Shown one piece after another: positions 1 through 64,000 of a DNA stretch of 64,000 nt; the first letter of the stretch is position 1; the number at the start of each line of letters is the position of its first letter. The DNA is taken from NCBI GenBank assembly GCA_963777605.1, contig CAVZRV010000006.1:1-64000 (forward strand), read 5' to 3'. The translations under genes and the position numbers were made by a program. The notes beneath the pieces are model-generated. The model saw only the letters and a program-made list of their open reading frames with translations, made no database searches and was not told the DNA's origin. This DNA comes from an uncultured Acidobacteriota bacterium. Lineage in GTDB: Bacteria > Acidobacteriota > UBA6911 > RPQK01 > JAPXNP01.

Positions 1-141
1 GAAATACCCTTGATTCCGGCGGTTGGTGAAGGCGCGGAGGTCGTGCAACACTCCAGCAGGCTCATGCATTTGAATTGAGTTTAACTAGAACGGAATTGGG
101 TAACTCTTGGTTCTTGCTAGCTTTATCCGGGGACCTATCCG

Positions 142-1054
142 ATGGACGCGATCACGTTTGAGAACGCCTACTACATCAAGCTTGGTCGGAGTGGCGAATG
201 GGAACGCTCCAGCATTGAAGAGAACAAGTTGCGGATTGGATGGCCTGGGCAGACGATTGGAGACATCAATTCCGGCAACTGCGATGAGATCAGAAAACAG
301 ATCGAGAGTGAAATTCCAAATAGTCTTCCAGTACACGCGATTTCAACGCTTTGCGGATGATTGTCGGCAGCACGCCCAGCGATGTCTGGATCACCTTTCA
401 CGGTTCCAGGCTGTGGTGGTGTCGGCTGGCTGAATCGATGATCGAGCAGGATGAGGTATCGAAGTATCGCATTCTGAAGGGGGTCTGGTCAGACACGGAT
501 ATAAAGGGCAATCTTCTGCTCATCGAGCAACTTCCAGGTAGACTCGCGCAGATTCAGGGGTTCCGTGGAACAGCATGTCGAGTCCGGGAAGTCGAGGAAC
601 TTCGCCGTCTCCTCAACCATCAACCGAGCGAGGTTCTCAAAGCGATTCAGAGCTCCCGTGAAGATCTCGCCCAAAAGGTCGTTGAAGGGATCCGGCAGCT
701 GCACTGGAAGGATTTTGAAGTCCTGGTCGACCTGGTCTTCCGTGCGTCGGGTGGAGAAGGACGATCTGTGGCAAAACCATGAAGTATTCCGATCTCATTC
801 TGGAAGATCCGATCACGGGCGACACTTACCTGGTTCAAGTCAAGTCGCGCGCAACACAGGCAGAATTTTCCGAATACTGCCTCAATTTCCCCAAACGTGG
901 TTACCGGAAACTGTATTTCGTCGTACACACGGTTTTTGGCACCCTCGCACCGCCGGACGACCTCGACAACATTGAACTGGTTCTGCCGCATCGCCTTGCA
1001 GAGATGGTGGTTGACCACGGACTTTTGCGGTGGCTGATGAGGAAGGTCCAATGA
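142..1054 (+). CDS. Mrr-like PD-(D/E)XK restriction endonuclease (split by two frameshifts)
   Basis: ORFs 142..360, 351..782 and 779..1054 join. 'LHWKDFEVLVDLVFRASG' and 'SDLILED...LVQVKS' match the Mrr_cat D...QxK pattern. Confidence 0.7.
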
Positions 1055-1192
1055 TCTATCGATCGCGGAGTTGATGTGGGCGAACTTCAATGAAATATGC
1101 ACTACTGAGGCCGACCCGCATTCAAGGCGACTACCATCGCCGGTCTGAAAGCGACGTTGAGCCTCAGAGAGCAGATCAGTAGGCGGCTTCGT

Positions 1193-1966
1193 ATGCGAAT
1201 CGTCAGCTGGAACATGAACTACTGGCAGCGAAAACCGGCCCAACGCTTGGCCGCGTGGCGCTTCCTGGAGAGCCTCGAGCCAGACGTTGCGCTCCTGCAG
1301 GAAACCGTACCGGAAAGTGGGTATGACTCAAGTCGAGTTGTTTACCATCCCCCGGGAATTGACAGGAATGCTCGCTGGGGCTCGGCACTCATCTCCTACG
1401 GAGGAATGGTCGAACCATTGGTGGAGGTCAAGTCTCGTTACAACAAGACCCCGGCCAATCTCCACGAAACTTTTCCAGGCAGTCTGGCAATCGCACAGGT
1501 CAATGGCATCACCCTCATCAGCTTCTATGGCGTCTTCTCCAATAACTACACGCTGACGACCGTCCATAAGCAGCTTTCCGATCTGACGCCTCTGTTCGAC
1601 TCCCGGTTGGGCAAGCGCGTCATTCTCGGCGGTGACTTGAACATTACGACCCAGATGGCCAGGCCACATGGAAGGCGCCACCAAAACCTCCTTGATCGCA
1701 TCGCCTCCCTGGGCCTAATTGATTGTCTTGCCCTCCAGCGACCCGCCCGCCCGCCGCTGGTCGGCTGCCCATGCGAAGACTCGCCCTGTCTGCACGTCCA
1801 GACGCACCGCCACAACCGCAGTAGCCTGCCGTGGCAGGCAGACTACATCTTCGTCAGTGAATCACTGAGTAAAGTGGTGACATCCTGCTCAGCACTGGAC
1901 AGCGGCGACCCGGATCCCTGGCAATTCAGCGATCACTGCCCAGTGATCCTTGAACTAGATCTCTAA
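1193..1966 (+). CDS. Endonuclease/exonuclease/phosphatase (EEP) family protein
   Basis: Motifs IVSWN, DVALLQE, LGGDLN, ADYIF and SDHCPV. Confidence 0.9.
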   Translation: MRIVSWNMNYWQRKPAQRLAAWRFLESLEPDVALLQETVPESGYDSSRVVYHPPGIDRNARWGSALISYGGMVEPLVEVKSRYNKTPANLHETFPGSLAIAQVNGITLISFYGVFSNNYTLTTVHKQLSDLTPLFDSRLGKRVILGGDLNITTQMARPHGRRHQNLLDRIASLGLIDCLALQRPARPPLVGCPCEDSPCLHVQTHRHNRSSLPWQADYIFVSESLSKVVTSCSALDSGDPDPWQFSDHCPVILELDL

Positions 1967-2394
1967 CAGGCTCGTCTGGGAGGATTGATTTACTGCGCAT
2001 GCCGCCTGGGAGCCTCACTGATCGATTCTGATTGTTCCGAAACCTGTTGTTAGGCGCCTTATCGGGAGTCAGATGGACGCCGGGCTCAACGGGCCTGCGG
2101 CTGTGGGCTCGGCGCCGAACTTGGAGCGCCCCTCGAGTCTGCAGGCGCAGCAATCGAGATTCAAGGCCGTGTCAGATTCCTGGGTTGACAATTGGCACGA
2201 TTTCGCTGGAGAAGCCAGATCCGGCAACGTGTCTCGCTGGGTCCGGGGCGCGCCGCGTACCCCCGGCTCTATGTTTGTGAGTCTGGAAGTGTGCGAGGCG
2301 ACCTCCAGATAGTGGCTTTGATCACGAGACAAGCGGGGGCGGTTGGCCTACACTCGTTCGGGGGATTTTGCGCCCTTTTACAGAGAGGAACTCA

Positions 2395-4828
2395 ATGAAC
2401 GACGGGTTACTGCAGGTTATTTTGGAGCGGCTCGAAGCGGACGACCTCGGGCCGAGTACCGAAGCTCTGGTTCTGGCGGCCTGCGAGGGGGATGCGGAAC
2501 TGCACGGACTGCTGTCGGGAACGGCGTTATCACCATCGGCTGACCGAAGGACCGTGAGCGGGAAGGCGATACCCGGTGTCTTCCTCAAAGAGATCCTGGT
2601 CGAAGGGTTTCGGGGGATCGGGCCTGAGGCGACGCTTCAGCCGGCGGTCGGGGCGGGTTTGACGCTCGTGGTTGGGCGGAACGGCTCGGGGAAGTCGAGC
2701 TTCGCCGAGGCCCTCGAGATGCTCCTGACCGGGGCCAACCAGCGCTGGGCGAACCGTCCTACGATCTGGCAAGAGGGATGGCGCAACCTCCACCACGAGG
2801 GCCGGCACGAATCAGTGCGTCATTTCTGGTCGAGGGGGCCTCCGCCCCTCTGACGATCACTCGGGCCTGGACCGAGGACCGCAGGCTTGACGATGGAGAG
2901 AGCTGGATCGAACTGCCCGGCGGCGAGTGCCGCACGTTCGACGATCCGGACTGGCAGCGGGCCCTGGCCGATTTCCGCCCGTTCCTGTCTTACAACGAAC
3001 TCGGCGGCATGTTGACCGCCCGGCCGGTGGACCTTACCGCGCCCTCAGCGCCGGGCTGGGACTCGAAGAAGTCGAAGAAGCGCGGGAGCGCCTGCGGCAG
3101 CGCCGCCTGGTCGCCCAGAAGGTCCTGCGCTCAGCCCAGGAGCAACTGGCTCCCCTGCTCGGCCGATTGCGGGAGGCGTCCGACGAACGGGCTCAAGTCT
3201 GCGCGACTGCCCTGGCCCGGGAACCCTGGGAACTCGAACCGGTCTCCGCCGTGATTCTCGGAGACGAGGACGGGGCCGCAGAAGTGGTCTCCAGGCTCCG
3301 CAGGCTGAGCAGCTTCGAAGTGCCGGGCGGCGAGGAGATCGCCTCCATTTCAGCGGAACTCCGGTCGGCGGCTGCGGAACTGGAATCGGCCGTCGGCACC
3401 CCGGTGGAGCGGGACCTGGCCGTTGCGGGACTGCTCGATGGCGCCATCCGATTCCACGCCAATCACGGAGACCAGCCCTGTCCGGTCTGCCGTGAGGGAG
3501 TCCTCGACGACTCATGGCAAGCGCGCGCCGTCGAGGAGCGGGACGCCCTTCGCCGACGGGCGGCGCAACTCGAGTCCGGCCGAAAGCGGATGGAAAAGGC
3601 CCGTGAGCGCGTGATCGCCCTGCCTTCGTCGTTTCCCCTGGCCCGCCAGGGCGAGGGCGAAGGTATCCCGGCCGGGGCGTTCGAACAGGCCATGGAACAT
3701 TGGGCGTCCAAGGACTCGATCACGGATCCGGCGGCCCTTGCCGACCACCTGGAGCGGTCCGGAGCGGCCCTCGAGGAGGCGGCCGAGCTGTTGCGGGAAG
3801 CGGCCCGCCGCGAGCTGGACCGTCTCCGGGCGGAGTGGCTGCCTCTGGCCCGGGATCTCACCAGTTGGCTCGAGGCGGGACGAAGGGCCGAGTCGGTCCG
3901 AGAGTCGATTGCCCAACTGCGGTCGGCCGAAGACTGGATTCGAGATGCGGCCGGAATCCTCCAGGAGGAGCGGTTTCGGCCGATCGCCGAGGAAGCCGGC
4001 GAGGTCTGGAAGATGCTCCGGCAGCAGAGCAACGTCGATTTGCGGGAGATCGTCCTCAACGGGACCGGCAACCACGGCAAGGTCGAACTCGACGTGACCG
4101 TGGACGGTCGGCCCGGCGTCGCCCTCGGCGTCATGAGCCAGGGAGAACTCCACAGCCTGGCCTTGAGCCTTTTCTTCCCGCGGGCGCGCCGCCCGGAGAG
4201 CCCGTTCCGGTTCGTTGTCATCGACGACCCGGTCCAGTCGATGGACCCCTCCCGCGTGGACGGACTGGCGCGGGTACTCGAGCTCTGCTCCCGGGACCGC
4301 CAGGTCCTGGTCTTCACGCACGACGCCCGCCTGGCCGAGTCGGTCCGGCGCCTGCAGATTCCCGCGACGATTCTCCAGGTGACGCGGGCCGCAGACTCCC
4401 GGGTCCACCTCGATTCGGTTCAAGACCCGATCGCGCGTTACCTCGATGACGCCCGGGCGCTGATCTGCACCTCCGATCTTCCGGTCAAGGTGAAGCGGCG
4501 CGCCGTGCCCGGGTTGTGCCGTCACGCCCTGGAGGCAGCCTGCGACGAGGCCGTCCGCCGTCGTCGCCTCGCCCGCGGGGAGACTTCGATCCAGGTGGAG
4601 AGCCTGCTCGAATCGTGTCACCGCCTGACGGAGCGGGCAGCCCTGGCTTTCTGTGACGACCTGGAGCAAGCGGGCGAGGTCCATCACCGGCTCCGCAACA
4701 TCGGCCCCTGGGCGGTGGAATGCTTCAATCACTGCAACCGCGGCAGCCACGAGCTCTCCGAGATCGAGCTGGACCGGATCGTCGCGGACACCGGAAAGCT
4801 CGCGGAAAAGATCCGGAGGGCCTTGTGA
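2395..4828 (+). CDS. Rad50/SbcC-like ABC ATPase with zinc hook and HEPN-like C-terminus (frameshifted)
   Basis: Walker A GRNGSGKS, CPVC hook in the coiled coil, MSQGE signature, VVIDDPVQSMD, FTHD, and C-terminal 'CRHALE...CNRGSH'. Three ORF fragments joined. Confidence 0.8.
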
Positions 4829-5193
4829 GCTTTTCCGAGACGCACGAGCTCGTCGGACAGGCGCGGCGGATCTGCGCCGAGGGAGGCGGCTCGGCCGTTC
4901 GGATCTCGGCCCTGCTGGCGCGCCAGGCCCTCGAACTCGCCCTTGGGATCTACTGGGTCCGGCGGGGTTTTCCCGATGTCGCCGAAACGTCAATGCGAGC
5001 GCAGCTCCTCTGCCTGCAGGAGTACTTGGGAGAAGAAGAGGCGGCCGAACAGGCCAGCCACGCCTGGTGGGCTCTCAGCGGCGCCTGCCACCATCACCCT
5101 TACGAGCTCTCCCCGTTGCCAGGTGAGATCAGCCGCTGGGTGGAACAGGTCGCGACTACCACCCGGGTCCTGGAGAAGCTCGGCGGGGACTGA
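4825..5193 (+). CDS. Small HEPN-like helical protein coupled to the ATPase
   Basis: GTGA overlap with the ATPase stop; 'LARQALE...LSGACHHHPYEL'. Confidence 0.65.
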   Translation: MSFSETHELVGQARRICAEGGGSAVRISALLARQALELALGIYWVRRGFPDVAETSMRAQLLCLQEYLGEEEAAEQASHAWWALSGACHHHPYELSPLPGEISRWVEQVATTTRVLEKLGGD

Positions 5194-5256
5194 ACAACTG
5201 AATTGATGTGTTTGAGAATCGGTAGTCTTCAGATTTTGGAAAGGTGAAAAGGAAAC

Positions 5257-6142
5257 ATGAGCACAAAGCTGGCTGAGCTCTACCGGGGCTGCGTCTGTTG
5301 CAGTGCTCCATGTATTGGGATCGTTAATGAGGCAAATCTGGGCCTGACACCCCGCGGTTTCTGGTATTCCGACCGGATGGAAATCCCTCTTCAGATCCTG
5401 GTTGTCGGCAAGAACCCGGGAAATGCGGCGCCGGAGTCCCCTGAGAGCCGGGAAGCCGCTCGATTGAAAGGACAGTCCGGAAGCACTGCGCGCCCATGTG
5501 ATCGACTTCGCCGATCAACTGCTCAGACGCCAACAGGCCGGTTTTCACCGGACGCTGCGAAGGATTCTGGCCCGGCTGCTCCCACCGGGAGACTGGCAGA
5601 CACTGGAGAAATCGACCGCCATTACAGAGTTGGCCAAATGCGAGGGCATCGACGAGCAGGGGCGCATCCCGGCTTCGACGGTCAGGACTTGTGTCGATCG
5701 CTGGCTGAAACGGGAGGTGGAAGTCTACCGGCCGCGAATGATCCTCGCGTTGGGACGGGAGGCGGAACGGGGCCTGGTCGACCTTCTCGACGAACCCTGG
5801 CGCTCGCGAGTCGCCTACTGTTATCACCCGTCTTGGGGAATCAGAAATCTCGACGAGATTGAACAGCGCTGGGCCGAATTGCGCTCTGGCGCCGATCTAA
5901 CACCGCAGCCCCAGCGAGGAAGAACCCGGGGCGGGCACTGGATTAGGTTCATAGAGCATCGACGCCGTAATTGGATTCGACACTGCGTTCGGATCGGACC
6001 TACTCATCTTCATCCTCCCCTGATTCACTCGCCTCCGGAAGGTGCCCGGCCGGGGCGACGACCTCAAGCTCGAGTGCCTGGATCTCGGGGAGCGAGGCGC
6101 CGACGATCCCCCGGATGTCGCCGTAGACTGATGCCGTGTTGA
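5257..6142 (+). CDS. Uracil-DNA glycosylase superfamily protein (frameshifted; true 3' end probably near 5900-5950)
   Basis: ILVVGKNPG, ITELAKC, C..RWLKREV...RP.MILALGREA, YHPS; N-terminal CxxC. Confidence 0.7.
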
Positions 6143-7284
6143 CGGCGATCCGTTCAATCTGCTTCTCCCGCTCCTTCCAGATTCGCTGCATGGCCCGCTT
6201 CTCCTTGATGAGCTGGCTGTGCATGGCGGTGAAGTTCTCGACGATCCCCGAGACCCGCTGGCGGAACTCGACCCCGGAAAGATACTGGTAGATCGCTTCC
6301 ATCTTCTCGTTTTTGCCCACCTGGGCCGACTTTGCGAAATGGACCTCCATCAACTCGTGCCGCAGGATCGCAGCGACTGCGAAGGCCAGCCTGAGCGGGC
6401 AGACCCAGACCCCTTCGATCAGTCGCGAAACCGTCGAAATCCTTCGGCAATGCCTGAGACACGATGACCGCCAGCTCCGCCCCCAACTCGCGCTGGTCGT
6501 CCTTGAGCTTAGCGATCCAGCCGTCGCTCCAGTTCTTGGTCGACTTGCTTTCCCACAGGATGACTCCGCACGGCCGGCCGGAGCTGTTTCGGACCTTCTG
6601 GATGATGTCTGCGCCTCGAATCCCCTTGGGAACCGGTTCGAATCTCATCCTGCGGAAATGCTTCAGCAAGGGAACGCTCCAGATCCAGCTCCAGCACTTC
6701 GCCCTGGGTCTGCATCGAACCCTGTTCTGCCTTCCGTTTCATTTCGTCGAGCGCTTTCCGCAGATCCTGGATGACTTTGTCCTTCTCAAGGTCTTTCAGG
6801 CGGTGAGCTCTCCTCGAACTTCAGTGCCGCCTCACTTCGAGGACCTTCTTCCTTTCCTCGTCGATCTTCCGGGCCACCTCAAGCTGGAGTTCTCTTCGCT
6901 TCGCCTCGACTCTTCGCTTTTCCTCGCGGAGTTGGAGTTCAGCCTTCCGGAATTTGGAAAGCTGAACGTCTTTCTCGGCAATCTCTTTCTCGCGATCCGC
7001 CAGTTCGAGCGCCAGCTGTTCCGACGCCTCCTTGCGGGCCTTATCCAGCAGAGCCGTCTCGCTCTGCTTCAGTTTCCGGCGAACCATCTCATCGATGGTC
7101 TGCTGCTGGTTTTCAAGCTGTCTGCTTCTCTTCTCTAGGTTTCCTGGAGTTTGCGGGCCGCGTCTTCCCGCGCCTTGACCTCCACTTCCAACTCATCGCG
7201 AAGCCCGGCACGGATCTGGTTGGTGAACATCTCGGATAGTTCAAACTGATGCCCACATTTCGGACACTTGATCCCTTCGGCCAT
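6000..7284 (-). CDS. DUF2130 domain-containing protein (multiple frameshifts)
   Basis: N-terminal IKCPKC, coiled coil, 'QGSMQTQGEVLE', 'GADIIQ...ILWESKSTKNWSDGWIAKLKDDQR'; AAGGAGG RBS. Confidence 0.85.
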
Positions 7285-7363
7285 CTCATCCTCCTTCGCA
7301 GCCTTTCCCCCGCAAGACCTCATCGGTACTCTGGGTGGGAAACGCACGACCGCGTTCCTCTAG

Positions 7364-7380
7364 CGCAATCGCGATGCCAA
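7364..7380 (-). promoter_or_regulatory. sigma54 -24/-12 promoter for the DUF2130 gene
   Basis: Minus strand TTGGCATC-GCGA-TTGCG with correct GG/GC spacing, about 80 bp upstream of the start and next to a bEBP gene. Confidence 0.7.
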
Positions 7381-7591
7381 TTATCACGGGCGTGCTGAAA
7401 ATGAGCGAATGTGACTGGATGTCTTCTTTGAAGCGGACGTGAAGACCCTTGCGTTTCGGGATTCCTCCGCCCGGCCATCGTCAACCGGCTGATCGGGACA
7501 CGGGCTTCCGGAACGCCCAAGCCGGCTGGCCAGAACTCGCCCGCAAGAAAAAAGGTTGTGTGAATACAAGAACGCTTGTATTCTCCGATGA

Positions 7592-9133
7592 ATGCAGAAG
7601 CTGCTCTTCGCCTGGGTTGGGCAAACCGATCTGAACGCTTCGAAGGGAGTCGAAGAGGCAGGGCTGGGACCCATCGCGCCGGCTTTGGACAAGTATGCGT
7701 TTGACGGCGTCCACCTGTTGAGCAACTATCCCGAGAAGGAGTCGCAGGCTTACATTAAGTGGCTTGGAAAGCGCACCGAAACAACGCTTCATCTCTATCC
7801 CAGGAAGCTCTCCAGCCCGATGCACTTCGGCGAAATCCATGAAGCGGTCGTCTCCGCAATCGCGACCGCTCTCACAACTACCGTCGCAAAACAGCCGGGC
7901 GCCAACGCGAAAACCGGAACCCGAAACCCGGAACTCTTCTTCCACATCTCTCCCGGGACCTCGGCTATGGCTGCCGTCTGGGTGATCCTGGCCAAGACCC
8001 GCTATGCCGCCACTCTGCTGCAGTCCTCCCGGGAAGCTGGTGTGCAGATCGCCTCGGTGCCCTTCGATATCTCGGCCGAGTTTCTCCCCGAGCTCCTTCA
8101 CCGGCCTGACCGAAGGCTCGAGGAATTGACCGCGGGCCTCGCGCCTGAAGCGCCCGAGTTTCAGGACATTGTCTGCCGGAGTTCCGTAATGAAGAAGGTG
8201 ATTGCCCGCGCCCGGCGGGTCGCGGTTCGTTCGGTGCCGGTCCTGATCGAAGGGGAGTCGGGGACGGGCAAAGAGCTTTTGGCCCGGGCGATTCATGCCG
8301 CCAGCCCGCGGAAAGGCAAGCCCTTCATCGCCGTTAACTGCGGTGCCATCCCCGAGAACCTGATCGAATCGGAGCTCTTCGGCCACGAAAAAGGAGCCTT
8401 CACTGGAGCCGATCGCCAGCGCAAGGGGCATTTCGAAGAAGCAGACGGCGGCACGCTCTTTCTCGACGAGATCGGAGACCTGCCCCTTTCCGCGCAAGTG
8501 AAGCTGCTCCGGGTCCTCCAGGAAAAGGAGATAACGCGACTCGGATCGAGTACGCCGATCCCGGTCGATGTCCGGATCCTGGCAGCCACGAACCGATCCC
8601 TGATCGAAGAGGTCGAAGAAGGACGGTTCCGGGAAGACCTCTTCTACCGCCTGGCTGTAATCGTGCTCAAGCTTCCGCCGCTACGGGGCCGGGCGGGCGA
8701 CTTGGGGCTCCTGATCGATCACCTGATCGACCAGGTCAACCAGGAAAGTCAGACCGAACCCGGCTATACAGAGAAGAAGCTTTCTATCGGCGCAAGAAAT
8801 CTTCTTCTGGAGCAGAATTGGCCGGGCAATGTGCGCGAACTCTATAACACTCTTCGTCGATCGGCGATTTGGGCCGTAGGGACGAAGATCTCCCGGGAGG
8901 ACGTGGCCGAATCGCTCCTTCCGTCCCGGCGTTCACGGAGTGCTGGCATACTGGACCGGGCCTTGGGAGAGGGCCTGGATGTCCGGGAATTACTGGCTTC
9001 CGTGGCCCGCCACTACCTGGAGCGCGCCATGGAAGCGTCCCACGCCAACAAGACCGAGGCAGCCAAACTGATCGGCCTCCCCAACTATCAGACGCTCACG
9101 AACTGGCTCGAGAAATACGGAGTCAAACGCTAG
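7592..9133 (+). CDS. sigma54-dependent enhancer-binding protein with RtcR/CARF-like N-terminal sensor
   Basis: GESGTGKE, GAFTGA, LFLDEIGD, WPGNVREL and a C-terminal Fis-type HTH; N-terminal 'FHISPGTSAMAAVW'. Confidence 0.92.
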   Translation: MQKLLFAWVGQTDLNASKGVEEAGLGPIAPALDKYAFDGVHLLSNYPEKESQAYIKWLGKRTETTLHLYPRKLSSPMHFGEIHEAVVSAIATALTTTVAKQPGANAKTGTRNPELFFHISPGTSAMAAVWVILAKTRYAATLLQSSREAGVQIASVPFDISAEFLPELLHRPDRRLEELTAGLAPEAPEFQDIVCRSSVMKKVIARARRVAVRSVPVLIEGESGTGKELLARAIHAASPRKGKPFIAVNCGAIPENLIESELFGHEKGAFTGADRQRKGHFEEADGGTLFLDEIGDLPLSAQVKLLRVLQEKEITRLGSSTPIPVDVRILAATNRSLIEEVEEGRFREDLFYRLAVIVLKLPPLRGRAGDLGLLIDHLIDQVNQESQTEPGYTEKKLSIGARNLLLEQNWPGNVRELYNTLRRSAIWAVGTKISREDVAESLLPSRRSRSAGILDRALGEGLDVRELLASVARHYLERAMEASHANKTEAAKLIGLPNYQTLTNWLEKYGVKR

Positions 9134-9142
9134 AAGACAAGA

Positions 9143-9159
9143 TTGGCACGAGGGTTGCA
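9143..9159 (+). promoter_or_regulatory. sigma54 -24/-12 promoter
   Basis: TTGGCACG-AGGG-TTGCA, a perfect consensus match 10 bp after the bEBP stop. Confidence 0.88.
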
Positions 9160-9192
9160 AATGCTTCCGGTGCCGTGCAAAGTCGGATCATC

Positions 9193-9486
9193 ATGAAATC
9201 GACCAATTTCGAGTTCCTGCGGGACACCTGGCCCGAACTGGCGGACCTGGGAGCTTTCGCGGAACAGTACGCCCAGGTCGATCCGGCCGGCCCTCTCGCC
9301 AGGATGAAGATACTCGAAGAGCAGAGGTATCAGGGGGCGACTGCTGCCGAAGCATCCCCGAGGCTCGAAAAATGGCAATCGGGCTTCAACGGAGTCGAGT
9401 TCCTCCACTCTTCACTCTCAATTCGCAGGTTTGCAGGTGAACTTGGCCCGAGTTGCGGCGTGCAGGCCTTTGTGGAGTCCAGATGA
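9193..9486 (+). pseudogene. Remnant of type I R-M locus (HsdR N-terminus fused to HsdS-like C-terminus)
   Basis: MKSTNFEFLRDTWPELADLGAFAEQY..DP resembles an EcoKI-type HsdR start. 'SSLSIRRFAGEL' resembles the HsdS C-terminal SL..RAF.GEL. Confidence 0.6.
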
Positions 9487-11141
9487 TCCTAAAATCCATG
9501 ACCCTCCAAAACTTCAAAGCCATCGGCGACGACCCGGTCACGATCGAGTTCAAGCCGATCACGCTGCTGTTCGGCCCCAACTCAGCCGGCAAGTCAACCG
9601 TGATTCAAGGCATTAGTTATGCGCTATACCTCCTTCGAGATGCGACTTCCGCAGAAGACAGCGAAGAGTTTGCTGATATTGTGCACAGTCGGGATCAATC
9701 GCGGAAAGTCAGCCTTCGGCTCGAGTTCGACACATGTGGGCAGGACCTCCCCCAGGAAGACTACCTAAGGCTTCGGTCCCAGGGCACTAGAACGGGAAGC
9801 CCTGAAAGCCTCCCGCTCGCCGAAGTCGAAGGTCCACTGCTGCCTGATTTCTCGAGAGTCTCACCTTTCTTCGCAGAGCTCAACGTTCGGTCAACGGCAC
9901 TTGGATCCGTCTCGTCCTATACCGTTGGGGCGCTGGGACAGGCCATCGGAAGGCTCCAATTTGGAGGTAGCGGAAGCGCAGGATTTTTCGACTATCTGAA
10001 TTTAGAGCATCCACTCTTCTCTCTTCGCGGGATGGCGAAGGTCAAGAGAAAGCTCTCGAAGTTTATTGCGTCGTGCCAGCCGATCATAGGCGGCTTATCG
10101 GAGAATCCGACCTTGAGGAGCACGCTCCGCAGCATTCTACCTGACCTCGATGATGATTCCCGGTTGTTCGGGATAACTAACTCGCTGGGACCTAACAACC
10201 TCCCTCGAACTGCTGTGAACGTGAAACTTGTCAGGTCGCATGGTGAAGTCTGCGAAGATCAACTCTTGGACACATTTAGTACAAAACTCTTTGTCGGCTG
10301 CCGACAAGCGCTGATGCAGATCCTTAAAGATGTATCCCATGTGGGGCCGCTAAGGACGATTCCGGGACGTAATTGGCGATTGCCGGGGAATCCATCGGCG
10401 GCGAGCCAGATCTCAGGCGAAGCTGCCTGGATTGCGGTGTGCAAAACGCCTGATCTCAATGCCGAAGTGAACACATGGCTGGAAAAGAAGCTCGGGGCGG
10501 GTTGTCGAGTAGAAATAAGGATTATCCGGGAGGTAGACGAACACCCTATTGACGAGCTGCTCGCTCGGGGAGAGCTGGCTGACGACTTCCTTCATCGGGA
10601 TGAAGACGGCGGGTATCTCGATCAGTTCATCTCTTTGTGGCACCAAACCAAACGCCTGATCGAAATGTCACCGACTAGGGCAGCTGTGAAGATCGTAGAT
10701 GAGCAAACTCGACTCGCAATTTCGGTTGACGACGTGGGAGTAGGCATCTCCCAAGTATTGCCAGTTATCGTTCAGTCAGTTGCTCGTGATTCCGGAATCG
10801 TTGCGATCGAGCAGCCGGAATTGCATCTGCACCCGGCAATGCAGGTGGAACTCGGCGATCTGTTCTTGACGCAAGCGAAGAAGAAAGCTGGACTCAGATT
10901 CCTGCTGGAAACCCACAGCGAGCACATCATTCTTCGCCTGCTCCGTCGTGTCCGGGAAACATCTGAGGGGACGTTGCCGGAAGGTATTCCGCCGGTGACT
11001 CCCGGAGACCTTGCCGTCTACTATCTTGAGCGAGTGGACGGTTCTACGCGGTCAAAGAAGCTGGAAATTGACTCCTTGGGGGAGTTTCTAGAATCTTGGC
11101 CGAGAGGATTCTTCGAGGAGAGGGAGGAAGAATTGTTTTGA
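9483..11141 (+). CDS. AAA_15/AAA_21-type ABC ATPase with C-terminal DUF3696
   Basis: NFKAI, GPNSAGKS, DVGVGISQVLP, IEQPELHLHP, ETHSEH and C-terminal WPRGFFEE. Confidence 0.88.
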   Translation: MILKSMTLQNFKAIGDDPVTIEFKPITLLFGPNSAGKSTVIQGISYALYLLRDATSAEDSEEFADIVHSRDQSRKVSLRLEFDTCGQDLPQEDYLRLRSQGTRTGSPESLPLAEVEGPLLPDFSRVSPFFAELNVRSTALGSVSSYTVGALGQAIGRLQFGGSGSAGFFDYLNLEHPLFSLRGMAKVKRKLSKFIASCQPIIGGLSENPTLRSTLRSILPDLDDDSRLFGITNSLGPNNLPRTAVNVKLVRSHGEVCEDQLLDTFSTKLFVGCRQALMQILKDVSHVGPLRTIPGRNWRLPGNPSAASQISGEAAWIAVCKTPDLNAEVNTWLEKKLGAGCRVEIRIIREVDEHPIDELLARGELADDFLHRDEDGGYLDQFISLWHQTKRLIEMSPTRAAVKIVDEQTRLAISVDDVGVGISQVLPVIVQSVARDSGIVAIEQPELHLHPAMQVELGDLFLTQAKKKAGLRFLLETHSEHIILRLLRRVRETSEGTLPEGIPPVTPGDLAVYYLERVDGSTRSKKLEIDSLGEFLESWPRGFFEEREEELF

Positions 11142-12034
11142 TCCTTCACGAGTTTGCTGTCGAGCCGGGATGTGTGGCCGAGTCGTTTGAGAGGTTTCGC
11201 TACATCACTGAGAAATTCGGGTTCGACCACGGCCGCGTCATCAGTCGACTGCCGGCGCGGTGGGAGAAGGCAGTCTTGGACCAAACATCCGAAAAGGGCG
11301 TGGGTCGCTCGAGGATGGTGGCGAAGCTGAGACAAATGAAGCGGCAGTCCCTGATTTCTCGTTCCCGGGCCTTTGATCCGAACCTGGACTGGTTGTGTAA
11401 CGCTGAGACAAACCACGACTCGGACCCATTTCATGCCGTTTTGGCCGAAAAGAATCCGCGAGATAGAGGCTTTGTTTTCAGGGTCTGCAATCTCGCCGGA
11501 GACCTCCCCCCTCTCTCGACGCCCAGAGAAGAGCGGGTGCCTCGAACCGCATCTGCCCTGGCCGCGTCCATCGAGCTCCTGCTCCAAGTCTCCCGGGAGG
11601 TGATCTTCGTCGACCCCTATTTCGACCCAGGCAAACGCCGCTGGCAGAACACGCTTCGGGAGTTCCTCCGCGTGGCAACCGAACGGGGGCATCAACTGTT
11701 GCGTTGCGAATACCATCTGCGGGACAAACTCGGTTTGGCTTACTTCCAGAGTCAGATCCAAAGCCGAATCGAACCCATCATTCCTGCAGGGTTGAGCATC
11801 AAGTTCATCCGCTGGAGTGATGCGCAGACTGAGGCTGAACTCCACCCCCGGTACGTCCTGACTGACTTGGGAGGTGTCCGAATCGAGCACGGCCTCGATG
11901 AAAAACCGGGTGGAGCCAATACCGACGTGAGCCTCCTGGATCAACAGCTTTGGAATGCACGGTGGGCCGATTACCAGCGAGACTCATCCCCGTTCAGCTT
12001 TGCGGACGAAACGACAGCCGTCGGGAGAGACTGA
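11138..12034 (+). CDS. Hypothetical ATPase partner with PLD-like H-x-R motif
   Basis: TTGA overlap with the ATPase stop; 'VIFVDPYF' and 'LHPRYVLTDLGGVRIEHGLD'. Confidence 0.65.
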   Translation: MILHEFAVEPGCVAESFERFRYITEKFGFDHGRVISRLPARWEKAVLDQTSEKGVGRSRMVAKLRQMKRQSLISRSRAFDPNLDWLCNAETNHDSDPFHAVLAEKNPRDRGFVFRVCNLAGDLPPLSTPREERVPRTASALAASIELLLQVSREVIFVDPYFDPGKRRWQNTLREFLRVATERGHQLLRCEYHLRDKLGLAYFQSQIQSRIEPIIPAGLSIKFIRWSDAQTEAELHPRYVLTDLGGVRIEHGLDEKPGGANTDVSLLDQQLWNARWADYQRDSSPFSFADETTAVGRD

Positions 12035-12051
12035 AGCGGAGCCACTGCACA

Positions 12052-12658
12052 ATGAAACTCTACTCGTACATCATCATCCATGATTCCGGATTCGCCCCGA
12101 ACCCGTTCTGGGGATTCTGTACGCTGGCCTGTTGCAAGCCGAGTATCCGAAGAACTGCCGGTAAAGGTGACTGGGTTGTTGGAATCAGTTCCCATGCTCG
12201 TGGCAACCGAATCGTCTATGCGATGGAAGTGACTGAGCGCCCCCTGTCATTTGAAGAGTACTTCGCCGATCCTCGCTTTCGGCAGAGGATCCCCAATCTG
12301 AACCGTAAAGACATCGTGTATCGCTGCGGGGACAACATTTACAGGCCAGTTGGTCGTGGCCGGTTCGAGCAGGTGCCCAATCCGTTTCACAAAGAGGCGC
12401 GAATTCAACCATGATCTCAATGGAAAGAATGTCCTGGTTTCAGAACACTTCTTTTACTTTGGGCGAAACGGGATTGAAATTCCGGATGACCTGGATGTGT
12501 TGATTGCAGGGAGAGGGCACAAGTCGCGGTTTCCGGCTGCCACTATTCACCGCTTTCTCGCGTTCATCCACCGGCATCGACCGGGAGTGAATTCAGCTCC
12601 GACCAAATGGCCCGATCACGACACCTCGTGGGCCCAGCCCGGGAGCGCCCGTCTGTAG
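12052..12658 (+). CDS. Nucleotide modification associated domain 2 (Nmad2) protein (one frameshift)
   Basis: YSYII.HDSGFAPNPFWGFCTLACCKPSIRR..GDWVVG, GDNIY, VLVSEHFFYFG, GRGH. Confidence 0.85.
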
Positions 12659-12665
12659 GTTGGCA

Positions 12666-13460
12666 ATGAAGCTTTATGTGGCCAATGTCGGCGTGAATAC
12701 TGCTGATGCCGGGCGCCGTGGGCTCAGGAGCCCCATTTTTCCCGACGGAACGTTTGAATTCGTCCCGATCAAGGAACCAGCACGGTTCTCTCACTGCGGG
12801 ATGATCCCGCGGTACTGCGAACTGCCCACCGAGTCGGGGCGAGGAAGCACGCTCGCCGATTACCTCCCCGATCGCATTCGAGACTACAGAGCACATGCTG
12901 ATCCGGAGTTTGAGACCTTCACGTATGGAGATATCTTGAGCTCTCGGGCGGCCAATCTCCGGAGGATCGGAACTGGGGACGAACTCTGGTTCTTGGCGCG
13001 GCTCTGGGATCATGACGGTAGTTCCTGGACCGGCGGTCACGACTTCCATTTCATTGGATTCCTTGTCGTCGAAATGCTGATCCATTTGCTTCCTGGAACC
13101 GCACAGGACGTGCCGCTCGAACACGCTCAGTCAATCACGAACAACGCTCATTGGCGGCGGCGCAAGGCCGGTGACAACTCCGCAGCAACGGTCGTGGTCG
13201 GTGATCCGTCCCGCTCCGCCAGGTTTCACCGGGCCCTTAAGATCACGCCAGCTGTGGCAGGACTTATCTTCGGAGGCGAATACGATCCAACCAGCGGCCT
13301 TTACAGGGCGGGCAGGAGAATCCTCAATAACAGAAATGGACGTCCGCGCCGATTCCGGACATTTGGCTCTGCCACCCGCTCCATCCAGGCTTTTCTGGAT
13401 TCTGGGATTCCAAGAGAGCGGGCTTACTGGGAGCGGCTTCGAGAGGTCAGCGATTTATGA
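12666..13460 (+). CDS. Nucleotide modification associated domain 3 (Nmad3) protein
   Basis: NVGVN, RSPIFPDGTFEFVPI, HADPEFETFTYGD, GDELWF, NAH. Confidence 0.8.
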   Translation: MKLYVANVGVNTADAGRRGLRSPIFPDGTFEFVPIKEPARFSHCGMIPRYCELPTESGRGSTLADYLPDRIRDYRAHADPEFETFTYGDILSSRAANLRRIGTGDELWFLARLWDHDGSSWTGGHDFHFIGFLVVEMLIHLLPGTAQDVPLEHAQSITNNAHWRRRKAGDNSAATVVVGDPSRSARFHRALKITPAVAGLIFGGEYDPTSGLYRAGRRILNNRNGRPRRFRTFGSATRSIQAFLDSGIPRERAYWERLREVSDL

Positions 13461-13837
13461 ATTCACTGCTGCCGGAGCTCAGGACAATACAGCACGGAGG
13501 ACCTCTCGGATCCCCCCGTGCTTCCTGCCGGTCCCTTCGGTACCGAGATCGTAACGGCGTCCCGGGGGACATTTCGAAAATCGAAGAGGACGACGTCGCG
13601 TTACTCCTGTAACCGCACAACAGATGTTCTATATAGATAATGTTTCTTGTGTCAACGCTCTCTTAGAGCGGACGATCTGGATTCCTCGATCGAACCTTGA
13701 AGCGGATTCCTCCGAGTATAAATATCCCGTGAAACCTTGCGTTTCCAAGGAGTTGTACGAACTTCGGTTGCCTTATCATCCCCGCTGGCTAGAATTGGCA
13801 CGGGGCTTGCTCTAACGGGGACGTGGAAGGAGCGAGG

Positions 13838-15034
13838 ATGACCAATCAGGGACGTTTTCAGGCTAGCGAGATTTTGGACGAAGAGATCGCCGATCTGGTC
13901 GATGAACTGTTCTCGGTAACAAAACCGATTCGACCATGGCTGGCCGGCAAAGTGTTGCCGTCTCGGCAAGATGTGAACACGACCCCGTCCCCGGTTCCAC
14001 TAAATCAAACCTTGGATTCGACACCTTCCCTCCTCGATGGGCTTCATGACCATGACCTGGCCCTGATCGACCAGGCTTCCGATGCCCTCCAGGCGCGACG
14101 CATCTCTTATTCTTTTCAGGACGAGTTCGAGTCAGGACGGGGGCAATCTGATCTGATCGATTCGCCACCTTCGACGATTACTACTGTTGAAGTCCCGCCC
14201 GAGCGGGTTGACGAAATTCTGATCGAATCTCCAGCCTGGTCCGGCGGGGAAAGTGCTTCCGACGAAGCCGTCGAGCTTCCCAACTCTATATCCGAAACCG
14301 AGTTGGAGGAAGAGTGGGAATTCGGGACTGGTAAGGCCTCCCCAGTCTCGAGTGAGGACGATGAATTCTGGTTTCAGCACGACGCCGGAGAATTCGATCC
14401 GGAACCAGACCACCAGGATCTCGGCCAGGTCGAGACCGGTGGGGCGGTCAGCGCGCAGGATCGGGCCTTTCAGGTGGCCCAGGCGCTCGGTAACAAGTAT
14501 GGATGGGATCGCTCGGGGATTCGCATTCTTGCCGGTCTGTTCGAGATCCATCGGTCCAACCCGGCTCGGGCGGCGATCGAACGCCTGATGGCGGACGACC
14601 TCATGCCGGACGAGCTGATCCTGGCCGAACAGGTCAGGGAGCTTTGGGCCGAGTGCGTGGAATTTCATACCTGCGGCGTCCGGGAAGGAAGTGCCAGATG
14701 CGCACCGGCGGTTTACCCGACACTCGGATGGCCAGCGGCTTTGGACGTGGTTCGCGCCTTCGGATCCTACCCCGATGCGGATGAAATCCGATGCACGCTC
14801 AGTGAACTGCTGGATAACTGGTTGGAGGTCCCGGCATTACAGCGCGAGTTTCCTTCTTTTCTGAATTACCTGACCCACTGTACCCGGGCGTGCCGGCGGC
14901 CGGATCTCTTCTCCGTTCTGGCGGATCGGCAATACGAAATGATGGAGCGGGACTGGGATCGGGATGACGATCTGAATGTTCGTCGAGAAGTCGACCGGCT
15001 TTGTGGCGGTGGTCTCCTCGCCGGGATTGTGTAG
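13838..15034 (+). CDS. Hypothetical protein (acidic N-half, helical C-half)
   Basis: Long ORF with an RBS-like GGAG/GAGG, co-oriented upstream of the SNF2 gene. Confidence 0.7.
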   Translation: MTNQGRFQASEILDEEIADLVDELFSVTKPIRPWLAGKVLPSRQDVNTTPSPVPLNQTLDSTPSLLDGLHDHDLALIDQASDALQARRISYSFQDEFESGRGQSDLIDSPPSTITTVEVPPERVDEILIESPAWSGGESASDEAVELPNSISETELEEEWEFGTGKASPVSSEDDEFWFQHDAGEFDPEPDHQDLGQVETGGAVSAQDRAFQVAQALGNKYGWDRSGIRILAGLFEIHRSNPARAAIERLMADDLMPDELILAEQVRELWAECVEFHTCGVREGSARCAPAVYPTLGWPAALDVVRAFGSYPDADEIRCTLSELLDNWLEVPALQREFPSFLNYLTHCTRACRRPDLFSVLADRQYEMMERDWDRDDDLNVRREVDRLCGGGLLAGIV

Positions 15035-15068
15035 CTTCCACGAATTCTGAACCGAAGAACGTCGAATC

Positions 15069-17885
15069 ATGATGCTTAATCCTGTCACTGGCTGCTGGGT
15101 GCGAAGATCTGAAAACGGACCGTTCGGCCGGGTCCTCGGATCTCGCGACAGCGACTGGGGAAGGCAAGTTCTTGTGGAGTGGGTACCCAGCCGGGGCCAG
15201 GACTGGGTCCTGCGCTCCGAGGTCCGATGTGGTTTCAAGCTGGGCATGGAGGTCCAGGACGTGCCCCGGTCCCGGACTCGGCCGAGCCTGGGCGAGGGCG
15301 TTGTCCGGGAGACCCGGGAGATCGGAGGGAGGGAACAGGTGCTGGTTGAGTTTCCCGACTCAGGACAGCGGTTCTGGATCCCCTACGAGAACCTGCGCCA
15401 AATCAAGGGGCCTTACCACCGTTTTGCGCTTGGTCAGCTGGGCGGCGCCGGGAATGCGGAACGTTTTCGGCTCCGCAGTCTCGCCCGTGCCATCGAAGTC
15501 TGGAATGAAAACACCGGCGCTCTGTCCCGTCTCGATATCGATCCACTGCCCCACCAGATCCACTCGGTGCACCACATCCTCGCATCGGGGAACCTGAACT
15601 GGCTCATTGCCGATGACGTCGGTTTGGGGAAGACGATCGAGGTTGGGATGCTCCTGGCCGCCCTTAAGCAGCGGGGAGCCTTTCGGCGAATCCTGATCGT
15701 CACCCCAGCCGGGTTGGTGAAGCAGTGGCAGGAGGAGCTCTTCCACAAGTTCAATATGAAGGAGTTCCTGATCTACGGCCGGGACTTTGAGGTCCACGAA
15801 ACGCGGCAGTGGAAGCTCTTTGACCACGTGATCGGTTCGATCGACCGGCTCAAGCAGGACCAGGACCGGGCGAAGCTGATGCAGGCCGGAGCGTGGGACC
15901 TGGTCATCTTCGACGAAGCCCATCGTTTGAGCCGCCGTCAATACGGCCTGAAGTTGGATGCCACCGAGCGTTTTCGGCTTGCCGCGATGCTTCGGGATCG
16001 CACCGACTCCATGATTCTCTTGACCGGAACCCCGCACCAGGGAATGCAGGACAAGTTTCAGGCCCTCCTCGAGCTGCTCCGTCCAGAGTGGAAGAGCCAG
16101 ATCCGGGCGCTTTCGATGAACCCGGAGATTCTGCGAGATCTGATCATACGCAACAACAAGTCGACCGTAACCGACGCCGAAGCGAACTTCATCTTTAAGG
16201 GGAAGAAGACCTACATCATCGAGGTTCCCACAAGCCCCGAGGCGCAGGCATTCGACCGCCGGCTCCAGGACTATCTTCGCAAGGGCTACCGTGCCGGGAA
16301 GGCCTTGGGGCGGGCCGGAATCGCGATCGGCTTCGTGATGACCACGTACCGGAAGCTCGCAGCCTCGAGCGTGGCAGCGATCCATCTCGCCCTGGTTCGC
16401 CGGCGGGAGCGGCTTCTCAAGTCGCGGGACGAGTTGTTCAACGCAGCCTCGGAACGAGTGGATGAGCGCTTCTTCGGTGAATGGGAAGAGCACTTCGAGA
16501 CCCAGGATCGGGAGTTCTTCGACGGAGAACTGGCACTCCTCGGGGAACTGATCGAGGCGGCGGCGGCCCTCGCCGACACCGATCTGAAGCTGAGTCGCTT
16601 CATGGAAAACCTCGTGGAACGGATCCTCCAGTCGAATCCGCGGGAGAAGGTGCTGATCTTCACGGAGTACCGGGCTACCCAGGACTATCTGGCCGGGGCC
16701 CTTCGCAAGCGGTTCGGCGATGGTTCGGTGGTTCTGATCAACGGCAGCATGGACTTCGAGGAGCGTGGTGCGTCGATCGCTGATTTTGAAGACACGGCCC
16801 AGTTTCTGATCTCGACGGAGGCTGGAGGAGAAGGGATCAACCTTCACCGTCGGTGCCATTTGATGGTGAATTTTGACTTGCCCTGGAACCCGATGCGGCT
16901 TACCCAGCGGGTCGGTCGTCTTTATCGATACGGCCAAAAGCAGCCGGTCGTGGTCTTTAACGTCGAGTCGCTCCAGACTCTCGACAGCGAGATCGTCAAT
17001 CTCATGTATCGACGCATCGAACAGGTCGTCGCCGACCTGTCGGTTCTGGGAAGCGAATTTCACGAGCGACTGGCTGACGAGATCGTCGGCGAGTTGACCG
17101 AACTGCTCGACGTTGAGGAGATTCTCGAGCGGCTCACCGAATCCGGCGTGGAGCGGACGGAAGAGGAAATTGAAGCGGCCCTCGAGCGGGCGCGGGAAGC
17201 CTTGGCCCACCAGCGCGAGTTGATGGAGTTCGTCACCGGCTACGACCCGGAGGAGACCCGGGGAGAACTACGGATCACCAACGAGCATGTAGCGAGCTTT
17301 CTTGAAGCCATGTTCGCGCATGAAGGAGTGGAGATCGTTGATCGAACTCATGGCGGCCGAGTCTGGGACATCCGGATACCGGACGCCGTCAAAGACCATC
17401 TGCACGAAAATCGCTGGCGATTCCGGGTCACCCTGGACCGGGACCTGGCTTCCCGCCGTGACGACATCCACATGCTCGATCTCGAGTTCCCGCTGTTTCG
17501 CTACCTGCTGGAAAAAGCCAGGGCGCATGACTTCGACGGCCTGGCTGCATCCATCGCCCGCCTTCCCGGAAGGGCGCTCTTCACGGCCCTCCTGCGCTGG
17601 CAGAACGACCAGGGCGTGCGCCTCCGCCAGGAGTTCGCCGCGGTCACGGTCCACCAGGACGGCCGTTCGGAGAAGAACCCGGAGGCTGTCTCAGAATGGT
17701 TGCTGGAACCAGCGAACGACGGCCCACCGGTCCGCCCGGATATCGAAACTGCGAAGACGCTACGAGCATCAGCCGAAAAAGCCCTCGACAAGCGCCTGGG
17801 CGAAGTCAGCAATCTGGATCTCCACCCGGAAAGTCGCCAGTGGATCAGCGCCGGGTGGTGTGAACATCAACGCAGATGGGATTAG
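15069..17885 (+). CDS. SNF2/RapA-family helicase-like ATPase
   Basis: PLPHQ, IADDVGLGKT, DEAH, LTGTP, STEAGGEGINL, DLPWNP, QRVGRLYR. Confidence 0.92.
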   Translation: MMLNPVTGCWVRRSENGPFGRVLGSRDSDWGRQVLVEWVPSRGQDWVLRSEVRCGFKLGMEVQDVPRSRTRPSLGEGVVRETREIGGREQVLVEFPDSGQRFWIPYENLRQIKGPYHRFALGQLGGAGNAERFRLRSLARAIEVWNENTGALSRLDIDPLPHQIHSVHHILASGNLNWLIADDVGLGKTIEVGMLLAALKQRGAFRRILIVTPAGLVKQWQEELFHKFNMKEFLIYGRDFEVHETRQWKLFDHVIGSIDRLKQDQDRAKLMQAGAWDLVIFDEAHRLSRRQYGLKLDATERFRLAAMLRDRTDSMILLTGTPHQGMQDKFQALLELLRPEWKSQIRALSMNPEILRDLIIRNNKSTVTDAEANFIFKGKKTYIIEVPTSPEAQAFDRRLQDYLRKGYRAGKALGRAGIAIGFVMTTYRKLAASSVAAIHLALVRRRERLLKSRDELFNAASERVDERFFGEWEEHFETQDREFFDGELALLGELIEAAAALADTDLKLSRFMENLVERILQSNPREKVLIFTEYRATQDYLAGALRKRFGDGSVVLINGSMDFEERGASIADFEDTAQFLISTEAGGEGINLHRRCHLMVNFDLPWNPMRLTQRVGRLYRYGQKQPVVVFNVESLQTLDSEIVNLMYRRIEQVVADLSVLGSEFHERLADEIVGELTELLDVEEILERLTESGVERTEEEIEAALERAREALAHQRELMEFVTGYDPEETRGELRITNEHVASFLEAMFAHEGVEIVDRTHGGRVWDIRIPDAVKDHLHENRWRFRVTLDRDLASRRDDIHMLDLEFPLFRYLLEKARAHDFDGLAASIARLPGRALFTALLRWQNDQGVRLRQEFAAVTVHQDGRSEKNPEAVSEWLLEPANDGPPVRPDIETAKTLRASAEKALDKRLGEVSNLDLHPESRQWISAGWCEHQRRWD

Positions 17886-17888
17886 AAC

Positions 17889-18446
17889 ATGACGGAAGAG
17901 TTGGAAGGGCTGAATAAGGCTAGAAATCAGTTCACTGAAGCAGGCTTGCCGCTGCCACCGATTCCAGAGCAATTTGCCAACGAAATTGTTGAAGTTCGGG
18001 AATGGACTTACGGAACGCGCGAAGAGGGACCCTCAATATACGAGATTAGGGATTACGTATCCGAGTTTCTTGATGCGCCTCCCGAGCCCTATCTTCTATT
18101 TGGCCATGCGGGTCACGGTTTGAATTCCTATGCCATCCACTATCACCTGGTCGTGGATGGCCTCGGAGTCTTCTGTCAAATCGGTTGGGGTGGTGTCTAC
18201 ATGGATCACAACAGCGCCACGCAAAATGTCAAATTGACTTTTCGTCTGCTCGAGCAGCTTGCAGAACATCTCGACTCTCTGAGGCCGAGTTCGCCATCCA
18301 GAACCCTATTGGTTCTTACCAATTTCCGAGGGAGTGAACTTTCTCTTCTGGGTCCAGAAAGTCACCGGCAAGTTATCTTTAAGCAGAAGAACTTGGAAAA
18401 GGCCGTTCAGGAGGCGGCGAAGTTCTTGTATGGTAAGGTTTCTTGA
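17889..18446 (+). CDS. Hypothetical protein
   Basis: 185-aa ORF 3 bp after the helicase stop; 'GHAGHGLNSYAIHYHL' motif. Confidence 0.7.
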   Translation: MTEELEGLNKARNQFTEAGLPLPPIPEQFANEIVEVREWTYGTREEGPSIYEIRDYVSEFLDAPPEPYLLFGHAGHGLNSYAIHYHLVVDGLGVFCQIGWGGVYMDHNSATQNVKLTFRLLEQLAEHLDSLRPSSPSRTLLVLTNFRGSELSLLGPESHRQVIFKQKNLEKAVQEAAKFLYGKVS

Positions 18447-18458
18447 ATCAGATACCCA

Positions 18459-19025
18459 ATGAAGTCCGTCCAGAAACAGGCGCAGTCGCTCGCGAAGGAT
18501 ACCCAGCGGTGGATTAACGAGATTCAGCGGGCAGGTGAGAATGTGTTTCGAGGGACTTTGTGGGATGGCATCATGCACAAGGCATCGGCCTCAGTCGATT
18601 TGCTCCTCACACCTCTGGTGTGTGTCCTCAAGCCGTTGGCTCCTTCCTTTGATGAAGCGTCCCGGAAAGTCGGTGGTGGAAAACCACTAGGTCGTCTGAC
18701 GTTCGGACAGAAGACTCAATTGTTGATCAGTCTCGACCAGGACCTCTCTCGATCTTTTCAAGATATGGATCCAGACCGCTTCCACGGGCGTGTCCTCGGC
18801 AAACCAGGGAAACACTTGCTCGAGAGAATGACCAAGATCAGAAATGACTTTACCCACCCCGAGGACGACGCGTTGGAAGAAAGAGGTGGATCGACTGCTC
18901 TCAAATTCGAACCGGAGAGCACTCTGGAGTTTCTCACACTTGTTCAAGCGTTTACGGAATCTGAGGTCGTCTCGCGGGCGATCTTTCTGGAGCAGAGGGC
19001 CGAGCCTGAATCCTCAGCTGACTAG
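18459..19025 (+). CDS. Putative HEPN-domain protein
   Basis: 'LTFGQ' and an RNxxxH motif 'IRNDFTH' in a helical protein. Confidence 0.6.
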   Translation: MKSVQKQAQSLAKDTQRWINEIQRAGENVFRGTLWDGIMHKASASVDLLLTPLVCVLKPLAPSFDEASRKVGGGKPLGRLTFGQKTQLLISLDQDLSRSFQDMDPDRFHGRVLGKPGKHLLERMTKIRNDFTHPEDDALEERGGSTALKFEPESTLEFLTLVQAFTESEVVSRAIFLEQRAEPESSAD

Positions 19026-19237
19026 AAACGAAAGTTCGTCGTCGGAATCATTTACTGTCTTCAGCTTGCGAGTTCAGCAATCTTCTTTTAGGTTTAATCT
19101 TATGCGCCGAGTTTAGATCAAGGAGAAGCAATAACTCGCACCAAAGTCGGAGAACATCGGGTTGGGGTAACCCGAGCGCGCGGAAACTCAATTCGATCTT
19201 TCTTAGTGAACGAACTTGAACCGATCGGAATACTCAA

Positions 19238-22200
19238 ATGATGGTGGAGATCAGCAGGTTGCTCAACGAAACAGCAGTGGAGCTTTGCCGCTTCCTCGAG
19301 AGAATTCTTCCCTCTCTCGAAGGTGAAGATTGGTGGAAGAACGAGTGTTTGGACTGCTTTCGTATCAGCAGCAGCGGCATGTGGAGCAGCACAAGATCGA
19401 CGATCTGAGCGGATGTGATCTCGCCGCGTTGATACGGGTTCTCGATCAGAACTGGTACGACATTGCGTCAAAGCCGGTTTCCCGCCGGATGCCCGGCATT
19501 TCGTTAAAGAAATGCAGTCGGTTCGGAACCGGTGGGCGCATGCCACGGTTCAGGAATACCCCGAGGAAGACGTCTATCGAGACCTGGATACCCTGGAGCG
19601 GTTCCTTAAGGTGATCGGTGCGAGCCAGACATTACAGGATGAGGTTCGGTAACAGCGGGAGGCGTTGATGACCGCGGGAGCTTCGACAGAAAGTGCTGGC
19701 AGCCCTGCCGAGGCGTCGCCGATCGCTACGCGGAGCCGATTGGACAAGCGGGAGACGGCTATCAGCCGACGCAGATGGTCCAACTCAAGTCGGACCCGTA
19801 GAAGAAGGGGCCAGTGCTCCAGCGGCAGGAACTGGAAGCCGAGAACCGCTATATGGTGTTCGTGGACAACGCCGCAAAGTGGTTCTATGATCTCAGTTGG
19901 AGCCGGTTGGGGCTCAGGACGGCGGCTTGAAGCAGGTCTCCATGGGTCGATTTCCACGCCTGTCTCACCGCACTCCAGATCGAGCATCCCAGCCTCTCAT
20001 CTCTCTACTCTTTGAACGCGGCCCGGGTAGATTATATTCCGTATCAGTTTCGGCCCGTGCTGAAGTTCATCCGATCCGACAGGCCTCGCCTTCTGATCGC
20101 TGACGGGGTCGGAGTCGGCAAGACCATCGAGGCGGGACTTGATTCTCCGAGAACTCCAAGCGCGGAGGGAGGTTCGCTCGGTCCTCATCATCTGTCCTCG
20201 CCCGCTCGTGACCGAGCGAAAGTGGCTGCTTGAGATGAAGAGGTTCGAGGAGCGGTTCACTCATTTGGACGGAAATACTCTCCGCTATTGCCTAAGCGAG
20301 ATGGATTCGAAGGGGAGTGGCCGGAACAGCACGCCAAAACGATCCTTCCGTATTCGCTGCTCGATGAGGTTCTGCTCTTTGGTGCCCAAGCAGAGGAGAC
20401 AAATCGCCGAACTAAGGGCCGTATCGGACTGCTCGACCTCGACCCGCCCCCCGGTTCGACATGGTGATAGTTGATGAAGCCCATCATGTCCGAAATCCAC
20501 TGACATTCTCCCACCAGGCGGTTCGGTTCTTCTGTGATAATGCAGACGCCGTTGTTTTTCTCACCGCGACACCGCTGCAACTTGGGAGCGAAGACCTCTT
20601 TGTCCTGCTGAACCTGCTGAGGCCGGATCTGATCATCGACCGTGAGAGCTTTCAGCACATGGCTGCCCCGAACCCTTACATCAACCAGGCCATCGATGCA
20701 GCTCGGGCTGGCCAGGATGGTTGGCACGATCAGGCGCTGGAGGCGCTGGATCAGGCTTCCGCCACTGACTGGGGATCCCATATCTTCGCCAGGGACCCGG
20801 AATTCAGAAGCCTGACGACGAAGCTGACCCAGACCCAACTCTCTCCAGAAGAGCGCCTCGAGTTGGTCAACCGAATGGAGGGATTCCACACGTTCTCTCA
20901 GATTATCAGCCGAACGCGGCGACGAGACATCGGTGAATTCACGGTCCGAGAACCTCACACGGTGGCTGTCGAGTTCACTCGGGAACAACGGGAACTCCAT
21001 GACGCATTGCTAGTGATGCAGGCACGGATTCTCTGAGCATCCACCCGGATGTCAATCTGAACTTCATGATGACCACTATCCGCCGGCAGGCGGCCAGCTG
21101 CCTGTATGGGCTGGCACCGCTGATTAAGGACATTCTGGGAAGACGGATCTCTGATCTAAAAGATGAGGAAGCCGACGAGACGTACGCCCTGTTGGACGCA
21201 GGGGCCGCCGCCGGCTTTGCAGAGGAAATCGCCAATATCGTGGAGCAGGCGGAGAAGCTGAACGATACGGAAGACCCCAAGCTCAAGGCCCTTCAACGAG
21301 TCATCCGAGACAAGCAGTCTCTTGAGAACAACAAACTGATGGTCTTCAGCAGCTTCCGCCATACGTTGACGTACCTGATGGGTGCCATCTCGAGATCGGA
21401 AGTCCGGGTCGGTATGGTGCACGGCGGCACTCCCGATGAAGAACGGCTCCGTCTGCGAGAGCGGTTCAAGCGGTCCCCGGTACAGAGTGATGCACTCGAC
21501 GTACTCCTTTTCTCCGAGGTCGGCTGCGAGGGGCTCGACTACCAATTCTGCGACTGTATTGTGAACTACGACCTGCCTTGGAATCCCATGCGGGTGGAAC
21601 AGCGCATCGGGCGAATCGATCGTAAGGGCCAGAAGAGTGAGAAGGTGGTTATCTATAACCTCATCACACCGGGGACGGTGGATGCCGACATCTACGAACG
21701 CTGCCTGCTTCGGATCGGTGTCTTCAACCGGGCCCTGGGGTCCGGCGAGGAGATTCTCGGAGATATTGTCCGGGAAATTCGAAGCGTTGCAGAGGATATC
21801 CAATTGTCCGAGGCTGATCGGCAACAGAAACTCCAACAAATCGCTGACAATCAGATTCGTCTTATCCAGGAACAGCAGGGCTTGGAAGAAAGGCAGGCTG
21901 AGCTCTTTGGTATCCGCCTTCCGCTTCACCAGACTCAAAGCGAGATAGAGGGAGCTTCAAGTTTCTGGCTGTCGCCGATGGCCTTGCAGAATCTTGTTAC
22001 AAGTTACTTACAGCGGCAAGGGGAGGAAGAGAAGGATCACATACTCGGGGAAAAGGCCTCAAAGACGTTGCGTGTTTCTCGCGCCACTCGGGAGAGTCTG
22101 TTGAAGGACTTTCAGCAATTACCGCGCACAGCATCTCCGATGCATCGACAATGGGAAACCTGGCTCAAAGGAGCTGATCCGCATCTTTCCATCACTTTTG

Positions 22201-22837
22201 ATGCTCAAGAGGCAGTCGAACAGCAAGAGACTGCTTTTATCACGCCCGTGCATCCCCTGGCGAGGCAAGCTGCGAAGGTCCTTGTACCGACCGGGACCAA
22301 GCCGCTCTCGGTGTTCCAGGCCTGCTATCAGGACCTTCCTCCCGGTCGATACCCGTTCGCGATCTACGAGTGGTGGTACAGGGGGGTCCGAGAGGACCTA
22401 TTGTTGCATCCGTTTGCCGAATCCTCCGAAGTCTCGAACACTTGCCTGAGTTGCTCGAACACGCACGCCCCGGGCACCTTCCAGCCGGGGAAATGCCGGG
22501 CCAGGAGGTTTTCGACGGGCTTGAGGCCGCTCACTACGATCAATGGGCCGCTGCTCGCGACCGTCACCGGGAGCAGAACCAACTGCTGGCGGACTACCGG
22601 CGAGAGAGCCTCAAAAGCAGCCATCGAGCCCGCACTGTCTATGCTCGAGAGAACAACTGGAGAGGGCTTCTGAAGAGAGAATTCGCCGCATGCGCCAAGG
22701 CACAAATTAGTACGGCCGAGGCGGACTTTGAGCGGCGTTTGGCTGAGCTCGACGAAGCGGTCCAACGCGCTGATCTGACCAGCGAAGCCGTAGCGTTCGG
22801 GGTTGTCATTGTCAGTAGGGAGCAGGGGGATGGCTAG
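19238..22837 (+). CDS. Swt1-like HEPN fused to SNF2 helicase (many frameshifts and one apparent in-frame stop)
   Basis: N-terminal WW..., [20 protein letters not shown]; then [52 protein letters not shown] across fragments. Confidence 0.8.
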
Positions 22838-25800
22838 CGACTACGACCGCATTCGTCTGGACAATATCCGCGACTATGGTGAAAAGACTCAGCACTTGGA
22901 GCTCCTGAAGCAGCTCTACAGCGACCGCACGCACTTCGTCTACGAGCTTCTTCAGAATGCTGAGGATGCAGGTGCCCGCAAGGTGGCCATAGAGTCAGAG
23001 AGAGACCGGCTCGTCTTTCTGCATGACGGGAGACCATTCAATGAGGCCGATGTGCGCGGTATCTGCGGTGTTGGAGAGGGAACGAAGCTTCAGGATTTCA
23101 ACCAGATCGGCAAATTCGGCATCGGTTTCAAGTCGGTCTACGCCTATACGTCCTCCCCGGAAATCCATTGCGGCGACGAACACTTTCGTATCGAGCATTT
23201 CGTTCGCCCGTCGCGTGTCGTCCCGGTGTCAATCGACGCCCCTTGGACGACCAAGATAATTCTTCCCCTCGATGAGTCCTCTCGCACGCAATCCTCTGAG
23301 ATTGATCACCGCCTCCGGTCCCTGGACGTTCGCACCCTACTGTTCCTCAGAAACATTGGAGAGATTGCCTGGAGATCTTCGCAAGGACAGGAAGGACTGT
23401 ATCTTCGAACCTCCAAACCGAGGGGCGAAGCACGCCAGGTAACCTTGCTGGGCGAGATCGGCACAGCAGAGCAAGAAGAAGAGAACTGGTTGGTCTTCGA
23501 ACGGCCCGTCGCGTCTCCGCAGGGAGATGTAAACAAGCCGGTCGAGATCGCTTACAGAATCGAAAGAATCGCGCAAGGGAAGAGGATAGGCGAAGAGCAA
23601 ATAACTCGTCTCCATCAGTCACCGCTGTTCGTGTTCTTTGCGACGGAAAAGCTGACTCATCTCGGGTTTCTGATTCAAGGGCCGTTCAGGACCACTCCCG
23701 CCAGAGACAACATTCCGAAAGATGATCTCTGGAACAAGGGACTGGTGGCGGAAGTGGTCACTTTGCTGAACGACTCACTTCACCAGCTGAAGGAAATGGA
23801 TCTTCTGACCGCATCCGTGCTGGAAGTGATGCCGATCCAGGAAGAGGATTTCCCGGAAGGGAGCATGTTCCGGGAGCTTTACGACCGCTTCGCAGCGATT
23901 CTGAGGGACGAATCGTTTCTGCCATCAGTGGGAGGAAAATTCATCACCGCCCGGCAGGCCGTGCTCGGGAGGGGGGGAAGAGATCAGAAAGCTGCTTTCT
24001 TCCGAGCAGTTGAGCCGGCTTTTAGCACCTTCGGAGTCCTCTGCCCGACAAGACTTGTTGTGGTTGAGTGGCCACATCAGTGAGAACAGAACACCGCAAC
24101 TGCACAAGTACCTCATGAGGGTACTTGAGATCAAGGAGTTTACGCCGGAGGACTTTGCGCGGCGAGTTTCCTTGGGATTCTTTGAGCAGCAGTCGGATGA
24201 GTGGGGGCTTGAGTTTTATCGGTTTCTTCTTGGCCAGGAGGCGCTCTGGCGTAAGACTAGCTTCAATTGGCTCCCTTCTCTCCGTGGGAAACCGTTTATC
24301 CGTCTCCAAGACGGACGTCAAGTTAGCGCTTTTGACGACGATGGCAACGTAGCAGTTTACCTTCCTGGCAAGGTCGGAACGGAACTTCCTTGCGTCGCAT
24401 CCCGGTTTGCCGAAGATCCGGCGGCCCGTGAGTTCCTTGAAAGGCTCGGCCTGCACGAACCGAATGTTGTCACCGAGGTCCTCGAGCGAGTACTGCCCCG
24501 GTATGAGGTGGCTGATGTCGAAATTACCGCCGGAGAGAACGCAGCAGATATTGAGCTAATCGTGGAAGCCCTGAAGACAGATTCCAAGGAAAGTCTGCAC
24601 CGCCTTGTCGAGAAACTGGAGGAGACCTATTTTCTCTTTGCTTACAGTGCCGAAAGTGGCGAGTTGTACCGCGTTCGCCCCGGGGATAGCTATGTCAGGT
24701 CCCCTGATCTCGAGGTCTTTCTCTCGGGTAATCCAGACGTGTTCTTCCTGGACGACCGTTACACGACTGAACAGATCGAGGCGTTTAGAGAATTGGGCGT
24801 CCGTCAAACCATAGAAATCACTTGCCGACGGGCAGACGCTAGGGGTTACGTCAAAGTTTACGGTTCTCATGGCAGCCATCAACGAGGATTGGAGGAATTT
24901 GATCCGTACTGTCAGGTCGGACAACTCGATTTTGCACTCCAGTCACCGACGGTTGAGCGTAGCCGTTTCATCTGGGAACAGATTGCTCTTCCCTTGAAGG
25001 CGCAGATTCGAGGCAAAGTAGAGACCTCGACTCGCCAGAACTATGAGAACAGCGAGATCAAACTGGTGAGTTCTCCTTTAGGTACTGCCCTGCTCTCAAA
25101 CGCATGGCTTCCTGATTCTGAAGGCAGGTTTCAAGTTCCAACGGAACTTCGATTGGACAATCTTCCCGGGGATTTCACGCGGGATCCGGGCTTGGCCGCC
25201 CAGCTCGCAATGAAGGACGCGGGCTGGGCGGAACTGGCTAGAAAGGCAGGTTTCGATACCAGTGACCTCGAATTGCTGAGGAATCTTAAGGCACAGCCCG
25301 AAGAATACGAGAAGGTCAAGTCCTGGATGGCGAAGCTGCGAGAGAAGCCAGCCTTCCCGGAGTACCCATCACAATCACCCGAGCGACGGCTCCAAAAGGC
25401 CCGCGAGCGAGCAAGTGAGGCGCCGGGCAAGGAGTACGCGGATCGCCTGCGGAGCGTCCGGACATCGAAGCCGGCAGGAGACAAGGTCACATATCTAAGA
25501 CAGAGTTACACGAATGACGCAGACGAGCTCGTCTGTCAGATCTGTGAAGAAGTGATGCCCTTTCGCGGCAGAGATGGAGACTTCTATTTCGAGGCGGTGC
25601 AAATCCTGGACGACCTCGCCCGGGAACACGTTGCGGCCCACCTCGCCCTCTGTCCCCTCTGCGCCGCCAAGTTCATAGAGCTGGTAAAGCGGGACGACGA
25701 ACAGGTCAACGAGTTAAGAGCCCGCCTCCTGGACGACAACGGCCTCCGCATCCTCATCAAACTCGGTGAAAAGTCTGGAGGGATTCGTTTTGTCGAAAGG

Positions 25801-25854
25801 CACTGGTTGGATATCCGGGCAATCCTGACGGGGGCGGAGCCATCGAACAGCTGA
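22830..25854 (+). CDS. Sacsin/NOV-like HATPase (GHKL) protein with C-terminal Cys-rich HNH-like domain (one frameshift)
   Basis: ELLQNAEDA, HDGRPF, IGKFGIGFKSVY, QGPFRTTPARDN; C-terminal CQIC...HLALCPLC. Confidence 0.82.
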
Positions 25855-26076
25855 TCGAAGCGTATGTTAATGGCGTAGTCAAGTAAGTCGTGGTGGTCGC
25901 CTTGGATACCAGGCATGGGCGTCCCTCCAAAACGGTCGCAAGGCAGAATCACCAGGCAACGTGGTCTGGCAGGATTGGCCTGATTGCTCAGAGACGTGCT
26001 TTCGACGAAGCAATGTGGTGGTCTCATTCGGGAATACCTCGTCTCCAATTGACTGATGGGACTGGCGAAGCCAGCC

Positions 26077-26808
26077 TTACTGTGTAGTTACCAAGAGGGC
26101 AGATGATTCCGGCATTTCGTCCCAGGTTCTCCCTTCCAGCAGCCGGCCCGTCTTCTTTTTGTTGACACCGCCCCATTGTTTGAAAAAGAACGGGACGTTG
26201 GATTCCAGGCATTGATCCCGGATTTCGGTGACCCAGGCGGGATCCATGGGGCGGGATTTGGGGCCCGATTCGCCCCCGACGATGACCCAGTCGATGCCTT
26301 CGAGGTTCGGGCTGGGGAGTGGTCCAAGGAGGGGTTCAAGGGAGAGGAACTTGATCGCTGCATGGGTCTCCCGGAGATCGTCGATTCGATGGGTGTATCG
26401 GGACGTCTCGACACTCACTCCCATCCAGATGTTTTCACTCCAGGACAGTTCTTCGTTCACTGAGCGCAGCCGTACGGATCGCTTCGTCAGAACCTGAAAG
26501 CGGTGCCAGTCGGCCGCGCGCATTGTGTCGAAAACCCGTTGAATGTAGTCGACCGGGACGTCCCGGTGAAAAAGGTCGCTCATTGAGTTTACGAAGACCG
26601 TCTGGGGTCGCTTCCAGGTGAGGGGCAGCGTCAGGGCATGAGGATGAAGCGTGACTTCGAAGCCGTTGGCATAGTTGGGTTGCCCCATCGCCCGAAGCCG
26701 TTTGGCCATGCGCTCGGCATAGCAGTGCTTGCAACCCGGGCTGATCTTGTCGCAGCCGGTCAGCGGGTTCCAGGTGGACTCGGTCCATTCAATTTTCGAT
26801 TGTGCCAT
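26077..26808 (-). CDS. DUF5131 / phage Gp37Gp68 family radical-SAM-like protein
   Basis: [58 protein letters not shown]. Confidence 0.93.
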
Positions 26809-26870
26809 CGTTCAGACTCTCCTCTTCTCCTGGTTCATTTTGCAGCGAATCTGTCCTCAATCTCCTTACG

Positions 26871-26898
26871 GATGAGAACCTCGCTCGAGGTTCTCATC
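26871..26898. repeat. Perfect 13-bp inverted repeat with 2-nt spacer
   Basis: GATGAGAACCTCG-CT-CGAGGTTCTCATC between the divergent DUF5131 and ardC genes. Confidence 0.85.
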
Positions 26899-26988
26899 TC
26901 AATCATGATCTGGATTCAGCGACTGCAGCTCCATGTTCTTCTTTTGCAATAGATTGGATGTGGAAGCCCCGGGCACCCTGAAAAGAAA

Positions 26989-26998
26989 TGCACTACAA
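26989..26998 (+). promoter_or_regulatory. TGCACTACAA motif copy 1 (upstream of ardC)
   Basis: Exact 10-mer, five intergenic copies in the window. Confidence 0.7.
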
Positions 26999-27044
26999 CT
27001 GTTATTAATTGTGTCGATCACCCGACTCCCCGGGGTGATCAACC

Positions 27045-27890
27045 TTGGGAAGCGATCCTTACCAGCTGATTACGGAGCAAATCATCGAACGTTTGAAGCA
27101 GGGAGTCGTTCCCTGGCGCAAGCCCTGGTACACGGAGAACCCGAAGAATCTTCTGTCCAAGCGGGAATACCGCGGGGTGAATTCCCTGCTGCTGGGCTCC
27201 GCTCCGTACACTTCCCCCTACTGGCTGACCTATCGTCAGGCTCAGCAGTCGGGCGGGTACGTGCGGCGCGGGGAGCATGCGCAGCCGGTCGTTTTCTGGA
27301 AGTGGATCGCCAAGGAACGGGACGACAAAGAGATCGAATATCCGATCCTTCGCTTCTATCGGGTCTTCAACACCGAACAATGCGACGGACTCGAATCGAA
27401 GATTCCGGAATCCCCCATCGAAAGATTTGACTCGATCGATCGGGCCGAGGAGATCGTGAACGGAATGCTGAACCCGCCGCAGATCGTTCATGCGGGGCAA
27501 AGCGCTTTCTACCAACCGGCGGCAGATACAGTGACTATGCCGCCGAAGCATCGTTTCTTCAGTCTCGAGGAGTATTTTTCGACCCTGTATCATGAGCTTA
27601 CCCACAGCGTCGGCCACCCTTCTCGGCTTCATCGATTCGAGATCGACGGCACCTCGGCCTTCAGCTCCCGCGACTACAGCATCGAGGAGCTCATCGCCGA
27701 AATGGGGGCTTCGTTCCTCTGCAACGAGAGCCGCATTGCGCCACAGACGCTCGACAATTCGGTCGCCTATATCGGGAGCTGGCTGCACTCGCTGGAGAAC
27801 GACCCCAAGATGGTGGTCTACGCCGGTGCCCGCGCCCAGCGTGCTGCGGACTACATCCTGAACCTCGCTCCGTCCAGTCAATACGACTAA
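27045..27890 (+). CDS. ardC: ArdC-family antirestriction/ssDNA-binding protein with zincin-like C-domain
   Basis: PWRKPW, YRGVN, WLTYRQAQ, VFNTEQ, HELTHSVGHPSRL, YSIEELIAE, YIGSW; TTG start after a GGTGAT RBS. Confidence 0.92.
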   Translation: MGSDPYQLITEQIIERLKQGVVPWRKPWYTENPKNLLSKREYRGVNSLLLGSAPYTSPYWLTYRQAQQSGGYVRRGEHAQPVVFWKWIAKERDDKEIEYPILRFYRVFNTEQCDGLESKIPESPIERFDSIDRAEEIVNGMLNPPQIVHAGQSAFYQPAADTVTMPPKHRFFSLEEYFSTLYHELTHSVGHPSRLHRFEIDGTSAFSSRDYSIEELIAEMGASFLCNESRIAPQTLDNSVAYIGSWLHSLENDPKMVVYAGARAQRAADYILNLAPSSQYD

Positions 27891-28011
27891 TGCGACTGTG
27901 GCCGCTCCACAACATCGGGCCGGCCGCGCTCGTCCACTTTTCCTTCTGACACCGAAATCATCGCACCCTAGAAGAGGGTCTGTTTCACAGCAGTCCTGCT
28001 GAGCGCTCAAC

Positions 28012-28021
28012 TGCACTACAA
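28012..28021 (+). promoter_or_regulatory. TGCACTACAA motif copy 2
   Basis: Exact 10-mer followed by AGCTTAAG, upstream of the SSB-like gene. Confidence 0.7.
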
Positions 28022-28064
28022 AGCTTAAGCACTTCCTGGAGTATCACCACTTCAGGTGATACCC

Positions 28065-28367
28065 ATGACTGCCCCGGAAAAGCGATTTCAGGTCGGCAAC
28101 TGTGCCGCCAGTGTGTTCGTCAACGACATCGAGACGCGCGATGGTCCCCGGCAAGTGCGTAGCGTTCGGCTCGAGCGGGTCTATAAGAGCGCGGACGGTG
28201 AGTTTCGATGGACGGCCGTCTTGCGTAAGAACGACCTGCCCAAGGCCGTGATCGTGCTCGAGCAGGCGTTTGAGTACCTGGCGACCTTGCGGGAGCCGTC
28301 GGGGGTGCGACCGGCCCCGACCAAGGGAGGCGGGAGTCGGAACGGGCCCGAAGCGAAACCTTTTTAA
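28065..28367 (+). CDS. Small putative ssDNA-binding protein (PC4/Whirly-like), family recalled from DPANN archaea and some bacterial MGEs
   Basis: PEKRFQVG..AASVF.N...RVYK..DGEF...L..NDLPKA..VL..AFEYL; AGGTGAT RBS. Confidence 0.6.
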   Translation: MTAPEKRFQVGNCAASVFVNDIETRDGPRQVRSVRLERVYKSADGEFRWTAVLRKNDLPKAVIVLEQAFEYLATLREPSGVRPAPTKGGGSRNGPEAKPF

Positions 28368-28368
28368 A
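28354..28368 (+). promoter_or_regulatory. Archaeal-type BRE-TATA promoter candidate
   Basis: CGAAACC-TTTTTAAA ending about 23 nt before ATG 28392, which has no SD. Confidence 0.5.
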
Positions 28369-28391
28369 CCCTTCGGTCTGGAACGCTCCGC

Positions 28392-29513
28392 ATGGAGTTC
28401 CTCCCTCGACTTCTGGCCGACCATCGCTTCGTCGTCGACGCGGCCGTCTATCTGCTTGTTTTCGGGGCGGTCGCCCGGGCGGCCTTGTCGCGTTCCTTTC
28501 CCGGTCGTGAGGGTCGGATCTTGGCCGTTGCCGTCGGCGCGATGCTGGCCTTGGCGCTTCTGTTGGCCCAAAAGCGGCTCGGATTCACGATGGAGAAGCT
28601 CGGACCGGTGGCACTGCTGGTTCTCGGACTCGCGATCCTCTCCATGGTTGGCCTGTTTCTCCATCGGACCGGTCTCCCGACCGCGTTCGTTCTGCTACTC
28701 ACGGCGCTTGTCGGGTTAGCGTTGGCCCAAACGCTTGCGACAAGGCGTTCCGTGTCCTGGATCGAATCCCTGGCGGCGCCGGTCTTTTCCCTCCTGATCT
28801 TTCTGATCGTCCTCTCGTGGCTCTTTTCGGAGCAGCGCGCAGCCGGGGCGATCCGACGTCGGCCCGGGCAGACGCTGGCCCGCTCTCACTACCTGCCGAG
28901 CGAGCCGCAGCTGGCCGACGAAGTTCGTCTTGTGCGCAGGCGGACACTTCCGGAAACCCGGCATGCCGTTCGGGACGAACACCGACTCAAGAAGGATCTC
29001 CACCAGGCCGGGCGACTCGCCGAGAAAACCACACTCTCACCCAAACACCGAAAGCGGGAGGTCGCGTACCTGGAAGATGCACTGCGCCGTACCCGATCGG
29101 TCCGGGAGGCCCACCAACGGATCGTTCAACTTGTCGCGGCAGTCGAGCACATGGACGTCGAATTCCTTCACCTCACCCACCGGGTCGACCTTCGGATGCT
29201 GACCCCCGACCAGCGGCGGCGAATCCAGGAGGCCTTCGAGGAGGAACGGCGACGGATCCGCCTCGAAGAGCATTTGAAACGGATCGACCAGGACACCGGG
29301 ACCCGGGCCGAAAAGCTCGAGAGCCTCCTTGTCAAAGCGGCCGAGGCCGCGCAATCGGGGAACCAGGCTGCGGTCCTCGGCTGGCAGCAGGAAGCACGAC
29401 CGCTCGAGGATGAGCTTCGTCAGGATCTTCTTCAGCTCAAGCGGATCGAGCGGCGCATCCTTCAGCTCCTCCGCCGTCAGATTGCCGATCTCTCGAAGCC
29501 GGCCGGGAAATAG
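28392..29513 (+). CDS. Membrane protein (about 5 TM) with long C-terminal coiled coil
   Basis: Hydrophobic N-terminal 145 aa followed by a charged helical tail. Confidence 0.8.
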   Translation: MEFLPRLLADHRFVVDAAVYLLVFGAVARAALSRSFPGREGRILAVAVGAMLALALLLAQKRLGFTMEKLGPVALLVLGLAILSMVGLFLHRTGLPTAFVLLLTALVGLALAQTLATRRSVSWIESLAAPVFSLLIFLIVLSWLFSEQRAAGAIRRRPGQTLARSHYLPSEPQLADEVRLVRRRTLPETRHAVRDEHRLKKDLHQAGRLAEKTTLSPKHRKREVAYLEDALRRTRSVREAHQRIVQLVAAVEHMDVEFLHLTHRVDLRMLTPDQRRRIQEAFEEERRRIRLEEHLKRIDQDTGTRAEKLESLLVKAAEAAQSGNQAAVLGWQQEARPLEDELRQDLLQLKRIERRILQLLRRQIADLSKPAGK

Positions 29514-29517
29514 GCCG

Positions 29518-29904
29518 CTACTTCACCCACTGGCGCAGGAACAGATAGAGGAGTTCCCAGTCCTCCGGTCGTCGGGGCCTTCGCCCGCGAAAGTGGATCC
29601 CGCGGAGCACCTCGACATCGGAATCGACGACTCCCAGGGCCTTTCCCCGTTTCTCGACGAACTCTCCGAGGCCCTCTGGCAGTTCGTGTCCCGGGGTGGG
29701 GGATTCTGAGAGATCGCAGAGCTGGGAGACGCCGACCTCGAGGGCTTTGGCCAACCGTTTCAGGATCTCGAGGCTGGGGCGGTCCTTGCCGCCGTGTTCG
29801 AGCTGCCAGAGATAGCCGCGAGAGATACCGGCCTCACGGGCCAGTCGTGCCGAACTCCAACCCTTCTCCCGGCGCAGCCGCTCGATCATCCCAGGCAGAT
29901 CCAT
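29518..29904 (-). CDS. XRE-family HTH transcriptional regulator
   Basis: LRREKGWSSARLAREAGISRGYLWQLEHG...PSLEILKRLAKAL. Confidence 0.9.
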   Translation of the reverse strand: MDLPGMIERLRREKGWSSARLAREAGISRGYLWQLEHGGKDRPSLEILKRLAKALEVGVSQLCDLSESPTPGHELPEGLGEFVEKRGKALGVVDSDVEVLRGIHFRGRRPRRPEDWELLYLFLRQWVK

Positions 29905-30020
29905 CGCCCAGAAGATACGAATGTTCTCCAGAAGATGCAAGAACGATTGCCTCGGCAATCAGATGAATGTATTCTGTACTGCTCACTTCTTGTCTATATA
30001 GAAAACAATAGGAGGACTCG

Positions 30021-30314
30021 ATGGACTCACTCGAAACCCTGGTTCAGGAACACTTCGGAATATTGCTGATCGTTGCTCTGTTTCTCGTCTTCGGCGGCAT
30101 CGGCCGGATTGCGTTCTGGCGCGAGCGGGACGGGTTGCGGGTCGGAGGGCCACTGGTTTTGGGCCTGGCGCTCCTTTTGACTCCGGCCCTGTTTTTCTGG
30201 GCGCAGGAGCGCCACTATTCGGTCGCCGATTTGGGACTGATCGCGCTGCTGCTCGTTTTTGAGGCGATCGTCATTCTGGCCGTCGGAGCCTTCTGGAAAG
30301 GGCTTCGCGGCTAG
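30021..30314 (+). CDS. Small membrane protein (3 TM)
   Basis: AGGAGG RBS; hydrophobic segments. Confidence 0.75.
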   Translation: MDSLETLVQEHFGILLIVALFLVFGGIGRIAFWRERDGLRVGGPLVLGLALLLTPALFFWAQERHYSVADLGLIALLLVFEAIVILAVGAFWKGLRG

Positions 30315-30332
30315 CTTTGGGGTCCGAAGAAC

Positions 30333-30348
30333 CGAAAGGTATTTAAAC
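30333..30348 (+). promoter_or_regulatory. Archaeal-type BRE-TATA promoter candidate
   Basis: CGAAAGGTATTTAAAC about 31 nt upstream of ATG 30380, which has a GGTGAT RBS. Confidence 0.5.
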
Positions 30349-30379
30349 TTCGAAGCGTTTCTCTTGGCCGGTGATAACC

Positions 30380-30592
30380 ATGAACAACTACCGGCGAATG
30401 GAAACACACTGGACGCGCATCCGCACCGAAAGCGAACGGATCCGGGAGTACGAGCCTTCGCTCTACACGGCTTATCAGCCGAACTATGCAGCCGATTCCA
30501 CCTACCGCCCCCAGGCCGAACCGGCCATCACCCGTTGCCCCGACTGCCATGTGGTAATCGAGGCCGCGCGCCCGCGATCCCAGCTGAGGTGA
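30380..30592 (+). CDS. Small hypothetical protein with CxxC
   Basis: GGTGAT RBS; CPDC; stop overlaps the next GTG start. Confidence 0.55.
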   Translation: MNNYRRMETHWTRIRTESERIREYEPSLYTAYQPNYAADSTYRPQAEPAITRCPDCHVVIEAARPRSQLR

Positions 30593-31131
30593 TTCCGATC
30601 GAGGCCGAGCAGCTGTTACGGATCTGGGAGGAGCGTCGCCGAAACCTCCGCGCCGATATTGCCCGGACTGCCGGGCGAGGCGCACCGCTTGACGACCTGA
30701 TGCAGGACCTCTTCTTGAAGGTTTATCGCCGCCGGGAGCGGATTCAACCGGAGCGGGCTATTCCCTACCTTCGTCAGGCCGCCACCAACCTCGGCCGGGA
30801 CTATCAGCGGATGACCTATCGTCGCCTGCCCTACCAGGGAGAGATGCCCGAGGAGATCGTCTCGGAAGAAGCCGATCCCGAGACGCAGTATGCCCGGAGC
30901 GAGCGCTCGAAGCGCTTCTATGAAGCGGTCCTGCCGGTTATCGAGGGGCTCGGGCCGGATCGGATCCAGGCGCTTGAGGCCTTTGTTTCCGACCTGCCGC
31001 GCTCTCGGGCGGCCGAGGAACTCGGGGTCAACTACAATACGCTTCGCAATCGCGAACTCTCGGCCCTCCAGGAACTGCGCGAGACACTGGCCGGATACGA
31101 CGCCAACCCCTCCGACGGCTACCGGAGCTGA
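30589..31131 (+). CDS. ECF-like sigma70 family factor
   Basis: Region 2 'DDLMQDLFLKVY...YLRQAATNLGRD' and region 4 HTH 'RAAEELGVNYNTLRNR...ALQELR'. Confidence 0.75.
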   Translation: MIPIEAEQLLRIWEERRRNLRADIARTAGRGAPLDDLMQDLFLKVYRRRERIQPERAIPYLRQAATNLGRDYQRMTYRRLPYQGEMPEEIVSEEADPETQYARSERSKRFYEAVLPVIEGLGPDRIQALEAFVSDLPRSRAAEELGVNYNTLRNRELSALQELRETLAGYDANPSDGYRS

Positions 31132-31135
31132 AGGC

Positions 31136-31145
31136 TGCACTACAA
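31136..31145 (+). promoter_or_regulatory. TGCACTACAA motif copy 3
   Basis: Exact 10-mer right after the sigma stop, 42 nt before ATG 31178. Confidence 0.7.
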
Positions 31146-31177
31146 AGCATTTGAGGGTGAGCGAATGCAGCTCAGAC

Positions 31178-31483
31178 ATGGAGCACTCCGAAGAAGGCCA
31201 GGCAAAACACTTTTCGAATCCGGACAGCGACGACGCCACCCGTGAACTCCTTCACTGGTCCCGGACCACTGCGGAGCTTCGTGAAGCCGTCTCTTACCTG
31301 ATCGCGCATCGCGAAGCCCTGCGGGACGCGGAACTTCAACGGCTTACCACAGAGGCCCGGACGCTTCTTTCACGGCTTTCGGAGCTCCGCCAGGAGGCCC
31401 TGCTCGAAGAGATCCGCTGTTTCAAGGACGTCTTGCTCCTGCACCGAAAAGCCTTGACGGAGCATGACCGCAAATCCGACTGA
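31178..31483 (+). CDS. Small helical hypothetical protein
   Basis: ORF between motif copy 3 and the ATPase, overlapping the ATPase start. Confidence 0.55.
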   Translation: MEHSEEGQAKHFSNPDSDDATRELLHWSRTTAELREAVSYLIAHREALRDAELQRLTTEARTLLSRLSELRQEALLEEIRCFKDVLLLHRKALTEHDRKSD

Positions 31484-32816
31484 GGAGAAACTCCGCAAAC
31501 TCGCTTCGGTCGATCCGGAGGCGGCCCGAAACGCCTGGTTGTTCTTTCTGGCCGCGGAAGGACCCGAACGGCAGGCGGCCGACGATCTCCTCGATCTGCT
31601 GCTCTATCAGGCCATCGACGCCGATTATGAGCGCCGCATCCTGCTCGATCCGCCCCCGGCCGGACTCTGCGACGGGCAGTATCGGCTCGGGACGGTGCTC
31701 TATCCCTCGGGTCGCGCCTTCGCTCCCTTTGGGATTCGGGAAGAGGAATGGATCAAGCACATTCTGATCGTCGGGATGACGGGAAGCGGCAAGACCAATC
31801 TCGGATTTCTTATCCTCCGCGAATTATGGCGTCAGCAAAAGCCAACCTTGGTCTTTGACTGGAAGCGCAACTACCGGGATCTTCTGCAACTTCCCGAGAT
31901 GCAGGAGGCCCGCGTTTACACGATCGGACGGGACATCCTCCCACTACGTTTCAATCCACTGCTTCCCCCGCCCGGGACCAAACCGGGCGAATGGATCATG
32001 CGCCTGGTCGATGTCGTCAAGCACGCTTACTTCGTCGGCGAAGGGGTCGAATATCTCCTCCGAGAAGCTATCGACCGCGTCTACCAGGAGTGCGGCCTTT
32101 TCGAAGAAACACCCCGCCAATCGCCCAATTTCTTCCAGGTTCGGGCCTATGTCACGGCCAAGCGGCTTCAGGGCCGTATGTCGCTCTGGAAAGCCTCAGC
32201 TGTTCGGGTCCTGGAGAGCCTCTGCTTTACGCACGGGCTGGGACCAGTCGTCAACACGAACGCGCCCTGGGCCCACCGGGAGATTCTGTCCCGGCCCGTC
32301 ATTCTGGAACTCGACGCACTTTCCGATGCCGACAAAATCTTCTTCACCGAAGCGCTCATCCTATGGATCTATGAAATGCGCAAGGCCGAGCCCAAGCGGG
32401 AGATCTTCAAGCACGCTCTTCTGATCGAAGAAGGACACCACGTGCTCTCCCAGGCCAAGGAGAACCACGAAGGGGTCGAGACGATCATGGAAACGAGCCT
32501 TCGTCAGATCCGCGAGTTCGGCGAAGCCGTGATCGTGATCGACCAGGAACCGACCAAGCTCAGCAACTCAATCAAGGCCAATACCTACACCAAGTTCGTC
32601 TTCAATCTCGGAAACGGCCGGGACAAGGAGGACATCGCGCGCTGTCTCGGACTCGATGACGAGGAGCGACTCTACATCGACCGCCTGGGCGTAGGCGAAG
32701 CCGTCGTCTCGACCAAGCGTCCGGGCCTGGTTCCGCTCCATGTGCGGAACCCTCTGGCCGGAGTCCGCAAAGGAATCATCACAGACCTTCGACTGTCGGA
32801 ATCTCGCGAGTCCTGA
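31464..32816 (+). CDS. HerA/FtsK/VirB4-like P-loop ATPase (DUF87)
   Basis: HILIVGMTGSGKT, VFDWK, FNPL, LLIEEGHH, RQIREFGE, IDQEP. Confidence 0.88.
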   Translation: MTANPTEEKLRKLASVDPEAARNAWLFFLAAEGPERQAADDLLDLLLYQAIDADYERRILLDPPPAGLCDGQYRLGTVLYPSGRAFAPFGIREEEWIKHILIVGMTGSGKTNLGFLILRELWRQQKPTLVFDWKRNYRDLLQLPEMQEARVYTIGRDILPLRFNPLLPPPGTKPGEWIMRLVDVVKHAYFVGEGVEYLLREAIDRVYQECGLFEETPRQSPNFFQVRAYVTAKRLQGRMSLWKASAVRVLESLCFTHGLGPVVNTNAPWAHREILSRPVILELDALSDADKIFFTEALILWIYEMRKAEPKREIFKHALLIEEGHHVLSQAKENHEGVETIMETSLRQIREFGEAVIVIDQEPTKLSNSIKANTYTKFVFNLGNGRDKEDIARCLGLDDEERLYIDRLGVGEAVVSTKRPGLVPLHVRNPLAGVRKGIITDLRLSESRES

Positions 32817-42410: not shown

Positions 42411-44357
42411 TCATCGTTCTTCTGTTGAGAGGAACAGCTTCCTCGCAGTGATAGCTTCAATTCTTTCCTGCAAAGTTGGGTAGGAGGGCAAGAGTAGATA
42501 AGGTTCGTAGTTGACCTTCAGTATAGACGACCAGGCAGACAACCACCATGCTCGCCCGCTTCCACTTGTCGGGTAGCCACCATCGGGGCGACCTTGGCTA
42601 TATAAGGCAGGCCCAAGTGAATATAGTGCCTCAATTAACGGATCCACGCTCTTCAGGTGCGAGCACGCAAACTCGTCGGCCCGTTGCTCCATTTCTGAAG
42701 TTTCAATTCCCAAAGCAAGAAATCCCCGTCCCAATCCTACGACAACTGAAAGAAGTGCCAGCCTTCGGACGGTAGACATGTCGTTTACGATATGCCCTAG
42801 TTCATGAAGGATAATTGCACGTAGGGCATTCCGACTCACGACTGTCTCATCAAGCAAAAGCTCACCAAGAACGATCCTCGACCGCCGCGACAGGAGGCTG
42901 CAAGGCTCTGAGTAAGCCACGGCACCGGAAGCTCGGTCAGAAATTTGGAATTCGATCAAACCGGTGAGACCTAGGTCCGCTACATCCGTTTGGACCATCT
43001 CCAAGAGTTGATGTTCGACCCTGTTGTTGCGGTCAAGCTTACGCCAACGCCGGCGTCTTCGATGTCCACTCCAAAGAACCAAGAGGCTCGGAGAATAATG
43101 GCCAAACAGTCCTGTGATTAATAGGATAACTACTGGGATGTCCACGCGCGGAGCAATTGAAAGCGCCCACGACCAGGGCTCAATCAGGACCCACGATGTG
43201 CCTATCTTCCACCATGCCATCCAGAAGCAGCAGATGACGACGACCAAGGTCACACTTTGAATCAAGGCAAATCCGGCCGCAAGATAGAGTTTGCAGCTAC
43301 TGAGAGTCGGCAATTTGGCCTGATCTTCCTTCAGCCTGGATGCGAGAATTTCGTAGCGGTACACGGTCGCGAGCTCCGACTGAACAATCAGGGCAAAGCC
43401 GATCAGGCTAAGCCCACATGCAACCCAACTTATTATCAGAAGTCCTTCGGCCGTCGGCCCAATCATCGAGCGTGGGAGTACATTTAAGGACTCGGCGCAC
43501 CGTTCTCGAAGGGTGGAGGACAAAAATGGATACCACCGTCCTTCACCCGAGGCCAGGAACGGAAATGGTTCCGTCCTGTAGGCCTCTTGCAAACATAGCG
43601 GATTCTCGACACACCCAGCATAATTGCCCGCGATCAGCCAGAAAGAAACGATTGCCAGAAACACGATCAGGACCGGCGCACTCCAACGCCGAGACCAAAG
43701 CAAAGACAGCGAGTACCGCAGATCGTGCCGCCGTCTCCCGGTATTCGTCAGTAAGCTCAAAGGGTCTGGTAAAAGCAGCAGCAACAAAAGCACGCCAAGT
43801 AATATTGGGAAATTGACCCAGCCTAAGACGAGCAGAAGCACCAAACCCTCCAAACCAACCACGAGAAATGTTCGCTGTGAACGCTTCGCTGAATCAGTCA
43901 GAAAGGCTTCAAGTTCAACCTCAAGGTCTGGGCCAAATGCTTGGCTCATTTGCTCGAGTGATATCGTCTCCCGCCGAAAGAGTGTGAGAATCACCGCCAC
44001 AGCACCAATCGACAATAGACGAGCCTAGTAGTCCTGCTATCAGAATTAGAGGACTGTCCGAGTGCGTCTGAAGTAGGATAGCCGCAATAGCCAGTGAAAA
44101 TGCAGTAAAGAAAACCGCGTAGATCCACCGATTCAAAGGCCTCTCGAGATGCCAATCGGTCGTACCATCGTCAGCACGCGTCGTGTGAAGAATAAGCCCA
44201 AGAGGCGAGAGCGCACCGGGCCGTCCCCCCGCAGCAAGATAACGAACGCACTGCCACAGGCAAGGGCAGAGACTTTCAACTCCCAAGGCGATCCCGGACC
44301 CTCCATGAGTAACGCCCCCACCTCTGAAGGCGGAAGCCGAATTCGTCCGAAGATCAC
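42411..44357 (-). CDS. Multi-pass membrane protein with C-terminal M48/HtpX-like zinc protease domain (frameshifted)
   Basis: Many TM segments; 'AIILHELGH', 'EQRADEFA', 'SYPTLQERI'. Confidence 0.75.
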
Positions 44358-45005
44358 GCTTCCCCCTTCACCAGCCTCTCAAACTCGTCGTAAATTCGAG
44401 TACTCTCAGAACGCCCCAAATTCCCCAGGCGGACCAATGCGTCGATTGTTCCTCGCCTCTGACTGGAAGGAAGCCGCAACAGTCCCTCATCGGCGGTCCT
44501 GACCTCCCTTAAGCAACCGGCCGAGGATCAAGACCGACGCAGAAAGCGAGCGATTCGCGGTGACCGACGAAAACCCCAGCCCCTGCTGGAAGGCGAGTCC
44601 CGAATCTGGAGTCCAACTGTCCAAGAGACCTTGCCTCTAAAGCAGGCTCCACAACACCTCAAATTTACCCGGCATCGGCCGTGAAAAAGTGCTGTACAAC
44701 CTCGGTGAGGAGCCCCTTGCGCCGTTCCCAAGGATTCTCAGCTCTATGGCGATCCAACTTCAGCTCCCGCAGTGCGCCCTCGGCGGCTCTCTTCCGACTG
44801 CGTCAATTGCGGTGGGATCTTCATCGGCAATGCAGTCCGTCGACGCGCTTGAGCCGCTTGAAGGTTAAGGAACTCCTCCCAACAGCGCCGGCAGGTTTCG
44901 ACGTGAGCCAAGACGTTCCCGCATCTCTTCGGTCCCAAGTTCTTGCTCGACGAGCTTGGCCAACGTCTCGCTCGACGGGCAATGCGATCGGGTCCTCTCA
45001 GTCAT
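44354..45005 (-). CDS. Zinc-finger (zf-HC2) anti-sigma-like protein (frameshifted)
   Basis: 'HCPSSETLA...AHVETCRRC' HxxxCxxC motif directly downstream of the ECF sigma. Confidence 0.6.
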
Positions 45006-45633
45006 CGAAACTCCCTCCATGGTACGCACCCTTCTTGAGCTTCCTTACGGCATTATCATTGGCCACTCACACCCGTTCGTAGGTTGTACCCAACCTTTTC
45101 AGCAGTCTCCTCAAGAGTCCACCGAAGAATAGCCTCACACATATGATGAGCCGCTCCATCCGGTGAGGCAGATTCGGGTCAAGCAGCAGCGGAATCGATC
45201 AGCTTGCGCAAAGGATCACGGCCAGACGAAATTACATCCTCTTCAATCGATCATTGTCGACTCCAGCACTTCAATGATCCCCTCAAAGTTGATTCGGTCG
45301 GCCGTGCTCCGGTAGATGACCGTATCGTCGGCAACCGTGCCGGCACCAGAAACCTCAAGCCAAGATCGTCTGACCCCAGTTCGTAGAAGTCCGATTTGCC
45401 CGCCGCTTGAGAAATGTCACGGCTCGGTTAACCACAATCCTCTTCGCAAAATACAAGGTCAGTTCAGGATCTTGAATTCGATTGATTCCACGGTAGAGCC
45501 GAATCAGCGATTCCTGAACAATGTCTTCCGCGTCATCCGGATTATTCACAATCGCATATGCCCACCTCGCAAGCGGCTTGCTCAGTGCGCCGAAGACAAA
45601 ATTCCAAAGTCGACTCAGAGTCCTCTGCTTCAT
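44998..45633 (-). CDS. ECF sigma factor (frameshifted, possibly pseudogene)
   Basis: 'AYAIVNNPDDAEDIVQESLIRLY...RIVVNRA'; downstream 'TLEETAE.LGTTYERV' region 4. Confidence 0.7.
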
Positions 45634-45859
45634 TTTGTAATCGCCGAACCGCCTCTCCCAGTGTCACACCGCCATTTAGCCACATTCAGCCTTTCTTGAT
45701 AAGCCCCAGAGTGCGACTTCAAAGGCATTTCGCAACTCGGTCTAACAACCAAAGACCCTGCAAAACCGACCTTGGCGTCCAATCTCCCGATGATTTCTCG
45801 CCCGCAATACTCCCGGTGGGTCCTCCAAGGCGAACTCTCACGAAAGGAGCAGACGCCCC

Positions 45860-46087
45860 ATGAAAGACTCAACCAAAATGCCCGAACCGGTCGCCAAGTT
45901 CGACGGAAGTGCCGCCGATTGTGCGTTCTACCGCCACAACCGGAAATCGCGGCGTCAACTGCCTCTTGACGGTGCCTCCTCTGAACGGCCGGGTCCTGAG
46001 GAACTGGAAAGAGCCCGTCAACGCCACCAGGAAAAGCAGCTCGACCGAGTCGCCGAGTTCGCAGTACAGGACGTTTTGGAACAGTAA
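45860..46087 (+). CDS. Small hypothetical protein
   Basis: AAAGGAG RBS; first gene of the rightward core operon. Confidence 0.55.
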   Translation: MKDSTKMPEPVAKFDGSAADCAFYRHNRKSRRQLPLDGASSERPGPEELERARQRHQEKQLDRVAEFAVQDVLEQ

Positions 46088-46102
46088 AGAAGGAGGTAGC
46101 AG

Positions 46103-46789
46103 ATGGACACCACTAGTCTCAATGGACTGGTCTGGGCGGACGATGATTTTCCCCAGCGGGTCCGCATTCTCATTCGCACCATCGAAATCATCATGCCGGC
46201 ACCGATCGGCGTCAAGCGATCCACTCTGTTCGGGGATGGCTTCCACTCGATCGGAGAGATCTTCGTGGAAGACGCGGTCAACCGCCTTGAGCGGCTGGGG
46301 TTCATTCGGGTAGTCACCAAGGGGCGGGCGACGCTTTACCGCCCGGTCCTCAATGAAGTGACTGAAATTGCGATGAGCTTACAGTTCCACTCTCAATTCA
46401 GGGCAGCCCAGGGTGAGAGGGCTGCCCTGAGGTCCTCCAATCTGACAAGGAGGTACAGAGTTGAATCACAACTGGTTTATTCAAGGGTTAGTGATCCTGA
46501 TCTTGTGCTGGTTCCTCCGGGATCGCGTTCCGTATATCGGCAGACTTCCCGGAGATTTCGACATTGTCTTCGGCAACGTCCGGTTGTTCCTGCCCATCAT
46601 GTCCGGGCTGCTGCTCAGCCTGGCCTGGTCCGTCATCCGGGGGATGCTCGATGGACGGTAAGAAGCTTGCGCCCTTGGCTGCATTTCTTTTGCTCGTTCC
46701 CCCGATCGATCGGGTTTTCAACCGATTCAACCGGGAGTTCTTCGAAGCGGTCGGGCAGGTTGCCGACCTGCTCGGGGAACACTCGGTGA
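46103..46789 (+). CDS. Winged-helix-like protein (only the first ~90-100 aa credible; true stop likely near 46.4 kb)
   Basis: AAGGAGG RBS; 'VEDAVNRLERLGFIRVVTKGRATLY' wHTH wing. Confidence 0.5.
   Translation: MDTTSLNGLVWADDDFPQRVRILIRTIEIIMPAPIGVKRSTLFGDGFHSIGEIFVEDAVNRLERLGFIRVVTKGRATLYRPVLNEVTEIAMSLQFHSQFRAAQGERAALRSSNLTRRYRVESQLVYSRVSDPDLVLVPPGSRSVYRQTSRRFRHCLRQRPVVPAHHVRAAAQPGLVRHPGDARWTVRSLRPWLHFFCSFPRSIGFSTDSTGSSSKRSGRLPTCSGNTR
46398..46430. repeat. Perfect 12-bp inverted repeat / hairpin
   Basis: TCAGGGCAGCCC-9nt-GGGCTGCCCTGA upstream of the DUF2905-E2 genes. Confidence 0.8.
46461..46661 (+). CDS. DUF2905 family small membrane protein
   Basis: 'IGRLPGDF...LFLPIMSGLLLSL'; AAGGAGG RBS. 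Confidence 0.8.
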   Translation: MNHNWFIQGLVILILCWFLRDRVPYIGRLPGDFDIVFGNVRLFLPIMSGLLLSLAWSVIRGMLDGR

Positions 46790-46860
46790 TCACCATTGGT
46801 CTCGTGGCCCTGCTTCTTGGCAGTGGTCCAGACACTAAGGAGGAACAAGATGCCCTTTAA
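46651..46860 (+). CDS. Small hydrophobic protein
   Basis: Overlaps both neighbours; two hydrophobic stretches. Confidence 0.55.
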   Translation: MDGKKLAPLAAFLLLVPPIDRVFNRFNREFFEAVGQVADLLGEHSVITIGLVALLLGSGPDTKEEQDAL

Positions 46861-47316
46861 CTTGTTCGACTCCCCCCGCCACTATTCTCCGACGGAGATT
46901 CTCAGCCAGCGCTTAGATCAGTGGGGCTACCCCAGCGGCAATAGCTACTGGTGGCGCCGCTATCCGGACCGGGCGGTCGAGGAACACAAATAAAGATGCT
47001 CAACAGCACCAATGCGGTTCCCGATTTCCAAGGAGACTCCTTGGTCTGGGTCGAGGAAATCGAAACCGATTTCGGGCTCAGTACCTATTGGCAGTCGTTC
47101 GGGCCCGTACTTCCCCTCGGATCGGCCGAAAGCGTTCGCGCCGGAAGTCGACTGCCACAAACACCGCAACTCCGACAAGTCCCTGTGCCTGGCCCACCCC
47201 TCTGAACTCGGCGCGGCACTACCGTCCTCGAGATTAGAAACATGGCGTGTGCATGGTTCTTCGCCTACGACGTGTACTCGAGAACCGGGGAATGGCCCGC
47301 TGCGGAGGCGGATTAG
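46850..47316 (+). CDS. Prokaryotic E2 (ubiquitin-conjugating-like) protein (frameshifted)
   Basis: AAGGAGG RBS; joined frames give 'YFPSDRPKAF...HKHRNSDKSLCLAHPSE...TTVLEIRNMACAWFFAYDVYSRTGEWPAAEAD*'. Confidence 0.65.
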
Positions 47317-47325
47317 GAGGATCGG

Positions 47326-47580
47326 ATGCCTTTCAAATTTAGTCTCACTTTCTGGGCTGACCGGCCATTGATCATCACCATCACGGACGGTCAGAGATCG
47401 GTGAGGGTGGACTACTTCCCGGAACCGGAATACGAGTACTACGAAGATTACACGTACTTCCCGGAGACGACCCGCCCACTTACTTCTTTGAGGAAGAACC
47501 CGGACTCCTGCCGGCGCAACGCTACCGGCGAGGAAATCCACGAGAAGGGAGGTGAAAAGAAATGCCCGGTGTCAATCTGA
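47326..47580 (+). CDS. Small peptide A in the E2-JAB-E1 operon
   Basis: AGGAGG RBS; beta-rich N-terminus and Tyr/Glu-rich middle. Confidence 0.55.
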   Translation: MPFKFSLTFWADRPLIITITDGQRSVRVDYFPEPEYEYYEDYTYFPETTRPLTSLRKNPDSCRRNATGEEIHEKGGEKKCPVSI

Positions 47581-47777
47581 ATGCCTTGCGAGACCGTTTA
47601 CAGTCACGGTCAAAAGTCGGAGTCAATAAGAACGGAACTCTGGAACGCGCGATCCGCAAAACGACGGCTCGAAGCAGGGTCCGACGACCCTGCAACCAGC
47701 CCGTTCTTGAGTGGCCGTTCGAAGCGGGGGACTCCCGATGGCCCCCGCTTTCAGAAACCAGGAGTCGAAACTCATGA
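47562..47777 (+). CDS. Small peptide B in the E2-JAB-E1 operon (may end at TGA 47708-47710 if one indel is corrected)
   Basis: GGAGGTGA RBS; MPGVNLNALRDRLQSRSKVGVNKNG...; a hairpin follows at 47722. Confidence 0.55.
   Translation: MPGVNLNALRDRLQSRSKVGVNKNGTLERAIRKTTARSRVRRPCNQPVLEWPFEAGDSRWPPLSETRSRNS
47722..47750 (+). terminator. GC-rich hairpin (terminator or stability element) after peptide B
   Basis: AAGCGGGGG-11nt-CCCCCGCTT followed by TC. Confidence 0.5.
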
Positions 47778-48439
47778 GGAACTATCTCTTTAACCAATCA
47801 TCCGCATCGACCATGCTGGTTGAGTGCTTCCGGCGAGGTGACCAGCGAGAGGCGGGCGGTATCCTCGCCGAACGCGACGGTACGCGGGTGATTACCGACG
47901 CCGTGCCATCCACCGAACATGCCGAGCGCCAACGTTACACCTACTACCAGAGCCCGGAAGACGTCGCCTATCTGAACAACGTTCTCAGAAAGCTCGAGAC
48001 ACAAGGTCGAAGATTCTGCGGCTACTTCCATCGCCACCCCTCCGGTATGACCGGCTTGAGCCAGGGCGATCTGGACAGCTGTCGCCAGATCCTGAAGGAT
48101 CCGCACTATTTTCTGCCGGACGGGCTCTTGATGCTGATCATCACCGATTCGGAACGTTCCCGGATCCCGATTTTCCCGTACCTGGTCCGGCTCGAGGAGG
48201 ACCGTCCGGTGGTCGAACCCGTCACCATGACGATCCTTCCGGATGATCAGGTCGACACGATTCTTTCTTATCTCGAAGTGCCTCAGACAAACCGAAACAG
48301 CAAGGAGTTTTACGATGAAGAAGTGGTTCATTCTGGATCAGGCCCTCTCCGGCCAGTCTTCCGACCTGTACGTCCTGGAAACCGAGGACGGGCATATCAT
48401 CAGTTCGACGCCGCTCGACGCGAGCTTCAAGAAGGTTGA
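47774..48439 (+). CDS. JAB/MPN+ (Prok-JAB) isopeptidase
   Basis: 'REAGGIL' and the full JAMM motif HRH-PSGMTGL-S-QG-D. Confidence 0.88.
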   Translation: MRNYLFNQSSASTMLVECFRRGDQREAGGILAERDGTRVITDAVPSTEHAERQRYTYYQSPEDVAYLNNVLRKLETQGRRFCGYFHRHPSGMTGLSQGDLDSCRQILKDPHYFLPDGLLMLIITDSERSRIPIFPYLVRLEEDRPVVEPVTMTILPDDQVDTILSYLEVPQTNRNSKEFYDEEVVHSGSGPLRPVFRPVRPGNRGRAYHQFDAARRELQEG

Positions 48440-49459
48440 GCAGGTCCGGGTCCCGTCCCAGACCGATTTTCAGGCTCGCAATGCCGGCCTCGTCGATCCC
48501 TCACGGCTCCAGGAGCATCGCATCCTGATCATCGGTGTCGGCAGCGGCGGTTCGAAGACCGCGACGAGCCTGGTGAGATCGGGGGCGATCAATCTGACAC
48601 TGGTCGATTTCGACCGGGTCGAAGTCTCCAACCTCTGTCGCTCGGAGTACGAACTGCCCGATGTCGGCGAGCTGAAGGTCGAGGCCTTGAAACGGCGCCT
48701 GTTGCGGATCAACCCGATGGCCCGGATCGAGGTCATCAGTAAGAACCTGCATGAGATGAGCCGCACTGAGGTCGAAGAGCTAATCGCGGGGCACGATCTC
48801 TGCTTTGAGTGCACCGACGATCCCAAGACCAAGCTGATCATCAACGCGGTCGCCTACGATCAGATCCCGGTGATCTACCCGGCCGTCTACGACGGGGGCA
48901 AGGGGGCGAGGTGCTCTACACCCTGCCCGGCATCACGCCCTGTTATCAGTGCATCATGGGCTCGATTCTTCCGCAGATGACCGAGGTCAAACGGGGGGAT
49001 TGGGACTATACGACCGGCACGCTGAAGCCGATGGCGGGGCTGAACTCCCACATCGACGTGGTGGTTGCGCGAAGTATCGATATCGCCCTGGCCATTCTGT
49101 CGGCAGGAACCGAGACGGATCGCTCGGACAAAGTCCTGGTGCCGGGTTCTTCCATTCTCTTTATCGGCAACGAGAGTGGGTTCTTCATTTTCGACGAGCC
49201 TTTCCAGGAGATCTGGGGGGAGACGGAAATCGACCCCGACTGTCCCTGTCAGCAAGCCCCCAGCCGGGAACCCGAGGGCAAACGCGATGAAGCGATCGAT
49301 GCCGAGGCTATCGCCTCGAGACCGGAAGATCCTCAACCTGTTGCGGCTGAGCCCGCACACGACGTCCCAGCTCGCCCGTCTCCTGTTTCCGAACCGGAAG
49401 AAGGCGAGTCAGCGGCTTCGGCAACTGACCGCGGCCGGCCACCTGAAACGGTTCAGTAG
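48315..49459 (+). CDS. ThiF/E1-like activating enzyme (one frameshift)
   Basis: IIGVGSGGS, LVDFDRVEVSNLCR, KVEAL, ECTDD, PCYQC...DCPC. Confidence 0.88.
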
Positions 49460-50034
49460 CCCAATCGTCCACCCGACCGGCCGGCCCGAGTTCGTCTATA
49501 CGGGCCGGTCGGGTGCCGCGCAGCTATCACCTGATCCGACACGCACTTCAGGTGTCCGAGGTAACCGTGATCCTGCACGAATGGTTAGCTGAGAACCCGG
49601 AATTTACGGGCCGTCTCTACTGGCCGCAACAGGTCATACTGACGGGCGGGATCATTCCGGATGGGATCTTCACCGTGGCCCAAGGTGATCGGATGCTGCT
49701 CTTCCTGATCGAGGTGGATCGGGGCACGGAATCAAAGGCCGGTGCAGACTACAGCGTCCGTCGGAAGCTCATCGCCTATGGCGAATACTTCGATTCGGGA
49801 AGGTTTGCGGAGGATTACGCGATGCTCGGGACGTTCAACTCCTTTCGAGTGGTCTTCGTCTCTGTATCGGAATTGGCGTTGCCGGGGCTGCTCCGAATCG
49901 CCGCGGAAACCCAGACTGATTTCGTCTACTTCAAGCCAATGTCAAAGCTCACTCCCAAGACCTTTCCCGAGTCATGGGCTACGGCAAACCAGGATCGAGC
50001 GGACCTCTTTGGACGCACCGAGAGACAGACATGA
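49287..50034 (+). CDS. Replication-relaxation (Replic_Relax/MOB-L-like) relaxase (one frameshift)
   Basis: 'LSPRDRKIL..TTSQLARLLFP..ASQRLRQL' wHTH, 'RHAL', 'IPDG...FLIEVDRGTE..KL.AY'. Confidence 0.82.
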
Positions 50035-52313
50035 AAGACACCCGCCCCATCGAACTTGCCCGCCATGCTTTCGAAGGGCTCCTGCACCAGTCTCTGCTCG
50101 CGGAAGGCTCGAAGGGATGCGACGCGACTCTCCACTCCTACCCCGTCGATCTAGAGCCCCATTTCGGGCGCTTTGATCCGTCGCGCATACACGCTTCGAA
50201 GATAAGCCCCGGGATTCCGGAAGATCCGGTTCCCGAACGGGCCTGGTCGTCCTTTCGCCTCCGGCTTCCCCGTCAGTCGATCGCTCCCAATCAGGTCGTT
50301 GCCGCCATCGAGGCCTCGAGCATTCAAACGACCCGCTTCGCGTTCGAGATCGTCGCTGATGCCGGAAAGGCCGACGTGTATCTTGTGGCCGACGATCCCG
50401 AGTCCGCTTCCTTCATGCGGGATGCGTGGCTCAGTCACTGTCCGGGCGTGGTCCTGATTCCCTGGGAGGATCCCTGGAAAGACCTGTTGTCGGAGACTGA
50501 TCTCCGAGTTTGGGAAGCCTATCCCCTCCCCCTTACTCCCGACGGCTGGCCGTTCCCCGCTCGCCGAACTCTTCCCTTGCTTCTGCGCCAGGCGGCACGC
50601 CTTCGCGCGGGAGTCCGTTTGGTCTATCAGATTCTCTTTCAGTCGGTCCGCCACGACTGGCATCGAAACATCTACCTGCTGACGGCGGCCGAAACCACCG
50701 CCCAGGGTCGCATCCCCTGGCGGCATACCACACAAGCAGCGATCAAGCCGCCCGATCAGCCTCTGGTTGCTGCGATTCTCCGGATCGCACTCCTCGGAGG
50801 AGCCGACTCGCCGGCCGTCGATCCGGCACGCTACTGGGCGGGTTTCAGTCAAGGCGGCCGCCCCTTGCAGGTCAGAAGACCTGTCCAGTTCCGGGAGGTT
50901 CTCGACCAGCCTGCTCTCCTCTCGATGCTCTCCCGGCGGCGCACCCATGCACCAGGCGTCCTGCTGACGGCGGAAGAACTGTCGGCCTTCATTCAAGTGC
51001 CTGAGCAGGCAACCACGACACTCCGCATCGACTGGACCCGAGGGCTCGAAGTCCCCACGCGCTTTCAGGCTTCGGGGCGGCTTCTCGGGTTCAACTACTC
51101 GCACGCGGAACCCACGCCGGTTCGCCTGCCCGATACGGAACGAAACCGCAGCATCTATCAGATCGGCTCCTCCCGAAAAGGCAAGAGCAACTCGATCCTG
51201 CATCAATGTCTCGAGCTGGCGCGATCCGGCAGTGGGCTTGCCCTGATCGATCCGCATCGATCAACCGCCTTCGATCTGGTCCGTGCCCTTCCGCCCGAGG
51301 CTCTCGACCGAGTTGTGTGGTGCGACTTTCAAGACCCGGACTTTGTCCTGGACTATAACCCCTTCGATGCTCCCGACAGCTTCGGCCGCCGGGCTACGGA
51401 GTACGTCCACAGTTTCAAGCACCTCTTCGAGGCAGGCTCGTTTCACCGGATGGGTCGCATCCTGGGCTTGGGCGTCCATGCGCTGTTCGACCTCAAGGAG
51501 AATCTCGCCACCTTCTCGCGCCTCTTCGCCGCTACCGCAGAGGGCGAGCGCCTGCGGGCACGCGTCATCGCCCGATCCCAGAATCCCGATGTGCAACGCT
51601 TCTTCGCTGATGAGGTCCGATCGCTTCCCTCAGAAGCCATCACACCGATTCTTAATCGGATTTCGACGCTCTTGCTCGATGAGAGCGCGCGCCGCATTTT
51701 CGAGCGTCGAGAGAACAAGCTCGACATCCCCACCATTCTTCGCGAAGGACGGTTGTTGGTCGTCGCCCTGCCGTCGAATATCGATGTCGCCAACATTGTC
51801 GGGGGGATGCTTCTCGCCCAGATCCAAAAGGCAGGCCTTGCTCGCATCGGGCGTGATGAGCCCGATTTCTACGTCTTTCTCGACGAGTTTCATCGGTTCT
51901 TGAACTCGGCCAAGATCCTGGAGAGCCTCCTCAACGAATGTGCCAAGGCAGGCCTCTTTCTCTGCATGGCGCATCAGGAAACCGGCCAACTGAGTACCGA
52001 GCTCTTCCGAGCGGCCCTGACCGCTCCGCTCCTCATGGTCTTCGGCGTCAACTACGAAGATGCCCGCAAGTTCGTGCCGATCTTCAACGGTCGCATCCAG
52101 GTCGATGATCTCCTGTCGCTCCGGGTCGGAGAGGTCTGCGCCCGGCTCGATCAGGACATCGTGGATTTCCGTTGCCCTCCGCCACCAGCGGATCTCTCGG
52201 AAGAACGCGCCCGTCACGTGATTGAAGCAAGCCGGCGCCTCTACTACACACCGATCCATGAAATCGGGCGGTCCCGAAAGACCACTCAATCTCGACACTT
52301 GGACCATTTCTAA
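50031..52313 (+). CDS. Type IV coupling protein-like ATPase (TraD/TrwB/VirD4 family)
   Basis: ATGA overlap with the relaxase; GSSRKGKS, LIDPH, YNPF, FLDEFH, AHQETGQL. Confidence 0.82.
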   Translation: MKDTRPIELARHAFEGLLHQSLLAEGSKGCDATLHSYPVDLEPHFGRFDPSRIHASKISPGIPEDPVPERAWSSFRLRLPRQSIAPNQVVAAIEASSIQTTRFAFEIVADAGKADVYLVADDPESASFMRDAWLSHCPGVVLIPWEDPWKDLLSETDLRVWEAYPLPLTPDGWPFPARRTLPLLLRQAARLRAGVRLVYQILFQSVRHDWHRNIYLLTAAETTAQGRIPWRHTTQAAIKPPDQPLVAAILRIALLGGADSPAVDPARYWAGFSQGGRPLQVRRPVQFREVLDQPALLSMLSRRRTHAPGVLLTAEELSAFIQVPEQATTTLRIDWTRGLEVPTRFQASGRLLGFNYSHAEPTPVRLPDTERNRSIYQIGSSRKGKSNSILHQCLELARSGSGLALIDPHRSTAFDLVRALPPEALDRVVWCDFQDPDFVLDYNPFDAPDSFGRRATEYVHSFKHLFEAGSFHRMGRILGLGVHALFDLKENLATFSRLFAATAEGERLRARVIARSQNPDVQRFFADEVRSLPSEAITPILNRISTLLLDESARRIFERRENKLDIPTILREGRLLVVALPSNIDVANIVGGMLLAQIQKAGLARIGRDEPDFYVFLDEFHRFLNSAKILESLLNECAKAGLFLCMAHQETGQLSTELFRAALTAPLLMVFGVNYEDARKFVPIFNGRIQVDDLLSLRVGEVCARLDQDIVDFRCPPPPADLSEERARHVIEASRRLYYTPIHEIGRSRKTTQSRHLDHF

Positions 52314-52324
52314 GGAGAACCACC

Positions 52325-52933
52325 ATGCCGGAGATTCAATCCGTCGACCAGATTATGGCCCTCCTCCACATCGACGTCATCGGACAGATCGAGGCGGCGC
52401 ATGACATGATCCGTCAATCCGTACAGATTGAGCCGACCGTTGCGAGCTACCCCGAGTTTCAGGAAACTGTTGGCGACTACGTCCGCTACCACAACGCCAT
52501 GTGGCACGGCGTCGACCCCGGACAGGACCGGGCGTGGGGGCAAGCCCGCGCGGCCATCGATGAGCAGATGCGACCCGAGCCGACGCTTGCGAGAATTCGA
52601 GGTTTTCTCGACGCCCAGGGAAGCTATGTCCAGGCGATCAAGAACGGGCTCACCGGCCGTCACGGAGGGATGATCGGTGTCATCGATACCATCGCTGAGC
52701 AGATCAAAAAGGAAGCCGTCAGCCAGTGGGTTCGCTCGGTCTTTCTGACCCACATCAATCCGCTTGATTTCGACCGGAAGGTGGAATTCGCCCGGGAGTA
52801 TCTCGCAACCTACGGCGCACTCTTGCTTCCCAATGAAACGACGATGTCGCCCTACGAGCTGGCGGCGCAGATCGAGGTCCTCTTGGAGACCCACGTCCGA
52901 TTGGTGAACCAACTGCGGGACCGGTTACAGTAG
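52325..52933 (+). CDS. Hypothetical helical protein
   Basis: AAGGAG RBS; 202-aa ORF in the operon. Confidence 0.8.
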   Translation: MPEIQSVDQIMALLHIDVIGQIEAAHDMIRQSVQIEPTVASYPEFQETVGDYVRYHNAMWHGVDPGQDRAWGQARAAIDEQMRPEPTLARIRGFLDAQGSYVQAIKNGLTGRHGGMIGVIDTIAEQIKKEAVSQWVRSVFLTHINPLDFDRKVEFAREYLATYGALLLPNETTMSPYELAAQIEVLLETHVRLVNQLRDRLQ

Positions 52934-53172
52934 GTCGCCTTCTTCCGGCCCTACCAGCCGGGTGCTTCCGTACCTAAACGGTTGCAATATCTCACGTTCG
53001 GGAGCATCGCTTTGCTGTTCCCCTCAGGTCGAGGACCGCGATCATTCTGGCGAAGCACAAAGAGCCGAAGGCCATCAGCATGACAACACCCTTCCGACAT
53101 CTGCAATTTCGGCAGAGACTCGGGGATCATCAAGATCCGCCCGACGTCTCGAAACGACGAGATGCGTCAACC

Positions 53173-53182
53173 TGCACTACAA
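53173..53182 (+). promoter_or_regulatory. TGCACTACAA motif copy 5
   Basis: Exact 10-mer 45 nt before the primase ATG. Confidence 0.7.
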
Positions 53183-53217
53183 ACCATAAGAACGGGAAGA
53201 CGGAATCCAAAGAGAAC

Positions 53218-54279
53218 ATGGCGGACTATCTGCCGGAGCATGCCGCGGCCACCTACCGGTTACTCTCCCCTGAGTCTTCCGGCTTTCTCGAGCTGAACGC
53301 CTTTCACCCGGACTATCGACCTGGCCGCGAAAACACCGAGTGGAACCGCCAGAGAGACACCTGGCCACGCCTTGCCTATGTGAGTTCGGAGGAAGAGTTT
53401 TTGGACTTCGTCGGACAATACGTCGGCGAACGCATGGTCTGTTGCGGCCTCAATCCCCGGCCCGCCATTCGGCGTAACGACTCCGGGTATCTTCGTCCGT
53501 CGCGTGAGTCGGACATCCAGGAGGGCCGGGCGCTGCTACTCGATCTCGATCCCATCGGTTCCGAGGCTCCGGATGCGGCTAGCCTGGAGCGCCTTCTCGC
53601 GCGGGCAAACACCTACTTCCAGGATTTCGGTCTCAAGAGACCCAGTCAGGCCAGCTCCGGCCGGGGATACCACCTGATGGCGGTCTATTCCCCCATTTCG
53701 ACAGTCGAGACCCCGGACTTGAAGCAACGCGTTCGCGCGTTTTCGGATCAGTTTCGCGACGCACTCGGAAGCGAGATCGGCGATGCCGGCCTTCGGCTTG
53801 ACGGCACCTACGATCTCAGACGACTCGTCAAGGTCTACGGGACCGCGAAGCCCGGCGGACCCGTCAGTCGGCTCCTGCGAGCAGAGTACGGTGCCGATCT
53901 CGCGCTTCGAGAAAAGCTCCTTTCCTACGACGTCTCTTGCCGTTCCAAGAAAGCCGAATCGGCGGCAGAAGCAGTGGATTCCGTCACAGTTCAGCGCAGG
54001 CTCCCAGACTGGTTCCCTTCTCTTCTGGATGATCAACGGGTCGCCAACCTCTGGAACGGAGAAGGAAAGCCGGAAAGTCTCGACTGCTCCCGTTCCGGTT
54101 ATGACTTCAGCCTTGCCCGGACGTTGATCGCTCTCGGCCACAACACGGACGACATCGCCACGATCCTCGCGCTTCGTCCAAAAGGGGCCTTCAAATCCCG
54201 TGGCCGCAGTCCCGAGTATCTCGAGACCACCATCTCCCGCGCCCGTCAAAGCCTTGCTCGTCCCAGGCTTTCTCGTTGA
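53218..54279 (+). CDS. RepB'-like AEP DNA primase
   Basis: GLNPRP, LLDLD, SSGRGYH, DLRRLVKVYGT, and a C-terminal helical bundle 'SRSGYDF...YLETTI'. Confidence 0.75.
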   Translation: MADYLPEHAAATYRLLSPESSGFLELNAFHPDYRPGRENTEWNRQRDTWPRLAYVSSEEEFLDFVGQYVGERMVCCGLNPRPAIRRNDSGYLRPSRESDIQEGRALLLDLDPIGSEAPDAASLERLLARANTYFQDFGLKRPSQASSGRGYHLMAVYSPISTVETPDLKQRVRAFSDQFRDALGSEIGDAGLRLDGTYDLRRLVKVYGTAKPGGPVSRLLRAEYGADLALREKLLSYDVSCRSKKAESAAEAVDSVTVQRRLPDWFPSLLDDQRVANLWNGEGKPESLDCSRSGYDFSLARTLIALGHNTDDIATILALRPKGAFKSRGRSPEYLETTISRARQSLARPRLSR

Positions 54280-54341
54280 TAGAGCACAAGTTCGACGATT
54301 CACCTTCTGATTTCGGGCAAAGGGTGCCAGGAGGTGAATTA

Positions 54342-54587
54342 ATGAACACAAGCCACGAATTAGCCTCAATCTACGAACCGATCGCCGAGCTGCACTCAAC
54401 AGCAAGCGAATCAGAGGCCCCGCAGATTCGGACAGCCGGCGAAGACTCGCCAAGCTCGGATCATCGGTCCCACCAGTCCCGAAGGCAGACTGCCCCTGTC
54501 GATCCCAACCACTCCTTTGTGGAGGCCGTTGCCGTCGCCCTCATCCACGCGGGGATCTGGTGCTGGTTTGCCTGGTGCCTCTGGTAG
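54342..54587 (+). CDS. Small protein with C-terminal TM helix
   Basis: AGGAGGTGA RBS. Confidence 0.55.
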   Translation: MNTSHELASIYEPIAELHSTASESEAPQIRTAGEDSPSSDHRSHQSRRQTAPVDPNHSFVEAVAVALIHAGIWCWFAWCLW

Positions 54588-54657
54588 GCGCTGCTCTCTC
54601 GATTGCCAGAAACCGGTCAACAGCCGCCCGGCGGCTTTCGGTGAAAGGAAGTACAAG

Positions 54658-55782
54658 ATGAGTGGACTCACAAAAACCCTGGAAAGAAATAACGGAAACG
54701 GCGACGGGGCTCCTGCTTCCGGGCAGCCCGGATTCGACGGTGGCGCTCAACTCGATGCCGTAGTGGACTCTGCCGTCCGACCGTCGGAAGACTTGCGGCG
54801 AATCGGCCTCGCCGATTTCCACCTCGTTCTGTACGCCTCAATGGGGCTCGAATTCGACTTCAGCAATCCACTCGAAGACCAGCTGCACGAACTCAGTAAC
54901 GCCGACCTGGGCATCCCGACTCCCATGTTGAATCCGACCAGCCAACGGCCATGGTCCTCGGGCAAAGAAGCCCCGTCGAAACGAAGGAGGGCATCGCTCC
55001 TCGTCTCGGCATTCAATTTAGGCGTGGCATCTTTCAGGTACCCCACGACTCACTACGAGATCGTACGCCGTCTTCTGGAACGGACCGACTACCGGGTAAT
55101 CCTCCGAACCAACGATGCGTCGATTGCAGACAAGGCGTGGCTGGACCTGTTGCTGGCCCATCGTGAGCGGACCACGGTCGGGCTGGTCATCCCGACTCTG
55201 AATGACGACGTCCTCGCAATCCTTGATCCAGACGGTTCGAGCCTGCCGGATCGCTTTCGGGCCTTCAAGTCGCTGCACCAGGCCGGAATTACAACGTGCG
55301 CTTTCCTCTGCCCTGTGCTCCCCGATATTGTGCCGCACCTCGACGCCGTCTTCCGAGAGATTCAGGTCGAACGACTCACGACGATCTGGGCGGCTCCATT
55401 TCACCAGAACTACTGGCAACGGATACAGAAAGCATTCGGCAAAGAATCACCCGAGCATTCCTGGTTCACAGCGGTCTTTAAGCACGGACACGATGAGCGC
55501 TGGAGTCGTTTCGCCGCCGATTTCTACCTGCGCCTCGCTCTCAAGGGCCGGGCCGAAGGGTGGTTCTCGAAAGTGCGGTTCCTCCTCGACGAACAACGGA
55601 TCCGCCCGCTCGATGCACTCCTCTTCGACCAGCTTGAGCGAGTCGTGTTGCTCGGCCCAACCGATGCAGACGGCTACAGCCAGAACCCAAGTATCCGCAG
55701 GCAGCAAGAGAAAGCCGCATTCTGGGACAAGAATGGGCTGGAAGTTCCAAAGGGAAACCCAAAATGGGCACGCCCCTCTTGA
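54658..55782 (+). CDS. SplB/COG1533-like radical-SAM-fold protein lacking CxxxCxxC
   Basis: 'VILRTN', 'GLVIPTL...LDPDGS..DRF.A..LHQAGI.T.AFLCPVLP'; no Cys triad. Confidence 0.6.
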   Translation: MSGLTKTLERNNGNGDGAPASGQPGFDGGAQLDAVVDSAVRPSEDLRRIGLADFHLVLYASMGLEFDFSNPLEDQLHELSNADLGIPTPMLNPTSQRPWSSGKEAPSKRRRASLLVSAFNLGVASFRYPTTHYEIVRRLLERTDYRVILRTNDASIADKAWLDLLLAHRERTTVGLVIPTLNDDVLAILDPDGSSLPDRFRAFKSLHQAGITTCAFLCPVLPDIVPHLDAVFREIQVERLTTIWAAPFHQNYWQRIQKAFGKESPEHSWFTAVFKHGHDERWSRFAADFYLRLALKGRAEGWFSKVRFLLDEQRIRPLDALLFDQLERVVLLGPTDADGYSQNPSIRRQQEKAAFWDKNGLEVPKGNPKWARPS

Positions 55783-56216
55783 TGACAGAGGATTCCGTGG
55801 CTGAGAACTGGCCTCACGAAACTTCTCCGACAGTCACCGATTCAGGATCGCCGGCGGCGTCAAAAAGGGTTGACAGAAGGAGGCACAAACTCGACATAAT
55901 GTCCCCCGAGGAGGTTGCCCTGTTCCTCCGCAAGAGCTTGAGTTGGGTTTATAAGCACGCTGAGGAATTGGGCGCTGTGAAGCTCGGGGGTTCCTTGCTG
56001 TTCCCCAGCAAGGAGGACCTCTATGAGCGTTTATTCAACGAAAGGCAAGGGGTGGCGATACGACTTCAAGCTGAACGGCCGTCGCTACACCGGAGCCTGG
56101 TTCAAGACAAAGAGAAAGGCCACCGAGTCCGAAGAGGAAAGGAGGAAAGAAGTACTGAAACCCGAGGAGGTCGAAAGTCAGACCCCAACCGACATGGCCT
56201 TCTTGGAACTGGTTAA
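55764..56216 (+). CDS. Excisionase-like HTH_17 protein overlapping the integrase (core from ATG 55899)
   Basis: 'IMSPEEVALFLRKSLSWVYKHAEELGAVKLGGSLLF'. Confidence 0.7.
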   Translation: MGTPLLMTEDSVAENWPHETSPTVTDSGSPAASKRVDRRRHKLDIMSPEEVALFLRKSLSWVYKHAEELGAVKLGGSLLFPSKEDLYERLFNERQGVAIRLQAERPSLHRSLVQDKEKGHRVRRGKEERSTETRGGRKSDPNRHGLLGTG

Positions 56217-57120
56217 TCACCGCCTCGATTTTGTGCAGGCGTTCCGATCGGATCACTACTATCAGGACACCTGTTGCATGGCGAGACGTTGGGTTGTCGA
56301 ATGGGATGGCCGGCTGTGTGGTGAGTTTACCCAGGAAATGATCGAGAGTTTCTTGATGAAGCGTGCCAAGGTATCCCACTATGCGGCAAACATGGATCTG
56401 AAACTGCTCCGGGCGCTGTTCAACCATGGAATCAAGCGCCGGTTCATCCGTGGCAATCCGACGACCGGTGTCGAGTTCTTCCCGGTCGAGAAGCGAATCA
56501 AGTACGTCCCTCCCGCGGAAGATGTGCGGCGGTTGATCTGGAGCGCGGAAAAGGACGATCGCGATTATCTGATCGTGATTGCCGAAACGATGGCCCGGGT
56601 CGGAGAGGTGAACCGCCTGGTCTGGGACGATGTCGATTTCCGGGAACGAACGGTTGTCCTTTACACGCGGAAAAAGCGTGGAGGTCACCTGACGCCTCGC
56701 AAGGTCCCGATGACCGACCTGCTCTACCGAACCCTCCACCGTCGATTCGAACAGCGGGATCAGGCGAAGCCCTGGGTCTTCTGGCATCGCTACAAGGACA
56801 AGAAGAAGGGCGTCCTGGTGGAAGGACCATACCTGAGGCGAAAACGATTTCTCAAGAGCCTCTGTGAGAAGGTGGGCGTCCGCCCGATCGGCTTCCACGC
56901 CCTTCGCCACAGCGGGGCGTCGATACTCGAACACGCCAATGTCTCGATCAGTACGATTCAGCGCTTACTCGGTCACGAGAACCGCACCACGACCGAAATT
57001 TATCTCCACAGCCTGGGACAGCCGGAGCGGGAAGCCATCCGGATTTTCGAAGGTTTGAGAGAAAAGTCCCACACAGAGTCACACACAGAAGCGAACGATG
57101 CGCAGGAGCAATCTGCGTAA
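56023..57120 (+). CDS. Tyrosine recombinase / integrase
   Basis: AGGAGG RBS; 'TMARVGE' (R), 'HALRH', 'LGHE...TTEIY'; N-terminal arm-binding-like 'WRYDFKLNGRRY'. Confidence 0.95.
   Translation: MSVYSTKGKGWRYDFKLNGRRYTGAWFKTKRKATESEEERRKEVLKPEEVESQTPTDMAFLELVNHRLDFVQAFRSDHYYQDTCCMARRWVVEWDGRLCGEFTQEMIESFLMKRAKVSHYAANMDLKLLRALFNHGIKRRFIRGNPTTGVEFFPVEKRIKYVPPAEDVRRLIWSAEKDDRDYLIVIAETMARVGEVNRLVWDDVDFRERTVVLYTRKKRGGHLTPRKVPMTDLLYRTLHRRFEQRDQAKPWVFWHRYKDKKKGVLVEGPYLRRKRFLKSLCEKVGVRPIGFHALRHSGASILEHANVSISTIQRLLGHENRTTTEIYLHSLGQPEREAIRIFEGLREKSHTESHTEANDAQEQSA
57065..57088 (+). repeat. Tandem 12-bp direct repeat, putative integrase arm-type sites
   Basis: AGTCCCACACAG AGTCACACACAG about 50 bp from the att/tRNA end. 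Confidence 0.5.
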
Positions 57121-57134
57121 ACTATTGATTTTAT

Positions 57135-57210
57135 TGGTGGGTCGTGTTGGATTCGAACCAACGGCCCTCTGATTAAAAGTCAGATGCTCTGCCAACTGAG
57201 CTAACGACCC
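57135..57210 (-). tRNA. tRNA-Lys (anticodon UUU)
   Basis: GGGTCGTTAGCTCAGTTGGCAGAGCATCTGACTTTTAATCAGAGGGCCGTTGGTTCGAATCCAACACGACCCACCA: 76 nt, cloverleaf, encoded CCA. Confidence 0.97.
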
Positions 57211-57514
57211 ACCCGTTGGACGCGCACAGTTTAGCACGCCGGTCCGTGGCGGCAAACTCGGAGCCGTCTCTCGGAGTCCCCGGAACCGATTGACCGCATC
57301 TCAGGGATGCCGGCGGCGCCTCTCAGTCCGTCTTGCCACCGATATCCCGGGCTCGCAGCGGGCGAGTACCTCCAGCAAGGTAGAGCGCTGGAAGTCGGTA
57401 TCGCGTGGGTCGATTCGGCTGGTCCGACGTCACCGTCACAGAGCCCACCAGCAGATCGGCCAGAGACCGTCCGTGGCCAGGACCTGCAACCCCCTGGGCT
57501 CCAACTCCACAGGC

Positions 57515-58810
57515 TTAGCGCGCCAGTAGCGCCGAGACGTCCGCCACCGATGGCCGGTCCTTGCGGTAGGTGACGGGGACCGGGTCCAGCCAGTCCAAAA
57601 GATCGTCCTTGATGGCAAAGGCGAAGAAGTGGTTTCCGGCGGGCGCGTAGTGGCCGTTGTAGTAGCGGTGTACGTACCGATCAGATGGAATGTCGAAATC
57701 CCGGAAGTCCTCGACATGCTTCTGGAGCGAGTCGACAAAAGGAATCTCCGTCTGCCGGAGGAATTCCACAAAGGGTTCGTCAAGACGGGTTCTCCCCTCA
57801 CAGGCGGCGGCGACATCACCTCCCCGGTAGCTGACCAGTATCAGGAGTCTTTTCTCCCGTTCGCCGGCAAACTGCAGGGCCTTGTCCACGAGTTGCTCGC
57901 TGGCTTTCATCCCGGAACGCCAGAAGAGCCGATCCGCCGACTCGGACACGGCTTCAGGACTGTCCCAGCGACCGCCGACGCCCAACAACTCATCCAGGCG
58001 CCGCATCTCCTCCAGCATGGGAGGAGTTCCGCCGCCGATGGCGTATTCGATCTGGACGTAGAGGTCGTCCCTGAAGTGCTCGACAACGTATTCCGGGTCG
58101 CACATCAGGTAGAGCGACTCGGGGCTCGGGTGAGAGTTTTCCAGTTCCAGCAACCGCCCGTCATTGAGATCGAAGCGGACATGGCACCAAGGGTTGGCGT
58201 GAAAGTAGTGGGTGTCCTGACGGTTGTTGATCAGCTCGCGGAAGAACTGGATGTGAAACCAGCGGCAACTCATCAGGCTGCGCCGGTGGTCGTCGATCCA
58301 GATGTTGAAGAGGATGAACGGCGCCGACGCAGCCGTCTTCTCTTCCCGCAGCATTCTTCGATAGGCCTGGTAGACCCCGTAGCCCCCGGTCCCGTAGTTT
58401 CGAATCGGCTCGCCGAAATGGGCCGCCAAGTACTCCTGCCACGTTTCGCCGTCGCTGACCTGGTCGCAGTGGGTGAAGCTGTCCCCGTACGTGTTCATCC
58501 GGCAGGGCGCGTCGGCGAACTGAATCCGCCTGCGCTCTCCGCTGGGTTCCATCCGGTAGAAGCAGTAACTGCCGTCGATCCCGTCCTTTTTGAACGTATT
58601 GGCGTGTCGGTAGCCCAGTTCTGCGTCGAACGTGGCCCAATTCGGTTCTCCAGGATCCAGAAATTCGTCAATCACTTCCCGATTCCACGCCATGCTCGCA
58701 AGAAACCGCTCAAAGCGCGGCGGTTTCTGTAAAAGACTGGCTCGGCTGGAACGGGTGAAAGGCACAGCTCCCAACGCGGCCAAAGCGGCCCTGCGACTGA
58801 TCCGGTTCAT
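57515..58810 (-). CDS. Tat-exported SGNH/GDSL-like hydrolase
   Basis: SRRAAL Tat motif, YGDSFT, NYGTGGYG, NGHY. Confidence 0.75.
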   Translation of the reverse strand: MNRISRRAALAALGAVPFTRSSRASLLQKPPRFERFLASMAWNREVIDEFLDPGEPNWATFDAELGYRHANTFKKDGIDGSYCFYRMEPSGERRRIQFADAPCRMNTYGDSFTHCDQVSDGETWQEYLAAHFGEPIRNYGTGGYGVYQAYRRMLREEKTAASAPFILFNIWIDDHRRSLMSCRWFHIQFFRELINNRQDTHYFHANPWCHVRFDLNDGRLLELENSHPSPESLYLMCDPEYVVEHFRDDLYVQIEYAIGGGTPPMLEEMRRLDELLGVGGRWDSPEAVSESADRLFWRSGMKASEQLVDKALQFAGEREKRLLILVSYRGGDVAAACEGRTRLDEPFVEFLRQTEIPFVDSLQKHVEDFRDFDIPSDRYVHRYYNGHYAPAGNHFFAFAIKDDLLDWLDPVPVTYRKDRPSVADVSALLAR

Positions 58811-58848
58811 GGTAATCACTCCTGGTCCCGGGTGTCTTTACCCGGACA

Positions 58849-59283
58849 ATGGTCCTGTCAACTCATGCTACTCCTAGTCTCCTGAGATCTCCATGGTGCT
58901 TGGGCCGGTTTGTGCCGTCGAGGATTCGCAAACCCCCGCACAGTCCCTTGGTGGGCTCGAAAGAAGCGCATCCCTGCTTTCTGGAGCTGTGTCGGCTTGC
59001 CGAAAAAGATTCGTTGGACCTCCCAGGCGACATCCTCACCCGAGACGTGGCCCGCTTCCTGATATCGACGTGGGACGGTATCCTCGATCCCCTCAGAGCC
59101 CTCATCGAGGATAGCGCCCTCTATGACTACGGCAGATCTGCGGCCGTGGGCGCGCTAACGGATCTCGTTCTTCCGGGCCGGATCGACCGATCCATGATGA
59201 TCCTCTACTTCCATTCGCTGAGCCGTCAGCGTTCTTCCGCGAGTCGTTTCTCCGGCTCGTTTCCTGATACTCTTTGCCCTTGA
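58849..59283 (+). pseudogene. DUF1186-like fragment
   Basis: 'GDILTRDVARFL...LRALIED..LYDYGRSAA..AL' without a convincing N- or C-terminus. Confidence 0.45.
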
Positions 59284-59411
59284 AAAACGGGCCGCATCAG
59301 GCGATGATCAGGACCTTTGCTAAAAGGGACACTCTCGAACGACCATCTGGCTGCCCGCCCGATTTTCTCCAGGAGTGTTAGTTGTCCATCATCAGATTGA
59401 AACGTTGAGTC

Positions 59412-62015
59412 ATGCAGCCTGTCGACCGATTGTTAAGCCGTCCCCTTTTGGTCATGCTCCTGATCGGAGTCGTGCTCTCGGGAATCTGCCTGGGAATGGA
59501 GGATTCCAAACAGGAACAGGCAACTCCGCCCGAGCAGGACTCGGCGGAGATCGAGGCGACCGCCCAGCGGAATGAGAACGTCCCGGTCTATCAGCTCGAC
59601 ACCAACGAACAGCGAGAATTGAACAAAAGGATCGGAACCACCCCTGAAGCAATCGAAGAGTTCGAAATTGAAAAGAGCTACTATGCCTCGGAACTCGGCA
59701 ATTCCCCGGAGGACCCGCTTCAGTTGGAGGTCCCCGTGCCGGTCCAGGACTGGCATGGCGAGCTTTTCGCCAATCACCAGAACAGCGTTTTGAACAGCCG
59801 CACCTTTTTCCAGGTCGGCTCGGTCCAGCCCGCCCGGCAGAACAACTACGGATTCACGTTGGGCGGACCCGCGGCCTGGCTGGGAGATGTGACGGTCACA
59901 GCCGGGCAGGACAAAGTCCGGGGCATGGTCAACGGCAACGTCCTGGTTCCCCTCGAATCGGAACGGACCCCGCTCGCCACCGACCCCGAACTCCGGTCGA
60001 TTATCACCGATATCCTTCGCGCTTACCCCGAAGAAGCCCCCAATCGCGTCGACTTTGATCCGCGGGCACTCAACACCAACGCTCCCCAGCGAATCGACAC
60101 CACTCAGGCTACCCTGCGCCTCGACCGCGCCCTCGGGAAGACCCGCAACCTGGCGATTTCCTACTCGGTCGATCGGACCCTCATCGACGCGTTCCAGCTG
60201 GTCGCCGGACAGAATCCCGACACGGAACTTCACACCAACCGGGCTCATATCGCCTACGTATACGCCCCGTCGCCCAAGTCCACCCTTGAACTCGGCGTGA
60301 CCGTCCAGCGCGCCCGTTCCGTCCTCAAGGCAGAGCCGAATGCCTACCAGTCAGAAATTCGAATCAGTCACCAGATCGAAGACCTGGGTCCAAAGAGCGA
60401 GTTCCCCATCGACCGGGCCCAGAACAGCTTCACCTGGGGAGGGCTTTTCAGTCACGCGCCGGGGGCCGGCAACCACATTCTGAAACTGGGCGGCAACCTC
60501 ACCCGGGTTCAGTTGAACGGCATCGAAAGCAACTACCTCCGGGGATCTTTTCAGTTCAGCAACAGCTTTGGCCGAAGCGCCATCGAAAACCTGCGGTACG
60601 GGACCCCCAGCAAGTACATCGTGACTCTCGGAGATCCGTACCGGGCCTTCCGAAATTGGAGAGGGCAACTCTTTTTCGGCGACCAGTGGCGACTGACACC
60701 CAATCTGGAACTCAGCTACGGCCTGCGTTACAGCTTCGAAGCAAAGCCGGTCGAAGTCCACCAGATCAACGCCATCCCTTACTCCTGTGACTGCAACAAT
60801 CTCGCTCCCCGGCTCGCCTTTGCCTACCGTTTTGGTCAGAGTGCCGCAGTTTTGCGAGGTTCCTACACGGTTTCCTTCGGTCAGATTTTCCCGGTGACGT
60901 ATCAGCAGATTAGGAACAACGCCCCGGAACTCCGACAGTATCAGATCCAGAATCCCGATTTCCTTGACCCCCTGGGAGGAGTGGACCTGGGCGGTCTCGA
61001 ACCGCGCGTTGCTCCAACCCAGTTCAGCCCCGACCTGGTCACTCCCTATTCGCACCAGTACAACCTGAGTCTCGAACATCGGCTTGGGGAGTTCCACATC
61101 CGCTGGGCCTACATCGGAAGCCGGACCTTCAAGCTGCTGAAACCGTACGTCCTGAACCGCGCCGAAGTCGTCCCTGGAATCCCGCAGACTACGGAGACGA
61201 TTGACGAGCGCAGACCCGACGCCCGCTACTCGGAGGTATACTCCATCGCCAATGCGGGAGCAGCCTACCTGGATGCCGCACAGACCACGGTTCGGACCCC
61301 GAACGTGAAGGGGCTCGACATGACGGTGACCTACACCTTCAGCAAGGCCCTCGATACGGGGGCGGACTTCACCTCAACCGCGTCCGGAAGCGAGATCCGA
61401 GGCGGTCGAAACCAGAACCAGTACGAGGCGTTCTCCGATCTCAAAGGCCTGAGCACCTACGACTCACCTCACTCGTTCCTCCTTCTGTACACCTACACCA
61501 TCCCGGCCTGGCAAACCGGACTTTCATGGTTTGACGCGACCGTCAACGGCTGGCAAATCTCCGGTACCGCGATGGCCAAAAACGGTACGCCGTTCACGGT
61601 CTACGTCGGCTCCGACTCTCCCGGATATGGCAATGTCGACGGATCGGGAGGAGATCGACCCAGCATCCTCGATCCCGCCATTCTTGGCGGAGCGGCCACA
61701 GATCCCGACGCCTCGATTGCGTTGCTTCGCCCCGACCGGTTCGCTTTCGTTGAACCGGGACAACTGCGGGGCAATATCGGCCGATCCACCTTCCGCAAAG
61801 GTCCGATCAAGAATGTCAATCTCGCCCTAGGGCGGCAGTGGAGCCTGGGACAAAGTGAGACGCGCCTCAGCTTTCGGATGGAGGTTTACAACCTCACCAA
61901 TTCTCCCCAGTTCGATGAACCGCAAAGAATCCTCACCTCTTCCAGCTTTGGACGCATCACCAACACCCTCAACCAGGGGCGGGTCTTCCAGGGTGGTCTG
62001 CGATTGATGTTCTGA
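59412..62015 (+). CDS. TonB-dependent (Oar-like) outer membrane receptor
   Basis: Signal peptide; 'QNNYGFTLGGP', 'DQWRLTPNLELSYGLRY', 'NLAPRLAFAY', 'FRMEVYNLTN.PQF'; C-terminal Phe. Confidence 0.88.
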   Translation: MQPVDRLLSRPLLVMLLIGVVLSGICLGMEDSKQEQATPPEQDSAEIEATAQRNENVPVYQLDTNEQRELNKRIGTTPEAIEEFEIEKSYYASELGNSPEDPLQLEVPVPVQDWHGELFANHQNSVLNSRTFFQVGSVQPARQNNYGFTLGGPAAWLGDVTVTAGQDKVRGMVNGNVLVPLESERTPLATDPELRSIITDILRAYPEEAPNRVDFDPRALNTNAPQRIDTTQATLRLDRALGKTRNLAISYSVDRTLIDAFQLVAGQNPDTELHTNRAHIAYVYAPSPKSTLELGVTVQRARSVLKAEPNAYQSEIRISHQIEDLGPKSEFPIDRAQNSFTWGGLFSHAPGAGNHILKLGGNLTRVQLNGIESNYLRGSFQFSNSFGRSAIENLRYGTPSKYIVTLGDPYRAFRNWRGQLFFGDQWRLTPNLELSYGLRYSFEAKPVEVHQINAIPYSCDCNNLAPRLAFAYRFGQSAAVLRGSYTVSFGQIFPVTYQQIRNNAPELRQYQIQNPDFLDPLGGVDLGGLEPRVAPTQFSPDLVTPYSHQYNLSLEHRLGEFHIRWAYIGSRTFKLLKPYVLNRAEVVPGIPQTTETIDERRPDARYSEVYSIANAGAAYLDAAQTTVRTPNVKGLDMTVTYTFSKALDTGADFTSTASGSEIRGGRNQNQYEAFSDLKGLSTYDSPHSFLLLYTYTIPAWQTGLSWFDATVNGWQISGTAMAKNGTPFTVYVGSDSPGYGNVDGSGGDRPSILDPAILGGAATDPDASIALLRPDRFAFVEPGQLRGNIGRSTFRKGPIKNVNLALGRQWSLGQSETRLSFRMEVYNLTNSPQFDEPQRILTSSSFGRITNTLNQGRVFQGGLRLMF

Positions 62016-62029
62016 GTCTCTTGGGCGCG

Positions 62030-62298
62030 TGGCCGTGTCACAGGCGTCCCCGCCTGTGACCATTGGAATGCATTTCATCGATTATCTGTGGTCACAGCCG
62101 GGATTTTGGTGCCCCCTCGTTGGAGGAGCGCAGACATCTTCACCTGTGACTCTGGGAACGCACTTCATGGTTTCTCTCTGGTCACGGCCGGGATTTTGGT
62201 GCCCCTTCGTTGGGAGGAGTGCAGGCATCCTCGCCTGTGACTCTGGGAACGCACTTTATGGTTTCTCTCTGGTCACGGCCGGGACGGCCGTGCCACCT
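62030..62298. repeat. Three ~90-bp tandem REP/BIME-like palindromic units between convergent genes
   Basis: CCTGTGAC...GGTCAC(A/G)GCCGGGA recurs at about 62053, 62143 and 62234; the last copy overlaps the GH2 3' end. Confidence 0.8.
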
Positions 62299-64000
62299 TC
62301 TTCAGCAAGGTTTCTGAAGAGTTTTTCCGGGGGAGTCTCGCGGTTGTTGAAAGGTCTCAAGTAGATCGTGTACTCGTACTTTTGGGGTAGCACCCGGTAG
62401 GGCTTGAGGGTTTTGATGGCCGTGCAGCCGACGCCGGAAACCGCATGGTCAACATTGAGGGTGATCCCCTCCCCCTTCTTCAGTTGATAGGGGTACTCCG
62501 CCCGGTAAAGGTTGTCGGTCGCAAAGTCGTGGGCGCTCACGTTGAGGAGATCGGTTCCCGCGAAGAAAAGCCCAACGCCATCGTCAGCAGTCAGGGTTCC
62601 CCAGCGGACATCAGTTCGATTTCCATAATCCTGGGGGATCAGATAGGGTTCATACATCTTCTCAATCACTGATGAGTAAACGCCTGTTTTTGCACCGCTT
62701 TTTCGATCCGGCCAGGTTTCGAACGGTCCTCGTCCAAACCAGGTCAACCGGCGCAGAGAGCTGTCGAGAATCGCCGAAACACCAACCCTCCCCAGCCAGT
62801 CGGGCATCTCTCCTTCGGGCTCAAGCGTGTGCGTTATCGAGACCCCTCCGTCGGGAAGGAAGCGGTATCGAAAACCGGAACGAAACCGGGTACTCCCCTC
62901 CGGGTTCTTCAACTCGGTTTCCACCCGGACCACCACCGCCCGCTCAGTCCGGGACTCAACCTCGAACTTTCTGACGGTCCGGGCCAGTGAGTCTATCCCG
63001 AGGGAGAACCACTGTTCCGCCATTCGCGGCTCTCCCCACGAGCGTTCGAACTCGTTCGCGACCGGAGGCCGGAATACGCTTTCCTGAAGGCCTCTTACGA
63101 TCAGTTCTCTGCCCTGCCATGTCAAAGATTTCAGAGACCCGGATCGCGGGTCCACGACCCAACGGTAAGACCCTCCTTCGATCGAAAGCCCCTCTGGTCG
63201 CGACATCACCCGGAATCTGGAACCGGGTGCGGAGCCAGGTTCTCCAGCCACCAGGGCGGGCGCGTTGAGAGGGATCTCTTCCCAAGCCACTTCGTGCCCT
63301 TCTCCGGCCCAAGGAGTAGCTTGACTCAGCAGGAACTGAACCAGGAGGCGATCCTGTCGGGCGCGATCGTCGTCAGTGGGGAGTGAAAAGGGGAGGTCAA
63401 TCTCGCGTGACTCTCCCGGTGCGAGGCTCACTTCAAGTTCTCCCGAATCGATCTTTCTTTCGTCGCGGTAAAGCGTCCATCGAGTCTGAAACTCCGAAAG
63501 ATTGGTGAACCCAAACCGGTTGGTAACCCGTATCCGGTTCGGGCGGGAATCGGAATGCGCGACACTGATCGGCTGCGGGCTCTTCTTCAGTTGCTGGAGT
63601 TCGGGTTGCGCCACCCGATCGGGCCAGACCAGTCCGTAACTGCGGGCCCCGATACCGAGCGAAAAGAAATCTCCCAGGTCCTTGAGAGTGTCGAAATTCA
63701 GATCCAGAACAATCTGTTTCTCATTTATTGCAGAACCTTTAGAGATCTCTTCTTCAGTTAAAGCACGAGCATAAATCCGGACGTTGTCGAAAGCGGCATC
63801 GACCAGGTACCCATCATGCTCCTGCCCAATCATGTCCGCCTTTCTCCCCACGTTCACGGCAAATGCCGAGCGGTCGATGGGGCCAGAATGGCTCCTCGTT
63901 GCGGCGGGGTTGCCGTCAATGTAGAGGCAAAGCCCTGTCCCGTCATAGACGCCGCTGAGTCGGTGCCAACCATAGCTCCAGCCGGCGGGAATGGGTGCTT
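62256..64000 (-). CDS. GH2 beta-galactosidase with LamG insert (5' end beyond window)
   Basis: 'GLVWPDR..QP.L', 'NRFGFTNL', 'WFGRGPFETWPDRK', 'YLIPQDYGNRTDVRW'; frame open to the window edge. Confidence 0.9.
   Translation of the reverse strand, partial: APIPAGWSYGWHRLSGVYDGTGLCLYIDGNPAATRSHSGPIDRSAFAVNVGRKADMIGQEHDGYLVDAAFDNVRIYARALTEEEISKGSAINEKQIVLDLNFDTLKDLGDFFSLGIGARSYGLVWPDRVAQPELQQLKKSPQPISVAHSDSRPNRIRVTNRFGFTNLSEFQTRWTLYRDERKIDSGELEVSLAPGESREIDLPFSLPTDDDRARQDRLLVQFLLSQATPWAGEGHEVAWEEIPLNAPALVAGEPGSAPGSRFRVMSRPEGLSIEGGSYRWVVDPRSGSLKSLTWQGRELIVRGLQESVFRPPVANEFERSWGEPRMAEQWFSLGIDSLARTVRKFEVESRTERAVVVRVETELKNPEGSTRFRSGFRYRFLPDGGVSITHTLEPEGEMPDWLGRVGVSAILDSSLRRLTWFGRGPFETWPDRKSGAKTGVYSSVIEKMYEPYLIPQDYGNRTDVRWGTLTADDGVGLFFAGTDLLNVSAHDFATDNLYRAEYPYQLKKGEGITLNVDHAVSGVGCTAIKTLKPYRVLPQKYEYTIYLRPFNNRETPPEKLFRNLAEEGGTAVPAVTREKP

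What the first reader, a model, noticed from the sequence alone, without database searches (positions are those of the whole stretch)
46850..52313. Ubiquitin-like E2/peptide/peptide/JAB/E1 module with no ubiquitin fold, coupled directly to the relaxase and coupling ATPase
Seen: an E2-like gene with a candidate catalytic Cys (HKHRNSDKSLCL), two tiny ORFs with strong RBSs, an intact JAMM isopeptidase and a ThiF/E1 with Zn-binding Cys pairs. The E1 overlaps a replication-relaxation relaxase, which overlaps a TraD/VirD4-like ATPase by ATGA. Known: bacterial E1/E2/JAB systems (CBASS Cap2/Cap3, Bil, sulfur-carrier pathways) conjugate a CD-NTase or a beta-grasp Ubl. Neither is recognisable here. Inference: a short non-beta-grasp peptide is trimmed by the JAB, activated by the E1 and transferred by the E2. 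Its position in the mobility operon suggests protein tagging tied to transfer (relaxase or substrate tagging, exclusion, or defence of the element) rather than stand-alone cargo.
Basis: partly seen in the sequence, partly recalled or inferred. Interest (0 to 1): 0.85.

Follow-up and report, generated by a model that had tools for sequence, protein, structure and literature searches.

The report
E2–peptide–JAB–E1 cassette on integrative element
A mobile element inserted next to a tRNA gene carries ubiquitin-type tagging enzymes (E1, E2 and a trimming protease) together with a conserved 53-residue peptide in place of a ubiquitin-like protein, so the tag these enzymes use may be of a new kind.

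Summary
The enzymes are real. The E2-like gene folds as a UBC/E2 with a conserved His and Cys, the JAMM site is intact, and the E1 is a ThiF-type adenylating enzyme with a Zn Cys tetrad. In the window the E2, one peptide gene, the E1 and the relaxase-family gene carry single-base indels. Near-identical contigs from other public runs lack the E1 and relaxase indels, and other genes in the window are split too, so assembly error is the likelier cause.

Only one small ORF is conserved. It is a 52–54-residue polar peptide, present in 5 of 5 related loci that cover the E2–JAB gap and found as 13 protein clusters.

The order E2–peptide–JAB–E1 holds in 6 of 6 loci, which represent about four lineages. 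A Replic_Relax gene follows the E1 in 3 of 4 loci that reach that far. All three elements with a visible end sit beside an integrase and a tRNA gene.

I found no β-grasp protein and no CD-NTase. The enzymes score best against CBASS Cap2/Cap3-type models. That the peptide is the conjugated tag is an inference from gene context, and I rate it at about one in three.

The parts
46461..46661 (+). Small membrane protein (DUF2905-like), the first conserved gene upstream of the cassette
   Evidence: 66.7% identical to the L010 protein. That protein matches PF11146 DUF2905 at 2.2e-12.
46651..46860 (+). Second small membrane protein (TM2). The start at 46651 is inferred.
   Evidence: ORF. Similar hydrophobic ORFs stand upstream of E2 in L010 and L015, and one is merged with E2 in P0029. 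tblastn found no significant match, so the likeness is by position and composition only.
46850..47316 (+). E2-like (UBC-fold) gene with a catalytic-type His and Cys. In the window it is broken by at least 3 frame changes.
   Evidence: tblastn of the intact 159-aa L010 E2 hits frames +2/+1/+2/+1. The AF2 model of the L010 E2 has pLDDT 93.9. The listed Foldseek hits are E2, UEV or UFC1 chains. The SD sequence AAGGAGG lies before the ATG at 46850.
47326..47580 (+).
   Evidence: Absent from L010, L013, L014 and L015. No family match. One related contig has an extra base after 47465. A loose contig end at 47330 reads a similar N-terminus.
47562..47710 (+). Conserved 52-54-aa peptide gene, with one frame change near 47648 in the window
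   Evidence: Intact in L010, L013, L014 and L015. 13 clusters of 52-61 aa. 16 invariant positions in 15 sequences. A strong SD sequence precedes it in all 5 loci.
47774..48439 (+). JAMM/JAB metallopeptidase, intact
   Evidence: Alignment A1 shows E...HxH...S..D invariant and a start at M22. The L010 homologue matches PADLOC JAB at 3.5e-13. Pfam Prok-JAB scores 17.3-23.7 bits, below the cut-off of 25.
48315..49459 (+). ThiF-type E1 adenylating enzyme with a Zn Cys tetrad. One frame change at 48899. The conserved part ends near 49250.
   Evidence: ThiF 1.8e-30. tblastn shows two frames. Contigs of 3 runs carry an extra A after 48899. GxGxxG, R111, D170, C212/C215 and C313/C315 are invariant. The L010 homologue matches PADLOC Cap2-type E1-E2 at 1.2e-34.
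49287..50034 (+). Replic_Relax family protein (wHTH plus a PD..E.D-like motif), one frame change near 49502
   Evidence: PF13814 in two pieces, 3.6e-5 and 1.8e-8. The L010 homologue scores 1.6e-15. Contigs of 2 runs lack one base at 49502. It is the only copy in the genome.
50031..52313 (+). P-loop ATPase, T4CP-like or HerA/FtsK-like, intact. Its start overlaps the preceding stop as ATGA.
   Evidence: 52% identical to the L010 homologue over 436 aa. Only weak VirD4/TraG/TraD matches for the homologue. PADLOC mad8 5.2e-6. No Pfam family at E<=0.01.
52325..52933 (+). Conserved 202-aa protein of unknown function
   Evidence: 49% identical to the L010 206-aa protein in the same position. No family match.
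53080..54279 (+). Possible primase-like protein (weak)
   Evidence: RepB_primase_C 0.0013, below cut-off. Not present in L010.
55764..56216 (+). HTH_17 protein, excisionase-like (weak)
   Evidence: PF12728 at 3.8e-4, below cut-off.
56023..57120 (+). Tyrosine recombinase (integrase)
   Evidence: Phage_integrase 5.1e-23.
57135..57210 (-). tRNA-Lys(ttt), the probable integration site
   Evidence: ARAGORN. The same integrase-next-to-tRNA layout is seen in L010 (tRNA-Ser) and L013 (tRNA-Pro).

Best explanation
Window 46.4-52.9 kb holds a conserved gene block on a tRNA-integrating mobile element: two small membrane proteins, a thioester-type E2, a 52-54-residue polar peptide, a JAMM peptidase and a single-domain ThiF-type E1. 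A Replic_Relax protein, a P-loop ATPase and a conserved 202-aa protein follow directly.

Shown: the identity of the three enzymes, the conservation of the peptide, and the gene order.

Inferred: the peptide is the dedicated fourth component and most likely the substrate. On this reading the JAB trims its variable C-terminal tail or cuts at a conserved Gly. The E1 adenylates the new carboxylate. The acyl group passes to the E2 Cys and from there to a lysine of a target. The E1 has no Cys in its crossover loop, so the acyl group may pass to the E2 directly. The JAB would also reverse the modification.

The whole block is co-inherited at 27-52% protein identity between elements. I therefore read the cassette as backbone of the element rather than swappable cargo. 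Its target and its biological role (transfer or establishment versus defence) are unknown.

The frame breaks in the window are most likely assembly errors.
For: E2:
- A profile of three intact E2s finds 204 cluster representatives at E<=1e-3, 21 of them at E<=1e-30.
- Of the 137 sequences scanned (134 of the 150 hits listed plus the 3 seed E2s), 27 match UQ_con, 19 Prok-E2_B, 7 E2-ntca and 6 UEV.
- The AF2 model has pLDDT 93.9.
- Top Foldseek hits are 8hsb_B and 8yjy_B, the E2 of a CdnG-E2 complex (E 1.6e-4, TM 0.58), followed by Ube2w, UbcH7, UFC1 and Ubc9.
- His and Cys are at least 90% conserved.

JAB: the JAMM residues are invariant.

E1: the adenylation residues and the Zn tetrad are invariant in 48 sequences. 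It matches the PADLOC Cap2-type model at 1.2e-34.

Peptide:
- Present in 5 of 5 loci that cover the E2-JAB interval.
- 13 clusters, all 52-61 aa.
- 16 invariant residues, including the motif T-x-L-[EQD]-P-x-R-F, followed by a variable tail of 0-3 residues.
- SD sequences precede it in all 5 loci.

Gene order and context:
- The order holds in 6 of 6 loci.
- One JAB-E1 fusion exists, P0186.
- Replic_Relax follows the E1 in 3 of 4 loci that reach that far.
- An integrase and a tRNA gene lie at the end in 3 of 3 loci.
- The block from the first small membrane protein (TM1) to the 202-aa protein is collinear between the window and L010.

Indels:
- Contigs of 3 of 4 runs have an extra A after 48899. 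Contigs of 2 of 4 runs lack a base at 49502. Both sites are short homopolymers, and some of these contigs are 99-100% identical nearby.
- Other genes in the window are split as well: DUF2130 and SNF2.
Against: - The peptide has no C-terminal Gly or Gly-Gly. Its conserved C-terminal motif ends in Arg-Phe, and from recall I know of no E1 that acts on such an end.
- The peptide-alone model is of low confidence (pLDDT 59). It shows only that no β-grasp is predicted, not what the peptide does.
- The sample is only 6 loci in about 4 lineages. L012, L014 and L015 are close kin.
- In L013 no Replic_Relax gene follows the cassette.
- No att repeat was found, so the limits of the elements are unknown.
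- All characterised bacterial E1/E2/JAB systems named in the papers I read act in phage defence. A defence role is therefore at least as likely as a transfer role.
- The contigs laid on the window come from related strains, not from the source reads. Real mutations in this strain are not excluded.
Confidence: 0.45

Rival explanations
1. The peptide is not conjugated. It is a cofactor, adaptor or inhibitor of the enzymes. The true substrate is the C-terminus of another protein, as with the CD-NTase in type II CBASS, or a host ThiS/MoaD-type protein, as Iyer et al. 2006 proposed for Ubl-less operons.
For: E1, E2 and JAB score best against CBASS Cap2/Cap3-type models, and in that system the conjugated moiety is a protein C-terminus (passage read). 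The peptide has no C-terminal Gly. Iyer et al. speculated that an endogenous ThiS/MoaD is used.
Against: The peptide is the only non-enzyme gene present in all loci that cover its position, 5 of 5. The neighbours downstream of the E1 differ in L013. No candidate partner with a conserved C-terminus was identified.
Confidence: 0.25
2. The cassette is anti-phage defence cargo, like CBASS, Bil and Bub. It is carried by the element but plays no part in the element's transfer.
For: The bacterial E1/E2/JAB systems described in the papers read are defence systems or are predicted to be. PADLOC CBASS models match all three enzymes. The rest of the window is rich in defence- and conflict-type genes: ArdC, Nmad2/3, SNF2 and AAA_15/21.
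Against: The cassette is collinear with the Replic_Relax/ATPase/202-aa block and about as diverged from L010 as that block is. That fits a backbone gene better than a hotspot cargo gene. ORFs overlap across the E1/Replic_Relax and Replic_Relax/ATPase junctions. No effector gene was recognised.
Confidence: 0.3
3. It is a RiPP-like pathway. An MccB/PaaA-like E1 modifies the peptide, the JAB acts as leader peptidase, and the small membrane proteins export the product or give immunity to it.
For: By sequence, MccB (about 3e-11) and PaaA (4e-8) are among the PDB relatives of the E1. A small peptide gene and two small membrane proteins are adjacent.
Against: MoeB and ThiF score as well or better. 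The Cap2-type model scores far better, at 1.2e-34. The peptide is conserved along its whole length, with no variable core. A conserved E2 with a catalytic Cys has no place in such a pathway.
Confidence: 0.07
4. The window's copy is a decaying pseudogene cluster. The frame breaks are real, and the cassette does not function in this strain.
For: At least six frame breaks lie within about 2.7 kb, in the E2, the peptide, the E1 and Replic_Relax.
Against: The JAB and the 2.3-kb ATPase are intact. All breaks are single-base indels and there are no nonsense codons. Near-identical contigs from other runs lack two of the indels. Genes elsewhere in the window are split in the same way.
Confidence: 0.12

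Closest known systems
Type II CBASS regulatory module: Cap2 (E2-E1 fusion) and Cap3 (JAB)
   Same: The PADLOC CBASS models are the best-scoring defence models for the E1 (1.2e-34), the JAB (3.5e-13) and the E2 (3e-6). There is no β-grasp Ubl. It is often carried on mobile elements (Iyer et al. 2006).
   Different: No CD-NTase and no effector gene was found. E2 and E1 are separate genes. A conserved 53-aa peptide stands between E2 and JAB.
Stand-alone E2 of E2-type CBASS (CdnG-E2 complex, PDB 8hsb/8yjy)
   Same: It is the best structural match of the E2 model (E 1.6e-4, TM 0.58).
   Different: Only 15% identical. From recall, that system has no E1 or JAB. No cyclase is present here.
Type I Bub (6E.1): BubAB, BubCD and BubE
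   Same: In Bub the JAB is fused to the N-terminus of a homodimer-type E1 that has no crossover-loop Cys but has a conserved Tyr. Here JAB and E1 overlap or are fused (P0186), the crossover loop has no Cys outside the CxxC, and Y194 is nearly invariant.
   Different: Bub has a β-grasp Ubl fused to an E2 that uses Ser. Here the E2 has a conserved Cys, there is no Ubl, and no DUF6527 protein was found.
BilABCD (6C)
   Same: The same four roles in one operon: small protein, E2, JAB and E1.
   Different: BilA is a β-grasp Ubl. [quoted passage not shown] Here the E1 is a 343-aa single adenylation domain and the small protein is not predicted to be a β-grasp.
MccB/MccA and PaaA/PaaP: E1-like enzymes that act on short ribosomal peptides
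   Same: They are precedents for a ThiF-fold enzyme adenylating a short non-β-grasp peptide. MccB and PaaA are sequence relatives of this E1 in the PDB. Their chemistry is recalled.
   Different: Those pathways have no E2 or JAB, and they make antibiotics, not protein conjugates.
Pup (prokaryotic ubiquitin-like protein)
   Same: A small, intrinsically disordered protein tag (recalled).
   Different: Pup is ligated by PafA, a glutamine-synthetase-like enzyme, not by an E1/E2 pair (recalled). No PafA/Dop gene is present here.

Membership tests
UBC/E2 superfamily | UBC fold: N-terminal helix, four-strand meander and C-terminal helix | tested here: met
   AF2 pLDDT 93.9. The listed Foldseek hits are E2, UEV or UFC1 chains.
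UBC/E2 superfamily | Catalytic Cys with an upstream His (HPN-like motif) | tested here: met
   H106 and C114 are at least 90% conserved in 137 sequences. The window has HKHRNSDKSLCL.
UBC/E2 superfamily | Direct match to a curated E2 profile | tested here: not met
   No Pfam or NCBIfam E2 model matches the protein itself. The link is through relatives and PADLOC E2 models at 3e-6.
JAMM/MPN+ peptidases | E...HxH...S..D metal site | tested here: met
   Invariant in 6 sequences.
ThiF/MoeB/E1 adenylating enzymes | GxGxxG, Arg finger, Mg-binding Asp and the CxxC...CxC Zn site | tested here: met
   Invariant in 48 sequences. ThiF 1.9e-33.
Type II CBASS | CD-NTase gene in the operon | tested here: not met
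   No nucleotidyltransferase among the ORFs scanned in the window, L010 and L013.
Type II CBASS | E2-E1 fusion (Cap2) | tested here: not met
   E2 and E1 are separate genes with the peptide and JAB between them in all loci.
Bil | β-grasp Ubl (BilA) | tested here: not met
   No Ubl family match. The peptide model shows one helix, one hairpin and a disordered half (low confidence).
Bil | Multidomain E1 (IAD-AAD-CYS) | tested here: not met
   The E1 is 319-378 aa with a single ThiF domain.
Bub type I | E2 with catalytic Ser, and a DUF6527 protease | tested here: not met
   The E2 has Cys. No DUF6527 match.
PRTRC / operon type 6D | PRTRC ThiF, ParB and Prok_Ub proteins | tested here: not met
   PRTRC_ThiF scores 25.2 bits against a cut-off of 144.75. 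No other PRTRC model matched.
Integrative mobilisable or conjugative element | Tyrosine recombinase next to a tRNA gene | tested here: met
   window, L010 and L013.
Integrative mobilisable or conjugative element | Flanking att direct repeats | tested here: not met
   No repeat of the tRNA end was found in the window, L010 or L013. The far ends may lie off the contigs.
Integrative mobilisable or conjugative element | Relaxase | tested here: inconclusive
   Replic_Relax scores above cut-off (35.1 and 58.1 bits). Nicking activity of this family was not checked here.
Type IV coupling protein (VirD4/TraD/TraG) | Match to T4CP profiles and N-terminal membrane anchor | tested here: inconclusive
   Only sub-threshold matches. 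No Pfam family at E<=0.01. No PDB match. No hydrophobic N-terminal segment by eye.

The most novel reading that the evidence does not exclude
The 53-residue peptide is a new kind of protein modifier. It would be an intrinsically disordered, non-β-grasp tag that is processed by a JAMM peptidase, activated by an E1 and passed through an E2 thioester. That makes it Pup-like in form and ubiquitin-like in chemistry. An integrative mobile element would use it as a backbone function to tag its own DNA-processing machinery or host proteins during transfer or establishment.
Probability: 0.3. Interest if true: 0.85.

Novelty: new variant of a known kind. Interest (0 to 1): 0.6.

Why it matters
Every E1/E2 conjugation pathway characterised so far moves either a β-grasp protein or, in CBASS, the tail of a folded enzyme. 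An E1/E2/JAB set whose only constant partner is a short, polar, probably disordered peptide would show that this chemistry is not tied to the ubiquitin fold.

Its steady place among the integration and DNA-processing genes of mobile elements also raises a second question: whether protein tagging takes part in the life cycle of an element rather than only in phage defence.

The cassette is small. Intact copies exist in L010 and L013, so both ideas can be tested by heterologous expression.

Tried and rejected
- Complex prediction of two E1 copies, the peptide and ATP. Scores were 0.29 and 0.06 against a mark of 0.32, and the tool returned no verdict. I use it neither for nor against binding.
- Relatives of the ATPase in genome contigs with the single protein: none.
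- E2 alignment against IMG/VR viral contigs: none.
- E1 against plasmids: only two ThiF genes, both in Bradyrhizobium and 27.7% identical.
- E2 profile in the class: 137 genomes, with matches only in G000, G270 and a weak one in G486.
- JAB in the phylum: 401 genomes, with G270 the only strong match and seven matches at E 2e-4 to 9e-4 that I did not count.
- ESM Atlas with the peptide: no usable hit.
- PDB by sequence with the ATPase: nothing.
- hhalign of the E1 N-terminal domain against the JAB alignment: probability 0.1. I dropped the idea that it is a dead JAB domain.
- Peptide fused to E2 or another protein: not seen among the stored proteins.
- att repeats: none.
- Earlier findings by place and by sequence: nothing.
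- Literature: four full-text searches found no paper on this cassette. This was not an exhaustive search.

Full report
**What is in the window**

On the + strand between 46.4 and 57.2 kb lies a co-directional gene row that ends at a tyrosine recombinase (56023-57120) abutting tRNA-Lys(ttt) (57135-57210, minus strand).

- Pfam recognises ThiF (1.8e-30) and Replic_Relax in two pieces (3.6e-5 and 1.8e-8).
- It gives a sub-threshold Prok-JAB match (17.3 bits against a cut-off of 25) and the integrase (5.1e-23).
- It finds nothing for the E2-like ORF, the small ORFs or the 779-aa ATPase.

The genome is a 6.73-Mb, 53-contig assembly (completeness 96.7, contamination 5.7). It holds one copy of the JAB and of Replic_Relax.

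**Relatives**

- The JAB has four cluster-level relatives among 5.8 billion proteins.
- It has one strong hit among 401 genomes of the phylum: G270, at 1.6e-37 and 42% identity. The record title of the same contig names an uncultured Acidobacteriota MAG.
- A metagenome scan added four loci, L012-L015.

In L010 (the G270 contig) every gene is whole except the ATPase, which is split in two there. Its row reads: DUF2905 membrane protein (2.2e-12), a second small membrane protein, a 159-aa E2-like protein, a 53-aa ORF, JAB, a 343-aa E1, Replic_Relax (1.6e-15), the split ATPase, a 206-aa protein, an integrase and tRNA-Ser.

**Frame breaks**

tblastn of the L010 proteins shows that several window genes change frame:

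- the E2 runs through frames +2/+1/+2/+1;
- the E1 changes frame near 48899;
- Replic_Relax changes frame near 49502.

By eye against the relatives, the peptide also changes frame near 47648.

Logan contigs of four other public runs were laid on 46400-52400.

- Contigs of 3 of 4 runs carry an extra A after 48899. One of them is otherwise 100% identical over 150 nt.
- Contigs of 2 of 4 runs lack a base at 49502.
- Both sites are short homopolymers.
- Further indel differences lie at 47465, 47703-47708, 47731, 47739, 49613/49617 and 50527/50567.

Elsewhere in the window, DUF2130 (6003-6738) and an SNF2 helicase (20416-22670) are split between frames.

I read the breaks as assembly errors with about 0.85 probability. 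The laid contigs come from related strains, not from the source reads.

**E2**

- A profile of three intact E2s found 204 cluster representatives at E<=1e-3, 60 at <=1e-10 and 21 at <=1e-30.
- I aligned 134 of the 150 listed hits with the 3 seed E2s, leaving out 16 short fragments and one 1153-aa multi-hit protein. In that 137-row alignment P90, P94, H106, C114 and W137 are at least 90% conserved.
- Of these 137, 27 match UQ_con, 19 Prok-E2_B, 7 E2-ntca, 6 UEV and 3 Prok-E2_A.
- AF2 on a 69-row alignment gave pLDDT 93.9 and pTM 0.87.
- Foldseek against the PDB put the E2 of a Serratia CdnG-E2 complex first (8hsb_B, E 1.6e-4, TM 0.58). Ube2w, UbcH7, UFC1, Ubc9 and UEV chains followed.

The refutation test 'the E2 call fails' is therefore not met.

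**JAB and E1**

The JAMM residues are invariant, and the true start is M22, at 47774.

The E1 has 47 clusters at E<=1e-20, most of them 45-57% identical. In 48 aligned sequences the following are invariant: GxGxxG, R111, D170, C212/C215 and C313/C315. C110, next to the Arg finger, and Y194 in the crossover loop are nearly invariant. The crossover loop holds no other Cys.

One member, P0186, is a JAB-E1 fusion.

By sequence, the nearest solved structures are MoeB, ThiF, MccB, TcdA, Uba4, SAE2, Uba5, Cap2 and PaaA. Among defence models, a Cap2-type E1-E2 model scores 1.2e-34, CBASS JAB models up to 3.5e-13 and CBASS E2 models about 3e-6.

**The peptide**

A 52-54-aa ORF with a strong SD sequence stands between E2 and JAB in the window, L010, L013, L014 and L015. 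That is 5 of 5 loci that cover the interval.

A profile search found 13 clusters of 52-61 aa. In 15 sequences, 16 positions are invariant: M1, D4, L5, N6, L12, Q15, G19, G24, P31, N33, G35, T44, L46, P48, R50 and F51. After Arg-Phe the tail varies: YIS, FH, FM, G or F.

No Pfam, NCBIfam or PADLOC model matches it.

AF2 alone gives pLDDT 59, with a helix at 5-13, a hairpin at 18-28 and the rest unstructured. No β-grasp is predicted, with the caveat of low confidence.

The 84-aa ORF at 47326-47580 is missing from the four other loci that cover the E2-peptide gap (L010, L013, L014 and L015), so it is not part of the core.

**Context**

- The order E2-peptide-JAB-E1 is kept wherever it is visible, in 6 of 6 loci. 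L012, L014 and L015 are close kin, so this is about four lineages.
- Replic_Relax follows the E1 in the window, L010 and L012 (5.5e-14).
- In L013 it does not. There a 96-aa membrane protein, a Cys-rich protein and a DUF87/HerA-like ATPase follow, then a toxin-antitoxin pair, an excisionase-like gene, an integrase and tRNA-Pro.
- The L013 ATPase has a homologue in the window at 31653-32576. A NikA-like gene of L010 has one at 34679-34918. The window's element may therefore reach well upstream of 46 kb.
- No att repeat was found.
- The cassette was not found on plasmids or in IMG/VR.

**Literature**

- Iyer, Burroughs and Aravind 2006 (PMC1779556; passages and section 14 read) list five E1/JAB operon types (6a-6e). 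They note that some are carried on conjugative elements and that Ubl-less types might use a host ThiS/MoaD. None of the five has a separate E2, a non-β-grasp 53-aa protein, a JAB and an E1.
- Ye et al. 2024 (PMC11601596; abstract and first part of Results read) describe Bil and Bub. BubCD is a JAB-E1 fusion without a crossover-loop Cys and with a conserved Tyr, which resembles the E1 here. The Bub E2 uses Ser, and Bub has a β-grasp Ubl.
- Chambers et al. 2023 (preprint; passages read) state that Cap2 conjugates a cGAS-like protein.
- Four full-text searches found no description of this cassette.

**Reading**

Shown: a conserved four-gene cassette of a thioester-type E2, a peptide, a JAMM peptidase and an E1, with two small membrane proteins upstream in the window and L010 (one of them also in L015). 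It is embedded in tRNA-integrating elements next to their DNA-processing or ATPase genes.

Inferred: the peptide is the substrate of the cascade. The Arg-Phe motif followed by a variable tail looks like a processed end, and the invariant P-x-N-x-G is an alternative cleavage site. I put this at about one in three. The same weight goes to 'another substrate, with the peptide as cofactor', and less to a RiPP-like pathway. Whether the role is transfer or defence stays open.

Earlier AI notes from this scan describe other E1/E2/JAB sets paired with short peptides (e1-5128428, e1-2979023). They are leads only and were not tested here.

Noticed in passing
window 35400-42400: The composition is strongly strand-asymmetric (GC skew -0.21 to -0.29, AT skew +0.3 to +0.4). 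Long open frames occur in all three + frames and have no Pfam match. The ORF from 35430 looks like a secreted β-rich protein with a signal peptide. Further on, frame-1 ORFs are separated by single stops at about 39229, 40096 and 40900. This may be a large surface-protein gene broken by indels.
   Followed up: partly
window 6003-6738 (-) and 20416-22670 (+): DUF2130 and an SNF2 helicase are each split over two frames. This is the same kind of break as in the cassette and argues for an indel-prone assembly.
   Followed up: partly
window 48315-48439; L010 7281-7468; L013 8524-8717: The JAB ORF overlaps the E1 ORF by 125-194 nt in three loci. In L012 and L014 the two genes are separated by about 30 nt, and in P0186 they are fused. 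This could be dual coding or a route to a JAB-E1 fusion.
   Followed up: no
window 1-35000: The upstream part is rich in conflict and mobile-element genes: ArdC plus MPTase (27039-27887), Nmad2/Nmad3 (11902-13457), SNF2 helicases, AAA_15/AAA_21 ATPases, a DUF87/TraG-like ATPase (31458-32813) homologous to the L013 ATPase, and a NikA-like homologue at 34679-34918. The island may span most of the window.
   Followed up: partly
window 62041-62304: Three tandem copies of an 83-nt unit, spaced 90-91 nt apart and 72-100% identical to the reference copy, each with an internal inverted motif (family D1).
   Followed up: no
E1 alignment A7 (window about 48640): A nearly invariant Cys sits directly before the Arg finger (N-[LI]-C-R-S; ThiF and MoeB have Gln there, by recall). 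It may serve as the E1 nucleophile in place of a crossover-loop Cys.
   Followed up: no
window 47700-47777: Related contigs carry two extra bases at 47703-47708, which changes the peptide end from ..PARS to ..PARF(Y/F)E. In those strains the ORF might then run on to the JAB start. One contig end instead reads ..RFYE followed by a stop.
   Followed up: partly
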